Positions 1-64,000 of a DNA stretch of 64,000 nucleotides are shown here, piece by piece (position 1 is the first letter of the stretch; each line of letters begins with the position of its first letter). A program made the translations under genes and the position numbers. This stretch comes from an uncultured Alphaproteobacteria bacterium (lineage in GTDB: Bacteria; Pseudomonadota; Alphaproteobacteria; RF32; CAG-239), in NCBI GenBank assembly GCA_944393225.1, contig CALXZK010000002.1, positions 15,148 to 79,147 on the forward strand, given 5' to 3'. The notes beneath the pieces were generated by a model. That model worked only from the letters and a program-made list of their open reading frames with translations, was not told the origin of the DNA and ran no database searches.

Positions 1-244
1 AAAAATTTTCCAAACTTATAACGCTTTTGAGTTCAAACTCAGCATCAACCTTGCCCCAAACATCCAATCGATGTTCTTTTTTCTTATATTTCAAAAATAT
101 TTCAGCAGCAAAAGAGCGAACGCTTTCTACTTTGAAAACCTCTTTTAAATAGTTTAATTCTTCTTCACTAGCATGAAGATGATATTTTTTTTCCGATGCG
201 GTTAATTCATCAACTATTAAAGGATAAGAAAAAAGATTTTGCAT
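1..244 (-). CDS. DUF177/YceD-family protein, N-terminal part (runs off the window start)
   Basis: Manual translation from ATG at 244: MQNLFSYPLIVDELTASEKKYHLHASEEEL...WGKVDAEFELKSVISLENF; divergent from bamE, a common alphaproteobacterial neighbourhood. Not in the ORF track. Confidence 0.55.
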   Translation of the reverse strand, partial: MQNLFSYPLIVDELTASEKKYHLHASEEELNYLKEVFKVESVRSFAAEIFLKYKKKEHRLDVWGKVDAEFELKSVISLENF

Positions 245-307
245 TAATTTTTTCCCTGTGTTATAAATTCTATTAAACTTTTATGATATAATAGCAAGGA
301 TGATGAG

Positions 308-769
308 ATGTCAATAAACAAAATGTCTGTTTTGAGTTTGGCCTTTGCTCTTACGCTTTCGGCTTGCTCCAGTGATATGTTTTTAACTCATAACGGAAAC
401 ATGCCCTCTAATGAACGCATATCTCAGCTCAAGCTCGGCGACACTAAAGAACAAGTTGTTAAAACTCTCGGTGCGCCCTCTTCCGTGGTTTCTTTTGACA
501 AGAACACTTGGATTTATATGTCTTCTTCCATCAAACGTGTGGCTTTTATGGAGCCTGAGGAAGTCAGCCGCGATATTTTGACTATTGAGTTTAACAACGA
601 AGGCAGAATTTCTAATATTGAACGCTTGACCAAAGCTGACGGAAAAGAAATTGCGGTTAGTACTGATGCAACAAAAGCACAAGGTCATGACCAAGGCTTC
701 TTTGAAAAATATTTCGGCGGTGTGGGTGGATATTCCCCCTTTCCCGTAGTTGATCCCAGAGAATTATAA
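308..769 (+). CDS. bamE: Outer membrane protein assembly factor BamE (SmpA/OmlA lipoprotein)
   Basis: Lipobox LSAC; SmpA_OmlA-like motif GDTKEQVVKTLGAPS...WIY. Confidence 0.85.
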   Translation: MSINKMSVLSLAFALTLSACSSDMFLTHNGNMPSNERISQLKLGDTKEQVVKTLGAPSSVVSFDKNTWIYMSSSIKRVAFMEPEEVSRDILTIEFNNEGRISNIERLTKADGKEIAVSTDATKAQGHDQGFFEKYFGGVGGYSPFPVVDPREL

Positions 770-774
770 AATTT

Positions 775-802
775 AAGGCTCCTTCACGGAGCCTTTTTTT
801 TA
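775..802 (+). terminator. Intrinsic terminator between convergent bamE and the TerB-like gene
   Basis: aaggctcc-ttcac-ggagcctt followed by a T run. Confidence 0.8.
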
Positions 803-803
803 T

Positions 804-1475
804 TTATAATCCGACATCGGGTTCAACGCCTTGCTCTCTTAAAATTTGCAAAAGCTCTGCCAGATAAATTTTCTCATTATAGGCTAAGAAGCCGTCACCA
901 ATGCAAATTTTGACGGCAGCTTGCACCAATTCTTCTGCTTCTTCCGGCGTTTTTTGATTTAAATTATCCGCAGCTTGATAAAACTCTTCCGTAGTTGGTT
1001 GCAATGCTTTTAAACAACTTTCAACATAGTTTTTACTCAAACTCTGCGGATGCGGGTGATGCTGCTCTATATATTGCAAAATGGTCTTTTTCTTTATCTC
1101 GGAAAAATAATCTATACACTTAGCAATGTAGAGCAAAATGGTGATATCATCTTTTAAGACTTCCAAAAGCTCTAAATTAACCGGTGTTTTTTTGGTTACG
1201 GTGGCTTTATTTTCTGTGGTTTCAGCCTTAAACTCATTAAAATCTCTTAGCAGGACCGAACATGATGTATATAATTTTTCGGTACTTAAATCAAAAATAT
1301 CTTTGATATATGCAGAATCTATAACTTTGGAACTTTTATCACGATAAAAATACAAATTGAGCATGATGTTGCCACCATGATCCCAAATATTTTTTAAGGC
1401 CACATTTTCTTCGCGCACATCATCTCCTGATTTGATATGCGCCAAAAGATTATAGAACCTTACGTTTTCCGTCAT
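804..1475 (-). CDS. Hypothetical protein with TerB-like C-terminal domain
   Basis: C-terminal helical region (LLYIAKCIDYFSEIKKKTILQY...LVQAAVKICIGDGFLAYNEKIYLAEL) resembles TerB/co-chaperone-like repeats; abuts the mfd stop. Confidence 0.4.
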   Translation of the reverse strand: MTENVRFYNLLAHIKSGDDVREENVALKNIWDHGGNIMLNLYFYRDKSSKVIDSAYIKDIFDLSTEKLYTSCSVLLRDFNEFKAETTENKATVTKKTPVNLELLEVLKDDITILLYIAKCIDYFSEIKKKTILQYIEQHHPHPQSLSKNYVESCLKALQPTTEEFYQAADNLNQKTPEEAEELVQAAVKICIGDGFLAYNEKIYLAELLQILREQGVEPDVGL

Positions 1476-4400
1476 TTAGTCCTCAAGCAACTTATTGAGT
1501 TTGTTTACATAATTTTTTATAGTTTCTACGCGCTGCGCATAACTGTCAAGGTTTTTCTCTATAAACAGCTTCTGGTCGGGGCGAATCTTAATAGCACCAA
1601 ACTGACGTGCAACAAAGTCTATCAATTTTTCCGGTTTGGCAAAGGTGTTGTTTCTCAACGTAATCAAAATACCTTTGGCTCCGGCATCAATTTTTTCAAT
1701 ATTTGCCTTGCGACAAAGTTGTTTTATTTCGACTGTTTTTAATAAGTTGTCTACCTCAACAGGCAATGGTCCGAAGCGGTCTATCAATTCTTCTCTGATG
1801 TCATCCAAACCGGCTTTGTCTTCAATATCACCAATGCGTTTGTACAAGCCCAAACGTACACCCAAATCTCTGACATAGGTTTCGGGAATCATAATCGGAA
1901 TACCGGTGGTAATTTGCGGTGCCCAATCGGTCATGGCGGCGCCGGCACCAGCTTCTTTCTCGCCTTTTGTGCCTTGAGTCTTAAGACGCATTATTTCTTC
2001 TTCCAACATATGTTGGTACAAAGCAATACCCACTTCTTTGATGTGTCCTGATTGCTCCTCGCCCAAGATGTTACCCGAACCTCGGATATCCATATCATGG
2101 CTGGCCAATGAGAAACCTGCGCCCAAAGAATCCAATGCTTGCAAAATATTCAATCTTCTTTCAGCAATCGGCTTCAAAGCTTTTTGTTTGGGGACGGTAA
2201 AGTAACAATATCCTCTCACCTTGCCGCGACCGACACGCCCTTTGAGCTGATACAACTGAGCCAAGCCAAACATATCTGCTCTATGGACAATCATGGTGTT
2301 CACGCTCGGCATATCAATACCGGATTCAATGATGGTGGTGGAAAGCAACAAATCTGCCTTGCCATCGGCAAAATCGTTCATCACGGTTTCAAGTTGTTTG
2401 ACCGGCATTTGTCCATGTGCCACCAAAATTTTGACATCAGGTACCAGTTCGCGTAATTCTTTTTCAACACCGAAAATATCTGACACGCGCGGGCAGACAA
2501 AGAAGGTTTGACCATGACGGAATTTTTCACGATAGATTGCCTCTTTTATCATCACTTTATCAAAAGGCATGACGAATGTACGCGCAGCCAATCTATCTAC
2601 CGGCGGAGTAGCAATCAAGCTCAACTGCTTAACGCCCGTCAAAGAAAGTTGCAAGGTTCTCGGAATCGGGGTTGCGGTCATGGTTAAAACGTGAACGTCT
2701 GACTTAATTGACTTCAACTTCTCTTTATGAGCCACGCCAAAATGTTGTTCCTCATCAATAATCAGCAAACCCAAATTGCAGAATTTGATATCTTTGGCAA
2801 GCAATGCATGGGTACCAATCACAATCTCAACCGAGCCCTCTTCCAAACCTTTTTTGGTTTCGGCGGCTTCTTTCGGGGTGACCAAACGCGAGAGCATTCT
2901 CACTCTTATCGGAAAACCTTCCATGCGTTTTTTAAAGTTCATGTAGTGCTGACGAGCAAGCAAAGTTGTCGGCACAATCAAGGCAACTTGCGCCCCGCTG
3001 GTGGCAACGGCAAATGCTGCTCTTAATGCTACCTCGGTTTTGCCAAAGCCGACATCGCCGCAGACTAACCTATCCATCGGCACGGTATCTGCCAAATCTT
3101 GCAAAACATCGCTAATGGCATTCAACTGGTCATCGGTTTCTGAATATGGGAAACGAGAGCAAAATTCATCATACATGCCTTGTGGGGCAATAAAGCTATC
3201 GGCTTTTTTCAAATGACGTTCAGCGGCAATTTTAATCAGCTTTTCGGCAATATCTTTAATGCGCTGTTTAACTTTGGCTTTCTTTGCCTGCCATGCCAAA
3301 CCGCCCAACGTATCCAGCTGAATATTATCATCATCCAAGCCATAGCGCGACAAGACATCAATATTTTCAACCGGAACAAAAAGTTTGGCATCATTGGCAT
3401 ATAAAATCTTCAAACAATCGTGCGGAGCGCCACCGGCGGTGATATTCTCCAGCCCCATAAATTTACCGATACCGTGTTCAATGTGAACAACCAACTCACC
3501 AACGCTCAAAGAACCGACATCGGCAATAAAATCTTTACTTGATGCTTTTTTCTTGACGGCGCGGTGTTGACGCTCGCCCAAAACATCTTGCTCAGAGATA
3601 AAGCACAAACCATCGCCCCTGAAACCATGCGGTAGATTCAAAACCACCATGGCGGTGCGTTTATTTTCCGGATGATTGGCTTCTTTCCAATCCGCGGCAA
3701 AATATAAATTCTCAATGCCGTGCTCGTGCATCAGCGTAAACAATCTATCGCGAGAACCTTCGGAATAGCAGCAAATTACGCGGCGAAGCTTATTGTTTTC
3801 TTTAAGATATTCATCAAGTTCTTTATAAACTTCCTGCAGATTGACGTTTTTGGCTTGAGCAAAACTACGTCCCGGCAACACGCCGGCATTGACCGTATTA
3901 TCATTTTCAGCCAAAGTCATGGAAGTGAAATAAACAGCTTCTTTTTTCTTGAAAATATCGGTGATTTCTTTTTCGGTCAGATACAATAACTCAGGCGCAA
4001 TCGGGCGGTAAATATCCACCTCGTTGACAGACTTAACATTCAATGCTTCTAAACGCGCCTGATAATAATCGGCAATGCTTTCGCATTTGGACTTAACCGC
4101 TTCCAAAACATTGCGACCGACAATCACTTTGGCTTGCGGCAGATAGGAAAAAATATCGGGCAGCGGTTCTTCATAGAAAAACGGCAACCAGTTTTCCATA
4201 CCCAGATGTTTTACGCCGTTACTGATGTCGGCATAAATTTCATCATCTTTGAACGCAGCACCGAAAGCCTCGCGATATTTGGTGCGGAAAGACTTGATGG
4301 TGTTTTCATCCAGAGTTACCTCGCCCATCACCTGAAAAGTATAATGGCTGAGTTCGCCCGTGGTGCGTTGAGTCATAGCATCAAATGTACGGATACGTTC

Positions 4401-4964
4401 GACCTCATCATCAAACATATCAATACGCAACGGCTCGTCGGTACCAACCGGGAAAATATCGATAATATCGCCACGAACGGCATATTCTCCGGGTTCAATC
4501 ACCTGTTCCACACGGTTATAGCCATTGATGGCGGCATAATGCACAAAGTCATTAAAACTCAACTTGTTGCCGACTTTGACTTGTCTTATGGCATTTAAGA
4601 AAATTTTCTGCGGCGGCAGTTTTTGTAAAACCGAGCCGACACTTGCCAATATCACACGCGATTTTTTCGGCTGCGGGTTGCTGACAATTGAAGTCAGCGT
4701 TTCTATTCTTTGGGCAACGATATTGATGTTGGGCGAAACTCTATCATAAGGCACGGTATCCCATGACGGCAGCAACAAAACCTCTAAATCGGGATTGAGC
4801 CAACGCAACATATCGGCGGTTTTCTCCATAGAAATACCGTCACTCAAAATATATAAAATATCTTGCTTTTTCTTTTGGCTGAATTTTTCTGCCAGCACGG
4901 CATCATAGCCGTCCGGCACGGAAGAAATGATTTTGCCTTTTAACTTTTCAATATCGTCCAACAT
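1476..4964 (-). CDS. mfd: Transcription-repair coupling factor
   Basis: UvrB-like N-terminus (LPSWDTVPYDRVSP), CarD-like RID domain (VVHIEHGIG), CGDVGFGKT, DEEQHFG, QLKGRVGR, TRCF C-terminus. Confidence 0.98.
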   Translation of the reverse strand: MLDDIEKLKGKIISSVPDGYDAVLAEKFSQKKKQDILYILSDGISMEKTADMLRWLNPDLEVLLLPSWDTVPYDRVSPNINIVAQRIETLTSIVSNPQPKKSRVILASVGSVLQKLPPQKIFLNAIRQVKVGNKLSFNDFVHYAAINGYNRVEQVIEPGEYAVRGDIIDIFPVGTDEPLRIDMFDDEVERIRTFDAMTQRTTGELSHYTFQVMGEVTLDENTIKSFRTKYREAFGAAFKDDEIYADISNGVKHLGMENWLPFFYEEPLPDIFSYLPQAKVIVGRNVLEAVKSKCESIADYYQARLEALNVKSVNEVDIYRPIAPELLYLTEKEITDIFKKKEAVYFTSMTLAENDNTVNAGVLPGRSFAQAKNVNLQEVYKELDEYLKENNKLRRVICCYSEGSRDRLFTLMHEHGIENLYFAADWKEANHPENKRTAMVVLNLPHGFRGDGLCFISEQDVLGERQHRAVKKKASSKDFIADVGSLSVGELVVHIEHGIGKFMGLENITAGGAPHDCLKILYANDAKLFVPVENIDVLSRYGLDDDNIQLDTLGGLAWQAKKAKVKQRIKDIAEKLIKIAAERHLKKADSFIAPQGMYDEFCSRFPYSETDDQLNAISDVLQDLADTVPMDRLVCGDVGFGKTEVALRAAFAVATSGAQVALIVPTTLLARQHYMNFKKRMEGFPIRVRMLSRLVTPKEAAETKKGLEEGSVEIVIGTHALLAKDIKFCNLGLLIIDEEQHFGVAHKEKLKSIKSDVHVLTMTATPIPRTLQLSLTGVKQLSLIATPPVDRLAARTFVMPFDKVMIKEAIYREKFRHGQTFFVCPRVSDIFGVEKELRELVPDVKILVAHGQMPVKQLETVMNDFADGKADLLLSTTIIESGIDMPSVNTMIVHRADMFGLAQLYQLKGRVGRGKVRGYCYFTVPKQKALKPIAERRLNILQALDSLGAGFSLASHDMDIRGSGNILGEEQSGHIKEVGIALYQHMLEEEIMRLKTQGTKGEKEAGAGAAMTDWAPQITTGIPIMIPETYVRDLGVRLGLYKRIGDIEDKAGLDDIREELIDRFGPLPVEVDNLLKTVEIKQLCRKANIEKIDAGAKGILITLRNNTFAKPEKLIDFVARQFGAIKIRPDQKLFIEKNLDSYAQRVETIKNYVNKLNKLLED

Positions 4965-5047
4965 TTTTTTATTTCTGTTATTTACTTAACCGAATAAACT
5001 ATATACAATATGCGCATAAGTACAACCATTTTTTTGAAAAAAAGCAG

Positions 5048-7126
5048 ATGCGTCCCGAGATTTTATATCCCTTATTTGGCTCACTTACTTCCATCGGCGG
5101 ATTGGGAGAAAAGAGTGCTAAGCTTTTGCAAAATTTGGATTGCCGCCTCATCAAAGACCTTATCTTTCATCTGCCGTCAAACATGGTTGACCGTCGCTAT
5201 TCGCCAAAGCTTGCCGATGCTATTCCGGGGCGTGTAGCCACACTCAAAGTTAAAGTGATTGAGCATATTGCACCACAAAAAAAATCACAACCCTACAAGG
5301 TGATTGCCGCTGATGAAACCGAGCAAATCATCATCAGCTTTTTTAAGGCTTATCCCTCCACAATTCAAAAAAATCTGCCGCTCAATCAATGGGTGGCTAT
5401 CAGTGGCAAGCTTGAGAAATTTAACAATTCTTTGCAAATGACCCATCCCGACTATATTGTCCCTGCCGCGCAGATTGATTCCATTTGCACCATTGAGCCG
5501 GTTTATCCGCTCACCGCCGGCATCAGTAACAAGATGCTCCGCAAATGGATTTTACAAGCCCTTGCCCGCACACCGCAACTTCCGGAATGGTTGGATGAAA
5601 ACCTGCTTAAAGAGAAAAAATGGCTCTCGTTTAACCAATCTCTGCTTAACCTGCACCATCCGCAATATCTCGCGGACTTGGACATTAACTCGCCCGAGCG
5701 TCAACGCTTGGCTTATGATGAGTTGCTTGCCAACCAACTCACCCTTGCCATAGCGCGGCAAAAAATTAAAAAGCAAGCCGGTCGCTCACTCAAAGGCAAC
5801 GGACTCTTACGCAAAAAACTTATGGAGATTTTGCCGTTCAAACTGACCGAAGCGCAAGAAAAAGTGCTCCGTGAGATTTTTGCCGACCAAGCCTCACCTT
5901 TCCGCATGCTGCGACTTTTGCAAGGTGATGTCGGTTGCGGTAAAACCATTGTGGCTTTTTTCTCCATGCTCAACGCCATTGAATGCGGTGCTCAAGCTGC
6001 CATTATGGCACCGACCGAAATTTTAGCCAAGCAGCATCAAGAAACCATTGCTCCTCTCTGTGAGGAGCTCGGTATTACCTGTGCACTTTTAACCGGCAAG
6101 ACCAAACCCAAACAACGCAAAGAAATTCTTACCCAATTGGAAGAAGGTAAAATCAACATTCTTATCGGAACGCACGCCCTCTTTCAAGAAAACGTCATTT
6201 TCAAAGACCTTGCCTATGCCGTGATTGACGAGCAGCATCGCTTTGGCGTACATCAACGTCTTAACTTCTCTAACAAAGGCAACAAAGCCGATATTCTCGT
6301 TATGACCGCAACCCCTATTCCGAGAACTCTCCTACTCACGGCATACGGAGATATGGAATATTCCAAAATCGACCAAGTGCCGGAAGGACGGCAGCCGGTT
6401 TCAACCCTTGTGATGCCGATCGATAAAATCCATGATGTTGTTTCCGCCCTTGCTCGCAAATTGCAACAAGGAGCGCGCGCTTATTGGGTTTGCCCCCTTG
6501 TCGAAGAATCGGAAAAAATTGACCTTGCCGCTGCCGAAGAACGTTACGAATCGCTCAAAAAATATTTTGGCGACCAAGTCGGTCTTGTTCACGGCAAGAT
6601 GAAAGAGGCGGAAAAAGATGCGGTAATGGAAAAATTCAAAAAAGGAGAAATTTCGCTTCTTGTTGCCACAACCGTGATTGAAGTTGGTGTTAATGTGCCT
6701 GAGGCAACTCTCATGATTATTGAACATGCCGAGCGCTTCGGCTTAGCGCAACTGCACCAACTGCGCGGACGTATCAAACGTGGTTTTCAGGCTTCCACCT
6801 GCATTCTGCTCTATTCGCACCCGCTTTCGGAAACGTCACGCGCGCGCCTCAATATTATGAAAGAAACTGAAGATGGTTTCCGCATTGCCGAAGAAGATCT
6901 TGACCTGCGCGGCGGCGGTGAACTTCTCGGCACCAAGCAAAGCGGTTTTAACACCTTCAAACTGGCAGACCTTTCCGTGCACAAAGGTCTGCTCCTCACA
7001 GCCTCACAAGATGCCAAACTCTTTATTGCGCAAGACCCTGACTTTACCTCTCCACGAGGTAAAGCTCTTAAAAATCTGCTTTATCTGTTTGAGCGTGATG
7101 AAGCGGTTAAAACCTATAACCAATAA
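5048..7126 (+). CDS. recG: ATP-dependent DNA helicase RecG
   Basis: Wedge domain, QGDVGCGKT, DEQHRFG, MTATPIPRT, QLRGRIKRG, EEDLDLRGGGELLG. Confidence 0.98.
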   Translation: MRPEILYPLFGSLTSIGGLGEKSAKLLQNLDCRLIKDLIFHLPSNMVDRRYSPKLADAIPGRVATLKVKVIEHIAPQKKSQPYKVIAADETEQIIISFFKAYPSTIQKNLPLNQWVAISGKLEKFNNSLQMTHPDYIVPAAQIDSICTIEPVYPLTAGISNKMLRKWILQALARTPQLPEWLDENLLKEKKWLSFNQSLLNLHHPQYLADLDINSPERQRLAYDELLANQLTLAIARQKIKKQAGRSLKGNGLLRKKLMEILPFKLTEAQEKVLREIFADQASPFRMLRLLQGDVGCGKTIVAFFSMLNAIECGAQAAIMAPTEILAKQHQETIAPLCEELGITCALLTGKTKPKQRKEILTQLEEGKINILIGTHALFQENVIFKDLAYAVIDEQHRFGVHQRLNFSNKGNKADILVMTATPIPRTLLLTAYGDMEYSKIDQVPEGRQPVSTLVMPIDKIHDVVSALARKLQQGARAYWVCPLVEESEKIDLAAAEERYESLKKYFGDQVGLVHGKMKEAEKDAVMEKFKKGEISLLVATTVIEVGVNVPEATLMIIEHAERFGLAQLHQLRGRIKRGFQASTCILLYSHPLSETSRARLNIMKETEDGFRIAEEDLDLRGGGELLGTKQSGFNTFKLADLSVHKGLLLTASQDAKLFIAQDPDFTSPRGKALKNLLYLFERDEAVKTYNQ

Positions 7127-7159
7127 AAAACGAGGGGTGACTCGCGTCAACCCTCTTTT
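7126..7159. terminator. Bidirectional intrinsic terminator after recG
   Basis: gaggggtgac-tcgc-gtcaaccctc flanked by A and T runs. Confidence 0.7.
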
Positions 7160-7261
7160 ACATAGATAACATTCAAAGATTGAATGAACTTCATAAAAGA
7201 ACTGATTCTCATCATGTCTTTTATTAACACTAATCTAATGAGTATATTGAAAAAAATTGCT

Positions 7262-7852
7262 TCATGAAATTTTGGTAATTTGCTTGCCTTTGGTGGACTG
7301 ATATGTCACTTGTGAATCGTTTTGCTTCACAAAGAAAGCATATGTTCCACGATGCTGCATTACCCAATATTTTTCATTATCAATCAAACAAGAAAATACT
7401 TCTTGTCCGGGAATCTTGAAATAGTCTTGTTGCAAAGAGATTTCCGAAAAAGCGACAAATGCTTTAATCAAAGCTTCCGCTGTTGATTTTTCTTTACAAG
7501 CGTTTTCCGCATTATCTTTACTCAGAACAATATTTGCATCACCAATTTCGCCAATGACGTCAGCATGCAAAAATCCTTGATGATACGTATTCCCTATTTC
7601 TAACTGCGGAGCTATCGGGAGCTCTTCAAAAATATTGATACTCATTTGCAGGGGTGAGTAAATCAAATATTTTACTTCATTTCCCTTTGCAGCTTCAATA
7701 ACAATTCCGGGAACATAGTCCAAAATTGAAGTGCTAAAAAGCAGTTTAACTTGCGGTGTGCTGAGGTTGTAACCTTGCAATTCATCCATAAACAAGTTTG
7801 ACAACATGTTCTTAACTTCTTCTTTTGAAACTGTTAAAAATTTTTTCTCCAT
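7262..7852 (-). CDS. Hypothetical protein (orphan)
   Basis: 196-aa ORF in AT-rich sequence; no recognised motif. Confidence 0.6.
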   Translation of the reverse strand: MEKKFLTVSKEEVKNMLSNLFMDELQGYNLSTPQVKLLFSTSILDYVPGIVIEAAKGNEVKYLIYSPLQMSINIFEELPIAPQLEIGNTYHQGFLHADVIGEIGDANIVLSKDNAENACKEKSTAEALIKAFVAFSEISLQQDYFKIPGQEVFSCLIDNEKYWVMQHRGTYAFFVKQNDSQVTYQSTKGKQITKIS

Positions 7853-7935
7853 AGCTTTTTTTAATTTTTAAATTATACATATAAATAATAAAATTCGCAG
7901 GAAGGAATTTATTACTTCATTAGACAAAAGTCAAC

Positions 7936-7972
7936 AAAAAAAAGTGAACAACTTTCGTTGCTCACTTTTTTT
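7936..7972. terminator. Intrinsic terminator after the 7981-8367 ORF
   Basis: aaaaaaagtga-acaac-tttc-gttg-c-tcacttttttt. Confidence 0.65.
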
Positions 7973-7980
7973 AAGAAATT

Positions 7981-8367
7981 TCATTTTGTTTCTGTCAGCT
8001 CAAAACCTTTTTCGCCGATGGTTATTAAAACACCGTTTACCAGAATGGAACTTCCTGCTTCTTTAACAATCTTGTTCCATATTTTTTGCGAATAAGAATG
8101 AATGCTAACATAGCCAACATTGGGATAATAGACTAATGCGGATATTTTATCTGAAAGTAATGATCTTTTGAAACCTATCAGATACAACGGCTTTTGACCA
8201 TTAAAAGCTGCTATCGGCTTAGCATATATATGAAATGGACTTGATAAACAGGTATAACGCTCTTTACACTTTATCCATTCTGTCCGACATTTGGCCAATG
8301 AAAATTTCCACTCTCTTTCCTGTTTTGATTTTGACAAAGCATTTTTTAATAATAATTTCTTTCCCAT
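7981..8367 (-). CDS. Hypothetical basic protein (orphan)
   Basis: 128-aa ORF with its own terminator; no recognised motif. Confidence 0.55.
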   Translation of the reverse strand: MGKKLLLKNALSKSKQEREWKFSLAKCRTEWIKCKERYTCLSSPFHIYAKPIAAFNGQKPLYLIGFKRSLLSDKISALVYYPNVGYVSIHSYSQKIWNKIVKEAGSSILVNGVLITIGEKGFELTETK

Positions 8368-8432
8368 AACTTTTTATATAATGATTAATAGCTGGCGTGA
8401 ACTTAATTTTTATATTCTTTTTTGTCAACCCC

Positions 8433-8468
8433 AAAAAACACCTCCGTTTGGTTACGGAGGTGTTTTTT
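8433..8468. terminator. Bidirectional intrinsic terminator
   Basis: Perfect 15-bp inverted repeat aaaaaacacctccgt / acggaggtgtttttt. Confidence 0.8.
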
Positions 8469-8481
8469 ACATTATTTTTTC

Positions 8482-8946
8482 TTATGAAACTTCTAACTCT
8501 GCTCTTTTATATGCAGCGTAATTGATTGATTTATGTTCTTGTTTCTGTTGTTTTTGCTTATATGCATTATATTCATTAAAGAAACCATCGACAGTATGTT
8601 CTTTATTCAATTTCAAATATCTATCCATGGCAATCACGGCATAATCTTTGGGTTTGGGCGCCATGATATTAAGCATCTCTAAAACGGCTTTTTTCTTTGC
8701 GATACTTTTCATCTTATCTATCTTCGGCAAAGTTGCCATAGCTTTTTGATTATACATTTTGATTCTATATTTTGCTTTACTGCTTTCCAAAAAAGCAATA
8801 GCCGGATTGGACGGGAGTCCTAATTCTGATAACTTGCAGTCTTTTCCGGTAATTTCATACAGATGTGCAAATAGCTGTTCTTTACTCAAGTTTGCCGCAG
8901 AAATTTTCTCGACAAAGGCACTTCCTACAGTTCTTTTTTCTCCCAT
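8482..8946 (-). CDS. Hypothetical protein (orphan)
   Basis: 154-aa ORF, RBS-like ggagg upstream, own terminator. Confidence 0.6.
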   Translation of the reverse strand: MGEKRTVGSAFVEKISAANLSKEQLFAHLYEITGKDCKLSELGLPSNPAIAFLESSKAKYRIKMYNQKAMATLPKIDKMKSIAKKKAVLEMLNIMAPKPKDYAVIAMDRYLKLNKEHTVDGFFNEYNAYKQKQQKQEHKSINYAAYKRAELEVS

Positions 8947-9037
8947 AATAATCCTCCCCTTTTTGGTGTTTGTTTATATTCTTTATAATAGCATATTTCC
9001 TAAGCTTTCACAAGTTTTATCACGCTAAAAAATGGGG

Positions 9038-10114
9038 TTATCTGATAACTTTTTTTAATATCGTTTCCGTTTCAATCAGTTGAACGGCTTTTAGAAAACT
9101 TTCCTTCTCTCTTAAGACGGTATAATAGTCTTTTTTTACGGTTGGAGCCTGTTGCAAAGCTTGAACATAATTATCTTTTGACAAAGGATCCGATGCCACA
9201 TATTCAAAGAAACCGCTTGCTAACAAAAAGTGGCGAATTTTATCTATTGCCGGATTGTTTTGCAACAATGCACATAAATATGTAGATACGCCAACTTGTA
9301 TGCCATGCGGATGCGGTCGTTTTGATATATTATCCAATGCATGTGAAATTAAATGTTCGGCACCGCTTGCCGGTCTTGACGTACCGGCAATTTCCATGGC
9401 TACACCACTTAGCATTAATGAGGTGCTCAAATTGCGCAAAAATTCCGAACTATCTAATTTGTACTCAGGCATCGCCAACAAAATATCTATGGAATTATAT
9501 GCCAACAGGGAGGCAAAGTCATTGTACCGTTCATATCCCTTACGAAAAGCAACCTTCCAATCCCATAAAGCCGTAAATTTTGATATCATATCTCCAAGAC
9601 CAGAATATAAAAAAATTTTAGGACTTTTTGATATAAAATCTAAATCTATTACCACACCAAACGGAATACTCGACTTCACGCTGGTTCTTCTTCCATCCAC
9701 CAACAATGAAGTATTGGGACTGCAAAAGCCATCATTTGATATGGATGTCGGAACAGAGATAAAAGGCTTTTTTAATAAATGTGCACAATATTTGGCAAAG
9801 TCTATCACCTTTCCTCCCCCTATGCCGATGATGGCATCGGTATTACGAGGTAAATTAAAAGCAACCTTGTCAACTTCTTCAATATTTATATATTGAACAA
9901 TCTTATTGCAAACAACTTCAATATCGTGCTGCTCAAATCCTTTATATAATTTTCCGCCAATGAGTTCTTCCAGACCATCACTCCAAAACAAAGCTACGTT
10001 TGACATACCCTTGTCGATTAAATATTTGCCGATGCGGCCTATTTTGCCATAGCCGATTTTTACCAGATAAGGAATGTTAATTTGGCGATTGGTAAAAAAA
10101 TTTTGATACGGCAT
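9038..10114 (-). CDS. Iron-containing alcohol dehydrogenase family protein, sn-glycerol-1-phosphate dehydrogenase (EgsA/AraM)-like
   Basis: GIGGGKVIDFAK, VPTSISNDGFCSP, SGLGDMISK, RPASGAEHLISHALD, HGIQVG motifs. Confidence 0.8.
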   Translation of the reverse strand: MPYQNFFTNRQINIPYLVKIGYGKIGRIGKYLIDKGMSNVALFWSDGLEELIGGKLYKGFEQHDIEVVCNKIVQYINIEEVDKVAFNLPRNTDAIIGIGGGKVIDFAKYCAHLLKKPFISVPTSISNDGFCSPNTSLLVDGRRTSVKSSIPFGVVIDLDFISKSPKIFLYSGLGDMISKFTALWDWKVAFRKGYERYNDFASLLAYNSIDILLAMPEYKLDSSEFLRNLSTSLMLSGVAMEIAGTSRPASGAEHLISHALDNISKRPHPHGIQVGVSTYLCALLQNNPAIDKIRHFLLASGFFEYVASDPLSKDNYVQALQQAPTVKKDYYTVLREKESFLKAVQLIETETILKKVIR

Positions 10115-10208
10115 GGCATTCTCCTTTTTTATGAAGAGCTCATTTGGTCATATCTTATTTTTATCATAGATTTTTTTATCTTGCTATAAAAAAAACCTTC
10201 ACGAAGGT

Positions 10209-10238
10209 AAAAAAAAGAGCTTGTTAAAACAAGCTCTT
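10209..10238 (-). terminator. Intrinsic terminator after the 10248-11636 ORF
   Basis: aagagcttgtt / aacaagctctt inverted repeat; U-tract on the minus strand. Confidence 0.7.
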
Positions 10239-10247
10239 GAAAAGAAG

Positions 10248-11636
10248 TTATACACGATGTTTGTTTTGATGCAACAAAAATGCATAATAAGTCTTATTCA
10301 TTTTTTCCTGCATAACATTAATTTTATCGGCAACCATCTCATTGGCTCTTGATTTAATGGTTCCGCCCAAATCACAAAAATAGCCGTTTTGTGCAGGTAA
10401 TTTATCCAACTTATCAATATCCATTCTGGCAATACGGTTATTGTTATATGCCATCAAATAAGCTTTATTATCACCTGAACCGATTACTGTCATGCGGTGC
10501 AAATTTCCGGCTTCGTTTTTGATCCAGACCATATAAATACCATATTTATTGCGCTTTAATTCTTCTTTCAAATCAGTACGCAAATTTCTGGAATAGTGAC
10601 TGCTAAATGTCTGCTTGTTGGATTGGCAAGCGTGCGGATTGGGCACTTGCAACAACAAATCTTTGCAAGCTTTGGCAACATAGTCATCTGATGAGGAACG
10701 ACTGTCCAATACTTTCAAAAATGTTGCATAAGACATAGATTCACAGCTTGATTGCGGAATGATATGCGGTGTTTTGCCGTATTTTCCGATTAATCTTTCT
10801 TGCTCTAAATAAAACTGTCTACGATTGGTTTTAGAGCTTTGCAAAGTTTTGATATTTTCTTGGAACTGCGAAATCAAATCTTTAACCAACTTCTCATAGT
10901 TCTTTTCATTAGCTTTCAAGCCATGATAAAACTCTGCCTGATACGGGGTTATCACGCTATCTACCTTCTCAGATTGAGGAAGCTGCATTTGTTTGATGAC
11001 AAAGGTTGTATCTACACTTTGTTGTTCCGGTTTTGCTTCGGCTCTGACTTTTTCTTGTTCCACTTTTTTATTTTGCAAAAAGCTTGTGGTATTGCAGTTA
11101 CCAAAAGACAAAACAGCCAAGCTTGTTGCGGCAGCATATTTTAATACTTTACCGACTTTTTGCTTAGAGTTGTTAAATTTTGACTTTAATTTTCCCCATA
11201 AGCCTTGCGGTTCTTTTTCCTCAATTTGAATTGCTTGCGGCTGAGACGCAATTGCGGGTTGAACTTTAGGCATCGCTATAGTTTTCTGAGCTGTGTATTC
11301 TGTTTGTTTAGATGTGATACTGCGAGCTTTTTTGTATGCCTGAACTACACCATAAGATAAGGCATATTTTTCTTGGCGGCACTTTTGAAAGAACTCTTGT
11401 ACCATGTCATAAAAATCTTCTTGCGCCGAAGCATCAATAAACTTTTTTTCAGAAGCAATATTTCTTAAAACTTGCTCCAAATTTTTCATAAGCACATTTA
11501 TGCGACGCTTTTTTTCAACACCTTTGAAATTTGAACGGCAATAAAAATTGCGCATTTTTTTGATATCTTCACTATCAATATATTTACTATCTAAGCTCTT
11601 CATCTCTTCTTTTTCTTCTCTATTTACCTTTAACAA
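10248..11636 (-). CDS. Hypothetical membrane-anchored protein, possible C-terminal papain-like (C39-like) domain
   Basis: 462 aa; internal hydrophobic segment (YAAATSLAVLSFGNC); PQSSCESM ... NLHRMTVIG ... AYNNN pattern. Confidence 0.55.
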   Translation of the reverse strand: MLKVNREEKEEMKSLDSKYIDSEDIKKMRNFYCRSNFKGVEKKRRINVLMKNLEQVLRNIASEKKFIDASAQEDFYDMVQEFFQKCRQEKYALSYGVVQAYKKARSITSKQTEYTAQKTIAMPKVQPAIASQPQAIQIEEKEPQGLWGKLKSKFNNSKQKVGKVLKYAAATSLAVLSFGNCNTTSFLQNKKVEQEKVRAEAKPEQQSVDTTFVIKQMQLPQSEKVDSVITPYQAEFYHGLKANEKNYEKLVKDLISQFQENIKTLQSSKTNRRQFYLEQERLIGKYGKTPHIIPQSSCESMSYATFLKVLDSRSSSDDYVAKACKDLLLQVPNPHACQSNKQTFSSHYSRNLRTDLKEELKRNKYGIYMVWIKNEAGNLHRMTVIGSGDNKAYLMAYNNNRIARMDIDKLDKLPAQNGYFCDLGGTIKSRANEMVADKINVMQEKMNKTYYAFLLHQNKHRV

Positions 11637-11743
11637 ACTTCACGAAAATACACATTTTTTTTTGATTGTAAACACCTATTTTGCAATTTAACAAAACTGA
11701 AACAATTTTTTGTTTTTACGTCATTTTTTATACAAAATTCCAC

Positions 11744-11780
11744 AAAAAAAGAGTCTATTTTGACAATAGACTCTTTTTTT
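11744..11780. terminator. Terminator of the atp operon
   Basis: aaaaaaagagtctatt / aatagactcttttttt inverted repeat. Confidence 0.8.
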
Positions 11781-11799
11781 TGTTTATTTCGGAAATTGG

Positions 11800-12168
11800 C
11801 TAAGATTTCTTTTCCAAAACACCTATTACATATTGGTAAAATTTCTTATCTTCTTCATGAAGCGCCGAATCCATTTTTTCCTTTGCTCGCTCTAAAGTGA
11901 TTCCATCTACGCAAAAGACTTTTTCACACGATACGGCACAACGGTTGCGCGCTATATCTGCTATTCCGCCTTTTACAAAATAGCTTTCAACCACCTTCAA
12001 TTGGTTGTCCAAAACTCGAACAATACCATTGCGAAGCAACAACAATGTCGGAGCTCTGTCCGGAAGGATGGTTATATCCCCGTCAACCGCAGGAAGTTGC
12101 AAAGCAGCCACCTTTTTGGTGTTAAAAACTTTATACGGACGAGAAATTCGAAAAAGTATTTCCTTCAT
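11800..12168 (-). CDS. atpC: F1 ATP synthase epsilon subunit (divergent, short)
   Basis: Last gene of atpHAGD; LPAVDGDITILPDRAP and YFVKGGIADI match the epsilon beta-sandwich. Confidence 0.85.
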   Translation of the reverse strand: MKEILFRISRPYKVFNTKKVAALQLPAVDGDITILPDRAPTLLLLRNGIVRVLDNQLKVVESYFVKGGIADIARNRCAVSCEKVFCVDGITLERAKEKMDSALHEEDKKFYQYVIGVLEKKS

Positions 12169-12179
12169 GATTTTTTACC

Positions 12180-13724
<1,545 letters not shown>

Positions 13725-13742
13725 CTAACTCTCCTATTGCTC

Positions 13743-14663
13743 TTACAGTGCTTCGGCACCGGATATAATCTCCGTCAACTCGGTTGTAATTGCCGATTGA
13801 CGAATGCGGTTATATTTGATTGTCAGTTTGTTAATCATATCGCTTGCGTTTCTGGTTGCATTGTCCATAGAAGTCATACGCGCACCATGTTCAGATGCTT
13901 GAGAATGAACGACTGCTTTGAAAATGACACCTCGGAAAATGAGCGGAAGCATTCCTTCCAACAAAGACATTTTGTCCGGCTCATATTCATAGAATGCGCC
14001 TCTGACAACATTGGTCGGTAAGTGAAGCTTATTGTATTCAAACTCTTCAATTTTTAACGGAAGAATCTGCTCATCGACAATCTCTCTGCTAATAGCAGAT
14101 TTAAAACGGCTGACGATGACTTCGCAAACATCAATTTTTTCTTGATGATACGCATCCAACACATCATATCCGATATCGGAAGCCTCATAATATTTTGCAC
14201 CTTTGGCAGCTACACCTTCTTTGGTCTTAATAATTAAATCGCCATAACGGCTTTTCAAAATATCGCGTCCTTTTTTGCCGACACAATAAATTGAAACATT
14301 CTTTCCCTCTGCTTTCAGTTCTTCTATGCGGCGGGCTGCCTCTTTGGCAACACCGGCATTGTAACTTCCGCAAAGACCGCGATCTGAAGTAAAGACAAGA
14401 AGAAGATAGTTTTGGGCGTTGGGGTTGTCCTTCATCATTTTAGGCCAAGCCAACTCTTGTCCGGTTGCTTCTTCCTCTTGCTTTAATTCATAAATCACAC
14501 GATTGGCGCAAGACAAAAGATTATGATTATAAAATTCTGACTTGCCGATTAATCCTTGAGACCGACGCAGGCGAGCAGCAGCAACCATTTTCATCGCCGA
14601 GGTAATTTTGCTCGTCGATTTAACGGTGCTGATGCGAGTTCTTAACTCTTTTAATCCTGCCAT
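13743..14663 (-). CDS. atpG: F1 ATP synthase gamma subunit
   Basis: KITSAMKMVAAA, SDRGLCG, RQSAITTELTEIISGA. Confidence 0.98.
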   Translation of the reverse strand: MAGLKELRTRISTVKSTSKITSAMKMVAAARLRRSQGLIGKSEFYNHNLLSCANRVIYELKQEEEATGQELAWPKMMKDNPNAQNYLLLVFTSDRGLCGSYNAGVAKEAARRIEELKAEGKNVSIYCVGKKGRDILKSRYGDLIIKTKEGVAAKGAKYYEASDIGYDVLDAYHQEKIDVCEVIVSRFKSAISREIVDEQILPLKIEEFEYNKLHLPTNVVRGAFYEYEPDKMSLLEGMLPLIFRGVIFKAVVHSQASEHGARMTSMDNATRNASDMINKLTIKYNRIRQSAITTELTEIISGAEAL

Positions 14664-14672
14664 GTTTTAACC

Positions 14673-16223
14673 TCAAGCTGCTTCTTCAATCTTCTTATAT
14701 TCATTCAAGAAATTATCATAGAACTCAGTTAATTTCTTATCCAGTTCATCTGACAAAACTTTCTTGTCGGCAATTTCTTCCAGATATTCAGGATGATTTG
14801 CTTTCAAAGCTTTCAAAGCAGATTGTTCAAAATCGTTAACTTCTTTAAGCTCAAGCTTATCCAAATATCCTCTAACACCGGCAAAAATTGCAACCACCTG
14901 CTCTTCAACCGGCATCGGGCGATATTGCGGCTGTTTCAACAATTCGGTCAAGCGGGCACCGCGTGACAACAAATTCTTGGTAGCAGCATCCAAATCTGAT
15001 GCAAATTGGGCAAATGATGCCATTTCACGGTATTGTGCCAATTCAAGCTTAATTTTACCGGCAACTTGTTTCATTGCCTTAATTTGAGCTGCAGAACCAA
15101 CACGGCTTACCGAGATACCGACGTTAACTGCCGGACGAACACCTTGGTAGAACAAACCTGTTTCCAAAAAGATTTGTCCGTCGGTAATGGAAATCACATT
15201 AGTCGGAATGTATGCAGATACGTCACCGGCCTGTGTTTCAATTACCGGAAGTGCCGTCAAAGAACCGCCGCCCAATTCATCATTCATTTTAGCAGCACGT
15301 TCCAACAAGCGAGAGTGCAGATAGAACACGTCTCCGGGGAAAGCTTCACGCCCTGGCGGACGACGGAGCAACAAAGACATTTGTCTGTATGCCGTTGCTT
15401 GCTTGGTTAAGTCATCATAAAAGATAACGGCATTCATGCCATTGTCTCTGAAGTACTCACCCATTGCGCAACCGGAATAAGGAGCCATAAATTGCATCGG
15501 TGCCGGATCAGAAGCCGTTGCAGCAACAACAATGGTATAATCCATTGCGCCGTGGTCACGCAAAGTTTTTACAACTTGAGCCACGGTTGAACGCTTTTGT
15601 CCGACGGCTACATAAATGCAATAAAGCTTTTCTTTTTCAGATTTTGCTTTGTCGTTAATGGGTTTTTGATTCAAGATTGTATCGACAATAATTGCCGTTT
15701 TACCGGTTTGACGATCGCCAATAATCAACTCACGTTGACCACGACCAATAGGAACCAGTGAATCCACAACCTTCAAACCGGTTTGCATCGGTTCATAAAC
15801 GCTGCGTCTGGTAATAATACCGGGGGCTTTTACTTCTGACAATCTAAACTCGTCAGATTTAATAGCGCCTTTACCGTCAATCGGTTCACCCAAAGCATCG
15901 ACCACGCGGCCGAGAAGGTTCTTTCCGACAGGAACGCTCACGATTTTATCGGTGCGTCTTACCGTATCGCCTTCTTTGATGTTTTGGTCTGAACCGAAGA
16001 TAACGATACCGACATTATCTTCTTCCAGGTTCAACGCCATGCCTTTGATGCCGCCATCGAATTCTACCAATTCTCCGGCCTGAACTTTGTCCAGACCATA
16101 GACACGAGCAATACCGTCACCGACGGATAAAACTCGTCCTACTTCGGAGACATCAATATCCACTTTGGCGCCGGCGATTTTTTCCTTTATAATGGAAGAT
16201 ATTTCGCTTGCATGCACAGACAT
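14673..16223 (-). CDS. atpA: F1 ATP synthase alpha subunit
   Basis: [30 protein letters not shown]. Confidence 0.99.
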
Positions 16224-16777
16224 TATTGTCCACCTTTCATCATCATTTCTAAACGATTTAATTTTCCCAGAACAGAATCGTCTATCATGGTTGATCCGTA
16301 TTGTACTCTCAACCCGCCCAAAAGTTCAGGATTGACTTGGAAGTTAACCACAATTTTTTTGCCGAATTTCTGTTCCAGCATTTGTAAAACTTTTTTATTT
16401 TGAGCTTCAGTCAATTTCAAAGCCGAAGCAACCGCAATCTCCGTGATATTCTGTTTTTGGTAGTATAAATGCACAAACGCTTCGAGAATCATTTCAATTT
16501 CCCCGAAGCGATTATTATCAGCAATTATATCCAAACAATTTAAGCTTTCCTTAGAAAGTTTTAATTTAGCTGCAATCTCTTTCAAAGCAGACTTTTTAGA
16601 ATCAACATCCCAGAGCGGGTTGGCAAAATATTTTGTGAAATCTTTTTCTTCTTTAATTGTTTGCAACAATGTCAAAACATCTGCATGGACTTTTGCAACC
16701 GCTTTCAAATCTTCGGCTGCACCATACAATGCTTCGGCATAAACAGAAGCAATTTTACTCTTAGAATCTTTTTTCAA
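16223..16777 (-). CDS. atpH: F1 ATP synthase delta subunit
   Basis: YAEALY N-terminus, VNPELLGGL...IDDSV; position before atpA. Confidence 0.93.
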
Positions 16778-16896
16778 CGTTTTTCACTCTACTCAAATAT
16801 TCATCCAATGGCTCACATATTATAAGCTAATAGTTTCTAATTTGTTAAAATATTAAATATTCACTTTAAAAACATTTAGCTTCGGGTATGTAATTT

Positions 16897-19077
16897 TTAC
16901 ATAAAGTTATAAGGGTCAATATCCACCTCCACACGCACGGAATTAGGCACATTTATTTGGCTCAACCACTGATACAAAACATCTTGAATTTTGATTAATT
17001 TTGTTGTTTTCAGCAGCAGTCGATAACGAAATTTTCCTCTCAATTTATAAATCGGCGCCTGTGCCGGTCCTAAAACCGAAATTGAATCCGTGTTTGGGGC
17101 AATGCCACCCAACTGATTGGCAACACGCTCTGTTTGTTCTTGATTGGCACCGCTGATAATCAATGCCGCCAAACGCCCGTAAGGCGGAAGTTTTAACATT
17201 CTACGGGTTTTCTTTTCCAAGCTTAAAAACTCTTCCCTATTTCCGCTTAACAAAGCTTTCAAAACAGCATTTTCGGGATATAAGGTTTGCAAATAAACAA
17301 TGCCTTTTTTCTCTCCTCTTCCGGCACGTCCGGATACCTGAGATAAAAGTTGATAAGTTTGCTCGGTGGCGCGCAAATCGCTTCCCATCAAGCCTAAATC
17401 GGCATCAACGATACCCACCAGGGTCAAACTTGGGAAGTGGTGTCCCTTAGCTAAAATTTGCGTACCGATTAAAATATCTACCTCTCCTTTTTCCATTTCT
17501 TGAATGACTTCGGAAACATCGGACAAAGTTGAAGTTATATCACTTGAAATCACGCGAATCCTTGCATCGGGGAAGCGGCATTTTACTTCTTCTGCCACAC
17601 GTTCTACCCCAGGACCGCAAGCAGTTAGTCCGGTTTGCGAACCACATTCGGGACAAGTTGAAGGAATCGGAATTGAATAACCGCAATGGTGGCAAACCAA
17701 ATTTTTGGTATTGCGGTGCTCAGTCAACCATGCGGTACAATGCGGGCATTGAATGCGATGTCCACAATCGCGGCAGATAATCAGCGGAGCATAGCCTCTT
17801 CTGTTCAAAAACAGCATGGACTGTTCGCCTTTTTGCAAATTGCTTTTCAATGCCTCGACCAAGCTCGGGGCAAGCCATGATGTTCCCCACTCGCCTTTTT
17901 GCGGCTTATCCTTTTTCAAATCTATAATTTCGATTTTCGGCAATTCGGCAGCGGCATAGCGGCTGGTTAATTTAACCACGTCATATTTGCCTTCATCTAC
18001 ATTATTCAAGGTTTCCAAATCAGGTGTTGCCGTTGCCAAAATAATTGGGAATGCCTCCATTTTAGCTCTAACAACAGCCATATCGCGCCCTTGATAGTTG
18101 ACACCGTCTTCTTGCTTATAAGAATGGTCATGACTTTCATCAACAACAATCAGACCTAAATTTTTATATGGCAAAAACAATGCCGAGCGTGCCCCGACAA
18201 TTACTTTAGCTCTACCTTCGGCTATGGCTATCCAATTATCTGTTCTTTCTTTTGTTCCTAACCCTGAATGCCAGCAAGCCGGCTTTACGCCGAATCTTCG
18301 CTCAAACCTGCCCAACCACTGGCTGGTCAAAGCAATTTCCGGAACGGTTACCAAAACCTGTTTACCCTTACTCAAAGCTTCAGCCACAGCCTCAAAATAA
18401 ACTTCGGTTTTGCCGGAACCGGTAACACCGTCTAACAAAGTTACGGAAAAACCTTCACCAACTTTAGCAACCAGTTGTTCTGCCGCAGCTTTTTGCTCCG
18501 GCGTTAAATCGACCTTATGAAACTCTCCCTTGGGTTCGGCAAATTCTTTTTTCTTTTCTACCTCTATCGGCTTTAAAACACCGGCATCTATCATGGTTTT
18601 AATCACGCTTTGACCGACCCCTGCACCTTTGGCTATCTCAACCCTCGAATAAGGATAATGTTTGAGCAAATCTATCACACGCCAACGCGCATCGGAGTTT
18701 TTGAGTTTTGCCTCTGCCAAAGTTTTACCGGACAGCGTATAAAGCACATTCATCTTCGGGTCTTCAAATGCACCTTTGGCTGAGAGCACCATTTTCAGAC
18801 TCAACCCCAAAAATGCCATATTATAAGTGGCAACAAAGCTGACGAATTTTCTTAAAGCATCAGATAAAGGCGGAAGTCTTAACACCTCGATAATCGGTTT
18901 GATTTTGCTCTCGGGAATATCTGCCGATTTGCCCAATTTCCAGACCACGCCGACCTGTTGTTCTCTACCCCAAGGCACTCTTACGATTGAACCCAAAGCT
19001 ACATTATCGCTTTTAACCTTATAGTCAAAAACGTCATTAAAAGGCAGAGGTAACAATACGCCGACAATCTCAGACAA
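16897..19077 (-). CDS. priA: Primosomal protein N' (replication restart helicase)
   Basis: GVTGSGKTEVY, DESHD, two CxxC-CxxC zinc motifs, QVSGRAGR; probable TTG start. Confidence 0.97.
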   Translation of the reverse strand: MSEIVGVLLPLPFNDVFDYKVKSDNVALGSIVRVPWGREQQVGVVWKLGKSADIPESKIKPIIEVLRLPPLSDALRKFVSFVATYNMAFLGLSLKMVLSAKGAFEDPKMNVLYTLSGKTLAEAKLKNSDARWRVIDLLKHYPYSRVEIAKGAGVGQSVIKTMIDAGVLKPIEVEKKKEFAEPKGEFHKVDLTPEQKAAAEQLVAKVGEGFSVTLLDGVTGSGKTEVYFEAVAEALSKGKQVLVTVPEIALTSQWLGRFERRFGVKPACWHSGLGTKERTDNWIAIAEGRAKVIVGARSALFLPYKNLGLIVVDESHDHSYKQEDGVNYQGRDMAVVRAKMEAFPIILATATPDLETLNNVDEGKYDVVKLTSRYAAAELPKIEIIDLKKDKPQKGEWGTSWLAPSLVEALKSNLQKGEQSMLFLNRRGYAPLIICRDCGHRIQCPHCTAWLTEHRNTKNLVCHHCGYSIPIPSTCPECGSQTGLTACGPGVERVAEEVKCRFPDARIRVISSDITSTLSDVSEVIQEMEKGEVDILIGTQILAKGHHFPSLTLVGIVDADLGLMGSDLRATEQTYQLLSQVSGRAGRGEKKGIVYLQTLYPENAVLKALLSGNREEFLSLEKKTRRMLKLPPYGRLAALIISGANQEQTERVANQLGGIAPNTDSISVLGPAQAPIYKLRGKFRYRLLLKTTKLIKIQDVLYQWLSQINVPNSVRVEVDIDPYNFM

Positions 19078-19162
19078 AATCTTTTTCCCTTAATTTTTCT
19101 AAGGCTGATAATAACAATCTGCTTTGGTTTATACAAATCTGTTTGCATTTTACACACAAAAA

Positions 19163-19196
19163 AAATCCGTATTTGATTTTACTCAAATACGGATTT
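19163..19196. terminator. Intrinsic terminator after the 19206-19505 ORF
   Basis: aaatccgtatttga / tcaaatacggattt 14-bp inverted repeat. Confidence 0.75.
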
Positions 19197-19205
19197 GTTT
19201 TCTTC

Positions 19206-19505
19206 TCAGAAAAACGGACTCAATAGCTTGATGATGAAATACATCAGCAAAGAAGCAATAATCAAGCCAATGCATTGTTGTGTTGCACTATAATGAACTA
19301 TCAGTGGTGTTTGCACCAGCAAATATTTGCATCCGGCAATACATCCAATATACCCCAAACCGCTCAGAATTGTACTTAAAAAACTAAAAACTCTGAAAGC
19401 TGTCGCCAACAATAGTGCGCTTATAAACAATAAGGCATAAATCCACAGATTTTGTACACACAACAAATTCCAAATTTGTCCGCTTAAATCTACTACATTT
19501 TGCAT
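19206..19505 (-). CDS. Small membrane protein (about 3 TM), hypothetical
   Basis: 99-aa hydrophobic ORF. Confidence 0.55.
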   Translation of the reverse strand: MQNVVDLSGQIWNLLCVQNLWIYALLFISALLLATAFRVFSFLSTILSGLGYIGCIAGCKYLLVQTPLIVHYSATQQCIGLIIASLLMYFIIKLLSPFF

Positions 19506-19620
19506 AATGATAAAATTTAAATTAATAATCTGAATTAAGGCTCACAATCTACTTATTTCATTCTCGTTTGTCAAACTAAAATACACAAAATTTTAAACTA
19601 TTTTTGCTATTCTTTTTTGT

Positions 19621-20547
19621 ATGAAACAAGAAATTAGATATAATGTTGATGCAAGCTTAAACAAAATAGTGCTAGAGTGGCTTGCTTGGCTTACCGATGA
19701 ACGAAAATATTCGCCGCATACGCTTGACGGATATGCTCGTGATTTGGCCGATTTTACCGCTTCTTTTGCCAAACCGCTCACCATCAAACAACTTGAAAAA
19801 ATGGACGTGCGTGCTTTTCGCAACTATATTTCCGAAGCGGCATCTCGTGGATTGGAAAAATCTTCCCTCGCACGACACATATCTACGCTGCGCAATTTTT
19901 TCAAATTTCTTAACGCACGCAAAATTATTAAAAATACTGCAATTTCAGTTATATCCACTCCTCGGCGCAACAAGGTTTTGCCCAAGGCGCTTGATATTAA
20001 CCAGACTTTTAATGTGTTGGAAGAAAGCAAAAATTTTGCTACCAACGCTTGGCAAGGACTTCGTGATGCCGCTATTTTTACTCTGCTCTACGGCTGCGGT
20101 TTGCGTATTTCCGAAGCCCTTAACCTCAACGTTGGTGATATAGACAGCAATGATTTCGTACGCATCCGGGGTAAAGGTAATAAAGAAAGAATCGTGCCCG
20201 TGCTACCTCAAATCAAAGATGCCATCAATGCTTATTTGAAAGAATGCCCCTATCATCTTAAAAATGGCGAACCGCTTTTCTTGGGCGCCAGGGGTGAGCG
20301 CCTCTCGCCACGGATTATACAACGGCAGCTGCAAAAAATTCGCGCGGGGCTCGGACTTCCAGAAAACTTAACTCCTCATGCGCTGCGACATTCTTTTGCA
20401 ACTCACCTTTTGGCGGAAGGAACCGACCTGCGCTCCATCCAAGAGCTTCTTGGTCATGCTTCCCTCTCGACAACTCAGCGATATACTGACATTAATATCG
20501 AAACCCTCAAAAAAGAATACTCTAAGCTCAAGCTGGAGCCAGCTTGA
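19621..20547 (+). CDS. xerC: Tyrosine recombinase XerC
   Basis: LYGCGLRISE, GKGNKERIVP, TPHALRHSFATH, LLGHASLSTTQRY; next to priA. Confidence 0.9.
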   Translation: MKQEIRYNVDASLNKIVLEWLAWLTDERKYSPHTLDGYARDLADFTASFAKPLTIKQLEKMDVRAFRNYISEAASRGLEKSSLARHISTLRNFFKFLNARKIIKNTAISVISTPRRNKVLPKALDINQTFNVLEESKNFATNAWQGLRDAAIFTLLYGCGLRISEALNLNVGDIDSNDFVRIRGKGNKERIVPVLPQIKDAINAYLKECPYHLKNGEPLFLGARGERLSPRIIQRQLQKIRAGLGLPENLTPHALRHSFATHLLAEGTDLRSIQELLGHASLSTTQRYTDINIETLKKEYSKLKLEPA

Positions 20548-20634
20548 CCGCATCGGTTAGACTGCCGCTCTTGCGGTGCCTCGCGTATCGCGATGCTCTC
20601 ATTGTGCAAGGCGGTGCGAATGTGCCTTGTTCAA
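20529..20634 (+). repeat. Dispersed ~105-bp palindromic repeat, copy A1 (overlaps the xerC stop)
   Basis: caagctg-gagc-cagcttg...tgccttgttcaa; 51/68 identity (hand count) to 41442-41509, and its body aligns to 47008-47081. Confidence 0.75.
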
Positions 20635-20695
20635 AAAATGTTTGCTTTTTTGGTTTTATCTCATTACAATCTCTTTTGCAGGTTAGAGATAGCCT

Positions 20696-20836
20696 GTGGT
20701 GTCTGAAAAACATCATTATACCAAAAATCCACTTATGGTGGAGTGCCCGATATAAGCCTGCTTGCAGGTCGAATAAGGACGACTGATGGTATACAGTTTT
20801 TCAGCTCCACCGCCGATGTTTTTTTACATTCGGCGG
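20696..20836. other. Long inverted-repeat (rod/multibranch) structure plus terminator-like hairpin
   Basis: gtgg..ctgaaaaac / gtttttcag..ccac and tatacca / tggtata enclose three small hairpins; followed by ccgccga / tcggcgg. Confidence 0.45.
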
Positions 20837-20846
20837 TATGTTTAAA

Positions 20847-20899
20847 CAAGCTGGCGGCAGCTTGACCCCGCAAACACAGCGTGTTTGACGGCAAAAGTT
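20847..20899 (+). repeat. Dispersed palindromic repeat, partial copy A2
   Basis: caagctg-gcgg-cagcttgacc, then caaacac-agc-gtgtttg-acggcaaaagtt (26/29 identical to 46978-47006). Confidence 0.7.
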
Positions 20900-20925
20900 G
20901 TCCCTTAACAAACTGGAGTTGAAAT

Positions 20926-21168
20926 ATGTTAGATAAAAAACAAGCCAAACAAAATTTGAAACAAACCAGATTGAACCTTGCCGAGCAAATTATCGCTCTT
21001 AGGCGCGCCAACCATATGCGCGTGGTGGACCTTTCCTCCCAATCCGACGTACCGTCAATCTATATTGAAAAACTGGAACTCGGACTTGCCGAACTCAATA
21101 TCGGCTACCTCAACCAAATTGCTCGAACTTTTCATCAAAAAATTTCCATCGAGCTGGAAAATGTATAA
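20926..21168 (+). CDS. XRE/Cro-C1 family helix-turn-helix protein
   Basis: LAEQIIALRRANHMRVVDLSSQSDVPSIYIEKLELG...YLNQIA pattern; ggag RBS. Confidence 0.75.
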   Translation: MLDKKQAKQNLKQTRLNLAEQIIALRRANHMRVVDLSSQSDVPSIYIEKLELGLAELNIGYLNQIARTFHQKISIELENV

Positions 21169-21175
21169 TAATTGC

Positions 21176-21209
21176 AAAAAAAATACCGACGCTATGCGCC
21201 GGTATTTTT
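21176..21209. terminator. Bidirectional terminator between the HTH gene and rpmG
   Basis: aaaaataccg / cggtattttt inverted repeat. Confidence 0.7.
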
Positions 21210-21233
21210 CTAAACTCAAAAGATTGAATGAAA

Positions 21234-21401
21234 TTACTTCAATTTCTTTTCAACGAACTCTTCGTGTTTTCTAGACTTCTTGTCATATTTTTTCAAAGTC
21301 AATTTTTCCGGATGAGTTCTCGGATTCTTTTCAGCAAGAAAAAATGTGCCGGTTCCGGCTGTGCTTTCCATTTTAACTTTAACTTTTACTGCTTTTGCCA
21401 T
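21234..21401 (-). CDS. rpmG: 50S ribosomal protein L33 (zinc-free type)
   Basis: Manual translation MAKAVKVKVKMESTAGTGTFFLAEKNPRTHPEKLTLKKYDKKSRKHEEFVEKKLK; below the ORF-track cutoff. Confidence 0.92.
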   Translation of the reverse strand: MAKAVKVKVKMESTAGTGTFFLAEKNPRTHPEKLTLKKYDKKSRKHEEFVEKKLK

Positions 21402-21488
21402 TTTCTTATACTCTTTATTTTAGGTTTCAAATTAAAACATTTAGCCGCATTATGCACGTTTCCCCAAGTTTGTCAATAAATTTTTTTA

Positions 21489-22610
21489 TTATAATTGGGA
21501 ATCTATGACATATTTTGCCGCATCCATATCAAAAGTCTGCTTTTCGCGGGCTTGTTTCTTGCATTCGGCTTTCTTATTCTGATTGATAAATTTATCCATA
21601 TCGGCAACATCTTCAACGCCGTAAGTACAAATATCGGGCTTTACGCCTTTTTTATCCAGCGCTTCTTCTCCTGCCGTATAAAAATAGCCTTGTGTCAAGC
21701 CCAAGACAGCTCCGTTGGGAAGCTTATATAATTCTTGCTTGCTGCCTTTGCCGAAAGTGTTTGTTCCTACCAATTTGGCGCGGCTTTGCACTTGCAAGGC
21801 AGAAGCAACCAACTCTGCCGCCGACATTGTTTCACCATCAACCAAAACCACCATGGGTTTATCATCCGTCTTATCTTCTTCATCGGCATGATAATAAGAA
21901 AAACTACCGTCGGTTTTGGTTTCAAGAACCATAATACCACCCGCCAAAAACATATCCGCCACCTTCAATGCTTCAGAGAGCTCTCCGCCAACGGAACCAC
22001 GCAAGTCTAAGATAATTCCCTCATATTCGGGGTTATCTTGTAACGCTTGCTCCAGCTGATTGAGTGTATGCTGATTGAAAACCGCAATTTTGATATACAA
22101 GATATTTCCTTGCTTATTCGCGACGAAGCTTCTCGACACACCTTTTTCTACTGCCATATCACTCTGCCCTTCGGGATAATATTTAGAAACGCCATCCAAA
22201 CTTTGATTGATGCCGTGTTCCAAAACCGTATCCAAAACCTCAAAATCGCGCTTATGAACTTCTTTAGAAACTTTTTGTGCGGCTTTGACCATATTGTCGT
22301 TCAATCTGCTCCAAGCTTTTACATCTTGTCTGTCTTCCGGTTTAAGGTGACTTCTGACAACCCTGCCCTTATAATATAAGGTAACGCGCTTGCCATCATC
22401 TGCCACCGACAAATTTTTATCCATTTGATGCAAAGACTTCAAACCGTTTATGGCTATTTTTTCCGTATCTGACGCTTGATAATTGAGATACTTATCTTGC
22501 ACGAGCTGCAAACCGGTTTGATAAACTTCGGCATCGGTATATTCTTGGGCTTGGGCAAATGAGGATAGTAATACGCCCAGAGATATTATTCCAAAATATT
22601 TTTTCTTCAT
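21489..22610 (-). CDS. S41 (CtpA-like) peptidase, apparently lacking the PDZ domain
   Basis: Signal peptide, ILDLRGSVGG, LVDGETMSAAE (Ser), TFGKGSKQ (Lys), GVKPD. Confidence 0.85.
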   Translation of the reverse strand: MKKKYFGIISLGVLLSSFAQAQEYTDAEVYQTGLQLVQDKYLNYQASDTEKIAINGLKSLHQMDKNLSVADDGKRVTLYYKGRVVRSHLKPEDRQDVKAWSRLNDNMVKAAQKVSKEVHKRDFEVLDTVLEHGINQSLDGVSKYYPEGQSDMAVEKGVSRSFVANKQGNILYIKIAVFNQHTLNQLEQALQDNPEYEGIILDLRGSVGGELSEALKVADMFLAGGIMVLETKTDGSFSYYHADEEDKTDDKPMVVLVDGETMSAAELVASALQVQSRAKLVGTNTFGKGSKQELYKLPNGAVLGLTQGYFYTAGEEALDKKGVKPDICTYGVEDVADMDKFINQNKKAECKKQAREKQTFDMDAAKYVIDSQL

Positions 22611-24763
22611 TTGGCGTTAGACTTCTTTCTTTTTTGTTTTAGCTTATTCTTATCTTTAATTTTTTGCTTACGTTGTTTTTTAGGCAATTTTTCTTTCTTT
22701 TTCTTTGCCTTCTTTTCCGGCTTGTCTTTTTTCATGGCTTTCTTTTGCGCCATTACCTTTTTATAGCCGCCAAAGAATCTACCGCCTTTTTCGACATAAG
22801 AAACACCCTCTTCGGGGTCGATATATTTAAATATCAAGCCTCCGGTTATCGGGCTGGCTTCCAGCAAACGTGCCTGCAACTTTTGCCCAAAGTGAAAGCT
22901 CAAACCATAGCGTTGTCCGGTTAAGCTCATATTGCCTTCGTTCAACACATACATATCCGTCGGCAAGCTTGACATAGGTATCAGCCCCTCTGCACCGATA
23001 CTTTCAATCTCGGCAAACACACCGGCAGCCGATACGCCTGATACCTTAACCTCAAAATCTGTACCAATCATCGGCAGCAAATAGTCAGACACATAACGCG
23101 CCATCATCTCGCGTTCGGCATTGGCGGCTCTTCTCTCGGTAACGCATAAATGCTCGCCGGTTTCTTCAAAAGTTTTGATGCTTGCCGAATCTTCCAGCTC
23201 TCCGCCCTCAGGCATTTTATAGACTTTTACCAGCGCACGATGCACCAGCAAATCGGCATATCTTCTAATCGGGGAAGTAAAATGCGCATAATCTGTCAAC
23301 CCCAAACCAAAGTGTCCTAAATTATGTGGGGAATATTTGGCTTGGCACTGCAATCTTAAAATCAACTCGCCGACACCGGCATTGTATCCGCCATCACTGC
23401 ACATTGCCAAAATCTTGTTAAAATGCTCCGGCTTTAAAGCATTTATATCCGGCAGTTTCAAATGCAGATTATGAAGTAAAGGTTCTATCTCTTTCAGCTT
23501 TTCTTCTAAAGGCTTTTCATGCACGCGATACATGGTCGGCAACTTGCTCTTACCCAAAGCTTTGGCGGCGCAAACATTGGCGGCAATCATAAACTCTTCA
23601 ATCATCTTGTTTGCTTCAAGACTTTCTTCTTTTTCAATAGCTACGACCTCGCCTTTGTCATTAAAGCGAATCTTATATTCATTACTCTCCAAATTGAGAG
23701 CGCCGCGTTTTTCTCTTGCCATTTTTAAGGCTAAATATGCACGGTAAACCGGCTCTATTGTTTTAACATATACTTCTTTAATATTTGCCGATTTTTTACC
23801 CTCTAACGCATTTTGCACTTCTTTATAAGTTAATCTTGCCGCAGATTTTATCACCGCGCGTTTGAAGTCATATTGTATGATATTTCCCTGCTTATCAATA
23901 TCGATAAAGCAAGCAATGGCTACGCGTTCCTCTTTGGGGCGTAAAGAGCACAAATCGTTGCAGAGGATTTCGGGCAACATCGGCACAACTCTGTCCGGCA
24001 GATATACCGAATTGCCTCGCTTGTAAGCTTCTTTATCCAAAGCCATGAACGGACGAACGTAAAAGCTGACATCGGCAATGGCAACAATCAACAAAAAGCC
24101 ATCAGGCGTCGGCATGGCATAAACCGCATCATCAAAATCTTTGGCATCATCACCATCTATTGTCACCAGCGGTATGTTGGTTAAATCTTCTCGCGCTTTT
24201 TTATCTAATATCGGCAAAGAATGCGTATCTTTGATAACCTCTTTGGGAAACTCATGCGGAATATCATATTTCTCCAGCACCAGCAAAGAAGCTGCCTTTT
24301 GCAAAGCAAATGCACCGTAAGACTTTATCACTCGGGCTTGTTTGAAGCGTCTACTGCCGCCTAAAGCCACTTTTACAAAATCGCCCTCTTTAAAACCAGA
24401 GTCATTTTCCAACAGATAAGACATATAGTCTTTTTTCTCAGAAGGTTTGAGATAAAACTTGCCTTCTTTTTTCTCAACAATACCATAGATAATTTCATCG
24501 GGAATATTGGGATTACCCAAACGCATAACCGGCTTAGCCATATAGCAATCTTTGCGTTTGCTTAAGTTTGCTAAAAACTTATCCCCCATACCCAAAGCCG
24601 GTTTGAGGCGTTTGTTTTCTACCACATAAATCGGAATATTTAACGGGTTGTCGCTCGGCTCAGATGTCACGGCCGTATAATCGCCAAAATCGCTCACACC
24701 GGAAATTTCCAGCACGCATGTTTCGGGTAAATCTTTCTGTTTAGTATTGTTCTTTCTATTCAT
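22607..24763 (-). CDS. rnr: Ribonuclease R
   Basis: TIDGDDAKDFDDA, HFTSPIRRYADL, S1 domain, Lys-rich tail. Confidence 0.95.
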   Translation of the reverse strand: MNRKNNTKQKDLPETCVLEISGVSDFGDYTAVTSEPSDNPLNIPIYVVENKRLKPALGMGDKFLANLSKRKDCYMAKPVMRLGNPNIPDEIIYGIVEKKEGKFYLKPSEKKDYMSYLLENDSGFKEGDFVKVALGGSRRFKQARVIKSYGAFALQKAASLLVLEKYDIPHEFPKEVIKDTHSLPILDKKAREDLTNIPLVTIDGDDAKDFDDAVYAMPTPDGFLLIVAIADVSFYVRPFMALDKEAYKRGNSVYLPDRVVPMLPEILCNDLCSLRPKEERVAIACFIDIDKQGNIIQYDFKRAVIKSAARLTYKEVQNALEGKKSANIKEVYVKTIEPVYRAYLALKMAREKRGALNLESNEYKIRFNDKGEVVAIEKEESLEANKMIEEFMIAANVCAAKALGKSKLPTMYRVHEKPLEEKLKEIEPLLHNLHLKLPDINALKPEHFNKILAMCSDGGYNAGVGELILRLQCQAKYSPHNLGHFGLGLTDYAHFTSPIRRYADLLVHRALVKVYKMPEGGELEDSASIKTFEETGEHLCVTERRAANAEREMMARYVSDYLLPMIGTDFEVKVSGVSAAGVFAEIESIGAEGLIPMSSLPTDMYVLNEGNMSLTGQRYGLSFHFGQKLQARLLEASPITGGLIFKYIDPEEGVSYVEKGGRFFGGYKKVMAQKKAMKKDKPEKKAKKKKEKLPKKQRKQKIKDKNKLKQKRKKSNAK

Positions 24764-25556
24764 ACTTATTTATCTCCGCAATTAACGGGGTATGGTCAGA
24801 AGGTCTGACACCTCTTCTCGGGTTTTTATCAATAGCTACGCTCACCAACTTATCGGCTACACTCGGCGATAATAACAAATAATCTATTCTCAAGCCCGAA
24901 TCTGCTGCAAAGGCATTACCCGCATAATCCCAATAAGTATAGCCGACATGGTTGGGATAGAGCATACGATAAGCATCATAATAACCTAAATGCAAAATAG
25001 ATTTCAAACGGCTGATGACTTCCGGTCGATACAAGGCATTGCCGATAAAGGCTTTTTCATCATAAACATCCAACGCACTCATAATCACATTAAAATCGCC
25101 ACCCAATATTACATTCTCACCACTTGCAAGCAACTTTTTGGCATGATTATATAAGGCATCCATAAAAGCCAATTTATAAACAAATTTACTTTCATCCTTG
25201 TTATTATTATACGGCGGATTTCCGTTGGGCAGATAAATGGAGGCGACGCGATATTTTTCTCCAGCCACCTCAACCTCGGCTTCAATATAACGCGCATGCT
25301 CATCGGCAAAATCCGGCAAGCCCTCTGCCAAAACTTTTATCTTATGGCGACTCAGAACAGCCACGCCGTTATAGCTTTTTTCTCCCAGCATAACGGCATT
25401 ATACCCCAAGGCGCTTATTTCCAAAAACGGGAAAGCAGCTTCCTCACATTTGAGCTCTTGCAATAAAACAATGTCGGGTTGCTCGGCTTTGAGCCATGCG
25501 CTCAAATTTTCCATACGAGCATTGATTGAATTGACGTTAAAAGTTGAAATCTTCAT
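24756..25556 (-). CDS. xth: Exodeoxyribonuclease III
   Basis: TFNVNSI, LQELK, YLPNGN, GDFNV, RIDY, SDHTP. Confidence 0.96.
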   Translation of the reverse strand: MKISTFNVNSINARMENLSAWLKAEQPDIVLLQELKCEEAAFPFLEISALGYNAVMLGEKSYNGVAVLSRHKIKVLAEGLPDFADEHARYIEAEVEVAGEKYRVASIYLPNGNPPYNNNKDESKFVYKLAFMDALYNHAKKLLASGENVILGGDFNVIMSALDVYDEKAFIGNALYRPEVISRLKSILHLGYYDAYRMLYPNHVGYTYWDYAGNAFAADSGLRIDYLLLSPSVADKLVSVAIDKNPRRGVRPSDHTPLIAEINKYE

Positions 25557-25624
25557 ATTGTGCCTTTACTTTATTTTGTTTGGCATTGTATATTAAAAAT
25601 ATATTTTAGCAAAGGGAATTTACA

Positions 25625-26779
25625 ATGAACTTAGCAACTTATGCCACCAAGCCCGAAGATAGCCGCGGGCGCTTGTATCCGGATTTTACCAACATCATTC
25701 GTTCTCCGTTCCAACGCGACCGAGACAGACTTATCCATTCTTCGGCATTTCGTCGTCTAGATGGAAAAACGCAGGTGTTTGCCTACCATGAAGGTAAAAA
25801 CTATCGTACCCGCCTCACCCATAGCATTGAAGTGGCACAAATCACACGTACCATTTGCAAAAGTCTTAACTTAAATGAAGAACTCGCCGAAGCTCTTGCT
25901 CTTGCGCATGACCTTGGTCATTCTCCTTTTGGACACGCCGGTGAACGCGGTTTGCAAAACGCCATGAAAAAATACGGCGGCTTTGACCATAATATCCATT
26001 CCTTGAAAATTATGACCAAGACGGAAATTCACTATCCTGAATTTGAAGGTTTGAACCTCACATGGGAAACTTTGGAAGGAACGGTCAAACATAACGGCCC
26101 GATTAAAAAGATTACTAATAACTATCTTAAAGAATTTAATAAAAAATTTGATTTGGATTTGAAAAATTATCCTTCATTAGAAGCTCAAGTTGCCTCCTTT
26201 GCCGATGATATTGCCTACAACAACCATGATATTGATGATGGCTTCCGTGCTGGATTTTTCTCAATCAATGACTTAAGAGAGCTCCCTTTCATCAATGAAA
26301 TTTTGACTAAGTTTGAGGCAGAAAACCCGAATGCCGATGACAATTTGCGAATCTATTCCGTAACCCGAAACATGATTGCGCGTATGATTTTTGACGTGCT
26401 TGATAACTCACGCGAAAATATCAAAAAACATAAAATTCAAACACCGCAAGACGTGCGTAATCAGAAATGTTTTATTGTTGATTTTTCTCCTGCCATGCAC
26501 GAAGAGATTTCACTGCTTCATCAATTTTTGAAAAAATATTTCTACACCAACACATCGGTTGCTCGTATGGATATGAAATCGCAACGCATTGTTGAAGAGC
26601 TCTTTAGCATATTTACCAACGACTGGATGCTCTTGCCGATGGATGTACGCAAACATCTTGATAAAAACGCCAGCGATGAAAGAATCGCCGATGTGGTTTG
26701 CGAATACATCGCTAATATGACCGATATGCACGCTATTGAAGAACACAAAAAACTATATGATCCGCACACACGCTTCTAA
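25625..26779 (+). CDS. dgt: Deoxyguanosinetriphosphate triphosphohydrolase
   Basis: RSPFQRDRDRLIHS, RTRLTHSIEVAQ, HDLGHSPFGHAGE, ADDIAYNNHD. Confidence 0.95.
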   Translation: MNLATYATKPEDSRGRLYPDFTNIIRSPFQRDRDRLIHSSAFRRLDGKTQVFAYHEGKNYRTRLTHSIEVAQITRTICKSLNLNEELAEALALAHDLGHSPFGHAGERGLQNAMKKYGGFDHNIHSLKIMTKTEIHYPEFEGLNLTWETLEGTVKHNGPIKKITNNYLKEFNKKFDLDLKNYPSLEAQVASFADDIAYNNHDIDDGFRAGFFSINDLRELPFINEILTKFEAENPNADDNLRIYSVTRNMIARMIFDVLDNSRENIKKHKIQTPQDVRNQKCFIVDFSPAMHEEISLLHQFLKKYFYTNTSVARMDMKSQRIVEELFSIFTNDWMLLPMDVRKHLDKNASDERIADVVCEYIANMTDMHAIEEHKKLYDPHTRF

Positions 26780-26855
26780 CAAAAAGCTTGTTTGTTAAAT
26801 GATTATAAAGTTTTTCATGATAGAATCTGTACAAAAGTAAAAGTTTTGTACAGGA

Positions 26856-27824
26856 GTGAAGCGTATGTTTCCGGATTTTCCCGATGATAATAAAAATGAT
26901 GATTTTTTGAACGAATTTCGTCAGAAGATTGCTGAGCAATCCAACATTTCTTTTGAAGAAAGAAGAAACGAATTGAACAAATCTAAAAGCGTGTTTATCG
27001 GCGCTGTTTCCGGCGTGGTTTTAGCCGGTGTGGTCGGTTGGTTTATTCTTTCTCCGCGTTATGCCCAAAATGAAAATGTTGAGCTTCCGGTTATTCGCAG
27101 ACCGCAGACCGCCATTAAAGTTCAACCTACAGAACCCGGTGGTATGGAGATTTTGAACCAAGATAAATCGGTTTATGATATTTTAGATAAATCGCAAAAT
27201 GATAAAAAAGTGGTTGAGAATCTGTTGCCGCCTCCGGAAGAACCCAAACTTCCGGTTATTGCACCCAGCGAAGAAGCTGCTCCGCAAACAATTGATGATG
27301 TTTTGGCAAAAACAGAATCCGAAACAAAAAACAACTCTGTTGCGGCTGAAGCTGAAAAGATTATTAATGTTGCAACAGCTCCGAAAGCAACTCCGGCAAA
27401 AGAAACTCAGCCCGAAGCAAAGGTTAAAACTTTGTCCCAAGCCGTGGCAGAATCTGCCAAAACTGAAGCTAAAGCTCCGACCAAAGATGTGGTTAAAGTT
27501 TCTACCGATGATATAAAAAGTGTGTATAAAGCACAAATAAAAGATGGAAAAGTTGTACAACCGAGTAATATTGCGTCCGGCGTTTGGCAAGTTCAATTGA
27601 TGTCTTCCAACAATAAGGTTGCTGTCGAAAAATCTTGGAACTCGTTAAATGCCAAATATAAAATGCTTAATAACCAACCCTATGAAATCGAGGTCGCTGA
27701 TTTAGGCTCAAAAGGAACTTACTATCGTCTTAAAGCCGGAGCTTTTCCGACTCGCGATGGTGCCGATGAGCTTTGCAAAGATATTAAAGCATTAGGCGGA
27801 ACCTGTATTGTAAAGAAAAAATAA
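26856..27824 (+). CDS. SPOR-domain cell division protein (FtsN-like)
   Basis: Single TM, KVQPTEPGGMEILNQDKSVY motif, low-complexity linker, C-terminal SPOR (WQVQL...YYRLKAG...C...C). Confidence 0.85.
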   Translation: MKRMFPDFPDDNKNDDFLNEFRQKIAEQSNISFEERRNELNKSKSVFIGAVSGVVLAGVVGWFILSPRYAQNENVELPVIRRPQTAIKVQPTEPGGMEILNQDKSVYDILDKSQNDKKVVENLLPPPEEPKLPVIAPSEEAAPQTIDDVLAKTESETKNNSVAAEAEKIINVATAPKATPAKETQPEAKVKTLSQAVAESAKTEAKAPTKDVVKVSTDDIKSVYKAQIKDGKVVQPSNIASGVWQVQLMSSNNKVAVEKSWNSLNAKYKMLNNQPYEIEVADLGSKGTYYRLKAGAFPTRDGADELCKDIKALGGTCIVKKK

Positions 27825-28487
27825 ATGTTAACGACACTTGTGGCAATAATACTCAACTTTATTCCCATTATGCTGGCTATTGTTCTGCATGAAATTGCTC
27901 ATGGCTATGCTGCTCTTAAACTTGGTGATAATACGGCGAAACGTTTCGGACGTCTTTCTCTTAACCCGATTAAACATATTGATTTATTCGGGACGATTGT
28001 TTTGCCGGCGTTGTTGTATGCCTCAAATGTCGGTTTCATTTTTGGTTGGGCTCGTCCGGTGCCGGTTAATTATGCCAAAATTAACACCCGCAGAGATATG
28101 CTTATAGTAGCTTCAGCCGGTATTGTTACAAACTTGGCTCTTGCCATTGTATCCGCCCTCATCCTTTTGTTGGTAGATTTTATATCGTCGCCGTTGCTTC
28201 ATGGCATTTTGGAAGTCTTTTTTGTTAATATGGTAGTTTATAATATTGTTCTCGCCGTATTTAACATTTTGCCTTTTCCGCCGATGGATGGCTCAAAAAT
28301 CTTTTTTGGCGGCATAACCAAAACTTGGGCTCAAAGATATATTTCCGCTGACAAAGCTGGCTTAACAACCTTTTTTGCCATTGCCATTATTTTGCCTTTA
28401 GCGGGTAATCTCTTAGGACAAAATTGGAATATTATCGGATGGTATGTCATGGGCGTTTCCAAGTTTTTTATTTCCGCCCTCATTTAG
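27825..28487 (+). CDS. Site-2 protease family (M50) membrane metalloprotease
   Basis: HEIAHG, NLALAI, FNILPFPPMDG. Confidence 0.9.
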   Translation: MLTTLVAIILNFIPIMLAIVLHEIAHGYAALKLGDNTAKRFGRLSLNPIKHIDLFGTIVLPALLYASNVGFIFGWARPVPVNYAKINTRRDMLIVASAGIVTNLALAIVSALILLLVDFISSPLLHGILEVFFVNMVVYNIVLAVFNILPFPPMDGSKIFFGGITKTWAQRYISADKAGLTTFFAIAIILPLAGNLLGQNWNIIGWYVMGVSKFFISALI

Positions 28488-28490
28488 GAG

Positions 28491-29588
28491 ATGTTAATGG
28501 ATAAACCTGTTCTTGCCGCCATGCTTTCTATCTCGGAAACAAAACTTTCCGATGATGAAAAAAAGCTGTTTGAACAGTTTAATCCGCTCGGCATCACCCT
28601 CTTTGCAAAGAATATAGAATCAAAAGCCCAGCTCAAAAATCTGACCAAAGAAATCAGAGAAGTTTGCGGTCGAGACAATGTCTTAATTGCCATTGATCAA
28701 GAAGGTGGTCGTGTTCGTCGCTTGCGTGAGCCTGAATTTAGAAGTTATGCCGCACAAATTGATTTAGGAAAGACCGAAGAAAAATTCGGTTTTGAAACAA
28801 CTTTGCAAGCTGCTCATAATCATGCTCTTTTGATTGCCCAAGACTTGCATGAATGCGGCATCAATTGGAATTATGCTCCTTGCTTGGATATTGCATACCC
28901 GGAAACATCCGATGTTTTGAAAAGCCGTTGCTTTGGTAATGATGAGAAAAAAGCTGCTATTCTCGGCAGAGAAATGATTGATGTTTATATACAATCCGGC
29001 ATTTGCCCATGTATCAAACATATGCCTGGTCATGGTCGCGCCAATGTTGACCCTCACCTGCAACTTCCGGTCATTGAAAATTCATTATCCGAGCTGAAAA
29101 AAGATTTTTATCCTTTCTGGTTTAATCGTCACGCACCGGCAGGAATGACGGCACATATCGTAATTAAAGATGTTGATGATGAACATCCGGTAACACAAAG
29201 CAAAGCAGCTATTGATAAAATTATCCGCGGTGAAATCGGCTTTGAAGGGTTTTTAATTTCAGATTCAATCAATATGAATGCGTTAAGCGGAAATGTTGTT
29301 GAGCGAGCACTTGCTTGCCTTGATGCCGGATGTGATGCCGTATGTTATTGCTTTGGCTCTTTGGAAGAAACTTATGCCTTATGCAAAAATTGTCCGGTTT
29401 TGACGGATAAGTCACTGATTAGACTTGCCAAGATTGAAAATATATTCAAAAATAAATTCAAAGATATTGATTATAAAAAAATAGAAAACAATTACGCGCA
29501 GGTTTGCGGAGCAATAGAAAAATATAACGATAAATACGATGCCACCGAAACATTGCGCTTGATGAACATCAAGCCACAGGAGAACTGA
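28491..29588 (+). CDS. nagZ: Beta-N-acetylhexosaminidase
   Basis: IDQEGGRVRR, KHMPGHG, GH3 motifs. Confidence 0.93.
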   Translation: MLMDKPVLAAMLSISETKLSDDEKKLFEQFNPLGITLFAKNIESKAQLKNLTKEIREVCGRDNVLIAIDQEGGRVRRLREPEFRSYAAQIDLGKTEEKFGFETTLQAAHNHALLIAQDLHECGINWNYAPCLDIAYPETSDVLKSRCFGNDEKKAAILGREMIDVYIQSGICPCIKHMPGHGRANVDPHLQLPVIENSLSELKKDFYPFWFNRHAPAGMTAHIVIKDVDDEHPVTQSKAAIDKIIRGEIGFEGFLISDSINMNALSGNVVERALACLDAGCDAVCYCFGSLEETYALCKNCPVLTDKSLIRLAKIENIFKNKFKDIDYKKIENNYAQVCGAIEKYNDKYDATETLRLMNIKPQEN

Positions 29589-29589
29589 A

Positions 29590-29760
29590 ATGTTGGAATG
29601 GATTCTGATTATTGCCGTATTAGCTGCCATTTTCTATGCCAAAGACTTGCCGGCGTTGAAAAATAAGGCTGTTGAAGTTGGTAATCAGTTATTGCAAAAA
29701 GCCAAAGAAAAGAAAGAACAATTGGCTGAGAAGCAAAAAGAAAACAAAGAAGAAAAATAA
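29590..29760 (+). CDS. Small TatA/E-like membrane peptide (degenerate)
   Basis: Manual translation MLEWILIIAVLAAIFYAKDLPALKNKAVEVGNQLLQKAKEKKEQLAEKQKENKEEK; ggag RBS; TM plus amphipathic helix plus charged tail. Confidence 0.5.
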   Translation: MLEWILIIAVLAAIFYAKDLPALKNKAVEVGNQLLQKAKEKKEQLAEKQKENKEEK

Positions 29761-29766
29761 ATTTTT

Positions 29767-29797
29767 AACGGTGCTTTTTTAAGCGCCGTTTCTTTTT
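29767..29797 (+). terminator. Terminator of the dgt-SPOR-S2P-nagZ-tatA-like unit
   Basis: aacggtgctt / aagcgccgtt stem followed by T-rich tract. Confidence 0.6.
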
Positions 29798-29889
29798 ATT
29801 ATTTTATATGAAAAATCAAATAATTATAGATTTTATTATATTTTTGTGTTATAACTAGAATATGGGTTACATACCGTTGGAGAATTACA

Positions 29890-30336
29890 ATGAGTATATC
29901 GTCTACCAGAAAAGTATCAGGCGCGACCTTGACGACAAGAAAAAATGATCGCTTATATGCCTCAAATAATGAAAGCGAAAGTTTTGTTGAGCATATTGAT
30001 ACGGCTAACAATGTGTTGATAAAAAAGGATTTTGATGGCGAACACCAAAACAACCAAGAATATCAACAACAAAAGAAAGAACAAGCTGAAAAGACCGATG
30101 TTTCGGGAAATCAGCCGCAGACTTATGTGGCCAGCGCAATAGAAGCGTTGGAAGCAAGCGGTGCTTATGAAGAACCGGAAGAAAATACGCATGCGCGTAA
30201 TGTTAACAACATCGGCATATACGGCAATAATCAATCTATGATTTCTTCCGAGCAAAAAGAACGTAAAAGTCAATCTTACCTCAAACATTTTTATGAAAAA
30301 AATGAAGCCTTTGAGGAAGTAGACAGATTGGTTTGA
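29890..30336 (+). CDS. Hypothetical acidic, Asn/Gln-rich protein
   Basis: 148-aa ORF with ggag RBS; no motif recognised. Confidence 0.55.
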   Translation: MSISSTRKVSGATLTTRKNDRLYASNNESESFVEHIDTANNVLIKKDFDGEHQNNQEYQQQKKEQAEKTDVSGNQPQTYVASAIEALEASGAYEEPEENTHARNVNNIGIYGNNQSMISSEQKERKSQSYLKHFYEKNEAFEEVDRLV

Positions 30337-30349
30337 CTTTGACGCGTTA

Positions 30350-32002
30350 TTACTTGTTTATATGAATTAATGACTTTGCATATTCTTCCAAATCTAACGG
30401 ATAAGTAATATCCAAAGCTTCTTTTTTGTCTTTTATCTCGATGGTCTTGGTGTAATCAGCAAACTCAACAAAAACCGGACGCAGATGTGCATTCTCCGGA
30501 ACAATATCGGCAAAGTCGTATAGCTCTTTGCTCCATATTATCGGGTTGATTTTTTTACCCTCGCACATGGACATTATAACTTGTTTGCTTTTTCCTTTTT
30601 TGAAATTTTTAATCATATCATCAATATGTTCTTTGGTGATATTCGGCATATCTGCCGGAATGAGAATTGCGCCGTCACAAAAGCTGGGTACAGACTTGAT
30701 ACCCATAGAAATAGATGTTTTTATACCTGAGCGATAGCCGGAATTATACAACACATTAACATCTACCTTGTCTAAATATTCTTCCATTAAATCGGCCTGA
30801 TAACCTGTAACTAAAAACACCGGAGATGCCTTAGACTTAACAGCTGCTTGCAAAGCCTTCATGAATAAAGGTTCTCCATCAATATCCACCAAAAGCTTGT
30901 TGCCGCGGCAACGAGCTCCTACACCTGCAGCCAAAACAACGGCGGCAATTCTTGCTTCTTTGCCGTTTACATCATGTCCGGCAGACGTGATGTAATTGGT
31001 CATCATTTCTTCGGGCAATTTGGTTTCGCGCGGAATGATAAAGTTTTGCGGATGGTCAAAGTCAAACACATTAAGTTTATCGGCAACTATGGCTTGTTTT
31101 ATATAGCGTACGGCATAAGAACTATCAATATTGCCGTAATTATAAGGAACGACAATAATGCGCTTTCCTCGTTTAGAGGCAATAATAAAATCACCGGCAT
31201 TGACTTGCGGTAAATAAGGGCAAACAATTTCATCAACAATACTGTTTAATGCCTTAACCATAATATCGTGTGGGCAGCGTGTTTGTTGCGCCGGAAGAAT
31301 GAACAAGACATCATTATCATCAATTAATGCTCTTTGCAAAATGTTGGCAATTTCTTCCGTTTGGTGCGGCGCCTCATATTCATGCTCAAATGTCAAATCC
31401 ATATTGGGAAAATCTTTAACCAAGCGCTTGACGATGTTGGTAAAATGTCTGGTTTCACTTTTATCATTGGTCAATCGCGTATACATCAGTCCTACTTTTT
31501 TGGCGCTAATGTCATGCACCGAAAGCATATCGGTATTTCCCGAAAGGCTATACAAAATTTCATCGACCATGTTTTGCGGAATAATCGGCAGATTTAGCTC
31601 CAACTCGGCAATAATGGTATCGGCTTCTACAATTTTATATGGCTGAATGGTATTCAAAATAAAGAAACTGCCATGACGATTGAACTTGGCTATGCGCTCT
31701 TCATTGACCATAAACACACCGTTTGTTCCTGCGGCTATGCGGCAGATTCCGTCTTCTCCGACACTATATGCCGTATTTTTGCCGCAAAGTTTGGCAGCAA
31801 CTTCACCTAGCGCAGCCTCAAAGGTTATGTCTCCATTTTCCATGCCGGCAACAAAAATCTTTTCTATGTTATTCTGTTTGAACAAAATGACATCATCTTT
31901 ACTTATTTTATGAGCCTTAGGCAAAAAAACACCACCGACAACCATCTGATTGAATAAATACATTCCGAGGGCTTCGGTCACTTTGAGTTCTTGGCAAATC
32001 AT
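30350..32002 (-). CDS. Molybdopterin-binding (MoeA-like) / MocA-like nucleotidyltransferase fusion
   Basis: C-terminal AAVVLAAGVGARCRGNKLL...DGAILIPADMP; N-terminal molybdopterin-binding-like region; likely ATG at 32002 (ORF track extends to TTG 32050). Confidence 0.75.
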   Translation of the reverse strand: MICQELKVTEALGMYLFNQMVVGGVFLPKAHKISKDDVILFKQNNIEKIFVAGMENGDITFEAALGEVAAKLCGKNTAYSVGEDGICRIAAGTNGVFMVNEERIAKFNRHGSFFILNTIQPYKIVEADTIIAELELNLPIIPQNMVDEILYSLSGNTDMLSVHDISAKKVGLMYTRLTNDKSETRHFTNIVKRLVKDFPNMDLTFEHEYEAPHQTEEIANILQRALIDDNDVLFILPAQQTRCPHDIMVKALNSIVDEIVCPYLPQVNAGDFIIASKRGKRIIVVPYNYGNIDSSYAVRYIKQAIVADKLNVFDFDHPQNFIIPRETKLPEEMMTNYITSAGHDVNGKEARIAAVVLAAGVGARCRGNKLLVDIDGEPLFMKALQAAVKSKASPVFLVTGYQADLMEEYLDKVDVNVLYNSGYRSGIKTSISMGIKSVPSFCDGAILIPADMPNITKEHIDDMIKNFKKGKSKQVIMSMCEGKKINPIIWSKELYDFADIVPENAHLRPVFVEFADYTKTIEIKDKKEALDITYPLDLEEYAKSLIHINK

Positions 32003-32172
32003 CTTTATTTTCCTTTGTTTCAACCCTTTCAGATTAACAAATTTTTGCAAAAGTAAAAGGATGAATTGTAACTTTGCAACAGTATTTATTCGCTAAAATG
32101 CAAAAAAGTGATGACTTTTTAGAAAAAATAGGCTATATTGCTCGCAATCATTTCAACTAATAAAGGTTTATT

Positions 32173-32814
32173 GTGAAAAAAATAATTTCGATTGCTGAAG
32201 CCGGCAAGCTTGTCAAAGACAATGCTTCCGTGATGATTGGCGGTTTTTTGCGTTGTGGAACGCCTGCTAAAATTATAGATGAACTGGTTAAAAACAAAAC
32301 TTCTAACCTCACCCTTATTGCCAATGATACCTGTGTCCCCGATTCAGGCAGAGGTAAACTTATTGTCAATAAACAGGTTAAAAAAGTGATTACCACCCAT
32401 ATCGGAACCAACCCCGAAACAGGTAGACAAATGACCAACAAAGAGATTGAGGTTGAGTTAGTACCGATGGGAACTTTGGTTGAACGCATTCGCGCTGCCG
32501 GTGCCGGCTTGGGCGGCGTTTTAACCCCGACAGGTGTCGGTACCGTGGTTGAAGAAGGTAAAAAAGTTTTGGATATTGACGGCAAGAAATTTATTTATGA
32601 AAAGCCGCTTAAAGCAGACTATGCTTTGATTTATGCCTCTAAAGTCGACAAGTTCGGTAATGCCTTTTTAGAAGGGACAACCCGCAACTTTAATGTTGTG
32701 ATGGCTACCGCTGCCGATACGGTTATTGTCGAAGCTCAAGAAATTTCAGATGAACCGCTTGACCCGAATTATGTTACCATTCCGGGCGTGTTTGTTGATT
32801 ATATTGCCAAATAA
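32173..32814 (+). CDS. atoD: Acetate/3-oxoacid CoA-transferase subunit A
   Basis: MIGGFLRCGTP, HIGTNPE, GTLVERIRAAGAG, TIPGVFVDYI. Confidence 0.85.
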   Translation: MKKIISIAEAGKLVKDNASVMIGGFLRCGTPAKIIDELVKNKTSNLTLIANDTCVPDSGRGKLIVNKQVKKVITTHIGTNPETGRQMTNKEIEVELVPMGTLVERIRAAGAGLGGVLTPTGVGTVVEEGKKVLDIDGKKFIYEKPLKADYALIYASKVDKFGNAFLEGTTRNFNVVMATAADTVIVEAQEISDEPLDPNYVTIPGVFVDYIAK

Positions 32815-32824
32815 GGATAACAAA

Positions 32825-33490
32825 ATGGAACTTTCTAAAGAACAAAAACGTGAGATTATTGCCAAACGCGTTGCTCAAGAACTTCATGACGGTGATGTCG
32901 TGACTTTGGGTATCGGGCTTCCGACCGAAGTGGCAAACCATGTGCCTCATGATGTTAATATCATTATACAATCTGAAAACGGCATGATTGGTGTTGGTCA
33001 CCGCGATTTTGAAGCTCCGGAACGTCCGATTGTAACAAACGCCGGCGGTATTCCCGTTACCACCAAACAAGGGGCTTGCTTCTTTGATACGACCATGTCT
33101 TTCACGCTCATTCGCGGCGGACATGTCGATGTGACCGTTTTGGGCGCTCTCCAAGTTGATGAAGAAGGAAATCTTGCCAATTGGATGGTGCCTGAGGTTT
33201 TTGTCCCGGGTATGGGCGGTGCCATGGATTTGGTTGTTGGTGCCAAGAAAGTGATTATTGCCATGGAACACACCGCTAAAGGTGAAAAACGCATTGTCAA
33301 AAAATGCACACTTCCCCTCACCGCTGCACATGAGGTAGATATGATTGTAACCGAAATGTGTGTGATTGACGTAACCCCTGATGGTTTGCTCTTGAAAGAA
33401 ATCAACCCGCTTTTCTCTTTGGAAGAGGTTTTAGAAGCAACCGATGCGGAATTGATTATTCCAGAATCATTCGTACAAAAAGCTGTATAG
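32825..33490 (+). CDS. atoA: Acetate/3-oxoacid CoA-transferase subunit B
   Basis: LGIGLPT, QSENG (catalytic Glu), GMGGAMDLV; real start MELSKEQ at 32825 with an RBS. Confidence 0.85.
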   Translation: MELSKEQKREIIAKRVAQELHDGDVVTLGIGLPTEVANHVPHDVNIIIQSENGMIGVGHRDFEAPERPIVTNAGGIPVTTKQGACFFDTTMSFTLIRGGHVDVTVLGALQVDEEGNLANWMVPEVFVPGMGGAMDLVVGAKKVIIAMEHTAKGEKRIVKKCTLPLTAAHEVDMIVTEMCVIDVTPDGLLLKEINPLFSLEEVLEATDAELIIPESFVQKAV

Positions 33491-33509
33491 TTTTTATAAA
33501 ATTTACGCT

Positions 33510-33541
33510 AAGCCCGAAGCTCTTTTCTTCGGGCTTTTTTT
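33510..33541 (+). terminator. Terminator after the CoA-transferase operon
   Basis: aagcccgaag / cttcgggctt plus T run. Confidence 0.85.
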
Positions 33542-33620
33542 GTATTTACAAATATTCTCTCTTATGTTATCTGACATCTATGCAACAAATTATTTTATTC
33601 ACTATTAAACTTTAAGCATT

Positions 33621-34082
33621 ATGGAAAAGTATCGAAAAATTACACGACTTATGGTCGGTGCCGTTATCGTTTTTGTATTGTGTTTTGCAGCTCAGGTATT
33701 GGGTTTTATTCCTAGTGACAATCTTCTGGTCGATTGCTTCAGCAGCATCGCTTTATTGATTTTGGGTTTGGGTGCCCTTATCGGTTTTGTTTCAACAATC
33801 AGGTATTTTGGAATAATTCTCGGTCACGCCTGTACAACTTATGAAAGACGCAATTTGGGTTTAGGCTTGTCTATGATTATCTCTATTTTTGCTTTTGTAG
33901 GGGTTGGTCTTATCGGATACACTTTAGGTGAATTCTGCAATAGCCAACACATACATCTGAGTGCCGATATTGTAGATGGGTTTTCATATATTATGGAGGC
34001 TTTGGGAATGATTATGGCCAGTGCTTTTTCTTTATGGACACTGGCACACCTTCAACACACATTAAACAAGCATAACCTATAA
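33621..34082 (+). CDS. Hypothetical integral membrane protein (about 4 TM)
   Basis: 153-aa hydrophobic ORF. Confidence 0.6.
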   Translation: MEKYRKITRLMVGAVIVFVLCFAAQVLGFIPSDNLLVDCFSSIALLILGLGALIGFVSTIRYFGIILGHACTTYERRNLGLGLSMIISIFAFVGVGLIGYTLGEFCNSQHIHLSADIVDGFSYIMEALGMIMASAFSLWTLAHLQHTLNKHNL

Positions 34083-34094
34083 AACGAAAACAAC

Positions 34095-34130
34095 AAAAAA
34101 GAGGAAGCTTTGCTGCTCCCTCTTTTTTTT
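34095..34130. terminator. Bidirectional terminator
   Basis: aaaaaagagg / cctctttttt inverted repeat between convergent genes. Confidence 0.7.
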
Positions 34131-34134
34131 ATTC

Positions 34135-34950
34135 TTAAGCAAAAATTTGCGCTAACTTTTGGTTTTCCCTTTCATCCGTTAAATTAATGCTCAATGCCGA
34201 AATGGTGATATTTTTAGAATGAATTTCTTTATCATCATCGGGAAAAATACTTTCTGGTGAATATCTTCCTTCCAAATTTTGCAGACACATTCTTTTTTTC
34301 TCCACACTTCCTTCATTGAAACGTCTGGTACCATGACGACAGACCAAAATTTTACCGATTTCTTCAGTCGGAACATTGGGAAAATTTACATTTATCAAAC
34401 AATCGGCATCCCAAGAGCATGTGCATACTTTTTTGATTATGTCTTCCAGATAAATATCTGCTAAATTCCAATTAACAATTTCAGCACCGTCCGTTAACTG
34501 AGATACGGCAACAGACATGACACCATGTAACAAACCTTCTATAGCAACGCCAATTGTTCCGGAATAGGTAATATCATCGGCAATATTGCGTCCGTTATTT
34601 ATGCCGGAAACAATCAAATTGGGTTTGTTATCTTTCATAATCATAGATAAAGCAATACGCACACAATCGCTCGGAGTGCCTTCTACGGCAAAATGGCGTT
34701 CATCTATTTTATGAATAACATTTGGAAAATTCTCTGCCGAGCTATGCCCTGCCATGCTTCTTAATGTGTCAGACGTGATGGCATGACTGGCGCCGCTTTT
34801 TTCTTTGTTAGGAGCCACGACCCAAACATCTGCGCCTAATCTGCTTAAAATCTTTTCAAGAAGCTTGATTCCCTTAGCCTCAATTCCATCATCATTAGAA
34901 ATAAGAATCGTTGCCGAAGCAAAATCTGATATCGGTTTGAAATGCATCAC
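34135..34950 (-). CDS. surE: 5'/3'-nucleotidase SurE
   Basis: ILISNDDG, SGASHAIT, GTPSDCV, SGINNG, YSGTIG. Confidence 0.93.
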   Translation of the reverse strand: MMHFKPISDFASATILISNDDGIEAKGIKLLEKILSRLGADVWVVAPNKEKSGASHAITSDTLRSMAGHSSAENFPNVIHKIDERHFAVEGTPSDCVRIALSMIMKDNKPNLIVSGINNGRNIADDITYSGTIGVAIEGLLHGVMSVAVSQLTDGAEIVNWNLADIYLEDIIKKVCTCSWDADCLINVNFPNVPTEEIGKILVCRHGTRRFNEGSVEKKRMCLQNLEGRYSPESIFPDDDKEIHSKNITISALSINLTDERENQKLAQIFA

Positions 34951-35930
34951 GACCGCCCTCCATGACAGAATTTATTACACATATTACTTTGATAGTTGGA
35001 TAATCTACCGTTAAAGAACTCTGATAAAATTCTTTTCTCGTCTTTGCTCAGACCCAACATTTGAATTGACTCATTGATATAATTCAACTCATAAGCCAAA
35101 CGTTTTTCTTCATACGGAGATAATGGTTGTCTTTCTTTAGCCTTAATTATATGAGGAATATCGTTATAATCAGCATTTTCAGATAGAATATTGTTGTTTC
35201 TATCAACAACTTGCAATTTGAAGTCTGCTCCTTTATTAACGGCATCTATCACAATATTAACGCCATCTAATGTTCCCTTACTTAAAAAATCGTGACTTTT
35301 CAAAGAAACCAATCTGGGGACAATCATCTCATTTTCAGAACATTCTAAATTGTGTCTTCTTGCTTGAAAATATCGGGTAACGTTACTCAAATAACACATG
35401 TGTTTGTTGGCTGCGACATATGTGAAATTAATTTGGTAACCTTTCTTACCAAAAATTGCTTCCAAAGAATTTTTAGGATGATTATTAATATCTATGCATG
35501 GCGTAGATATCATAATGTGACGCCCGATATCTGCCGTGCGATAAAGCATATTATCGCGCAGAGCCAACGGAAGCTGACAATAATAATCAGCAACCAGTGG
35601 ATTTTCTTTTATTGCCTCAAATACGCGTTTATCATAAGGACGAAATTCATCAAAATCCGCACTAACTAAATTGCCATTATATTTTTTTAACAGAGCTCGT
35701 TCTACATTGGATTTTCCGGCACCGGGATAACCTAAAACAATTTCGGCAACCGGAGTTTCACCTTCAGTTATGGAGGTGGATTTGCCAATTTGTTGGGTGC
35801 ATACCTTGTTTACCATCAAATTGACATAAGTTTCAGACAACGGTTCTACTTCTGATTTTGCTTTTTTGGGATAATAGACCGTTTTACTATTAGCAATGGT
35901 ATGACGCAGCTCACGATATGTATCGTTCAT
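34947..35930 (-). CDS. Zeta-toxin-family P-loop kinase
   Basis: LGYPGAGKS Walker A, SADFDEFRPYD, later SNVTRYFQAR...VPRLV pattern typical of zeta-like kinases. Confidence 0.7.
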   Translation of the reverse strand: MNDTYRELRHTIANSKTVYYPKKAKSEVEPLSETYVNLMVNKVCTQQIGKSTSITEGETPVAEIVLGYPGAGKSNVERALLKKYNGNLVSADFDEFRPYDKRVFEAIKENPLVADYYCQLPLALRDNMLYRTADIGRHIMISTPCIDINNHPKNSLEAIFGKKGYQINFTYVAANKHMCYLSNVTRYFQARRHNLECSENEMIVPRLVSLKSHDFLSKGTLDGVNIVIDAVNKGADFKLQVVDRNNNILSENADYNDIPHIIKAKERQPLSPYEEKRLAYELNYINESIQMLGLSKDEKRILSEFFNGRLSNYQSNMCNKFCHGGRS

Positions 35931-36032
35931 ATTACTATCCTTTGCTGTCTAAATAATTTTATTTAATGGCAATAGATTAATATGAAACTATACTCTTAGC
36001 AAGCCATGTAGATAAAGCCTGTTTATAGATAT

Positions 36033-36066
36033 AAAAAAAGAGGTGCCAAACAGCACCTCTTTTTTG
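36033..36066. terminator. Terminator of rplM-rpsI
   Basis: aaaaaagaggtgc / gcacctcttttt. Confidence 0.8.
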
Positions 36067-36090
36067 TATCTTAGCCTTAAGCTCAAACGA

Positions 36091-36549
36091 TTAACGTTTA
36101 GAGAATTGGTAAGAACGACGAGCTTTTGCACGACCGTATTTTTTACGTTCAACAGTACGATCATCGCGGGTCAAGAAGCCAGCTTTCTTCAAAGCAGCTC
36201 TCAATTCTGGCTCATATTCGTTCAAAGCTTTAGAAATACCGTGTTTGATAGCACCAGCTTGACCAGACAAGCCACCACCTTTAACAGTGCAAACAACGTC
36301 AAATTCATTAACGCGGTTAGCAACTTCAAACGGTTGGTTGATAATCATTTTCAAAACCGGACGAGCAAAATATTGGTCAATGGATTTGTCATTGATGGTG
36401 ATGTTGCCTTTACCGGGTTTAATCCATACGCGAGCTACAGCGTCTTTTCTTTTACCTGTGGCATAAGAACGACCCAATTTATCGCGGTTGGGTTTACGAA
36501 CCTTAACTTCTTCGTTGTTAGAGGCGTTTTTGATTTCTTGCAAATCCAT
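36091..36549 (-). CDS. rpsI: 30S ribosomal protein S9
   Basis: [39 protein letters not shown]. Confidence 0.98.
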
Positions 36550-37016
36550 TATAATGCACTCCTTTTATTTTTCGGGTTCTGAGCAGCAATATCCAAAACA
36601 ATCGGATTTTGAGCTGTGTGCGGGTGATTTTCACCAGCATAAACTTTTAATTTGGTCATCATTTGACGGCCCAAAGGATTACGAGAAATCATGCGTTCAA
36701 CAGCTTTCTCGATAACTCTTTCAGGGAAACGACCTGCCAAAATTTTTGCAGGGGTGGTTTCTTTGATTCCGCCAATCCAACCGGTGTGTTTGAAATATTT
36801 CTTGTGAGTCAATTTCTTACCGGTCAATTTTACTTTATCGGCATTGATAACAACGACATAGTCACCGCAGTCCAAGTTAGGAACAAAGCAAGGTTTGTGT
36901 TTACCGCGCAAAATCTTAGCGATTTCGGCAGAAAGACGACCCAATACTACTCCAGATGCGTCAACGACATACCATTTTCTTTCAATGTCAGATGGTTTTG
37001 TTGCATATGTGTTCAT
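36549..37016 (-). CDS. rplM: 50S ribosomal protein L13
   Basis: [36 protein letters not shown]. Confidence 0.98.
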
Positions 37017-37222
37017 ATTTTCTCTCTTTTTAAAGATAGTTGTTAAATTCGGTTTGAATATACAGGAAAAGTTTTGAATGTCAACTAAAAAATTTCATTA
37101 ATTTTCAATATATTAATTTATGGTATTATAATACCACTTATTATCTTATTGATTTTACTTGCTTTATATATTTTCACGAAAATGAAAAAATTTAAAGGGT
37201 GGATTTTTTCCACCCTTTTTAC

Positions 37223-39922
37223 TTATTTTCCTAACAATTCTTTCAATTCATAGAGTTTTTCCAAGGCTTCTTTTGGGCTATAATCATCAGGATTAAGCTC
37301 CTTCATCGCTTTAACCAGAGGCATTTCTTCTTCCCTCTCCTCTTTTTCTTCCATTTTCTTTTGCACGGCGGCAAACAAAGGTAGATCATCTATCATCTTG
37401 GTGATATAGGTGCTCTTGTCGCTATGCTCTAATGAATCAAGCACTTGTTCGGCACGTTTGACCACCAACTTGGGCAAGCCTGCCAATTTTGCCACATGAA
37501 TACCATAAGACCTATCTGCAGCGCCATCAATCACTTCATGCAAGAAAACAACTTCGCCGTTGAACTCTTTGATTTTCATACAATGCAGGCTCATGTTTTT
37601 CAGCTTGCTGTTCAACAAGGTCAATTCATGATAGTGGGTAGCAAACAAAGCTCTACACTTATTGACATCATGCAGATGTTCCACAACTGCCCAAGCAATC
37701 GACAAGCCGTCATAAGTTGCCGTTCCTCTGCCGATTTCATCCAAAATCACAAAAGAGCGCTCATCTGCCTGATTCAAAATGCTGGCGGTTTCAACCATCT
37801 CTACCATGAAAGTGGAACGACCTTTAGCCAAATCATCAGAAGCGCCGACACGAGAGAATATCTTATCAATAACACCGATATGCGCTTCTTTTGCCGGAAC
37901 AAAGCATCCCATTTGCGCCATAATCGCAATAATGGCATTTTGACGCAAGAAAGTTGACTTACCTGCCATATTCGGACCGGTCAAAAGCCATATTTTTCCG
38001 TTTTCTTCACTCAAGACACAATCGTTGCCGACAAAGGCGCCGTTATGCTCTTTATTGATGGCGGCTTCCACGACCGGATGTCTGCCCTCTTTCACGTCAA
38101 AGACCAAACTTTCATCAACGACCGGTCTGGTATAATTTTGCTCGATTGACAAATCTGCCAAGGCTGCAGCAACATCCAACTCTGCGAGCGCTTTGGCGGT
38201 ATGCGAAATATCATCCGACAGACGAATCACGTCCTCAACCATTTGGGCAAAGAGTTCCAACTCCATCGCCAAAGCTTTGTCTTCGGCACCGCGGATTTTG
38301 TTTTCCAACTCGGTTAGCTCAACCGTGGTAAAACGTGTGGCATTCAAAACCGATTGTCTATGAATGAAAAACTTGTTTTCAAGCATTTGTGAGGCAAATT
38401 TGCTCGGAGTTTCGACAAAGTAGCCAATCACATTATTGTATTTAATTTTCAACTGAGGAATGCCGGTATCTTGAATATATCTGCCCTGCATTTCCATCAA
38501 CATTTGGTGACTGTCATTTTTAATATGACGAATTTCATCCAACGGCGGATAATAGCCCTCTTTGATAAAGCCACCGTCACGAGCCAAAAGCGGCAAATCT
38601 TCATCCAAAGAAGCGATGATTTTATCAACCAACTCTTGATGGTAGCCCAATCTGTCCAAAATGTCTTTCACAGCCGGCGGCATATCTTTTATCATTTGTC
38701 CATCCGGCTTATGCGAAAAATCTGACAGCAGATTTTTGATTTGCGGCACCAGATTTAAGCCTTGTCCGATGTTGGCTAAATCACGCGGACCACCTCTGCC
38801 CAAGCTCAAACGAGAAACGGCTCTTTCAATATCGGGACAAGAGCGCAACATCTCACGAAAATCTTCTCTGACACTATTGTTCTCGCGGAAAAACTCAATA
38901 GCATCCAATCGATTGTTAATCTCGGCAATGTCAAGAAGCGGATTGGCAATGCGATTATGCAACAATCTTCCGCCGGAACCGGTGATGGTTCTATCCAATA
39001 CACCAAACAAGCAAGCGTTCTTATCGCCGGTCAGACTTTCGGTCAACTCTAAAGAACGGCGGGTTGCACCGTCAATTTCAATAACCTTATTTTCATGCAG
39101 TTTAATCGGTTTTTCAATTCTTGGGATTTTGCCTTTTTGCGTGCTTTCAACATAATCCAGCAGCAATCCTGAAGCGATAACTTCCGGCTTGGTGAATGCA
39201 CCAAAAACTTCCAAAGAATGAACTTCATAAACTTCTTGTAATCTCTTTTGAGCATTTTCAAAATTAAAGCGTGCTTGCGGTAAAATACTCAACTGTTCAC
39301 GATATTCTTTCAAAACCTCAAAAATTTTCGGATTTTGCAAAAAGTTGTCCGAAACCAAAATTTCAACCGGATTAAGGCGTGCAAGAATCGTACTCAAAAC
39401 AACAGCTTCATTTTTGTCTTTTAAATTAACGTCTTGCGTATAAAAATCGCCGGTAGAAACATCTACCCATGCCACGCCCATAACGTCACTCACTTTGGCA
39501 AAAGCAAGCAAGAAGTTGTTCTTTTTAGAATCAAGCAAATGATCTTCGGTCAGTGTTCCGGCCGTAACCAGACGAATGACCTCTCTTTGCACAACAGACT
39601 TGGCACCTCTTTTTTTGGCTTCTTTGGGATCTTCGGTTTGTTCGCAAATGGCAACCTTATAACCTTGTCTTATCAACTTTGCCAAATAGCTCTCATAGGC
39701 ATGGAAAGGCACACCGCACATCGGAACATCGGCATTTTCATATTTTCCGCGTTTGGTTAAGGCAATATCCAATGCTTTTGAGGCGATAACGGCATCATCA
39801 AAAAACAACTCATAAAAATCGCCCATGCGATAAAACAACAGGTAATCTTTATGTTCATTTTTAATCTTCAAATATTGCGCCATCATCGGCGTGACATTAT
39901 TTAAATTTTGTGCTTCGGTCAT
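37223..39922 (-). CDS. mutS: DNA mismatch repair protein MutS
   Basis: FYRMGDFYELFFDDA, TGPNMAGKST, DEIGRGT, SYGIHVAKLAG. Confidence 0.98.
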   Translation of the reverse strand: MTEAQNLNNVTPMMAQYLKIKNEHKDYLLFYRMGDFYELFFDDAVIASKALDIALTKRGKYENADVPMCGVPFHAYESYLAKLIRQGYKVAICEQTEDPKEAKKRGAKSVVQREVIRLVTAGTLTEDHLLDSKKNNFLLAFAKVSDVMGVAWVDVSTGDFYTQDVNLKDKNEAVVLSTILARLNPVEILVSDNFLQNPKIFEVLKEYREQLSILPQARFNFENAQKRLQEVYEVHSLEVFGAFTKPEVIASGLLLDYVESTQKGKIPRIEKPIKLHENKVIEIDGATRRSLELTESLTGDKNACLFGVLDRTITGSGGRLLHNRIANPLLDIAEINNRLDAIEFFRENNSVREDFREMLRSCPDIERAVSRLSLGRGGPRDLANIGQGLNLVPQIKNLLSDFSHKPDGQMIKDMPPAVKDILDRLGYHQELVDKIIASLDEDLPLLARDGGFIKEGYYPPLDEIRHIKNDSHQMLMEMQGRYIQDTGIPQLKIKYNNVIGYFVETPSKFASQMLENKFFIHRQSVLNATRFTTVELTELENKIRGAEDKALAMELELFAQMVEDVIRLSDDISHTAKALAELDVAAALADLSIEQNYTRPVVDESLVFDVKEGRHPVVEAAINKEHNGAFVGNDCVLSEENGKIWLLTGPNMAGKSTFLRQNAIIAIMAQMGCFVPAKEAHIGVIDKIFSRVGASDDLAKGRSTFMVEMVETASILNQADERSFVILDEIGRGTATYDGLSIAWAVVEHLHDVNKCRALFATHYHELTLLNSKLKNMSLHCMKIKEFNGEVVFLHEVIDGAADRSYGIHVAKLAGLPKLVVKRAEQVLDSLEHSDKSTYITKMIDDLPLFAAVQKKMEEKEEREEEMPLVKAMKELNPDDYSPKEALEKLYELKELLGK

Positions 39923-40019
39923 CTTTTTTTTCTAAAAATTTATTAATTTTAAACTTGTTTGCATAATAGTATATTTAAAAGCTTAGTCTAGAACTTTTTG
40001 CTACTTATGGAATAAAACC

Positions 40020-41441
40020 ATGTTAAAATTCGGTCATAATCTGTTTAATTTTGAAAAAAACAATCGTTTTGTGCAAAGAATCATTTTTCTTTCCATTCCT
40101 ACAGCTTTGGTCTTTATTTTGCTGGTTGCCGTTCAGCTTATGTCGCCGGTTATGGCTATTGTTTCTTATGCCTCAATTATCATTTTTAACGTGCTTTTGC
40201 TGTTTCCGATTACCTTTGAAATGCAACAGGTTAAAAAATATATTGAAACGCTTGCTTCCGGTAACGACTTTGATGAAGCCAATATGAAACTCTCCGAAAA
40301 AGATTCTAAAGCCATTGTTGATGCCGTGAACACCATGCATAGTTTCTGGGCGCATAAAACTGATATTTTGGAAGCTCAAACCATTTCTGATACTGCTGTT
40401 TTGGACTCCCTGCCCGACCCGATTATGATGATTGACCGCAGCGGTAATATTCTCGGTGCAAACCTTTCTGCGCGTACGCTTTTCGGTAAAAACATTACAA
40501 ATAAAAATATTGATCATGTTTTTGATTCCAACAACTTTATTGACGCAGTATCAAAAGTTTTGAAAAAAGAAAGCACTTCCGAAAACTTGATTTTCTACGT
40601 CAAAAAACCGGTTCAACAAAAACTTTATGCGCATATCAAGCAACTGCCGTGGATGTCTAAAGGTCGCGCCGTTGCCGTTATTTCAATTTATGACCTGACA
40701 AAGGCTATGAAAATTGAAAAAATGCAATCTGACTTTGTGGCTAATGCCAGCCATGAACTGCGCACGCCTTTGGCAATTATCTCCGGTTTTATCGAAACCT
40801 TGCAAACGACCGCTCATGATGATGAACAGGCGCGCGACAATTTCTTGAAAATTATGAAAGAACAAGCCGAATATATGTCATCATTGATTGAGAACTTGCT
40901 CTCCCTTTCTAAAATTGAAATGAATCAAGACCAAAAGCCGGAAGGGAAAGCAAATGTTTGTAAGTTGGCACAAGAGGTTCAAGAAGCATTGACACATAAA
41001 GCCTCCGAACGTGACATTAAAATTAAAATCAGAGAAGAAAGCCATATCCCTGAAATCACTGCTGATGCCGGACAAGTGAAACAAGTTATTCAGAACTTGA
41101 CTGATAATGCCCTTAAATATGGTTTGGCGCAAAGCGATGTGACAATCAGCGTGTATAAAACAGATGCTATTCCTCCTTCTAAAAGCTACAAAGTTGCAGA
41201 AGGTAAAGCCGTGGCTATTTCCATTAATAACAAGGGACCCAAAATCAGTCCCGAAAATTTGGCTCGCTTGACAGAACGCTTCTTCCGTTTGCAAGAACAT
41301 AAAGACTTGAAAATTAAAGGTACGGGACTTGGTCTTTCTATTGCTAAGCACATTATCTTGCGCCACCGTGGAAACCTCACCGTTACCTCAACGTCTTATA
41401 ACGGAACCACGTTCACTATCTACCTGCCGGTTCATCAATAG
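40020..41441 (+). CDS. PAS-containing sensor histidine kinase (PhoR-like)
   Basis: Two N-terminal TMs, PAS region, DFVANASHELRTPL H-box, NLTDNALKY, GTGLGLSI; no cognate regulator adjacent. Confidence 0.85.
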   Translation: MLKFGHNLFNFEKNNRFVQRIIFLSIPTALVFILLVAVQLMSPVMAIVSYASIIIFNVLLLFPITFEMQQVKKYIETLASGNDFDEANMKLSEKDSKAIVDAVNTMHSFWAHKTDILEAQTISDTAVLDSLPDPIMMIDRSGNILGANLSARTLFGKNITNKNIDHVFDSNNFIDAVSKVLKKESTSENLIFYVKKPVQQKLYAHIKQLPWMSKGRAVAVISIYDLTKAMKIEKMQSDFVANASHELRTPLAIISGFIETLQTTAHDDEQARDNFLKIMKEQAEYMSSLIENLLSLSKIEMNQDQKPEGKANVCKLAQEVQEALTHKASERDIKIKIREESHIPEITADAGQVKQVIQNLTDNALKYGLAQSDVTISVYKTDAIPPSKSYKVAEGKAVAISINNKGPKISPENLARLTERFFRLQEHKDLKIKGTGLGLSIAKHIILRHRGNLTVTSTSYNGTTFTIYLPVHQ

Positions 41442-41547
41442 CAAGCTGAAACCGACTTGACCACATCAGTTTGACTACCTGTCTTGCGGTACATTGTGTT
41501 CCGCAATGCGCTCGCTTTTCTTGACGGAGTGAAACTACCTTGTGTAG
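41442..41547 (+). repeat. Dispersed ~105-bp palindromic repeat, copy C (starts immediately after the kinase stop)
   Basis: Colinear with 20529-20634 (51/68 identity over the first 68 nt by hand count). Confidence 0.75.
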
Positions 41548-41589
41548 AGGTGGTAACAAAAGAAAGCTTAATAGCATAAGCCAGAGTAT

Positions 41590-41622
41590 AAAAAAATCTC
41601 GGAAAAATTCCGAGATTTTTTT
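41590..41622. terminator. Bidirectional terminator after cysS
   Basis: aaaaaaatctcggaa / ttccgagattttttt perfect inverted repeat. Confidence 0.85.
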
Positions 41623-41625
41623 GAG

Positions 41626-43002
41626 TTACATTTTTTTCCAAGTGGTACCGTTGGGTCCATCTTCCAAGATAATGCCCTGCTCTTTGAGCTCATTGCGAAT
41701 CTTATCGGCCGTTGCCCAATCTTTGTTCTTTTTGGCTTCGGCACGGGCTTGAATTTTGGCTTCAATTTCAGCATCATCACCAGCGGCTCCGTCTTTGAAC
41801 CAGCCTTCGGCATCTTGCCACAACAAGCCCAGAAGATAAGCATTTGCCAATAACTCAGATTTATATTTAATCTTATCTTCTTCGCTTTCGGCTTTGTTCA
41901 AATTATTGACATTTTCATGCAGATAAGTCAGCGCCAACGGAGTGTTCAAGTCATCAGCCAAAGCTTCAACAACTCTTGTATCCGGCTCAACTTTTTCTGC
42001 CTTAACATCTTTAACTCTTAACAAGGCATTATAGAACTTATCCAAAGTGGCTTTGGCATTGCTCAAGCCTTCAAAGGTGAAGTTAAACGGTTGATGATAG
42101 TGAGAGCTCAAGAACAACAATCTTAAAGCTTCTGCCGGTGCTTTGGCCAAAACATCATCCAAGATATAAAAGTTGCCCAAAGACTTAGACATCTTCACAC
42201 CGTCAACCATCAGCATTCCGGCATGAACCCAATAATGCGCAAATTTTGTACCTTCAAATGCGCAGCAAGATTGAGCGCACTCATTTTCGTGGTGCGGGAA
42301 AATCAAATCTGAACCGCCGCCGTGAATATCAAAGTCATTACCGAGCAATTTAGAGCTCATGGCAGAGCATTCCAAATGCCAACCGGGGCGACCATAGCCC
42401 CAAGGGCTGTTCCAACCCGGTTCTGTGGGTTCTGAGGGTTTCCAAAGCACAAAGTCTGCCGGATTTTTCTTATAATCAGCCACTTCTACTCTGGCACCTG
42501 CCAACATCTCTTTCATGCTTCTTCCCGATAAGCAACCATAATTCGGCATTGAATCAACAGAGAAAAGCACGTGACCTTCAGCCTCGTAAGCATGACCATT
42601 AGCAAGCAAGCGTTTAACCAACTCAATCATCTCGTTGATATAGTCCGTTGCTCTCGGGCGATAGTTCGGCTCCAAGTTGCCGAGCTTTTTCATATCTTCA
42701 ATATACCAATTATAGGTTTCTTCGGTAATCTCGCGAATCGGTTTACCGGTTTCTTTGTGCTTATTTAAAATCTTATCATCAACATCGGTGATGTTTGAAA
42801 CATAAGTCACATGGTCGGCACCGTAAACATAGCGGAGCAACCGATAAAGCACGTCATAAGACACCGGAGTTTTACCGTTGCCCAAGTGTGCTTTATCATA
42901 AACCGTGGGGCCACAGACATACATGCGCACATTGTTACAGTCGATGGGAATAAACTTTTCTTTGCGACGTGTTAATGTGTTATGCAAGTATATGTCTACC
43001 AC
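41626..43002 (-). CDS. cysS: Cysteinyl-tRNA synthetase
   Basis: YVCGPTVYD, HLGN, GRPGWHLECSAM, KMSKSLGN. Confidence 0.98.
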   Translation of the reverse strand: MVDIYLHNTLTRRKEKFIPIDCNNVRMYVCGPTVYDKAHLGNGKTPVSYDVLYRLLRYVYGADHVTYVSNITDVDDKILNKHKETGKPIREITEETYNWYIEDMKKLGNLEPNYRPRATDYINEMIELVKRLLANGHAYEAEGHVLFSVDSMPNYGCLSGRSMKEMLAGARVEVADYKKNPADFVLWKPSEPTEPGWNSPWGYGRPGWHLECSAMSSKLLGNDFDIHGGGSDLIFPHHENECAQSCCAFEGTKFAHYWVHAGMLMVDGVKMSKSLGNFYILDDVLAKAPAEALRLLFLSSHYHQPFNFTFEGLSNAKATLDKFYNALLRVKDVKAEKVEPDTRVVEALADDLNTPLALTYLHENVNNLNKAESEEDKIKYKSELLANAYLLGLLWQDAEGWFKDGAAGDDAEIEAKIQARAEAKKNKDWATADKIRNELKEQGIILEDGPNGTTWKKM

Positions 43003-43033
43003 GATTTTTCTCCTTTATTTCTATTATGTTAAA

Positions 43034-44356
43034 TTATGCAGCTTCGCCTTTTAATCTCTTATAGGCTTTAGCTCTGCCCATCAAAGGCATTAAGATTTTG
43101 AGTTCCGGTCCGTTTTCTTGAGCGGTTAACGCTTTTCTAATCGGGTGGAACAAATCTTTGCCCTTTTTACCGGTTTTAGCTTTGACTTCATTAACCCAAA
43201 GATTGAAAGTTTCTTCATTCCAAGGTTCTGCCGGCAACAAATCGGCTGCGGCTTCGGTCAAAGCAGAATCTTCAATTACCGGTTTAACTTCTTTGTGACA
43301 AATGTCTTCCCAAGCGGTAATATCTTTGACAAATGTCAAATTACCTTTAACGGCATTCCAGAAGTTTTCATCAGCATCAATGCGACCTTTAACGTATTCA
43401 TAAGGTGCGCCGTGAATGAATTTGGTATTGAACATTTCCAATTCTTCAACATCAAATTTAGGTTGAGAACGACCGATTTTGCTCAAATCCAAAGATTTTG
43501 CCAAGCTTTCCAAATCATAAAACGGTTCAATACTTTCAGATGTACCCAATTTTGCCAAGAAAGAGCTAATGGCCATAGCTTCAATGCCTTCAGCTTTCAA
43601 TTCTCTTACACCCAGGCTGCCCAGACGTTTGGATAATTTACCTTCTTTACCGGTCAATAACGGCAAGTGACCAAAAGTCGGAACAATGCCGCCCAAAGCT
43701 TCAAACATTTGAACTTGAGATGCGGTGTTGGTAACGTGGTCTTCACCACGGATAATGTGGGTGATGCCGAAATCATGGTCATCAATTACGGAAGGCAAGT
43801 GATACAAAAAGCTACCGTCTTCACGAATGATAATTGGGTCGCTCAAATTTTTGGCTTCATATTTAACTTCGCCACGAACCATATCATTCCACTTAATTTC
43901 ACCATCAACGAGTTTGAAACGATAGTGCGGTTTGCGACCTTCTTTTTCATAAGCGGCAATTTGTTCTGCCGTCAATTTCAAAGCAGAACGATCATAAATC
44001 GGAGGCAAGCCCTTGTTCATCAAGCGTTTGCGCATGAACTCCAATTCTTCTGCCGTTTCATAGCAAGCATAAATGCGACCTTCTTTTTTTAATTGTTCAA
44101 CAACTTCGTTGTAGCGGTCAAAACGCGCAGATTGTCTGGCTTCTTCTTCCCAAACAAGTCCGAGCCACTTTAACGAATCTCTTAAAGAAAGCTCATATTC
44201 TTCTTTAGAACGAAGTTTATCTGTATCATCAATACGGAGCATAAACTTGCCGCCCAACTTCTTTGCCAACAACCAGTTGAACAATGCCGTTCTGGTGTTG
44301 CCAATGTGCATATAACCGGTCGGGCTTGGTGCAAATCTTACTTTTATTTCACTCAT
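43034..44356 (-). CDS. gltX: Glutamyl-tRNA synthetase
   Basis: RFAPSPTGYMHIGN, IIRGEDH, KLSKR; likely start MSEIK at 44356. Confidence 0.95.
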   Translation of the reverse strand: MSEIKVRFAPSPTGYMHIGNTRTALFNWLLAKKLGGKFMLRIDDTDKLRSKEEYELSLRDSLKWLGLVWEEEARQSARFDRYNEVVEQLKKEGRIYACYETAEELEFMRKRLMNKGLPPIYDRSALKLTAEQIAAYEKEGRKPHYRFKLVDGEIKWNDMVRGEVKYEAKNLSDPIIIREDGSFLYHLPSVIDDHDFGITHIIRGEDHVTNTASQVQMFEALGGIVPTFGHLPLLTGKEGKLSKRLGSLGVRELKAEGIEAMAISSFLAKLGTSESIEPFYDLESLAKSLDLSKIGRSQPKFDVEELEMFNTKFIHGAPYEYVKGRIDADENFWNAVKGNLTFVKDITAWEDICHKEVKPVIEDSALTEAAADLLPAEPWNEETFNLWVNEVKAKTGKKGKDLFHPIRKALTAQENGPELKILMPLMGRAKAYKRLKGEAA

Positions 44357-44453
44357 AACTAGAATATCCACTTTATTTATTAAACAAAACTAAAGCCGAT
44401 ATTATAAGTTTATGTTTATAAATTCAAGGTTATTTTGCAAGAATCTCGCTTTT

Positions 44454-45119
44454 TTATTGCTGATCTTCTTCTAATTTTTGTTGATTTGTCTTTTCCGTGG
44501 AGCTGACTATGGTTGCAAAGTCTTCCAAAAACCAGCTCATATCGCCCTCATCTTCTGCAACCATCTGGTAAAAACGATTGCGATATGACAAAATCAAACT
44601 GCTTTCAGCCAAAGTTAAATCGATGATTTTGATGCCGTCTTTATTTTCTACCAAACGAAAGATGACATTGATTTTTTGTGGCTGATTTTCTTTGTCTTGA
44701 AAATTTCCGCCCAAATCAATCGTGGCAAAAACATCTGTGTATGTTGATGATGCTATAGCATTGTTGATGCTAAAGGTTATCGGATATTGAAACGTGAGCG
44801 GAAAACTTTTGTAAACAGCCAAAGCATAGCGTTTGAACAATGATAAATATTCTTGTTGTTGAGTTTTATCCATCTCTCGCCAATGCTTACCTATCACAAA
44901 TTTGCCGATATAGTCCAAATCTACATATTTGAGAAACAATTCATCCAAATTTTGATATTTTTGTGCCAAATCTTGTTCTTGGAAAGTGTCAAGCAGTAAA
45001 TTTCCCTTGTCTTGCGCCCAAGAGATTGCTTTTTGAGGTTGAGGTGCAGCTGCATGCACCGAAAAACTCATCAGTGAAAAACAAACGATAATAAGTTGCA
45101 AAAATTGCTTACTTTTCAT
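44454..45119 (-). CDS. MlaC/Ttg2D-family phospholipid-binding periplasmic protein
   Basis: Signal peptide, VDLDYIGKFVIGKHWR, KIIDLTLAESSLILSYRNRF. Confidence 0.8.
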   Translation of the reverse strand: MKSKQFLQLIIVCFSLMSFSVHAAAPQPQKAISWAQDKGNLLLDTFQEQDLAQKYQNLDELFLKYVDLDYIGKFVIGKHWREMDKTQQQEYLSLFKRYALAVYKSFPLTFQYPITFSINNAIASSTYTDVFATIDLGGNFQDKENQPQKINVIFRLVENKDGIKIIDLTLAESSLILSYRNRFYQMVAEDEGDMSWFLEDFATIVSSTEKTNQQKLEEDQQ

Positions 45120-45168
45120 TTAAATATATCCTATATTGTTCTTAAACTTGCTTTGATTATAACATCAA

Positions 45169-46200
45169 TTGGTTAAAAAAATGAAACAAAAAATTTGCTT
45201 TTTATGTCTTTTGGGATGTTTGTTGTCTGCTCAGGCTTGGGCTGCCGATGCCGGCTTGCGTTTTATCAAAACGCGAGGCGAAGTTTTATGCGGAACAGAT
45301 TTAAGCGCCGGAACTTTTGCCAAACAAGACGAAGCCGGATATTGGCGCGGTATTGATGCCGATATGTGTCGCGTATTTTCAACCGCCATTTTCGGTCGTT
45401 CCGATAGATTTAAATTGGTTGATGTTAAACCCAATCAAGTGAATTCTGCAATTGCCCATAATAAAATTGATATAATGCTCGGTAATGCTCCCGGAACGGC
45501 TTCCAAAGACATTAGCGGCAGAACGACCCAAGCCGAAATTGTATATTATGTTCGACAAATGATTTTGGCTCATAAAAATGAAACTGCTACATCTATGGAA
45601 GATTTTAAGGGCAAAAAAATTTGCGTGATTACGGATACCGACGATTATTACAATATGCAAGACTTCAGTGACAAGTATAAACTGGATTTGCGCCCGCTCT
45701 TTTTCAAAAATCCCGATGCCGCTAAGGAAGCTTTTTTACTCAAACGCTGCGACCTTTATACCGGAAATGAGCTATATCTTAAAAGCATTATTGATCATAT
45801 GAGCGACACTTCTGTTCAAATAGAAATTTTACCCGAAGTCATTGCCGAAAAACCTGTCTATGCGCAAGTTCTGAAAGACAATCAAAAATTGCGCACTTCC
45901 GTTAAATGGATTATCAATGCTTTAACTCTGGCTGAAAAAAGAGGCATAAACTCTAAAAACGTAGATATTTTTATTGGGTTAAAAGATGGCTCGATTAAAA
46001 ATTTGCTCGGAGTTAATCCTGACTTATGGAACAAATTTGAGCTCTATCCGACATGGGTGAGAACCGCCATTACCGAACTTGGAAACTATGGCGAAATCTA
46101 TGAGAAAAATTTAGGTTCTCTCTCTGAATTTAATATTGCAAGAGATAAAAATAATCTGATTGAAAATGGCGGATTAATTGCTTCTCAGTCTTTTTATTAA
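45169..46200 (+). CDS. Amino-acid ABC transporter substrate-binding protein (AapJ/BztA-like)
   Basis: IKTRGEVLCG, GIDADMC, GNYGEIYEKNLG, GGLIAS; no permease genes adjacent. Confidence 0.8.
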   Translation: MVKKMKQKICFLCLLGCLLSAQAWAADAGLRFIKTRGEVLCGTDLSAGTFAKQDEAGYWRGIDADMCRVFSTAIFGRSDRFKLVDVKPNQVNSAIAHNKIDIMLGNAPGTASKDISGRTTQAEIVYYVRQMILAHKNETATSMEDFKGKKICVITDTDDYYNMQDFSDKYKLDLRPLFFKNPDAAKEAFLLKRCDLYTGNELYLKSIIDHMSDTSVQIEILPEVIAEKPVYAQVLKDNQKLRTSVKWIINALTLAEKRGINSKNVDIFIGLKDGSIKNLLGVNPDLWNKFELYPTWVRTAITELGNYGEIYEKNLGSLSEFNIARDKNNLIENGGLIASQSFY

Positions 46201-46913
46201 GCAATTTTTCTTTGGTTGAGATGATGCTTCATGATAAAATCGGCAGCGACCTCCAGACCTTCCGAAGAAATGCGGTGCTGTCCGCCGTTGACAACATAAG
46301 TTTCAACATGTGAGCCTAATTTTTCCAATTCGTTTTTGGTAAAATTCAAAGCTTCAAAACGAACCAAATTGTCGGCATTACCATGAATCAAAAGTGTATC
46401 CGGTGTAGATTGGGCATGACGTTCCAAAAACTTGTGCCCTGCCATAATGCCGCTAAAGCTGATGCAGCCGCCTATTTTATGTTCTCTCATCAGAGAAGTA
46501 TAAATTGCCAACATTGCCCCTTGTGAAAAACCACATAAATATAAGTCTTTATCTTCCAACTGATACTCATTCAAACATTGGGCGATATAATCATTTAGGT
46601 AAGAAAAAGCTTCTTCCAAACCCAATGTCATTCTGTTGTAGATTTCGACACATTCAGCCATAGTCGGAACGGTTTTTCTGTCATCATTGGGATCAAAACG
46701 GTGCATGGAATACCACTGGCGTTTGTCCTCCAAAACTTCGCAGCAAATCGGAGCCTGCGGCATATGAATTGCCGTATTATCAAATGTTTTGATAAAATTT
46801 TGCAGTTTTCCTTCCAGATAGTCGGCACTGTCAATATAGCCATGCAAAAATATTATCAATCTTTGCGGCTGACCATTAACGTAAACTATCTCTTCATTTA
46901 TGGCATTTAACAT
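46197..46913 (-). CDS. Phospholipase/carboxylesterase (alpha/beta hydrolase)
   Basis: FLHGY, GFSQG nucleophile elbow, HGNADNLV, His near the C-terminus. Confidence 0.9.
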   Translation of the reverse strand: MLNAINEEIVYVNGQPQRLIIFLHGYIDSADYLEGKLQNFIKTFDNTAIHMPQAPICCEVLEDKRQWYSMHRFDPNDDRKTVPTMAECVEIYNRMTLGLEEAFSYLNDYIAQCLNEYQLEDKDLYLCGFSQGAMLAIYTSLMREHKIGGCISFSGIMAGHKFLERHAQSTPDTLLIHGNADNLVRFEALNFTKNELEKLGSHVETYVVNGGQHRISSEGLEVAADFIMKHHLNQRKIA

Positions 46914-46977
46914 TTTTTGCGAATCCGATTTTTTCTTTCGCGTTACTTTAATGCCAATTTTCTAAAAAAAACGTAAA

Positions 46978-47081
46978 CGAACACGGCGTGTTCGACGGCA
47001 AAAGTTTGATTGCCTCTCTTGCTGTACCTTGAATCCGCGTTGCTCCCTCCATTCTTGGCGGAGTGATGATGCCTTGTTCAA
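46978..47081 (+). repeat. Dispersed palindromic repeat, copy B
   Basis: cgaacac-ggc-gtgttcg-acggcaaaagtt, then a body 18/22 identical to 20560-20581, ending tgccttgttcaa. Confidence 0.7.
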
Positions 47082-47149
47082 GCAAAAAAGCCTGTTCGTG
47101 CCAATAATAAACAATGTTTTGAACGAAAATAATGTAACTTAAATGGGAT

Positions 47150-47410
47150 TTAATTGAAATAAATTAAGGACAGTGATGTGATGATAAACAACACAACATA
47201 TATCAACGCATAAAAAACCATTTTACTCATTTTTTGTTTGATTTTTTCTCGGTATAAAAGCGGAAATAAAATATATACCAAAAGATAAACGCTTCCCCAA
47301 AAACCAACAAAAAGCTCATAATCTTGAGGGGTAAACACAAATGCTGTTATACCGCCCATCATCAGGGGAACAACAAAAAAACCAATTATGAAAAATATTA
47401 TCCTCTTCAT
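47150..47410 (-). CDS. Small membrane protein (about 3 TM), hypothetical
   Basis: 86-aa hydrophobic ORF, gagga RBS. Confidence 0.6.
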   Translation of the reverse strand: MKRIIFFIIGFFVVPLMMGGITAFVFTPQDYELFVGFWGSVYLLVYILFPLLYREKIKQKMSKMVFYALIYVVLFIITSLSLIYFN

Positions 47411-47442
47411 GATATCCTCTTGTTTTTAAGATAATAAAAATA

Positions 47443-47476
47443 AAAAAAAAGGCAATATAAAAAAATATTGCCTTTT
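47443..47476. terminator. Terminator at the distal end of the phage-like cluster
   Basis: aaaaggcaatat / atattgcctttt with U-tract on the minus strand. Confidence 0.75.
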
Positions 47477-47486
47477 ATTATATTGT

Positions 47487-47738
47487 TTATATATTTTTGT
47501 TTTTATGATAATTTTTTCTCACTTTATTCCCAATGTCTTTACACTTACTTACGCTATGTCTTGAATTTTTTAAACACTTTATTGTTTCTTTTTCGCCAAT
47601 ATTAAGTGTTTTTATCCCAAAGGCTTCATTTTTTATTTTTTTGTAAGTTTCACTAGCTTTTTCCATTGCTTTATTTACACTTTTATTTTTGACCTTCTTT
47701 AATGCAGTTTTTCCGACTTCTTGTATTATTTTATTCAT
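47487..47738 (-). CDS. Hypothetical basic protein, last gene of the cluster
   Basis: Likely start MNKIIQEV at 47738 (gagggg RBS), overlapping the upstream stop. Confidence 0.5.
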   Translation of the reverse strand: MNKIIQEVGKTALKKVKNKSVNKAMEKASETYKKIKNEAFGIKTLNIGEKETIKCLKNSRHSVSKCKDIGNKVRKNYHKNKNI

Positions 47739-47946
47739 TCTTACCCCTCTGTAATTGTTTGGGATATTTGAACTTGATGGCTTGCCATTTTTCAATCACA
47801 TCAATCAGCTCATAAGGCAAATCGCCTCCTTCTTGCAAAACCATGTCAAAAGCTTTTAAAATGGCATCAAGCTGCTCTCCAATCGGCAAAATTTTCTCAT
47901 AGGCTTTTTGTCTTTTTTCTTTATATGTTGTTTTTGCTCTCGGCAT
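47731..47946 (-). CDS. Small phage protein resembling tail-fibre-assembly/chaperone-like proteins
   Basis: YKEKRQKAYE..PIGEQLD...WQAIKFKYPK resembles a recurring small-protein motif of marine podoviruses (from memory, unverified). Confidence 0.45.
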   Translation of the reverse strand: MPRAKTTYKEKRQKAYEKILPIGEQLDAILKAFDMVLQEGGDLPYELIDVIEKWQAIKFKYPKQLQRGKNE

Positions 47947-47956
47947 TTTTTCTCTC

Positions 47957-48325
47957 CTATTTGATAATTTTTCCGGTTGTATCTACAATTGAATTAAGCA
48001 AACCTCTGTTCAAAGCATTTTCTTTCTCACGATATTTTTGTTGGTAATTATATTCAAAATTATCATTGTTATAAGCCAACTCATCATATCCTTCTTTAGC
48101 TTCTCGTTGTTGAGCTGCCGCTGCCGATTTGCTTGAACTCAAACCCATGGCACTTAATCCGGCTCTTCGGCTTGCAAGTTGCTCATTTAGCAAATTTTTG
48201 CGTTTGGTTTGATTGTATTGATATTCTTTTTGCATTTGTTTTAATTGCTTGTTTTGGTTGTTGGCTTCATTTAACAAATTGACGGCGGTCATACCAACAC
48301 CAATGGCGGTTCCAATCCCTCCCAT
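47957..48325 (-). CDS. Putative small internal virion protein
   Basis: Gly/Ala-rich N-terminus plus Gln/Asn coiled coil (RRAGLSAMGLSSS), directly after tail tubular B, as for T7 gp14-like genes. Confidence 0.45.
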   Translation of the reverse strand: MGGIGTAIGVGMTAVNLLNEANNQNKQLKQMQKEYQYNQTKRKNLLNEQLASRRAGLSAMGLSSSKSAAAAQQREAKEGYDELAYNNDNFEYNYQQKYREKENALNRGLLNSIVDTTGKIIK

Positions 48326-48340
48326 TATTTTCTCCTTTCT

Positions 48341-50239
48341 TTATTCTTTGGTTTTTATTTCATTGGCTACCGACAAAAGCATAAATTTGTTTGGAACATC
48401 ACTTTTGATGCTCCACATTGGCTTTTGTACATCTCTTATCCAACCGATTGAGCGCAACTCAACATCTCCGCTAAACTCATCGGGCGGAGAATCTAAAATT
48501 TGGTCTTTGTGCATTTTCTTTAACGGAACATCAAAATAACCATTACCAAAATCAAGCCTTAAGGATTTTGATTTGATTATCCGAAAAATTCCATGAATCA
48601 AACGATAGGCCTTCGGAGGATAGGGTCTGGTTGAATCTACCATAAAAGGCAACGGCTCTATGATATGTTCATATGGTAAACCAACAATGATTTTACCAGC
48701 CTCGTCCTGAAGTGTTATTTTACCGTTTTCTACCGGCAGTTCTTCTATCGGAAAATCGTCTGCGACAACAGAAACTTTTTTTCCTTCCCATATATCTAAA
48801 TCAGCCCATTCTTTTTTCGGGGTTTCCGATACAAAAATTTTACCGCAATCAACATACATTTCCTCAGAAAATGTTTCCAAAAAATATGTTTCTGCTCTTT
48901 TGATAAGAAAATATATTTCATTACCGATTACAGCACACGATATAAATTTTCCATCGGTTACATATTTGCTCCACGCATTGACCTCTTCTGTGCGATATGA
49001 AGTCAGGCAAGAAATGGTTCCGTCTTCCAAAATCAAGTATAAAATACTATCATCTTGAAAATAAACACAATCCACCGGTTTATTGATGATTTCATCTGAC
49101 AACAAAGTCAAATCTTTGGCTTGATAAGCTTGCTCCACATCAGCATATAAGAACTCACGCAATTGCTTGCCGTTTTGTGATACGAACAAAGTGGCGCCAT
49201 CTACATTTTGCGGCGGAAGTGAATATTTGGCATAGGTTCCGATATTGGTTTGGCGATTGAGTTTAATGCTGGTTGGCGTTAATGGTTCTCCCGATACCAT
49301 CCACTCTGCTCCGGTGGTAAACACCAACAAATGTCTGGTTGAAACAACATTCAAAACCGCATTGACCTGATCTGATAAAATGGCAAAGTCAATAGACTCA
49401 TCATCTAACCCAGTACCTATATCAAAATTAAATAAATCTGATGACTTGGACAGCCATAGGTGGTTTGGTAATGACCTTGAGCCGCCGATGACCATTCTAT
49501 CTTGATGGAATGTTACCGAATTTGGATAGCCGCGAAGTTTTGAAAAAGCTTGTTCTTCCCATTCAGTGGTTTCATTCCCATTGCCTAAGTTTTTAGTCAC
49601 ATCTGCTTTGCAATTTCTTGCATCACTTACTGAGGTTATTTTAGCTTCACCATCATTTATTCTCAGTCGGATACCAACATAATTTTGGTTAAAAAGATCT
49701 GTATCTGCCGTTAGCGTTATATTTCCATTTGTACTGCTTGGTTTGAGCTTTATTTTATTTTGATAAAAATTATAATACGGACAAAATACTTGTCCGTCTT
49801 TTTGATAGAATGACCATTCGGCAATTTTCCAGACCTCGTTTTGATTGCGGCTGATTTCTTGCGGCGGGACATCAGGGTGAACAACCAACAACGTATCAGC
49901 GCTTTGTGTCCAATTGATTTTTTTGAGTTGAGCCAAAGTCCATGGTGTTTCTAAAGTGGAAATCAGCTCTTTATTCTTGTAAATTTTGACTTTTTTATCA
50001 ACGAAACAGAGCAAATAAGTTTGTTCGGTGTTGAACTCAAAAGAAATTAATCTTCCCTCTTCTCCTATCTCGTCGACACAAGCTAACCCCCTTCTTCTGG
50101 AAACGCCACCGGTTGGGTGAATCTGCACATTTTGCAGTTTGCTGGCACCGTTTTCAAAAATGCGCAAATCGCCGCGACCATAAAGTTTGTCCGACAACTG
50201 CCCGGAGGTGAAATTGGTTTTGACGTATATTTGATTCAT
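48341..50239 (-). CDS. Tail tubular protein B (nozzle; T7 gp12-like)
   Basis: TNFTSGQLS...GR.D N-terminus, AFSKLRGYPNSVTFHQDRMVIGGS, EEVNAWS; position after tubular A. Confidence 0.8.
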   Translation of the reverse strand: MNQIYVKTNFTSGQLSDKLYGRGDLRIFENGASKLQNVQIHPTGGVSRRRGLACVDEIGEEGRLISFEFNTEQTYLLCFVDKKVKIYKNKELISTLETPWTLAQLKKINWTQSADTLLVVHPDVPPQEISRNQNEVWKIAEWSFYQKDGQVFCPYYNFYQNKIKLKPSSTNGNITLTADTDLFNQNYVGIRLRINDGEAKITSVSDARNCKADVTKNLGNGNETTEWEEQAFSKLRGYPNSVTFHQDRMVIGGSRSLPNHLWLSKSSDLFNFDIGTGLDDESIDFAILSDQVNAVLNVVSTRHLLVFTTGAEWMVSGEPLTPTSIKLNRQTNIGTYAKYSLPPQNVDGATLFVSQNGKQLREFLYADVEQAYQAKDLTLLSDEIINKPVDCVYFQDDSILYLILEDGTISCLTSYRTEEVNAWSKYVTDGKFISCAVIGNEIYFLIKRAETYFLETFSEEMYVDCGKIFVSETPKKEWADLDIWEGKKVSVVADDFPIEELPVENGKITLQDEAGKIIVGLPYEHIIEPLPFMVDSTRPYPPKAYRLIHGIFRIIKSKSLRLDFGNGYFDVPLKKMHKDQILDSPPDEFSGDVELRSIGWIRDVQKPMWSIKSDVPNKFMLLSVANEIKTKE

Positions 50240-50805
50240 CCTCTTACCTCCACAAGCGTAAAGTCTTCAAAACAAGAAGGTGTTGATTGTTGCGCATCAA
50301 TCGAGCGTGCTCGACTAACACTGTCTTCGGCAATTTTGCTTAAAAATTCGGCTCTGGTTGTGCTCTCGGTCAACGGGATGCAAAACTCATAAGCCAATTT
50401 GTTGATTAAAGCCTCGCAAAAATATGCCGGAAAGTTATCTTCATCCGGACGACGCAAATAAGTTAAATTGAGCTGCGGCAAATTTGTATAAATGCAATCT
50501 TTGACAATTTTATATTCAATGCCCCTACCCTTGCTTCCATACCCTGCCGAAACAATCCGCAAAAAATCGGACGGAAGCAGATAAGCATAGCTAAAATCGG
50601 CAATCGGCGTATTTTCCAAACGCGCCAACTTGGTTTGAGTTAAAGCAAAGCTCCATGGATAAGATGATAATAAGGCATCGCGAATATAGGGATATAAATT
50701 GCCGGCAACTTCTGCCTCTGCCGTTCCGTCTTCAAAACTGGTTATGCTTGAAGCACCGATTTTTAACAGAGCCTGTGAACAGATATTGATACTGGTGTTA
50801 CTCAT
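50236..50805 (-). CDS. Tail tubular protein A (adaptor; T7 gp11-like)
   Basis: INICSQALLKIGASSI...YPWSFA...YAYLLPSDFLR; likely start MSNTS at 50805. Confidence 0.8.
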   Translation of the reverse strand: MSNTSINICSQALLKIGASSITSFEDGTAEAEVAGNLYPYIRDALLSSYPWSFALTQTKLARLENTPIADFSYAYLLPSDFLRIVSAGYGSKGRGIEYKIVKDCIYTNLPQLNLTYLRRPDEDNFPAYFCEALINKLAYEFCIPLTESTTRAEFLSKIAEDSVSRARSIDAQQSTPSCFEDFTLVEVRG

Positions 50806-50821
50806 ATACTCTTTTCCCTTC

Positions 50822-50854
50822 AAAAAAAAAGGAGCCTGCATTGCTACAGGCTCC
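50822..50854 (-). terminator. Intrinsic terminator between head and tail genes
   Basis: Minus strand ggagcctg-tagcaatg-caggctcc followed by 9 T. Confidence 0.8.
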
Positions 50855-50921
50855 CTATCATTTGCTTACAGTGTATCTTTTTATTTTAAATCATTTTCAT
50901 AAAAGGTATAATTTATTTCCG

Positions 50922-51182
50922 TTAAGCGGCAGCAGGTGTTGCCAAGGCCGCAACAGTCACTGTTCCGTCTTCAATTGAAGATACGGACAAAACTGCCGGT
51001 TCTAATGTACTTGCCGTGCCGGCATTGGTCAAAATCATATCGCCTTTGCGAGCAAACGGAGCAATATCGTTGAAATAACCGCTTCCTTTAACGGTATTTA
51101 AATCATCTTCAGATGAATAGTTCCACAAAGTAAAACCATTGGCATAAGCCATTACGCTGAAATTTTTTGAATCATAAGCCAT
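50922..51182 (-). CDS. Small virion protein after the capsid gene (possible decoration protein)
   Basis: 86 aa, beta-rich (FTLWNYSSED...GYFND...GDMI); strong aggaa RBS. Confidence 0.55.
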   Translation of the reverse strand: MAYDSKNFSVMAYANGFTLWNYSSEDDLNTVKGSGYFNDIAPFARKGDMILTNAGTASTLEPAVLSVSSIEDGTVTVAALATPAAA

Positions 51183-51207
51183 ATTTTTAATTCCTTTCTT
51201 CTATCAA

Positions 51208-52032
51208 TTATTCTTCTTTGCATTTGATGCGGATAACGCCGGTACCGTCAATTAAGCATGCGCCTTGGCTCATCATGTTATTAACAAAGTGAGCGGCATG
51301 GTCGCCGTGCCATGTGATGTCTGATTTTACATCTTGACCGGAAGCATGTCCGACTGCGGTTTTGTGAAAAATGAAGCAATCGCGATTGGTGCCATCAAGC
51401 GGTAAACCGGTGTGCATAATCCAGTTGATGCCCAACCATTTGCGGCTTTCGGTACCTTTTAAGAACGGCAAATTGTCACCGGCATAGTCAGAGTTAGAGA
51501 ACTCATCAATATTCAACAAAGCATTCCATTGCAAAGGACCCACAATACCGAAGCGTTGTCCATCGTCCGGAACATCGTTGCTGTTCAATTTGGCAAAAGC
51601 TTGCAAGATGGTGTCTTTGCTCAAAACTTGAGAATAATCACCGACATCATTTTCAACAGGTGCTTGGCTCAAAGCACCGATAATCAATTCATCGGTTTTT
51701 CTACCCAAAGCATAAGCACCGGCACTGGCAACCACGCGACGTTCATCAATGCTCATTTTGAGCTCATCCAAAGCATCTACCCAATCACCGGCATAGTAGT
51801 CGAGCAATTCGCATTCGACCGGTGTGTGGTCGATGCTCATGACCGGAACCAAACCATGACGAGCCTTACCGGAGGCAATGCCTTTGCCAACCTTTTGGAA
51901 TACAGTGGTGGCACCGACAATGTTACCTTTGTAACGAACGGCATTTCTCAATTTTGAGCCCATTTGTTGGTATGCCAAATGAACATCTGCTTCAAAGTTT
52001 TTAATAAAGGACTTACTTACTTCTGTTGACAT
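51208..52032 (-). CDS. Major capsid protein
   Basis: F..DVHLAYQQMGSKLR, AGAYALGRKTDELII, FAKLNSNDVPDDGQRF, GACLIDGTGV; follows the scaffold gene. Confidence 0.8.
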   Translation of the reverse strand: MSTEVSKSFIKNFEADVHLAYQQMGSKLRNAVRYKGNIVGATTVFQKVGKGIASGKARHGLVPVMSIDHTPVECELLDYYAGDWVDALDELKMSIDERRVVASAGAYALGRKTDELIIGALSQAPVENDVGDYSQVLSKDTILQAFAKLNSNDVPDDGQRFGIVGPLQWNALLNIDEFSNSDYAGDNLPFLKGTESRKWLGINWIMHTGLPLDGTNRDCFIFHKTAVGHASGQDVKSDITWHGDHAAHFVNNMMSQGACLIDGTGVIRIKCKEE

Positions 52033-52078
52033 GTTTTTATTTTCCTTTTCATGTTAAATGTTAAAAAAAAATGTGAGA

Positions 52079-52789
52079 TTATTTTTCAGGATAGAGTTTT
52101 TCAAAACCACGAGTGATTTTGGCGATATAGGCGCTATCCTTATCACGCCAATAACGCGGGTCTTCCATCATTTTACGAAGTCCGGCTTCACTCAGATTGC
52201 TCATCTCGCCGTCGTTTTTGTTCAATAACGGTTCAGATGAACTCATCATCTTGTAAAGGGCAATCACACCTTCAGATGTTGAGCCCAGCGCTTCATAAAC
52301 TTCCGGATTGACATTTTGTTTTGCCCAGTTGGAAAGAGAGCGAGAAACCTCGTTAAACTTATCTCTGCCGCCAAAGTAGCGAGAAAGTTTTTCAAGTTGT
52401 TTTTCAGCTTCAAAATTAACGGCCATTTCATCTAAAACCGGCAAAACTCTCTCGCCTGCCAAGTCATAAACAAACTGAGCTTGTTCGTTGGTGAAACCTT
52501 TTTCATAAAAACGTTTCATCAAATCTTCATCTACTTCCAAAACAGGTGACGGACTTTTGATTTGATATTGCGTATAATTTTGCGGCATGTTGCGCAAATT
52601 GGTTTCAATCAGATTATCATCTCTTCTTGCCAAATCGTTATAAGAGGCAATCAGTTCTTCCAATCTGACCTCGCCTTTTTGCTCGTCCCAAAATTGTTCG
52701 GGCAAGCCTTGCGGTTTGTTAGAATATCCACCATTTTGAGCCATAGCGGATGTTTCCAAAAGATTTTCTGTTTTTGCTTTTGGTTGCAT
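52079..52789 (-). CDS. Capsid assembly (scaffolding) protein
   Basis: GLPEQFWD...Y, acidic helical body, C-terminal MMEDPRYWRDKD..YIAKI..GF; likely start MQPKAK at 52789. Confidence 0.7.
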   Translation of the reverse strand: MQPKAKTENLLETSAMAQNGGYSNKPQGLPEQFWDEQKGEVRLEELIASYNDLARRDDNLIETNLRNMPQNYTQYQIKSPSPVLEVDEDLMKRFYEKGFTNEQAQFVYDLAGERVLPVLDEMAVNFEAEKQLEKLSRYFGGRDKFNEVSRSLSNWAKQNVNPEVYEALGSTSEGVIALYKMMSSSEPLLNKNDGEMSNLSEAGLRKMMEDPRYWRDKDSAYIAKITRGFEKLYPEK

Positions 52790-52814
52790 TTGTTTTCCTT
52801 TCATGTAAAAAAAA

Positions 52815-53042
52815 TTAATTGATGTCACTAAGCTGCTCTATTTGGCGGACTAACCTTCTTTGTCCTTCCAAATCGCGCAGGTGACGGTCTTCTGCGTCTG
52901 CGCCCAAGCACCTCTCTATGGTTTGGCGGCGCAAATATGAGAGGACAATTTTGCCCTCTTTACTTATGAAGCACCGAACAAAGGCTTTTTTGATTTCTTC
53001 ATCGCTCATTTGTCTGGTGTCATATTCCTCATGCGGCGGCAT
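52815..53042 (-). CDS. Small conserved phage protein between portal and scaffold (Bbp19-like)
   Basis: AFVRCF.SKEGKIVLSYL...LEGQRRLVRQIE; likely start at 53042. Confidence 0.55.
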   Translation of the reverse strand: MPPHEEYDTRQMSDEEIKKAFVRCFISKEGKIVLSYLRRQTIERCLGADAEDRHLRDLEGQRRLVRQIEQLSDIN

Positions 53043-54570
53043 TTTCTTCGCCTCCGCCGATAAAGCCTTGCAACAGATTTTCATCTATGATTTTTTCGTT
53101 TATCAGTTTGTCGGGCACATTCAAAATTTTGCCTAAAGTTTTGGCTGCCTCAAATGCATTGACCGCGCCCATACCCAGCGCCCCCAAAGAAGAAACTAAA
53201 GACACCCATTGACTGATGTTGTTGACGTCTTCTCTGGCTTTGAGCATGGCTAACGGCGATTTGTATTGCAAATCGACAATTTTGCCGTCTAAGTCAAAAT
53301 TCATAATGTCACCGCGACGACGCAAAATCAGAAATGCACGCTTGAGCAAAGGAGTCAGCAACTCGGATTGCAAGCGTCCGAAACTGGCACCTAAAATGCG
53401 TGCTATCTCTGCGGTTCTTTCCAAAACTTCAGTTGCAGTCATATTCGGAGCATTGACTTGTGATAATCTATCTGCCAGCAAAGCATGATTGATATTCTTT
53501 TGCAGATTTTCTAAAATCAGCTGCGAAACATCAAATTTTCCGGGAGCTTCCAACGGAGTTAAGCCTTTTGAACCCACCGCTTTGGGAATAATTGCTCCGG
53601 GGACAAGTTTGATATTTGCCGGATTTAGAACCCCGTCATCATCAGCCTGCCAAATTCCGGTGACGGAAATGGAGGCGTTTTTCAATATCAGTTCCACAAC
53701 CTTATTGGCGGTTTTGATATCCGGCAAAGCCTTCATCACCGGAGAGCGCCCATAAATTTCTCCGGGAGCTTTGAGCCAACGGAAATTGATGAACGGCGAA
53801 GAAGAAAATACGCCTTCTTTCAAAATAACATTATCTTCCACACCGCTGTTTTCATCCCACACAAAAGCCGTGTATTCATACCCTGCGGCACCAAATTTAC
53901 CGTTTTGCGGAATAACCGCTTCAATCAAGCTTAAGCGAAAATCCGGATTTTGAGCTTGCTCCAGCCAGCTATCTTGTAACTCTGCCTCAGGGAAACGCAA
54001 ACGAATATCATCGATACTGACTTGTGAGCAACGGAATGTCGTATCCAACTTGCCATCGGCACTTTCTTCCAAAGCAATTTCTCGCAATGGAACAGCATAA
54101 AATCGGAATGCCGACGCTTCTCCAATCGGCGCTTCTTCAAACATCAAACAAGCCGTGCCGACCGTAATTAAATCCAGATAGCATTGATGAATTTCCACCG
54201 CAAAATTAGAATGTTCAAAATGCTGCAACATAATGTCTGAGGTTTTGCTCAAAGTTTCTGCCACTTGTGAAGCTTCTTCCGGCAACAACTCCGGACCAGC
54301 CGTCAAGCCAAACCATTTTGACCATGGCGGTGTCAATTCTGCCAAAAGTGATGATGCCAACTGATCAACCGCATCCGGTGCCGTGGCATCAAACAAATGC
54401 AGATTTTTCTTTGCCCCTTCCACATTTTGAAACATTGAACTGCAGACATTTTCTCTTTGCGGAAAAGCATATTCATAACATTCTTGCCAATGGGGTTCCC
54501 AGAGCTGTTTTCTTTCCACAGCCTTTTGATAACGTTTGATAAGCTTTTCGATTTTATTATCCATTTTCAC
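53029..54570 (-). CDS. Portal / head-to-tail connector (T7 gp8-like)
   Basis: FDATAPDA...LAS, RWLKAPGEIYGRSP...ALPDIK, MTATEVLER, RLQSELLTPL, YKSPLA. Confidence 0.9.
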   Translation of the reverse strand: MKMDNKIEKLIKRYQKAVERKQLWEPHWQECYEYAFPQRENVCSSMFQNVEGAKKNLHLFDATAPDAVDQLASSLLAELTPPWSKWFGLTAGPELLPEEASQVAETLSKTSDIMLQHFEHSNFAVEIHQCYLDLITVGTACLMFEEAPIGEASAFRFYAVPLREIALEESADGKLDTTFRCSQVSIDDIRLRFPEAELQDSWLEQAQNPDFRLSLIEAVIPQNGKFGAAGYEYTAFVWDENSGVEDNVILKEGVFSSSPFINFRWLKAPGEIYGRSPVMKALPDIKTANKVVELILKNASISVTGIWQADDDGVLNPANIKLVPGAIIPKAVGSKGLTPLEAPGKFDVSQLILENLQKNINHALLADRLSQVNAPNMTATEVLERTAEIARILGASFGRLQSELLTPLLKRAFLILRRRGDIMNFDLDGKIVDLQYKSPLAMLKAREDVNNISQWVSLVSSLGALGMGAVNAFEAAKTLGKILNVPDKLINEKIIDENLLQGFIGGGEENAAA

Positions 54571-54761
54571 TCTCCCAATAATGTTTTGCGGTTCAAATCG
54601 CGATTTGTGGGATCAAATGTTCCGGTATAAGATGTGCGGATGGTGCTTTCCAAACCACGACGTTGACGCGCCAAAGCTTCTTGTCTTGCCTTTTCGGCAT
54701 CTTGCGCCGAAGTGTCTTCAACCACTTGAATTTTTGGTTTGCTGCTAAATACGCCTCCCAT
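54567..54761 (-). CDS. Small virion-assembly protein upstream of the portal
   Basis: MGGVFSSKPK...RRGLESTI.TS..G......KTLLGE; ggag RBS; stop overlaps the portal start. Confidence 0.55.
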   Translation of the reverse strand: MGGVFSSKPKIQVVEDTSAQDAEKARQEALARQRRGLESTIRTSYTGTFDPTNRDLNRKTLLGE

Positions 54762-54784
54762 GTTTTCTCCTTTCTTTTTGATAT

Positions 54785-54812
54785 AAAAAAAGCCCGAATT
54801 TTTTATTCGAGC
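54785..54812 (-). terminator. Putative intrinsic terminator between lysis and head genes
   Basis: Minus strand gctcgaat-aaaaa-attcgggc followed by 7 T. Confidence 0.6.
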
Positions 54813-54835
54813 AGGTTCCTGTTTTTTTGTTAAAA

Positions 54836-55330
54836 TTATTGCTTCTTGTTGTTTTTTTCGGTTCCGCTTTTGACAACCTGAATACCCAAAACGCCCAGAG
54901 CCACACTCCAAAGTGAAGTGGTTTCAACCAAAGCATTGATGATGTTTTCGGCATTTTGATATCCGCTTAAAACCACATAGCAGACGGTGCCAATCATCAA
55001 CAACCAAGCCAAAGCGACCGAATAGCCAAAAGCCGGACGCCAAAAACGCACAAATTTGTCTTCGGCATTCAGTTCTTGACGTATGGTCTGATGAATCTGC
55101 GATAATGTATTGTTATCGAGCTCATTTTCCAGTTCTTTCATCTTTTCCAAATGCCGATTGGCTTCACTCACCGCAGCATTGGAAATTTTTTGTTTTTCAA
55201 TATCCGAGCTTACTTCACCCAAAGCTAAATTGGCTTTGAGTGCCGTATCTCCGCCGATTTTTTCTAACCCTGACCGCACCATTTTAATCAAAAACGGCAG
55301 CCCGAATTGGCTTAAAAGTTTTATCAGCAT
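54836..55330 (-). CDS. Holin of the 3TM (gene-transfer-agent release) type
   Basis: EDKFVRFWRPAFGYSVALAW...ALGVLGIQV..SG.EK matches the GTA_holin_3TM pattern. Confidence 0.7.
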   Translation of the reverse strand: MLIKLLSQFGLPFLIKMVRSGLEKIGGDTALKANLALGEVSSDIEKQKISNAAVSEANRHLEKMKELENELDNNTLSQIHQTIRQELNAEDKFVRFWRPAFGYSVALAWLLMIGTVCYVVLSGYQNAENIINALVETTSLWSVALGVLGIQVVKSGTEKNNKKQ

Positions 55331-55750
55331 TTATCTCTCCACATCGTTGTAAAAGACATGATTGCCGATTTCGGCACAAGGGATTTTCCCGATGGACCAA
55401 CGTGGACGCACTTTTTTGGTGTGATAATGCGTGGCACCGTAAGTTCTGTCGGGCAAAAGTCCTGCCAAAGCACGTTTGGCGATGCGTTTACAAGTGGCAT
55501 AAATCGGGTTGCTCTCATCCACACGCAGCAAAAGCCGATAATTGGCATCGTCCAAATTCCAACAAGAAAATTGTTTATCTTTTTGGCAGACGCTTGCCAC
55601 GTCATTTCCCCACCAATAGCCGCCTTTTTTCTCGCTCAAAGCAACCCTGTTCATAATCACATTGGCAACCGCTTCTTGTCCCGATAATGGTTCTCCCCTT
55701 GCCTCACCGAAAATGGTTTTGGCAAAGATGTCCGTTGTTAAATCTGTCAT
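55331..55750 (-). CDS. SleB-like cell wall hydrolase (Hydrolase_2), probable endolysin
   Basis: KTIFGEARGE (catalytic Glu), AVANVIMNRV, QFSCWN, GATHYH, IGNHVFY. Confidence 0.88.
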   Translation of the reverse strand: MTDLTTDIFAKTIFGEARGEPLSGQEAVANVIMNRVALSEKKGGYWWGNDVASVCQKDKQFSCWNLDDANYRLLLRVDESNPIYATCKRIAKRALAGLLPDRTYGATHYHTKKVRPRWSIGKIPCAEIGNHVFYNDVER

Positions 55751-56034
55751 GAATTTCTTCCCACCCCATCTAATTTTTTTTCAATTCTCAGCAAATGGTC
55801 GGTTAAGCGATTTTCCACATCTTTCAGATAGTTGACCGAAACATAATTGCGGGCGACATGAAGCTTGAAATCTGCCAAAGCATCTTTCAAATTTGAAACA
55901 TGAGCATCGTGTGCTTCTTTCAAATGTTCTATGCCTTTATCCGCTTCTTTTTTGTTGCGATTAACCAATCGAAACAATGCGGCAAAAACCGGCAGCTCCA
56001 CCATTGCTATCCAGTTTGTCAGTTCGTTAAACAT
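55747..56034 (-). CDS. Small phage membrane/coiled-coil protein (lysis-associated?)
   Basis: N-terminal hydrophobic segment, FKLHVARNYVS...VENRLTDHLLRIEKKL. Confidence 0.5.
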   Translation of the reverse strand: MFNELTNWIAMVELPVFAALFRLVNRNKKEADKGIEHLKEAHDAHVSNLKDALADFKLHVARNYVSVNYLKDVENRLTDHLLRIEKKLDGVGRNS

Positions 56035-56042
56035 TGTTTTTC

Positions 56043-57551
56043 CTAATCTATTGTAAAAGTTGTTTGTGCCGAAAATTGCTTAGAGCCTCCTTGCCATTTG
56101 TTATATTTTGGCGGTGTGTTGCCGACAAAACAAACATTCAGGCGCAAAGGTTCATTACTCAAGCAGCCGGCAACGGCATCAAGTGCATCATCATGTCCGG
56201 TTCCCTCAACTGAGAACTCGCGCATTTCTTCAATAAACGGCGTGCTCCAAATTTTTTTATGAACATTTAACGCTCTTTCCGCCAGCAGAACCTCAAAAGC
56301 CGAAATTATTCTCTCAGCTTTGTTTTTGCTTGAGTACATTTCCAAAACAGCAACACGCATATTTTTTTGCGCCAGAACTTGTTTTAATATCCCCGGCAAA
56401 AACTTACCGATACCGTTGGCTTCTACCCGAACGGCATTCAAATGATTGCGCTCAATAAAAGCCGCTACCTTTTGACATTGTAATGACGCCGCATTATCTC
56501 TGACCTCATCTTCAATTTTGATATATTCCAAATCGTGCAGCCAATAGTGCCCATCTTCATCGGTAAAGACGCAGGCAATAACCGAATTATCTCCCTTTGA
56601 AGATGCAAAAGATGGATCCCACCAGCAAGAAGCCGACAACATTTTCTTCTCCCCGATTTTCAAAAAATCGCGCCCGTTTGAGGCAACGATGTTGATTTCT
56701 GCCTCATAAGGCTTCAAACAATCAGGATTCAAAATGCTGTCATTAAAGTTGACCGGTGTCAGCATCATTTGTGACAAGAATTTGTTTTCGCCGGAACGAA
56801 TGCGGATTGAAGCAATCTTCTCTTCGCTAAACCTTTCCGGCCAAGCAGATTTTCCTTCTTTATCCAAAATCGGCAGTTCCAACTTGGCAAAGCCCAGCAA
56901 AAAAGGTTCGGTCTCCGGCTTTTTATCATCGTATGCTACCTGATAGATGGTATAAAACGTATGCGGCGTGCCGATATAAAGCTGCATGCCTTCGGGTGTT
57001 AAGATATAATCCAACTCCTCTAGCTTTTCTCTCATATCGGCTCGCTTGGTCGGAGAATCCGAATTTTTCGGAACTTCAACGTCATCACAAATAATCAAAT
57101 CGGCACGCAAGCCGGTGATATTTGCGCCCAAGCCTTTGGCTAACATTGACGGATCTCTGAGCTCAAGCGGACGATTGATGGTAAATTGTCCTGCCGCCCA
57201 TTGATCTGACTTTTTAGGCTTCAATCCTTTGGTCAAAGGATGCTGCTCAATAATGCGTTTGACGTTTCTGACCATTTTTTTTGCCAAAGCATGATCTGCC
57301 GCCATAACCAAAATTCTGGTCTCGGGCTTATAATATAAAACCCAAGCACAAAACAAACCGACAATTGTTGACTTGCCAGAGTTGCGAAACGCCATCAACA
57401 AACCTTGTCTTTGTTTGGACGTTGTAAACAACCCGGACAACCAATGTGCCATTTTGCTTTGATGCTTGGGTACTTTCAGCCCCTGCAAACGCATCCAGAC
57501 ATATACAAAATCAAAAAAGCTGACTTTTGTGTTTAAGTCAGCTTTCATCAT
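56043..57551 (-). CDS. Terminase large subunit (T7 gp19-like)
   Basis: Walker A AFRNSGKST, Walker B LIICDDVE, IGTPH, WWDPS, HDDALDAVA; likely start at 57551/57548. Confidence 0.9.
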   Translation of the reverse strand: MMKADLNTKVSFFDFVYVWMRLQGLKVPKHQSKMAHWLSGLFTTSKQRQGLLMAFRNSGKSTIVGLFCAWVLYYKPETRILVMAADHALAKKMVRNVKRIIEQHPLTKGLKPKKSDQWAAGQFTINRPLELRDPSMLAKGLGANITGLRADLIICDDVEVPKNSDSPTKRADMREKLEELDYILTPEGMQLYIGTPHTFYTIYQVAYDDKKPETEPFLLGFAKLELPILDKEGKSAWPERFSEEKIASIRIRSGENKFLSQMMLTPVNFNDSILNPDCLKPYEAEINIVASNGRDFLKIGEKKMLSASCWWDPSFASSKGDNSVIACVFTDEDGHYWLHDLEYIKIEDEVRDNAASLQCQKVAAFIERNHLNAVRVEANGIGKFLPGILKQVLAQKNMRVAVLEMYSSKNKAERIISAFEVLLAERALNVHKKIWSTPFIEEMREFSVEGTGHDDALDAVAGCLSNEPLRLNVCFVGNTPPKYNKWQGGSKQFSAQTTFTID

Positions 57552-57849
57552 CTTCTTCTTGCTCCTGTTCATGTGCTTCTTCCAAAATGGAAGATATATC
57601 AAAATTATCATTCTGCGGCAAAGACATCGGCTCGTCTTCGGTCCAACGCGCGAGTTTTAACAAAGTTTCGGCATGAACCACCGCCGACTTGCATGCGCTA
57701 TGATGCGCACTAAAGCCTTTGGCATCGACCGGTGCCGGTTGCTCGGCAAAATTTTCGTAACTTTCAATCACCTCCGATATTTTTTGTGGTAATGTTTTTT
57801 TCAAATTTGCTTTTAATGATTTTAGTGTTTTTATTTTTTTACTTGGCAT
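57538..57849 (-). CDS. Hypothetical helical protein overlapping the terminase start (candidate small terminase subunit)
   Basis: Position and overlap; DAKGFSAHHSACKSA...LLKLARW with an acidic tail. Confidence 0.5.
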   Translation of the reverse strand: MPSKKIKTLKSLKANLKKTLPQKISEVIESYENFAEQPAPVDAKGFSAHHSACKSAVVHAETLLKLARWTEDEPMSLPQNDNFDISSILEEAHEQEQEEDDES

Positions 57850-57865
57850 TATGTGCATATCCCAT

Positions 57866-57890
57866 AAAAAAAAGCTCCGCAATCGGAGCC
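57866..57890 (-). terminator. Intrinsic terminator upstream of the packaging genes
   Basis: Minus strand ggctccg-attg-cggagct followed by a T run. Confidence 0.7.
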
Positions 57891-57978
57891 TTATTTTGTT
57901 TTAGATACACTACCAGCAAGTGATATTATGCTTATAGATTAAAAAAAATGAAATGTTAAGACTTTTTTCCTACTATTT

Positions 57979-58380
57979 TTAAGAGTTTGTTAAAAAAATA
58001 TATAATTGGTATGGTGTAATAATGCTAACCTTATGAATTCCCAATATTCTCTTAACAAATTCAACACATGTAAAAAATCCGAGCGGCGCGCATTTCAGCG
58101 GTGCTTGTTGAAACTCCACCGGCAGAACTGTCACATTTTTGCTTGTTTTTAAGTGATTTATATAATCCAAACCCAATAAAGATTCGTGTTTGAAGATATA
58201 CAACTGATTCGACATAGGATTAAGTTCCAACCATAGGTTGTGCTTTTTTGATATGCAAATTAGCATATAACAATGTCTGTAGCCTTTTTTTAAAAATCTT
58301 AGCCACCACAAACTGGTGTTGTTTTCAAAAACCACATAGCCTTTAAAAAAATATCCGCTTTGGAATCCGGAATTACGCAT
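57979..58380 (-). CDS. Hypothetical protein, possible permuted papain-like (NlpC/P60-related) fold
   Basis: GYRHC (His) ... FTCVEFVKRILG ... TPYQL (Cys) order. Confidence 0.5.
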   Translation of the reverse strand: MRNSGFQSGYFFKGYVVFENNTSLWWLRFLKKGYRHCYMLICISKKHNLWLELNPMSNQLYIFKHESLLGLDYINHLKTSKNVTVLPVEFQQAPLKCAPLGFFTCVEFVKRILGIHKVSIITPYQLYIFLTNS

Positions 58381-58389
58381 TTGTTTCTC

Positions 58390-58728
58390 CTACAAAATTT
58401 TATAATATCTTAAATAAACATCAAAATTGCGTAAGCCTTCTTCCCACAAGCGGATTTCACTGCGTTTTGCTCTCTTATCATCCCAAGGAGCAAGCTGTTT
58501 TTCTCCCCACTCTGTCATCACACGCAAATGCCGATTGCTGATGTGATGATGAAGTTTCATGTTTTTTATTATTCGATAAATATCTGTTATTTCACAACAT
58601 CTTGGTTTACCACAATAATCTGACCGTGAGCGCAAACCTCCCGCTCTTGCTTGCACCGAGGTGCAAAACCAAAACCAAACTTCTTCGGCATTTTCAAACG
58701 GTTCAAAATTTTCTTTCATTCCCTTCAT
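58390..58728 (-). CDS. Hypothetical protein, first gene of the cluster (candidate activator/antiterminator)
   Basis: PFENAEEVWFW...PRCCEITDI...WGEKQLAP...RLWEEGL; divergent from the repressor. Confidence 0.55.
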   Translation of the reverse strand: MKGMKENFEPFENAEEVWFWFCTSVQARAGGLRSRSDYCGKPRCCEITDIYRIIKNMKLHHHISNRHLRVMTEWGEKQLAPWDDKRAKRSEIRLWEEGLRNFDVYLRYYKIL

Positions 58729-58752
58729 GCTCCCCTTGAAATGTTAACACAA

Positions 58753-58771
58753 TTAACCAAATATTAACCAT
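58753..58771 (+). promoter_or_regulatory. CtrA-type binding box TTAA-N7-TTAAC(CAT)
   Basis: ttaa-ccaaata-ttaac-cat in the divergent intergenic region, plus another ttaac at 58744. Confidence 0.45.
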
Positions 58772-58884
58772 AAAGTTTTATACATTAGGTTGTAGGAATT
58801 TCAACATAAAAAAGAATTGATTCCTATTTCATCTTTTGTTATGATAGGAAAAATTGCCTTTAACCCTTTCTGAAAGCAAAAAAA

Positions 58885-59505
58885 ATGAAATATGAAAATG
58901 TTTGGGATGCTGTTGATAAGTTGGCAGAAAAGCATGGACTTTCGCCTTCCGGTCTGGCAAAACTCGCCGGTCTTGACGCTACCACTTTTAATAAAAGCAA
59001 ACGTATTCGCCCTGACGGTAAAAAAAGATGGCCTTCTCTTGATAGCATTAACCGCTTGCTCGAAATATTTAATATCACCTTTGAGCAATTCTATGCGCTT
59101 AGCGCCGGAACAGAAGAAAAAGAAAACGGTTCAATCCCTTTTATCAAACTCTCGGAATTGAATGCACAAAATTTTCCTGTCGATTTTAAAATAGCGGCAC
59201 AAAATTGGAGTAAAGTGCTTTTTCCTGATTTTAAAGAGACTCTTTATGCCATTGAAGTTGACAACGAAGCTTATTTTCCGCTATACCGTTTCGGTACAAT
59301 GCTTATTGTTTCTGAAAATTCTGACATCCGCAAAGGAGATCGCGTGGTTATCTACCTTAATGATGGCTCTATCTTATTGCAAGAATTTGTCAGAAGAACC
59401 CCTTCTAAACTGATTGTTACCGACATCAATCATCCCGAAGCCGAAGAAACAATTGCCATTGCCGATATCAACCTCATCAACCGCATTGTCTGGGTTAGTC
59501 AGTAG
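58885..59505 (+). CDS. XRE-HTH + S24-like (CI/LexA-like) repressor with degenerate catalytic dyad
   Basis: WDAVDKLAEKHGLSPSGLAKLAGLDATTFNKSKR...RWPS; C-terminal EVDNEAYFPLY and LLQEF. Confidence 0.85.
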   Translation: MKYENVWDAVDKLAEKHGLSPSGLAKLAGLDATTFNKSKRIRPDGKKRWPSLDSINRLLEIFNITFEQFYALSAGTEEKENGSIPFIKLSELNAQNFPVDFKIAAQNWSKVLFPDFKETLYAIEVDNEAYFPLYRFGTMLIVSENSDIRKGDRVVIYLNDGSILLQEFVRRTPSKLIVTDINHPEAEETIAIADINLINRIVWVSQ

Positions 59506-59515
59506 GAGATGCTCT

Positions 59516-59761
59516 TTGAATATAAAAAAATATTTGCAGCTGAGCGATAAAAAACTGCTCGAATTGGAAAATAAATATCAGTTTCTTCCCGACGAAGAAG
59601 AAATTGATAGTTTGAGGTTGTCGGCTGATAAATCTTGCTTGAAAGAAACTGCCCGTATTGCCAGACTTCATGCGCTGCAAAGACGAACCGAAAAAGCAGA
59701 AAAACTCCTTTCCGAAAAACGCAAACAAGCCATATTAAGCCGCTTTATTCGTCCTGAATAA
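59516..59761 (+). CDS. Hypothetical helical protein
   Basis: Probable TTG start at 59516 after aggag RBS (frame of track ORF 59414-59761). Confidence 0.45.
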   Translation: MNIKKYLQLSDKKLLELENKYQFLPDEEEIDSLRLSADKSCLKETARIARLHALQRRTEKAEKLLSEKRKQAILSRFIRPE

Positions 59762-60242
59762 CCGGTTCTTGATGAAAAGTTTGATAAATTTGCGATAATG
59801 TTTGCTCCGGATCTCCGGCAAAATCTATAGAAATTTTATTTCCTAACGTGCATTTTTTGTTTTGCGCATCATAAAAGCAAAACGGTGTTGAAAACCAATC
59901 GGCATATTCTTTACTATCATCAATATGAATAGTGATTTTTTTCTCGGCACAATATTCGCCTTTGGCCATGTTCCATAACATATCGGGAACTTTGTATTCG
60001 CCGTTTTTGTAATATTCTACCATGCCCTGTGCATCATAATAATCCAATATGGCAAAGAGCTCTTTATAAATTATTTTATGGTCTTGCAAAAATCTATCAA
60101 CCACATTTCTCGGACCGCCGGTAATAATATAAATTTCTATACCCATTTGCTTGGCAAGATGCGTAAAACGGCTGAAATATTCGGGATATTTATCAACCAC
60201 ACCATGAAAATCCAACCCAATGCGAATCGGCTCATTATTCAT
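59745..60242 (-). CDS. HAD-like hypothetical protein
   Basis: IGLDFHGV (variant DxD motif), YIITGG, K...HIDDS. Confidence 0.55.
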   Translation of the reverse strand: MNNEPIRIGLDFHGVVDKYPEYFSRFTHLAKQMGIEIYIITGGPRNVVDRFLQDHKIIYKELFAILDYYDAQGMVEYYKNGEYKVPDMLWNMAKGEYCAEKKITIHIDDSKEYADWFSTPFCFYDAQNKKCTLGNKISIDFAGDPEQTLSQIYQTFHQEPVIQDE

Positions 60243-63200
60243 CTTTATCGCCTCCGAATATAGACCCCATTAAATCTTTTAATGAACTTGGGCTTAAAGC
60301 AGACAACGGATTAATGTTGATGGCAGGATCATCCAATCCACCGGTGATGGTATAATTGGCTGCAAATACCGTTCCGTCTTTTCCGCTCAAGATATTTCCG
60401 ACAATCGGTAGTTTTCCAATGAAGTTATTTAAGCCATATGCCGGAGCAATTACACCTTTAATATTCAGCTCCTCGGAATTGCGGTCAAAATCACCATTTA
60501 CCGTAATTCCCATAACATTACCAAAGGCTTTTCCTTCATGAAAACTCAAAACCTGATTTTGATAAGTGAACGGAATGTCTAAGTGCGAAAAGGCAATACC
60601 CTCTCCCGTTAACATATTCACCATTCCGCTGAAAGAAGCCACGGTTAGAAGTTTGGCCAACAAAGGCGTGTTATGAATGTTGAAATCTCTTATCTTGGCA
60701 TGCCCGATAAATTGTTTGTTCTTCTCTCGCTTACCGTTAATGCTCAAGCGACCGCCACGCATGTTGTCATATACACGCAAAAACTTTAAGGTTCCGCCGG
60801 CATCATTACTATCTATGGAAAGCAGATATTCTTTATTGGGACGCGGAGAATAATCCAACTTCAGATATTTCTTTTGCGAGCTGTCAAAATTGCCAATCAA
60901 GTGCATATCTTCAATACCGACACCATTACGCAATTTTGCCGAGCCGGCAAAGTTTTTAACCGAAACATATTCATTGGTCCAAATGTTATTTACGGCAATA
61001 AATATATCGGTATCAGTTACATTTTCCAGCGCGTCTTCGTCTTCTTTCACGCCGGTATTTTTCTTGCCATCGGGTGTGGTTTTAACTTCATCTTCCTTAA
61101 AGAGTTCCGATAAATCGTAACTGCTTCCCGATACATTGACTTTGATTTTTTGTTTGGTTGTATTGGCAAATTCTATTTTGGCTTTGGCATTGGTTTTAGG
61201 AGCCTTGATTTCGGTAATATCAATAACTTTGATTTTGCCGTTTTTATCAACACTCATTTTTCCGTTCAAGACAAAGTCTTTTTTCTTAAAGCCAAAATTG
61301 GGAATTTCGGTCAGATTTCCGTTTTGGAAATCTAAACGTACGGAAGCTTCACCTTTTTGTTGTTTGGGCTTATACAAACCTAAGAAAGAATAATCAACTT
61401 CGGCATCGGTCATATCTGCGGTTAAATCGGCTTGGATGTGTTTGTCATCAAACTTGGTGATGGTTGCAAGTACGATTGTTTTGCCTTTGATATACGGCGG
61501 ATTGACAAACTCAGTATCAATGCCGGCTTTTTTCTTGACATTATCATCAAAAACAAAGCCCAAATTATACTTACTTTTATAAAGCTTATTGGCAAAATTT
61601 TCATTCCAAGAAAGTTTGAGCGGAATATTGTCAAGTTTGGCATCACCTTCAACCAACAAGCCATTGTTATCTACATTTAACAAAAGTTTTTTAGATGTGA
61701 TAGCTTGCTTATCCAAAACATCGGGAATTTCGACATCAGTCAAAACAGATGAAACTTTCACTTTGACTTCATCGGGGGCTAAATCACGTTTTAATTCAAA
61801 ATCCAAATACAAATCGGTAGCTGCGTTGCCCTTGAATGAATCCGGTTTAATGCCCATTTCCGTAGCATAATTCAAGGGCTTATGATCAATCAGTTTCAAA
61901 GCATCGGAAATGCTTGATTCTGCCTGCAAACTAATTTCAGCAAAATTATCATATTTGTTCAAATCATACAGACGAACGAAACCGCTATTAACCAAAACAT
62001 TGTTTGACACTGCCTTATCAAAATCTATTTTGATGGTATCATTGGAAAAATGTGCCGTACCGTACATATTGGTAACGCGCGGCATTCCGGTTAAATAATC
62101 CAAGCTCACATCTGCAACCGAACCAACGCCTGACAATGTTTGAAAAGCAAAAGTTTTGCTCTTTTTATCATAGCCGAAATCAAACTCAAAATCGGCATTT
62201 TTGATTTCTCCGCCAAAGAGGCTCGACTTACACCAATCCCAAGCCAAAGTTCCGGCATAACGCGGCCAATAATCATACAACTCATCAAACTTAACGCTAT
62301 CAATATGTGTCTTTAATTTGAGTTTTAAATTGTCCATAGAGCGTTTAAGCAAATAGTCTTTCATGCCATCGACATAAACGCTGACCAATGCTTTTTGTGC
62401 GCCTAAGTCAAAAGAAGCTTTTTCAATTTGCAATTTATCCAAACCGGCAGACAAATCTCCGCTCAACATAAAACCGTCAATTTTATAATCCTCATCTGCT
62501 TTATCGGTAAAATGAATGGTGCCGCTGCCACCTTCAAAATTAAACTTTAATTTTTCAATGGCGGAATCTAAACTTTTGATAACATCTTCTTTGTTTTTTA
62601 GAACTTCGGCAAAGTCAATCAAGGCATCTACTCTACCGCTAACCGGTACCGTAATTTTTATAAATTTTTGTGCTTCTTCTTCCCCAAACAAGCTTTCAAT
62701 AATATCATTTGGGAAAAGCTCAGAAAAATAAAACTGTACGCCGACTTTATTTCTAAAGGGACGATATTCGGCATCCAAGCCGATGGAAGATTCATGATTA
62801 TTGGCTTTGATTAAAGCATTAAAACTGGTTTCGATATTGGAAAAATTGCGCTCAAAGCGATAGTTCAAATCAGAAAAGACCCATTTTCTGCCTAAATCAA
62901 CCTCGTGAAACTCAACTGATGCATTTTCAATTACAATATCATTGATATAACTCTCGGGATAGACCTTGTCTTCAGAATTGAAGCGGTCAATAAACTCTTC
63001 AAAACTATCAAAATAATATTCAATTTTTTTCTGATTGACCTCGTTTTTATTTTCTTCCTTAATACCATATTCAGTAAAGACATAAACCGTGGGCTTGCTT
63101 ACTTCAATAGAACTCGGAGCAATAATACCTCTGAGCAAAGCTCGAATACTGAAAGATAATGATGTTCTCGGTGCCGTAATGGCAAAGCTTCCATCAGCTT

Positions 63201-63459
63201 TGCGATAATCTACATTGTTAGCTATGATTTTCAGAGGTTTGACGGAGCGGACGAGCTCAATATTCACACTATCCAAAGTTACTTGATATTGGCTGTCATC
63301 ATGGTTCAAGGCTTTGATGATATATGGTTTTAAGAAAGGTACCTCAACCGGTCCACGATACAACTGCCACAAAAAAAGCAAGAAAAAGGCTAAAAATATC
63401 ACGCCCACAAAATCTAAAATTTTGTGCATACGATATGCCGTAAGCCCCATCTTTTTCAT
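60235..63459 (-). CDS. YhdP/AsmA-like (DUF3971) outer-membrane biogenesis protein
   Basis: N-terminal TM, RGPVEVPFL, long beta-rich body, C-terminal GNVMGIT..G...PAYGLN...P.VG.IL...INPLSALSP. Confidence 0.8.
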   Translation of the reverse strand: MKKMGLTAYRMHKILDFVGVIFLAFFLLFLWQLYRGPVEVPFLKPYIIKALNHDDSQYQVTLDSVNIELVRSVKPLKIIANNVDYRKADGSFAITAPRTSLSFSIRALLRGIIAPSSIEVSKPTVYVFTEYGIKEENKNEVNQKKIEYYFDSFEEFIDRFNSEDKVYPESYINDIVIENASVEFHEVDLGRKWVFSDLNYRFERNFSNIETSFNALIKANNHESSIGLDAEYRPFRNKVGVQFYFSELFPNDIIESLFGEEEAQKFIKITVPVSGRVDALIDFAEVLKNKEDVIKSLDSAIEKLKFNFEGGSGTIHFTDKADEDYKIDGFMLSGDLSAGLDKLQIEKASFDLGAQKALVSVYVDGMKDYLLKRSMDNLKLKLKTHIDSVKFDELYDYWPRYAGTLAWDWCKSSLFGGEIKNADFEFDFGYDKKSKTFAFQTLSGVGSVADVSLDYLTGMPRVTNMYGTAHFSNDTIKIDFDKAVSNNVLVNSGFVRLYDLNKYDNFAEISLQAESSISDALKLIDHKPLNYATEMGIKPDSFKGNAATDLYLDFELKRDLAPDEVKVKVSSVLTDVEIPDVLDKQAITSKKLLLNVDNNGLLVEGDAKLDNIPLKLSWNENFANKLYKSKYNLGFVFDDNVKKKAGIDTEFVNPPYIKGKTIVLATITKFDDKHIQADLTADMTDAEVDYSFLGLYKPKQQKGEASVRLDFQNGNLTEIPNFGFKKKDFVLNGKMSVDKNGKIKVIDITEIKAPKTNAKAKIEFANTTKQKIKVNVSGSSYDLSELFKEDEVKTTPDGKKNTGVKEDEDALENVTDTDIFIAVNNIWTNEYVSVKNFAGSAKLRNGVGIEDMHLIGNFDSSQKKYLKLDYSPRPNKEYLLSIDSNDAGGTLKFLRVYDNMRGGRLSINGKREKNKQFIGHAKIRDFNIHNTPLLAKLLTVASFSGMVNMLTGEGIAFSHLDIPFTYQNQVLSFHEGKAFGNVMGITVNGDFDRNSEELNIKGVIAPAYGLNNFIGKLPIVGNILSGKDGTVFAANYTITGGLDDPAININPLSALSPSSLKDLMGSIFGGDKDE

Positions 63460-63465
63460 TTTCTT

Positions 63466-64000
63466 TTACCCCACTTTGGCAGCCAAAGATGCTGCTAAAA
63501 ATAAGTCTATATCCCCATCTAACACAGCTTTGGTGTCTGAAGTTTCAACCTCGGTACGCAAGTCTTTGACCAACTTATAAGGTTGCAAAACATAAGAGCG
63601 AATTTGGTATCCCCAGCCGTTATCACCCTGATTATCTCTGGCTTCTTCGGCTTTGGCTTCGCGTTTCTTCAACTCCATTTCATACAAACGTGCTTTTAAC
63701 ATATTCCATGCACTCTCACGGTTTTGAAACTGTGAACGCTGGTTTTGACACTGAACCACGATACCGGTCGGAATATGGGTGATACGTACCGCAGAATCGG
63801 TTTTATTAATATGTTGTCCGCCGGCACCAGAGGAACGATATGTATCAACACGGCAATCAGCCTCGTTGATTTCAATATTAATCTTATCATCCACCACCGG
63901 ATAAACACCGACTGAGGCAAAGCTGGTGTGACGTCTGGCTCCGCTGTCAAAAGGAGAGATACGCACCAAACGATGTACCCCTGTTTCTGATTTGAGCCAA
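63466..64000 (-). CDS. prfB: Peptide chain release factor 2, C-terminal part (runs off the window end)
   Basis: [13 protein letters not shown] (SPF motif), [26 protein letters not shown]. Confidence 0.97.

Follow-up and report, generated by a model that had tools for sequence, protein, structure and literature searches.

An apparently domesticated, gene-transfer-agent-like element of podovirus ancestry in the chromosomes of gut Alphaproteobacteria

The stretch of DNA analysed here (64 kb, hereafter the window) contains a compact phage-like unit at positions 47447-59761, in which a repressor gene is divergent from about 19 genes on the minus strand. According to gene calls and Pfam and PHROGs matches, all genes of the element lie on that strand with the exception of the repressor and an 81-aa ORF (59516-59761), which marks one limit of the unit, whereas a bidirectional terminator (47447-47476) marks the other; the span of 47487-59505 given in a preliminary description is thus slightly widened. 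The minus-strand set comprises two family-specific small genes, the terS and terL genes, lysis genes, and those for portal, Bbp19, scaffold, capsid, adaptor and nozzle, and the matches agree with the content first proposed (terminase, lysis, portal, scaffold, capsid and tail tubular proteins A and B). The features are the following:

47447-59761, whole unit, repressor divergent from the minus-strand genes
59516-59761, plus strand, 81-aa ORF downstream of the repressor, called as a gene in identical contigs
58885-59505, plus strand, divergent repressor with a Cro/C1-type HTH and a degenerate S24 (LexA/cI-like) domain (Pfam)
58729-58884, minus strand, divergent control region (footprint across 23 gut loci)
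58826-58793, inverted repeat TAGGAAT..ATTCCTA, overlapping the -35 box TTGAAA (58804-58799)
58782-58777, early promoter -10 box TATAAA
58767-58753, direct repeat TTAA-N7-TTAA, preceding the ribosome-binding site of o112
58390-58728, minus strand, o112, first early gene, family-specific four-helix protein, conserved beside the repressor
57979-58380, minus strand, o133, second early gene, hallmark of the family (alignments A2 and A4)
57866-57973, minus strand, late promoter, leader and terminator (sequence and terminator scan)
57973-57967, GTAGGAA box
57959-57954, late promoter -35 box TTAACA
57936-57931, late promoter -10 box TATAAG
57924-57904, conserved leader box ATCACTTGCTGGTAGTGTATC
57892-57871, hairpin of an intrinsic terminator, with T-run
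57538-57849, minus strand, small terminase candidate, 103 aa (ORF extendable to 57882), assigned by position only
56043-57611, minus strand, large terminase, T7-type (called product 502 aa from 57551; Pfam)
55747-56034, minus strand, o95, 95 aa, N-terminal hydrophobic stretch and coiled coil
55331-55750, minus strand, endolysin, SleB-type cell wall hydrolase (Pfam Hydrolase_2, E 4e-22)
54836-55330, minus strand, holin of the GTA_holin_3TM family (Pfam PF11351, E 1.2e-8)
54570-54764, minus strand, small 64-aa protein (MGGVF...), gene call with a weak phrog_831 match
53029-54570, minus strand, portal or head-to-tail connector (Pfam Head-tail_con PF12236, E 3e-127)
52815-53084, minus strand, Bbp19-like small protein (Pfam PF25181, E 5e-11)
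52079-52828, minus strand, scaffolding protein, T7 capsid assembly type (Pfam PF05396, E 8e-16)
51208-52032, minus strand, major capsid protein (Pfam Phage_capsid_2 PF19821, E 1e-72)
50922-51182, minus strand, o86, small protein after the capsid gene (phrog_18004, E 1.5e-18)
50236-50841, minus strand, tail adaptor, tail tubular protein A, gp11-like (phrog_394, E 3e-51)
48341-50239, minus strand, tail nozzle, tail tubular protein B, gp12-like (phrog_376, E 3e-144; Pfam Phage_nozzle PF25675)
47957-48325, minus strand, o122, Gly-rich/coiled-coil protein of 122 aa, after the nozzle throughout the family (F16)
47487-47946, minus strand, two small terminal ORFs of 71 aa (47731-47946) and 83 aa (47487-47738), gene calls

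Housekeeping genes border the cluster on both sides, as had been claimed, with YhdP and a HAD-like 165-aa gene on one flank and Abhydrolase_2 (esterase), SBP_bac_3, MlaC, GltX and CysS on the opposite one. Scans of the window detected no tRNA gene, a search for att-like direct repeats around the cluster found none, and no element ORF matched integrase, replication or recombination families in Pfam, PHROGs or NCBIfam, all in agreement with the preliminary description; the sole tyrosine recombinase of the window is a XerC/D-like gene (19621-20547) located about 27 kb from the near end of the element. Neither the cluster nor the whole window contains tail-fibre genes or genes for large T7-type internal (ejection) proteins.

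Regarding the packaging genes, the large terminase is supported by the Pfam families Terminase_6C and Terminase-T7_RNaseH-like, whereas the label of small terminase follows from position only: the ORF lies directly upstream of terL, which it overlaps, and matches a family of unknown function (phrog_31793, E 1e-36). Another family of that sort (phrog_29007, E 1.5e-37) includes o95, which adjoins the SleB gene throughout the family and is a candidate holin/spanin-type lysis protein. The endolysin is 46% identical to its homologue in Pelagibacter phage Hodr, and the holin, with a transmembrane-like segment at residues 105-123, is shortened or missing in roughly half the loci of the gut clade. Homologues of the 64-aa protein (o114a/F13/F14) are found directly upstream of the portal across the family. 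The capsid protein is 42% identical to that of Hodr, and o86, a possible decoration or cement protein, is placed likewise in wider-family loci and in Hodr. At the far end, the 71-aa ORF (F18) recurs in gut loci and the 83-aa ORF is limited to the closest relatives.

Loci with this organization occur in two groups. The first is a clade of gut Alphaproteobacteria, which we take to be the GTDB order RF32, where 24 species-level genomes showed an identical gene order, most of them with the same flanks. The second, or wider family, extends over many Rhodospirillales and includes Magnetospirillum, Caenispirillum, Terasakiella, Telmatospirillum and others, which have the core in common in a variant layout. 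Most of the evidence comes from metagenome-assembled genomes (MAGs).

The early region is conserved in both groups, albeit with different signals. A small ORF is present family-wide at the place of the 81-aa ORF, which had no NCBIfam match (F31 in the gut clade, F25 elsewhere), and o112 adjoins the repressor in both groups. The repressor of the window matches Peptidase_S24 (E 6.9e-6) and HTH_26. Alignment A6 revealed that wider-family repressors retain a GDSMEP motif, the Lys and an AQAG site, whereas in the window Ala replaces Ser (DNEAYFP), Gln replaces Lys and AQAG is absent; the Ser and the AQAG site are missing in all nine gut-clade repressors aligned, most of which also miss the Lys. As judged from these residues, the wider-family repressor is of the cleavable type and that of the gut clade is devoid of catalytic residues. 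Footprinting across the 23 gut loci showed nearly invariant blocks in the control region among variable surrounding bases. The direct repeat TTAA-N7-TTAA is found in 22 of 22 gut loci (1.1 in shuffles) versus none of 42 in the wider family, where GTTC-N7-GTTC replaces it at the same place (exact in 20 of the 42). From consensus motifs, the former would be a CtrA-type box and the latter an SOS-type box, the binding proteins being assigned on the motifs only.

The AF2 models of the two early proteins had pLDDT values of 87 (o112) and 88 (o133). No match was found for o112 in Pfam, PHROG, NCBIfam or PDB sequence searches, and its best fold resemblance is the Q antiterminator of phage 21, at a non-significant TM score of 0.42-0.47, which makes it a candidate antiterminator or regulator. 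In the case of o133, which had no significant fold or sequence match in the PDB and weakly resembles the Aichivirus 2A H-box/NC protein, the invariant residues His36/Cys37 and Cys105/Glu107 (alignments A2 and A4) point to a predicted Cys/His enzyme; a profile search collected 2200 representative clusters at E<=1e-3.

The late promoter and leader box were present in all gut loci examined, followed in most of them by the hairpin with its T-run, and also in most wider-family loci, whereas the terminator stems vary in sequence among lineages. Further terminator-like hairpins were detected by the scan inside the late region, after the holin (54812-54792) and, a strong one, after o86 (50856-50829). 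Such an arrangement apparently resembles the Q/PR'/tR' late control of lambdoid phages, where a strong promoter is also followed by an intrinsic terminator within about 60 nt, immediately behind a small early regulator gene and before any late gene, with more terminators inside the late region. Differences exist, however: Q has no detectable sequence homology with o112, the resemblance to the Q21 fold being the non-significant one noted above, and the leader box, in a region with no Rfam family match, does not resemble the Q-binding and put elements known so far.

In the gut clade, the history of the element is that of the chromosome around it. The core genes are intact across the 24 species-level genomes, in which about 17 genes remain intact, with the exception among MAGs of a split nozzle gene in one and a short adaptor match in another. 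Although most pairs have reached saturation at synonymous sites, the core showed dN/dS values of about 0.04-0.13 (0.04-0.08 for terL, 0.042; portal, 0.045; nozzle, 0.067; and capsid, 0.077), with 0.084 for the adaptor, 0.115 for the endolysin and 0.13 for both o95 and the scaffold, compared with 0.041 for YhdP, 0.043 for GltX and 0.067 for the esterase. Purifying selection on the morphogenesis, packaging and endolysin genes is as strong as on their housekeeping neighbours; o112 reached 0.21, and the 0.57 of o122 indicates that this protein is less constrained. Non-synonymous distances of the element correlate with those of either flank (r 0.97-0.985) as the flanks do with each other (0.973), and element and flank trees have 14 of 16 bipartitions in common (mean 0.23 and maximum 3 after label permutation). 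Codon usage is host-like (RSCU r 0.92 versus host genes; GC3 0.41 versus 0.416), and the GC content of the core follows that of the flanks from 0.31 to 0.72 (r 0.99, 49 loci). Altogether, these data strongly support that the module has been inherited with the chromosome and selected intact across the gut clade, as anticipated when it was described as host-retained, and they contradict a functionless prophage remnant heading to decay: such a remnant would fit the missing integration, replication and fibre genes, the erosion of the holin in some lineages and the occasional split genes, but is highly improbable given the intact ORFs under low dN/dS despite synonymous saturation, their co-divergence with the flanks and the conserved promoter, operator, leader and terminator elements.

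The wider family offers a similar picture at greater depth. Its core directly abuts housekeeping genes, with a host TPR/GT9 gene as the right boundary, and within lineages the adjoining genes are conserved, with lysS/aminotransferase in no fewer than 13 loci that span several families; portal and flank distances correlate with r values of 0.72-0.94. No integrase or replication family was found among the 25 most frequent Pfam families of 102 distinct interior proteins (34 further families were matched), and only one tyrosine recombinase was detected across about 250 loci. On the other hand, the chromosomal sites differ between families, which indicates relocation or horizontal transfer at some depth; in this regard, the yhdP/prfB neighbourhood of the preliminary description holds for the gut clade (prfB-hydrolase-yhdP upstream), whereas other Rhodospirillales have the element at different sites.

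In the portal tree, the portals of the element group together in a single clade, distant from the nearest cultured phage, and the best cultured-phage matches do not exceed 35% identity for the portal and 33% for terL. The order portal, Bbp19, scaffold, capsid, small protein, adaptor and nozzle, together with a SleB endolysin, is the one found in the HTVC010P/Hodr pelagiphages and BPP-1-like phages, as expected for the podovirus type originally suggested, and the locus is not homologous to RcGTA; protein identities with Hodr are 28-46%. Those phages have, in contrast, complete genomes of about 34-42 kb whose other genes are absent from the locus, whereas Hodr lacks the repressor, o112, o133, o95 and o122, all five present here. 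A search of 50,697 phage records revealed no close free relative, and no plasmid copy was found.

The cluster looks like a domesticated GTA-like particle system of a kind undescribed so far in these bacteria, and the reading towards which we lean is that of an element derived from a T7-supergroup (HTVC010P/BPP-1-like) podovirus and now fixed in the chromosome, a GTA-like "viriform" that the host lineage would have retained to make DNA-filled capsids with a short tail stub and to release them by lysis. By binding the TAGGAA inverted repeat, the HTH repressor would keep the early promoter under control, and a second site would overlap the transcription start. In the wider family this site would be the SOS-type box which, together with the self-cleavage residues of the repressor, suggests that induction would follow DNA damage; in the gut clade, the CtrA-type box at the same site and a repressor without Ser, cleavage site and usually Lys suggest that control may have been handed to a host regulator. 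Derepression would lead to expression of o112 and o133, and an antiterminator, with o112 as the candidate, would let the RNA polymerase that starts at the strong late promoter, just downstream of the early genes, pass the leader box and intrinsic terminator and read through the late terminators into the terS-terL, lysis, head and tail genes. As the locus can neither excise nor replicate itself, the DNA packaged by its terminase would be chromosomal, and the SleB endolysin and holin(s) would release the particles. Random packaging of host DNA and its transfer to recipients are putative activities. The capsid nanocompartment advanced as another option is unlikely, since TerL, portal and lysis genes are among the most constrained. 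A caveat comes from the tail-fibre and ejection genes absent from the window, which weakens a strict GTA reading: unless encoded elsewhere, as in RcGTA, adsorption and DNA delivery have no visible machinery in the gut clade.

This same absence would fit non-injecting particles, and the element could have been domesticated for another purpose, such as programmed lysis with release of DNA or cell contents, interference with infecting podoviruses, or PBSX-like particles able to package DNA but not to deliver it. The conserved lysis genes agree with such a purpose, and the evidence of vertical retention and selection applies to it equally. Selection is, however, strongest on portal, TerL, capsid and nozzle, none of which is needed for a benefit from lysis or the repressor only, and the diverse tail-fibre genes retained by the wider family imply adsorption to cells; we therefore regard a non-transfer purpose as a minority option, though one to be taken seriously. 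Less probable still is a mobile element with continuing horizontal spread, either a minimal temperate podovirus that relies on the host for integration and replication or a satellite that forms capsids and takes fibres and other functions from a helper phage. The sites that differ between families would suit it, as would the cargo genes inserted in a hot spot like phage morons, one portal (L036) that groups apart from its named genus, and the IMG/VR prophage callers, which mark such regions as proviruses of about 14-25 kb. Known satellites, however, carry integrase and replication genes, and the locus lacks an integrase and a replication initiator as well as att repeats and a tRNA. Moreover, its position, tree and distances in the gut clade follow the chromosome as closely as the flanks follow each other, its GC follows the host over the whole range, and close relatives are missing among the phage records searched and on plasmids.

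The preferred GTA-like reading can be set against known systems. PBSX of Bacillus subtilis is a conserved, repressor-controlled, inducible defective prophage that packages host DNA and lyses its producer, but it is of the myovirus type, with a contractile tail, and kills target cells. Judging by its genes, the locus would likewise package host DNA and lyse the producer, with an induction that appears SOS-linked in the wider family. Similarities with RcGTA-type elements are broader: both are chromosomal, replication-less phage structural clusters of about 12-18 kb, passed on vertically, subject to purifying selection and ameliorated in composition; the holin belongs to the Pfam family GTA_holin_3TM in both, accessory adsorption genes may in both lie elsewhere in the genome, and the gut clade adds a CtrA-type box in its control region. 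Their ancestry is nevertheless unrelated, with T7-type portal, scaffold, capsid, adaptor, nozzle and TerL here, as opposed to the HK97-type head with prohead protease and the siphovirus tail of RcGTA, and the locus also encodes a cI/LexA-like repressor of its own and what appears to be an antitermination switch. In addition, it occurs in lineages reported without large RcGTA-type clusters, which are described as absent from Rhodospirillales (PMC5721377, PMC6821227). A last parallel, made by description only, is FpGTA of Faecalibacterium prausnitzii, also a GTA-like element of gut bacteria with a probably podovirus-like morphology; it belongs to a different phylum, its genes, among them those for fibre and receptor binding, are divided between two separate operons, and its packaging of host DNA has been demonstrated experimentally (PMC12946183).

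The element, a cluster of about 12 kb, consists of a repressor gene and a divergent series of genes on the minus strand, several of which are named here after their length in amino acids (o112, o133 and so on). Its features are as follows:

58885-59505, plus strand: S24/HTH repressor, from family searches, divergent from the minus-strand series
First two minus-strand genes: o112 and o133, which matched no known family
After o133, minus strand: terS candidate (103 aa), then a T7-type TerL, from family searches and gene order
After TerL, minus strand: a 95-aa protein (o95), a SleB-type endolysin and a holin of the GTA_holin_3TM family, from family searches
After the holin, minus strand: a 64-aa protein, then the portal (PF12236, E 3e-127), from Pfam
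After the portal, minus strand: Bbp19, T7-type scaffold (PF05396) and capsid (PF19821), from Pfam
After the capsid, minus strand: an 86-aa protein (o86), tail adaptor and nozzle, from Pfam and PHROG
Last, after the nozzle, minus strand: three small ORFs, from the ORF listing

The ORF listing and the family searches agree with the preliminary description, which had read a single set of terminase, lysis, portal, scaffold, capsid and tubular tail genes of about 12 kb, and gene calls in identical contigs of public assemblies match the same ORFs. These contigs also reveal the flanks, with YhdP and a HAD-like gene on one side and Abhydrolase_2, SBP_bac_3, MlaC, GltX and CysS on the other, and the housekeeping surroundings first described hold on both the YhdP and the esterase/MlaC/GltX/CysS sides; the other genes of the window are housekeeping ones as well, including Mfd, RecG, ATP synthase, PriA, RNase R and MutS. 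Phage-derived structural, packaging and lysis genes recognized by Pfam and PHROG are in this way resident in a chromosome, as those of a gene transfer agent (GTA) or viriform are, and they come without replication, excision or integration genes of their own; such functions might be supplied in trans by genes elsewhere in the genome. In this regard, no integrase, replication or recombination family was matched by the element ORFs in Pfam, PHROG or NCBIfam, no tRNA gene lies within the 64-kb window, and scans for att sites around the element gave only short direct repeats at chance level, all as initially read. The sole recombinase of the window, a XerC/D-type tyrosine recombinase with Phage_integrase and SAM_1 domains (19621-20547, beside PriA), is located about 27 kb from the near end of the element and is therefore not an element integrase. 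No tail-fibre homologues were found in the window or in 26 gut loci, and the window has no ejection genes. Terminator-like hairpins on the coding strand partition the element after o133, after the holin, after the capsid and o86, and at its terminus (47447-47476); in phage T7, the T-phi terminator comes after gene 10, a position comparable to that of the hairpin after the capsid and o86. The interval from the terminal terminator to the esterase gene encodes an 86-aa protein (47150-47410) with three hydrophobic stretches, which is found only in the closest relatives (loci L002 and L006 and the identical contigs).

The T7-type portal, scaffold and TerL corroborate a podovirus-type origin, distinct from the siphovirus-like GTA of Rhodobacter capsulatus (RcGTA). 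Clusters of the RcGTA type (Rhodogtaviriformidae) carry an HK97-type capsid with a prohead protease and a siphovirus tail with a tape-measure, whereas the element has portal PF12236, scaffold PF05396, capsid PF19821, adaptor and nozzle, and neither protease nor tail tube or tape-measure; the holin family alone is common to both, and the element is not an RcGTA homologue. Large clusters of the RcGTA type have been reported as absent from Rhodospirillales (PMC5721377, PMC6821227). [quoted passage not shown] Moreover, mitomycin induces particles with about 10 kb of host DNA in Azospirillum lipoferum and Azospirillum sp. B510, for which the responsible genes were never identified (PMC3899980, PMC2818188), and these particles are possibly related to the element family, of which our literature search found no description.

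Such a gene content also bears on whether the locus could be a phage or a satellite. A T7-like phage of the Autographivirus kind is a complete genome with RNA polymerase, replication genes, internal core proteins and tail fibre, all of which are absent from the locus and the window. Cultured phages reach at best about 35% identity in the portal and 33% in TerL, and the nearest of them, Pelagibacter phage Hodr, has the structural module and SleB in common with the element but lacks its repressor, o112, o133, terS/terL, o95 and o122. A homologue of o133 filed under 'Caudoviricetes sp.' had suggested a free phage, which was rejected, since the contig proved to be the chromosomal element locus itself, flanked by PBP1A-prfB-YhdP. 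On the other hand, cf-PICI-like satellites have their own integrase, regulatory module and replication initiator and integrate at att sites, in contrast to the element, which has no integrase, replication gene or att repeat. No plasmid-borne copies of the element were found, and IMG/VR records its loci as 'proviruses' of about 14-25 kb.

A portal search with one genome per GTDB species retrieved more than 500 relatives, among which the 24 closest, all gut-derived Alphaproteobacteria MAGs (including CAG:495 and Candidatus Scatocola), keep all the element genes in the same order and, in most cases, the flanking genes as well. In this gut clade, which we take to be GTDB order RF32, the core genes are single intact ORFs in nearly all 24 genomes. 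Their dN/dS, calculated by Nei-Gojobori only for pairs with dS <1.5 given that most pairs were saturated at synonymous sites, ranges from 0.04 to 0.13, with values of 0.042-0.084 for TerL (0.042), portal (0.045), nozzle (0.067), capsid (0.077) and adaptor (0.084) compared with 0.041-0.096 for the flanking YhdP (0.041), GltX (0.043), esterase (0.067) and MlaC (0.096). Non-synonymous distances of element and flanks are correlated (r 0.97-0.985) to the same extent as those between flanks (r 0.973), the element evolving at about 0.65 times the flank rate. Neighbour-joining trees of element and flanks (19 taxa) have 14 of 16 bipartitions in common, where label permutation gave a mean of 0.23 and a maximum of 3. 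The composition follows the host too, both in codon usage (RSCU r 0.92 with host genes; 0.96 between host genes) and in GC3 (0.41 and 0.416 for element and host, respectively). Vertical inheritance and purifying selection, as expected of a GTA or viriform, are thus both found in the gut clade, with partial support in the wider family of more distant carriers. Altogether, these selection and co-divergence data are hard to reconcile with a mobile element passing from host to host, and a decaying remnant is ruled out by the intact ORFs, the core dN/dS and the synteny in 24 species representatives. The early proposal of a host-retained system instead of a decaying prophage, an evolutionary reading extending far beyond the window, is therefore strongly supported.

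Minor irregularities were observed among the gut loci. The nozzle gene is in two ORFs in one MAG (L023 13527-15430) and the adaptor match is short in another (L018 13708-14085), which may represent either real pseudogenes or assembly errors. Moreover, the 164-aa 3TM holin is missing or fragmentary in about half of the gut loci (L245 12626-13333; L008-L011, L013-L017, L020-L023), in which SleB and o95 are intact, and o95 may be the working holin.

Outside the gut clade, portal identity is 52-60%, and carriers include Magnetospirillum, Paramagnetospirillum, Phaeospirillum, Caenispirillum, Terasakiella, Telmatospirillum, Thalassospiraceae, Magnetovibrio, Defluviicoccus and Algihabitans. The order in these loci is repressor, o112, o133, small protein, portal, Bbp19, scaffold, cargo slot, capsid, o86, adaptor, nozzle, o122, tail-fibre-like genes, terS, terL, o95, SleB and holin, the maps of high-GC loci, whose genes come from a GC3-filtered caller, being approximate. 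Compared with this layout, the gut clade is a derived form in two respects, in that the terS-terL-lysis block has shifted ahead of the portal and the fibre genes have been dropped from the cluster. Housekeeping genes directly abut the repressor in the wider family, and a host TPR/glycosyltransferase gene forms the right boundary in one case; neighbours are kept per lineage (FolE-ApaG-Cys/Met-SDR in the Magnetospirillum group), and lysS, alone or together with a class IV aminotransferase, adjoins the element in 13 or more loci from several families. A gene family beside the repressor (F34) taken as a candidate integrase was rejected, since it is the class IV aminotransferase. The 102 distinct interior non-core proteins match 59 Pfam families, the 25 most frequent of which contain no integrase or replication family and are composed of tail-fibre-type domains and host-like cargo (MCP, HAMP, GGDEF/EAL, metallo-beta-lactamase, Sel1), to which scans of individual proteins add radical SAM, RelA/SpoT and a colicin-like toxin. 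A recombinase seed gave one match in about 250 related loci, and this lone tyrosine-recombinase-like ORF (L093 5962-7062), within the cargo slot of a 94-kb IMG/VR contig, probably belongs to another inserted element. Core GC tracks flank GC from 0.31 to 0.72 (r 0.99), portal and flank distances correlate with r 0.72-0.94, and in the portal tree the element portals are monophyletic, with a long branch separating them from the nearest cultured phage, and named taxa largely cluster.

In the wider family, the gap between scaffold and capsid serves as a hot spot where host-like genes have inserted, often on the opposite strand, with inserts (L165 12640-13329; L166 10890-12487; L113 5924-8308; L185 3624-5537) encoding an MCP signalling domain, metallo-beta-lactamase/ODP, GGDEF-EAL and MBL-DHH-like proteins. 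An MCP-like cargo gene is common to Magnetospirillum and Telmatospirillum, and in L169 (16967-18505) and L195 (11812-13125) the cargo has a colicin-like 'Cytotoxic' domain in one and a RelA/SpoT synthetase in the other. The portal and upstream flank of Terasakiella sp. PR1 (L036) cluster with Magnetospirillum/Paramagnetospirillum, apart from Terasakiella LRMN1 (L044), which suggests either horizontal transfer or an error in naming. The hallmark protein o133 has 2200 representative clusters in a library of 1.84 billion proteins. Some element contigs are filed under Lactobacillus, Bacteroidota, Solirubrobacterales, Lactobacillaceae or 'Caudoviricetes sp.' (L031, L045, L050; records P0071 and P0155) and are probably mis-binned or mislabelled.

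The control regions of the element differ between the gut clade and its relatives. The spacer between the repressor and o112 keeps in 23 gut loci a TAGGAAT..ATTCCTA inverted repeat over a -35 TTGAAA, a -10 and, just downstream of it, a direct repeat, and an AGGAA box upstream of TTGAC recurs across the whole family. The window-specific repeat TGAAATGTTAA was considered as a separate element and rejected, as it belongs to the two promoter regions. The motif GTTC-N7-GTTC, the sequence of the alphaproteobacterial LexA box (SOS type), occurs exactly in 20 of 42 wider-family loci (0.2 expected from shuffling) and in none of 22 gut loci, while TTAA-N7-TTAA, the CtrA-box consensus, is found in 22/22 gut loci (1.1 expected) and 0/42 of the wider set. 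In parallel, alignment showed that wider-family repressors retain both the Ser (GDSMEP) and the Lys of the S24 domain, together with a cleavage-type AQAG site, whereas those of the gut clade have lost the Ser and the AQAG site in 9/9 aligned sequences and the Lys in most, with a nearly invariant HTH; the repressor queried alone has no sequence match in the PDB. Such a joint change of box and repressor may mean that SOS induction gave way to a different host signal, possibly CtrA.

In all gut loci and most loci of the wider family, o133 is directly followed by a late promoter region composed of an upstream box, (T)AGGAAAAAA, and a promoter with a near-consensus -35 TTGAC(A), a 17-18-nt spacer and a -10. 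It is followed by a conserved leader box of about 20 nt (ATCACTTGCTrGTAGTGTrTC in the gut, CAACGCCA-N4-TGCGYCC elsewhere) and, in most loci, by an intrinsic terminator of lineage-specific stem sequence, after which comes the first late gene. Pairing of the leader as a hairpin is conceivable in some lineages (CACT/AGTG, ACGC/GCGT, GGAC/GTCC) but is not general, and no Rfam family matches the leader. A late promoter with a close intrinsic terminator ahead of all late genes is the arrangement of a lambdoid Q-type switch, with the same logic as lambda PR'-tR', and together with the internal terminators it leads us to predict processive antitermination. The candidate antiterminator is o112, for which a confident four-helix model was obtained whose closest fold is the Q of phage 21 (Q21), at a non-significant TM of 0.42-0.47 and E of 4-9, and which has no sequence match to Q proteins. 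The protein o133 displays invariant His/Cys and Cys/Glu motifs and also has a confident structure model. Neither of them matched Pfam, PHROG, NCBIfam or PDB sequences, and fold searches gave no significant match.

As for function, TerL, portal, capsid, adaptor and nozzle are the most constrained genes in a locus without excision or replication, which makes the filling of capsids the simplest reading and the element a putative GTA-like or PBSX-like system. Induced cells would assemble capsids from the element genes, these would be filled with chromosomal DNA and closed by a stub of adaptor and nozzle, and the host cell would then lyse. The capsid nanocompartment that the preliminary description had offered as an alternative is unlikely given the strong constraint on TerL, portal and lysis genes. 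In RcGTA, adsorption genes are also sited elsewhere in the genome and the recipient's competence genes are relied upon, so that the missing fibre and ejection genes of the gut cluster constitute a gap and not a contradiction. GTA function is a well-founded hypothesis for the element. We consider possible, although rather doubtful as a whole, a second, independent and ancient lineage of alphaproteobacterial GTAs of T7-supergroup podovirus origin, fixed in RcGTA-lacking Rhodospirillales and the gut RF32 clade, with Q-like antitermination and a gut control rewired from SOS (LexA-type box, self-cleaving repressor) to cell-cycle type (CtrA-type box, non-cleavable repressor), that would carry chromosomal DNA from cell to cell in common bacteria of the human gut and the environment.

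Known GTAs represent a handful of independent domestications, the RcGTA type being siphovirus-derived. If the proposal is true, this podovirus-derived particle locus, kept by selection across Rhodospirillales and in a clade common in the human gut, would count as a further domestication. It would then illustrate how host control takes over a lytic switch made of repressor, SOS box and antitermination, and chromosomal genes might flow by this path among gut Alphaproteobacteria that are not yet culturable. The presence of relatives in the cultured and tractable Magnetospirillum, Phaeospirillum, Caenispirillum, Terasakiella and Telmatospirillum makes the hypothesis directly testable. Annotation is also concerned, as public databases now label element loci as proviruses and in some cases even as 'Caudoviricetes sp.'.

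Other observations concern the remainder of the window and a single database record. The stretch 7001-12000 is low in GC (0.33-0.37 vs about 0.40-0.46 around) and contains ORFs without a Pfam match (7262-7852, 8482-8946 and 10248-11636) adjoining a Fe-ADH-like gene (9038-10114). Among housekeeping genes, a Zeta-toxin-family ORF (34947-35930, E 7e-15) is overlapped by 4 bases by a same-strand ORF (34135-34950), and the pair (34135-35930) may be toxin-antitoxin-like or a kinase pair. Finally, a 5084-bp record from human faeces in Mexico, 'UNVERIFIED Bacteriophage sp.' (L251, GenBank MT838907.1), contains the element portal at 73% identity; its possible source is a DNase-treated VLP virome (PMC8361208), and such an origin would be a hint of encapsidation.

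What the first reader, a model, noticed from the sequence alone, without database searches (positions are those of the whole stretch)
58729..58884. Divergent switch region with a perfect CtrA-type box and repeated TAGGAA/TTCCTA operator-like sites
Seen: TTAA-N7-TTAAC at 58753-58768, overlapping TTAACCAT at 58764-58771; taggaa at 58793-58798; inverted repeat ttcctat(58821-58827)/ataggaa(58844-58850). Established: CtrA binds TTAA-N7-TTAA(C) and is required for RcGTA expression. Inference: the cluster is wired into the host cell-cycle regulator and repressed by the adjacent XRE protein. Caveat: TTAA-N7-TTAA also occurs by chance in this AT-rich DNA (for example 47139-47153).
Basis: partly seen in the sequence, partly recalled or inferred. 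Interest (0 to 1): 0.62.

Follow-up and report, generated by a model that had tools for sequence, protein, structure and literature searches.

The report
Conserved CtrA box in phage-like switch
A 160-base control region between a repressor gene and a 12-kb virus-like gene cluster of a human-gut alphaproteobacterium carries a perfect binding site for the cell-cycle regulator CtrA. The site is unchanged in 48 related genomes, so the host very probably decides when this cluster fires.

Summary
A count within the window proves nothing: there is 1 full box against 1.6 expected. Comparison across genomes is decisive. In 48 orthologous loci from 15 genera, TTAA-N7-TTAA is invariant while its spacer and flanks drift. 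ctrA is present in nearly all of these genomes. In this genome the N7 box is enriched in intergenic DNA and clusters at the probable replication origin.

The box lies in a rigid module of about 75 bp. The module also holds a strong repressor promoter (P_R) and a likely leftward late promoter (P_L). The GGAA/TTCC elements match the half-site reported for Caulobacter RogA, a repressor with the same non-cleavable HTH + S24-like build.

Geometry argues against RcGTA-style activation of the cluster. The box is 13-33 bp from the first late gene, at about +3 to +18 of P_L. It also has the genome's typical CtrA-activator spacing (box, 11 nt, -10-like element) for a rightward promoter towards the repressor gene. 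The best reading is that CtrA~P holds the late operon off and boosts the repressor.

Only two of the three TAGGAA/TTCCTA copies are conserved. The scan had already noted the surrounding element on this window.

The parts
58390..58719 (-). First gene of the late operon (p112). The real start is the invariant Met at window residue 4 (ATG 58717-58719). The model is a four-helix protein of unknown function.
   Evidence: M4 is invariant in an alignment of 35 homologues. About 90 homologues exist, all in this clade. The AF2 model has pLDDT 87 and no significant PDB fold match.
58730..58735 (-). Shine-Dalgarno sequence (GGGGAG on the minus strand) of the first late gene.
   Evidence: Read directly from the sequence. 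An equivalent purine-rich SD lies between the box and the start codon in all loci.
58753..58768 (+). CtrA-type box TTAACCAAATATTAAC (TTAA-N7-TTAAC).
   Evidence: Exact consensus. The TTAA/TTAA columns are invariant in 48 loci from 15 genera.
58777..58785 (.). Conserved TTTATACAT element. It reads as -10 TATAAA of leftward P_L (minus strand, 58782-58777) and as -10-like TATACA of a putative CtrA-dependent rightward promoter P_C (58779-58784, 11 nt after the box core).
   Evidence: Spacing statistics. Genome-wide peak of -10-like hexamers 11 nt after TTAA-N7-TTAA cores. Host control promoter.
58789..58805 (.). GTTGTAGGAATTTCAAC: a dyad GTTG-N9-CAAC. It contains TAGGAAT (58793-99) and, on the minus strand, the -35 TTGAAA of P_L (58804-58799).
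   Evidence: Near-invariant in 44/48 loci. In the 4 most divergent loci only the outer TTG...(T)CAA(C) survives. Unique in the genome.
58808..58816 (+). A-tract AAAAAAGAA directly upstream of the P_R -35. It matches the proximal UP-element pattern AAAAAARNR.
   Evidence: Columns are 46-47/47. The UP-element consensus is from my own knowledge.
58813..58824 (.). AGAA-N4-TTCC, one mismatch from the GGAA-N4-TTCC repeat reported in RogA-bound promoters. It overlaps the P_R -35.
   Evidence: Sequence. Motif from PMC9632790. Columns nearly invariant.
58817..58845 (+). P_R, the repressor promoter: TTGATT-17-TATGAT with TG extension. TTCCTA (58821-26) and GATTC (58819-23, a GANTC site) lie within it.
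   Evidence: Promoter scan. -35 and -10 with A2/T6 are kept in 45/48 loci.
58844..58850 (+). It is not conserved beyond close relatives.
   Evidence: Alignments.
58885..59505 (+). Repressor of 206 aa: HTH plus a degenerate S24-like domain (RogA-like architecture).
   Evidence: Pfam Peptidase_S24 and HTH_26, PHROG 4 'transcriptional repressor'. The recognition helix GLDATTFNKSKR is nearly identical across the 48 loci, with TTFN-KSKR invariant in all. No invariant Ser/Lys pair in the C-terminal half.
47487..58380 (-). The controlled cluster: small ORFs, terminase, lysis genes, T7-type portal, scaffold, capsid, and tail tubular A and B (nozzle).
   Evidence: Pfam and PHROG hits. Same chromosomal site in at least 8 genera. 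Empty sites in congeners.

Best explanation
The 165-bp region is the bidirectional control switch of a 12-kb podovirus-derived, GTA-like element that is mostly inherited vertically. The switch holds three working parts at fixed spacing: the distance from the box to TTCCTA is 68-71 bp in all 48 loci.

(1) P_R is a strong sigma-70 promoter with an UP-like A-tract. It drives a non-cleavable, RogA-like HTH/S24 repressor.

(2) P_L is a leftward promoter (TTGAAA-16-TATAAA) for the late operon. Its -35 and spacer lie inside the GGAA/TTCC-bearing block that the repressor most likely binds.

(3) A single perfect CtrA box is bound by the host's CtrA~P.

The box covers about +3 to +18 of P_L. It also sits exactly where this genome's CtrA-activated promoters have their box: core, then 11 nt, then a -10-like TATACA, which puts the 5' base at about -39 for a rightward start near 58791. 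CtrA~P is therefore inferred to block the late promoter and to add a second, CtrA-dependent promoter for the repressor gene. The cluster could then fire only in cells or phases with low CtrA activity and after the repressor is relieved.

Shown: the sequence features, their conservation, the presence of ctrA, and the genome-wide use and geometry of the motif. Inferred: CtrA occupancy, promoter positions, the sign of control, and the repressor's operator.
For: Conservation: TTAA-N7-TTAA is invariant in 48 loci from 15 genera, while the N7 and the flanks vary.

Host factor: ctrA scores over the curated cut-off in G000 and in 253/283 genomes of the order. That includes every element-bearing genome except one MAG that is 59% complete.

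The motif is used by this genome. There are 34 full boxes, 25 of them in the 10% of DNA that is intergenic. Control spacers N3-N12 give only 5-18 intergenic sites. Five boxes plus DnaA boxes lie in the rho|coaE intergenic region, a probable origin.

Geometry: -10-like hexamers peak at exactly 11 nt after intergenic cores, with 8 cases against a mean of 1.8 at the other offsets. A host promoter keeps TTAA + 10-12 nt + TATAAT in 8 genera. The switch has TATA(C/T)A at a modal offset of 11.

The box is only 13-33 bp from the late gene's start codon, with the SD between them, so it cannot be a -35 site for that gene.

Precedent: one CtrA box activates ctrA P2 (5' base at -39) and represses P3 (-14) (PMC4287350). 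CtrA represses or activates phage promoters (PMC9437464).

Repressor: HTH + S24-like domain without a conserved Ser/Lys pair. This is the RogA architecture, and RogA-bound DNA carries GGAA-N4-TTCC (PMC9632790). AGAA-N4-TTCC at 58813-24 is near-invariant.
Against: All three promoters are consensus inferences.

Both candidate -10 elements around 58777-85 are weak. P_L's hexamer has T at position 6 in 1/48 loci and P_C's in 10/48.

TTAA is self-complementary, so the box could equally be an inverted-repeat operator for an element protein. The repressor's recognition helix is nearly invariant, so covariation cannot separate the two readings.

The sign is opposite to the one GTA where CtrA control is established (RcGTA, positive).

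Homology of the repressor to RogA itself was not tested, because I had no RogA sequence.

The GGAA core of the left block is lost in the four most divergent loci although the repressor helix is unchanged.
Confidence: 0.55

Rival explanations
1. CtrA binds the box but acts positively on the cluster, as the first reader implied by analogy with RcGTA. It might do so by remodelling the promoter from a downstream position or by displacing the repressor.
For: CtrA is required for RcGTA and other Rhodobacterales GTAs (cited in PMC9632790, and PMC9437464). CtrA activates phiCbK and Cp1R7A-A1 promoters. In 6 of 9 single-gene cases in this genome, the box's C-bearing end points away from the regulated gene, as it does relative to p112.
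Against: There is no room for a promoter between the box and the SD or start codon: 13 bp in the shortest loci. Activation from +3 to +18 has no CtrA precedent known to me. This genome's activator geometry (box + 11 nt + -10) is met only in the rightward direction.
Confidence: 0.15
2. The box is not a CtrA site in vivo. It is instead the operator or loading site of an element-encoded protein. One candidate is the RogA-like repressor acting as a dimer on an inverted repeat. Another is p112 acting like a Q-type antiterminator that loads on direct repeats in the early transcribed region.
For: TTAA-N7-TTAA is also an inverted repeat. About half of the loci read TTAAC-N5-GTTAA. The repressor helix is nearly invariant, like the box. 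The box lies in the initial transcribed region of P_L, and p112 is the first gene. The only regulator-like fold hits for p112 are to the Q21 antiterminator (TM 0.36-0.45).
Against: The Q21 hits are not significant (E 5-8, probability <0.1). RogA-bound DNA carries GGAA-N4-TTCC, not TTAA, and GGAA/TTCC elements are present elsewhere in the switch. A perfect consensus box would be bound by the cell's CtrA in any case, since the same motif marks the origin and many host promoters. The asymmetric 3' C (TTAAC...TTAAC) fits a direct repeat of CtrA type.
Confidence: 0.2
3. The match is a chance product of AT-rich DNA and has no function.
For: The window-wide count is at expectation: 1 found against 1.62 expected.
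Against: Eight columns are invariant in 47 distinct sequences from 15 genera, while adjacent columns are near random. Spacing to the other switch elements is fixed.
Confidence: 0.02

Closest known systems
CtrA box shared by ctrA promoters P2 and P3 in Caulobacter crescentus (Zhou et al. 2015, PMC4287350)
   Same: One full TTAA-N7-TTAA site is placed so that it activates one promoter (5' base at -39) and represses an overlapping one (-14). Here the 5' base is at about -38/-39 of a putative rightward start, and the box overlaps the start region of the leftward promoter.
   Different: Here the two promoters are divergent and control a phage-derived cluster and its repressor. No start sites or binding data exist.
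CtrA-binding sites in promoters of Alphaproteobacteria phages, 'lytic deferment' (Mascolo et al. 2022, PMC9437464)
   Same: A host CtrA site in a phage-type promoter region couples virus-like gene expression to the host cell cycle. Repression by CtrA was shown for phage Delta.
   Different: Those are infectious pili- or flagellotropic phages with dense clusters of many sites. Here a single box sits in a chromosomally fixed, integrase-less cluster, next to a repressor gene.
RogA repression of the Caulobacter GTA activators gafYZ (Gozzi et al. 2022, PMC9632790)
   Same: The repressor is about 210 aa with an HTH and an S24-like domain lacking catalytic residues. GGAA/TTCC repeats lie over the core promoter of the first regulatory step of a GTA.
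   Different: In Caulobacter, rogA is unlinked, its target is gafYZ, the GTA is HK97/RcGTA-type, and that paper states that the CtrA phosphorelay does not regulate it. Here the repressor is divergent from the cluster itself. The lead gene has no detectable GafY/GafZ similarity. A CtrA box is built into the switch.
CckA-ChpT-CtrA control of RcGTA (Rhodobacter capsulatus)
   Same: A GTA-like element is tied to CtrA.
   Different: RcGTA control is positive and acts largely through gafA. The particle is a siphovirus-type head-tail. Here the cluster is T7-type and the geometry points to negative control.
Lambda-type CI/Cro divergent switch (OR with PR/PRM)
   Same: A repressor gene is divergent from the lytic-side operon, with back-to-back promoters within about 50 bp and repressor sites over the -35 regions.
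   Different: There is no Cro-like HTH partner, no RecA-cleavable repressor, and no set of three similar dyad operators. A host response-regulator site is added.

Membership tests
CtrA-binding site (TTAA-N7-TTAAC) | Exact match to the consensus | tested here: met
   58753-58768 reads TTAACCAAATATTAAC.
CtrA-binding site (TTAA-N7-TTAAC) | CtrA encoded by the genome and its relatives | tested here: met
   NF045991 scores 401 bits against a cut-off of 350 in G000. It is over the cut-off in 253/283 genomes of the order.
CtrA-binding site (TTAA-N7-TTAAC) | Conservation of half-sites, with a free spacer, upstream of orthologues | tested here: met
   The 8 half-site columns are 47/47, and the flanks carry about 0.1-0.5 bits.
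CtrA-binding site (TTAA-N7-TTAAC) | The same motif is used by the host regulon | tested here: met
   25 of 34 sites are intergenic, against 5-18 for other spacers. There is an origin-like cluster with DnaA boxes.
CtrA-binding site (TTAA-N7-TTAAC) | Canonical position relative to a promoter | tested here: inconclusive
   The rightward -10-like TATACA lies at the genome's preferred offset of 11. However, the hexamer is weak and no start site is known.
CtrA-binding site (TTAA-N7-TTAAC) | Physical binding by CtrA~P | not testable with these tools
   Needs EMSA, footprinting or ChIP.
RogA-type GTA repressor circuit | HTH plus S24-like domain without the catalytic Ser/Lys | tested here: met
   Pfam S24 and HTH hits. 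No invariant Ser/Lys pair in residues 80-206 of 24 homologues.
RogA-type GTA repressor circuit | GGAA-N4-TTCC inverted repeats over the target core promoter | tested here: inconclusive
   AGAA-N4-TTCC at 58813-24 has one mismatch. TAGGAA and TTCCTA half-sites lie over both -35 regions.
RogA-type GTA repressor circuit | Target is a GafA/GafYZ-type activator | tested here: not met
   p112 has no Pfam, NCBIfam or PHROG hit and no significant fold match.
RogA-type GTA repressor circuit | Sequence homology to Caulobacter RogA | not tested
   No RogA sequence was available in the tools. Only the architecture was compared.
RcGTA-type element under CtrA | RcGTA-like (HK97-type) structural cluster | tested here: not met
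   T7-type portal, scaffold, capsid, and tail tubular A and B.
Phage CtrA-site clusters (Mascolo et al.) | High local density of CtrA sites | tested here: not met
   One full box and three core matches in 64 kb.
Lambda-type CI/Cro switch | RecA-cleavable repressor and a Cro-like partner | tested here: not met
   No conserved catalytic pair. p112 is a four-helix protein with no significant fold match.

The most novel reading that the evidence does not exclude
A single perfect CtrA box acts as a two-way toggle in a previously undescribed podovirus-derived gene transfer agent of human-gut Alphaproteobacteria. CtrA~P drives a distal promoter of a RogA-like repressor and at the same time occludes the late promoter. 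Particle production would then be licensed only in CtrA-free cells. This is the reverse of the RcGTA logic, and it would be a direct, cis-encoded link between the alphaproteobacterial cell cycle and a GTA structural operon.
Probability: 0.3. Interest if true: 0.75.

Novelty: new variant of a known kind. Interest (0 to 1): 0.6.

Why it matters
CtrA control of GTAs and CtrA sites in phages are both known. In the studied GTAs, however, the link to CtrA is positive and largely indirect (RcGTA) or reported absent (Caulobacter). Here a perfect box is built into the promoter switch of the structural cluster itself, beside a RogA-like repressor gene. It has been kept unchanged across 15 genera of uncultured gut bacteria. 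That gives a short, well-defined DNA fragment on which three things can be tested directly with CtrA from model organisms: how a host cell-cycle regulator gates a domesticated virus, whether RogA-type control is general, and whether this T7-type cluster is a new GTA lineage.

Tried and rejected
- Window-wide motif counts carry no signal on their own.
- I looked for covariation between the repressor helix and candidate operators. The helix is nearly invariant (TTFN-KSKR in all 48 loci), so the test is uninformative.
- p112 fold search found no significant match. The Q21 antiterminator hits at E 5-8 were noted but not used as evidence.
- Repressor against PDB, by sequence and by profile, returned only a weak HTH hit, so the loss of the catalytic dyad rests on the family alignment.
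- Rfam scan of 57800-59700 found nothing near threshold.
- I searched the genome for other copies of the switch blocks, hoping to find unlinked loci under the same control. The blocks are unique, and one short TTGATTCCTA match at C18:13141 looks ordinary.
- I looked for att-like flanking repeats. A 16-bp AT-rich repeat flanks the element in this window, but 7 other occupied loci have no equivalent.
- I rejected a -35-type CtrA promoter for the late operon for lack of space.
- I rejected a BaGTA relationship as a basis for interpretation. The BaGTA papers mention CtrA only with reference to RcGTA.

Full report
**Observation.** It holds TTAACCAAATATTAAC at 58753-58768, TTAACCAT at 58764-58771, TAGGAA at 58793-98, TTCCTAT at 58821-27 and ATAGGAA at 58844-50. 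Counts within the window give the box no weight. The full box occurs once against 1.62 expected, TTAACCAT 3 times against 3.35, and the TTAA-N7-TTAA core 3 times against 5.1. TAGGAA/TTCCTA is rarer than expected overall (17 against 27.6), yet three copies fall within 58 bp.

**Setting.** The region separates two divergent genes. The first, on the plus strand at 58885-59505, encodes a 206-aa protein. It has a Cro/CI-type HTH and a weak Peptidase_S24 match, and it hits PHROG 4 'transcriptional repressor'. The second is a minus-strand operon. It starts with a 109/112-aa protein of unknown family (58390-58719) and continues through two small ORFs. Then come the large terminase, a holin-like protein, a cell-wall hydrolase, a T7-type portal, scaffold, capsid, and tail tubular A and B. 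There is no integrase or replication gene. Housekeeping genes flank the unit: mlaC, an SBP and an abhydrolase on the left; a HAD-like gene, yhdP and prfB on the right.

The genome is a 1.7-Mb, 38% GC MAG-type assembly. Near relatives are titled 'uncultured Alphaproteobacteria'. The nearest phage-database record for the capsid is a human faecal contig.

**Element status.** The whole unit sits at the same chromosomal site in at least 8 genera, with all genes open. Protein identities track those of the flanking host genes: about 77-81% (element) with 65-68% (host) within the genus, and 60-70% with 45-55% between genera. Some congeners have empty sites in which HAD and the abhydrolase are adjacent. 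In those, the cluster, the repressor and the switch are all missing together. The repressor and the switch therefore belong to the element. The element behaves as a vertically inherited, occasionally lost, GTA-like module rather than a mobile prophage. The scan had already noted this element on the same window; I checked the synteny independently.

**Is the box real?** I collected the intergenic region from 48 loci (47 distinct sequences) in 15 of the order's 24 genera.
- Every locus has the same divergent gene pair.
- Every locus has TTAA-N7-TTAA.
- The eight half-site columns are 47/47. The base after the first TTAA is C in 39/47, and the base after the second is C in 34/47.
- The spacer is only partly conserved, and columns outside the 16 bp carry about 0.1-0.5 bits.
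- This holds in lineages where the lead protein is only 33-38% identical.

**Host factor and motif use.** ctrA is present in G000 at 401 bits against a cut-off of 350. It is over the cut-off in 253 of 283 genomes of the order, including all element-bearing ones except a MAG that is 59% complete. The motif is clearly in use in this genome. Of 34 full boxes, 25 lie in the 10% of the genome that is intergenic, whereas spacers N3-N12 give 5-18 intergenic sites. Five boxes, together with DnaA boxes, lie in the 590-bp rho|coaE intergenic region, a probable Cori-type origin. The ctrA promoter itself carries TTAA-N6-TTAAC and GTTAAC. GcrA and an N6 methyltransferase are also encoded.

**Architecture of the switch.** The distance from the box to TTCCTA is 68-71 bp in all loci, so the module is rigid.

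*P_R.* This promoter is TTGATT(58817-22)-17-TATGAT(58840-45) with a TG extension. The consensus scan found it. Its -10 has A2/T6 in 45/48 loci. It is preceded by an invariant AAAAAAGA tract that resembles a proximal UP element.

*P_L.* The late operon needs a promoter within the roughly 70 bp left over. The only conserved candidate is TTGAAA (58804-58799, minus strand)-16-TATAAA (58782-58777). Its -35 is kept in all lineages. Its -10 almost never has T at position 6 (1/48), so it is probably weak or factor-dependent.

*Repressor sites.* The block GTTGTAGGAATTTCAAC and the block AAAAAGAATTGATTCCTA carry TAGGAA(T) and (A)TTCCTA as an inverted pair over the two -35 regions. In Caulobacter, RogA is a 213-aa HTH/S24-like repressor of the GTA activators that lacks the catalytic residues. 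It binds promoter DNA featuring GGAA-N4-TTCC repeats (PMC9632790). The protein here has the same architecture. It has no conserved Ser/Lys pair, and AGAA-N4-TTCC at 58813-24 is near-invariant. That makes the GGAA/TTCC elements the likeliest repressor sites, and it argues that the TTAA box belongs to a different factor. I could not align the protein to RogA itself.

**Position of the box and sign of control.** The lead gene's true start is the invariant Met at 58719. Only 13-33 bp, holding the Shine-Dalgarno sequence, separate it from the box. The box therefore cannot be a -35 activator site for the late operon. Relative to P_L it covers about +3 to +18.

In Caulobacter, full CtrA motifs activate when their 5' base is near -35 to -39 and repress when they overlap the -10 or the start. 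One box does both at ctrA P2/P3 (PMC4287350).

I tested the local rule in this genome. Among 57 intergenic cores, -10-like hexamers peak exactly 11 nt after the core: 8 cases against a mean of 1.8 at the other 29 offsets. A host promoter (yicC-like) keeps TTAA + 10-12 nt + TATAAT across 8 genera. In the switch, the conserved TATA(C/T)A lies at a modal offset of 11 on the plus strand. This places the box's 5' base at about -39 of a rightward start near 58791, reading towards the repressor gene.

The most economical reading is that CtrA~P recruits polymerase to this rightward promoter and at the same time shuts P_L, whose -10 and start region it and the polymerase would occupy. This is negative control of the cluster. 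It resembles CtrA repression in phage Delta (PMC9437464) and differs from RcGTA.

**Limits.**
- Both -10 candidates at 58777-85 are weak.
- TTAA-N7-TTAA is also an inverted repeat. The repressor's recognition helix is nearly invariant, so an element-encoded binder cannot be excluded by covariation.
- The lead protein folds confidently into four helices but matches nothing significantly. Weak resemblance to the Q21 antiterminator is only a lead for the rival in which the box is its loading site.

**Verdict.** CtrA is the probable binder (about 0.7). The direction of control is an inference (about 0.5).

Noticed in passing
G000 contig C7:17621-18132 (outside the window): A 590-bp rho|coaE intergenic region holds five TTAA-N7-TTAA boxes plus DnaA-box matches (TGTGGATAA, TTGTCCACA). 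It is a probable Cori-type replication origin silenced by CtrA.
   Followed up: partly
window 58819-58823: GATTC (a GANTC CcrM-type methylation site) lies inside the -35/spacer of the repressor promoter and is kept in 44/47 loci. GcrA and an N6_N4 methyltransferase are encoded in the genome. This may be a second cell-cycle input.
   Followed up: partly
window 47454-47469 and 59519-59534: A 16-bp AT-rich direct repeat, AATATAAAAAAATATT, lies just outside both ends of the element. Seven other occupied loci show no equivalent repeat, so it is probably chance or low complexity.
   Followed up: yes
L092 (G127), L094 (G194), L095 (G261): Empty sites occur in congeners. yhdP-HAD-abhydrolase-SBP-mlaC are contiguous, with only 100-800 bp where the 12.6-kb unit (cluster + repressor + switch) sits elsewhere.
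   Followed up: partly
window 58777-58782 (minus strand): The inferred late-promoter -10 is TATAA[A/C/G] in 47 of 48 loci and almost never ends in T. This consistent avoidance suggests a deliberately weak or factor-dependent promoter.
   Followed up: no
window 58390-58719: The lead protein p112 gives a confident four-helix model (pLDDT 87) with no significant PDB match. The only regulator-like hits are to the Q21 antiterminator, at non-significant scores.
   Followed up: partly
G000 contig C6:19521-19646: Two copies of a roughly 110-bp tandem repeat lie upstream of yidC. Each carries a GTTAA-N7-TTAA box followed directly by TTGACG.
   Followed up: no
window 51208-52032: The capsid's nearest record in the phage collection is a 5-kb 'Bacteriophage sp.' contig from human faecal samples (77% identity). 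The next is a Pelagibacter podophage at 42%. This suggests relatives of the cluster turn up in gut virome data.
   Followed up: no
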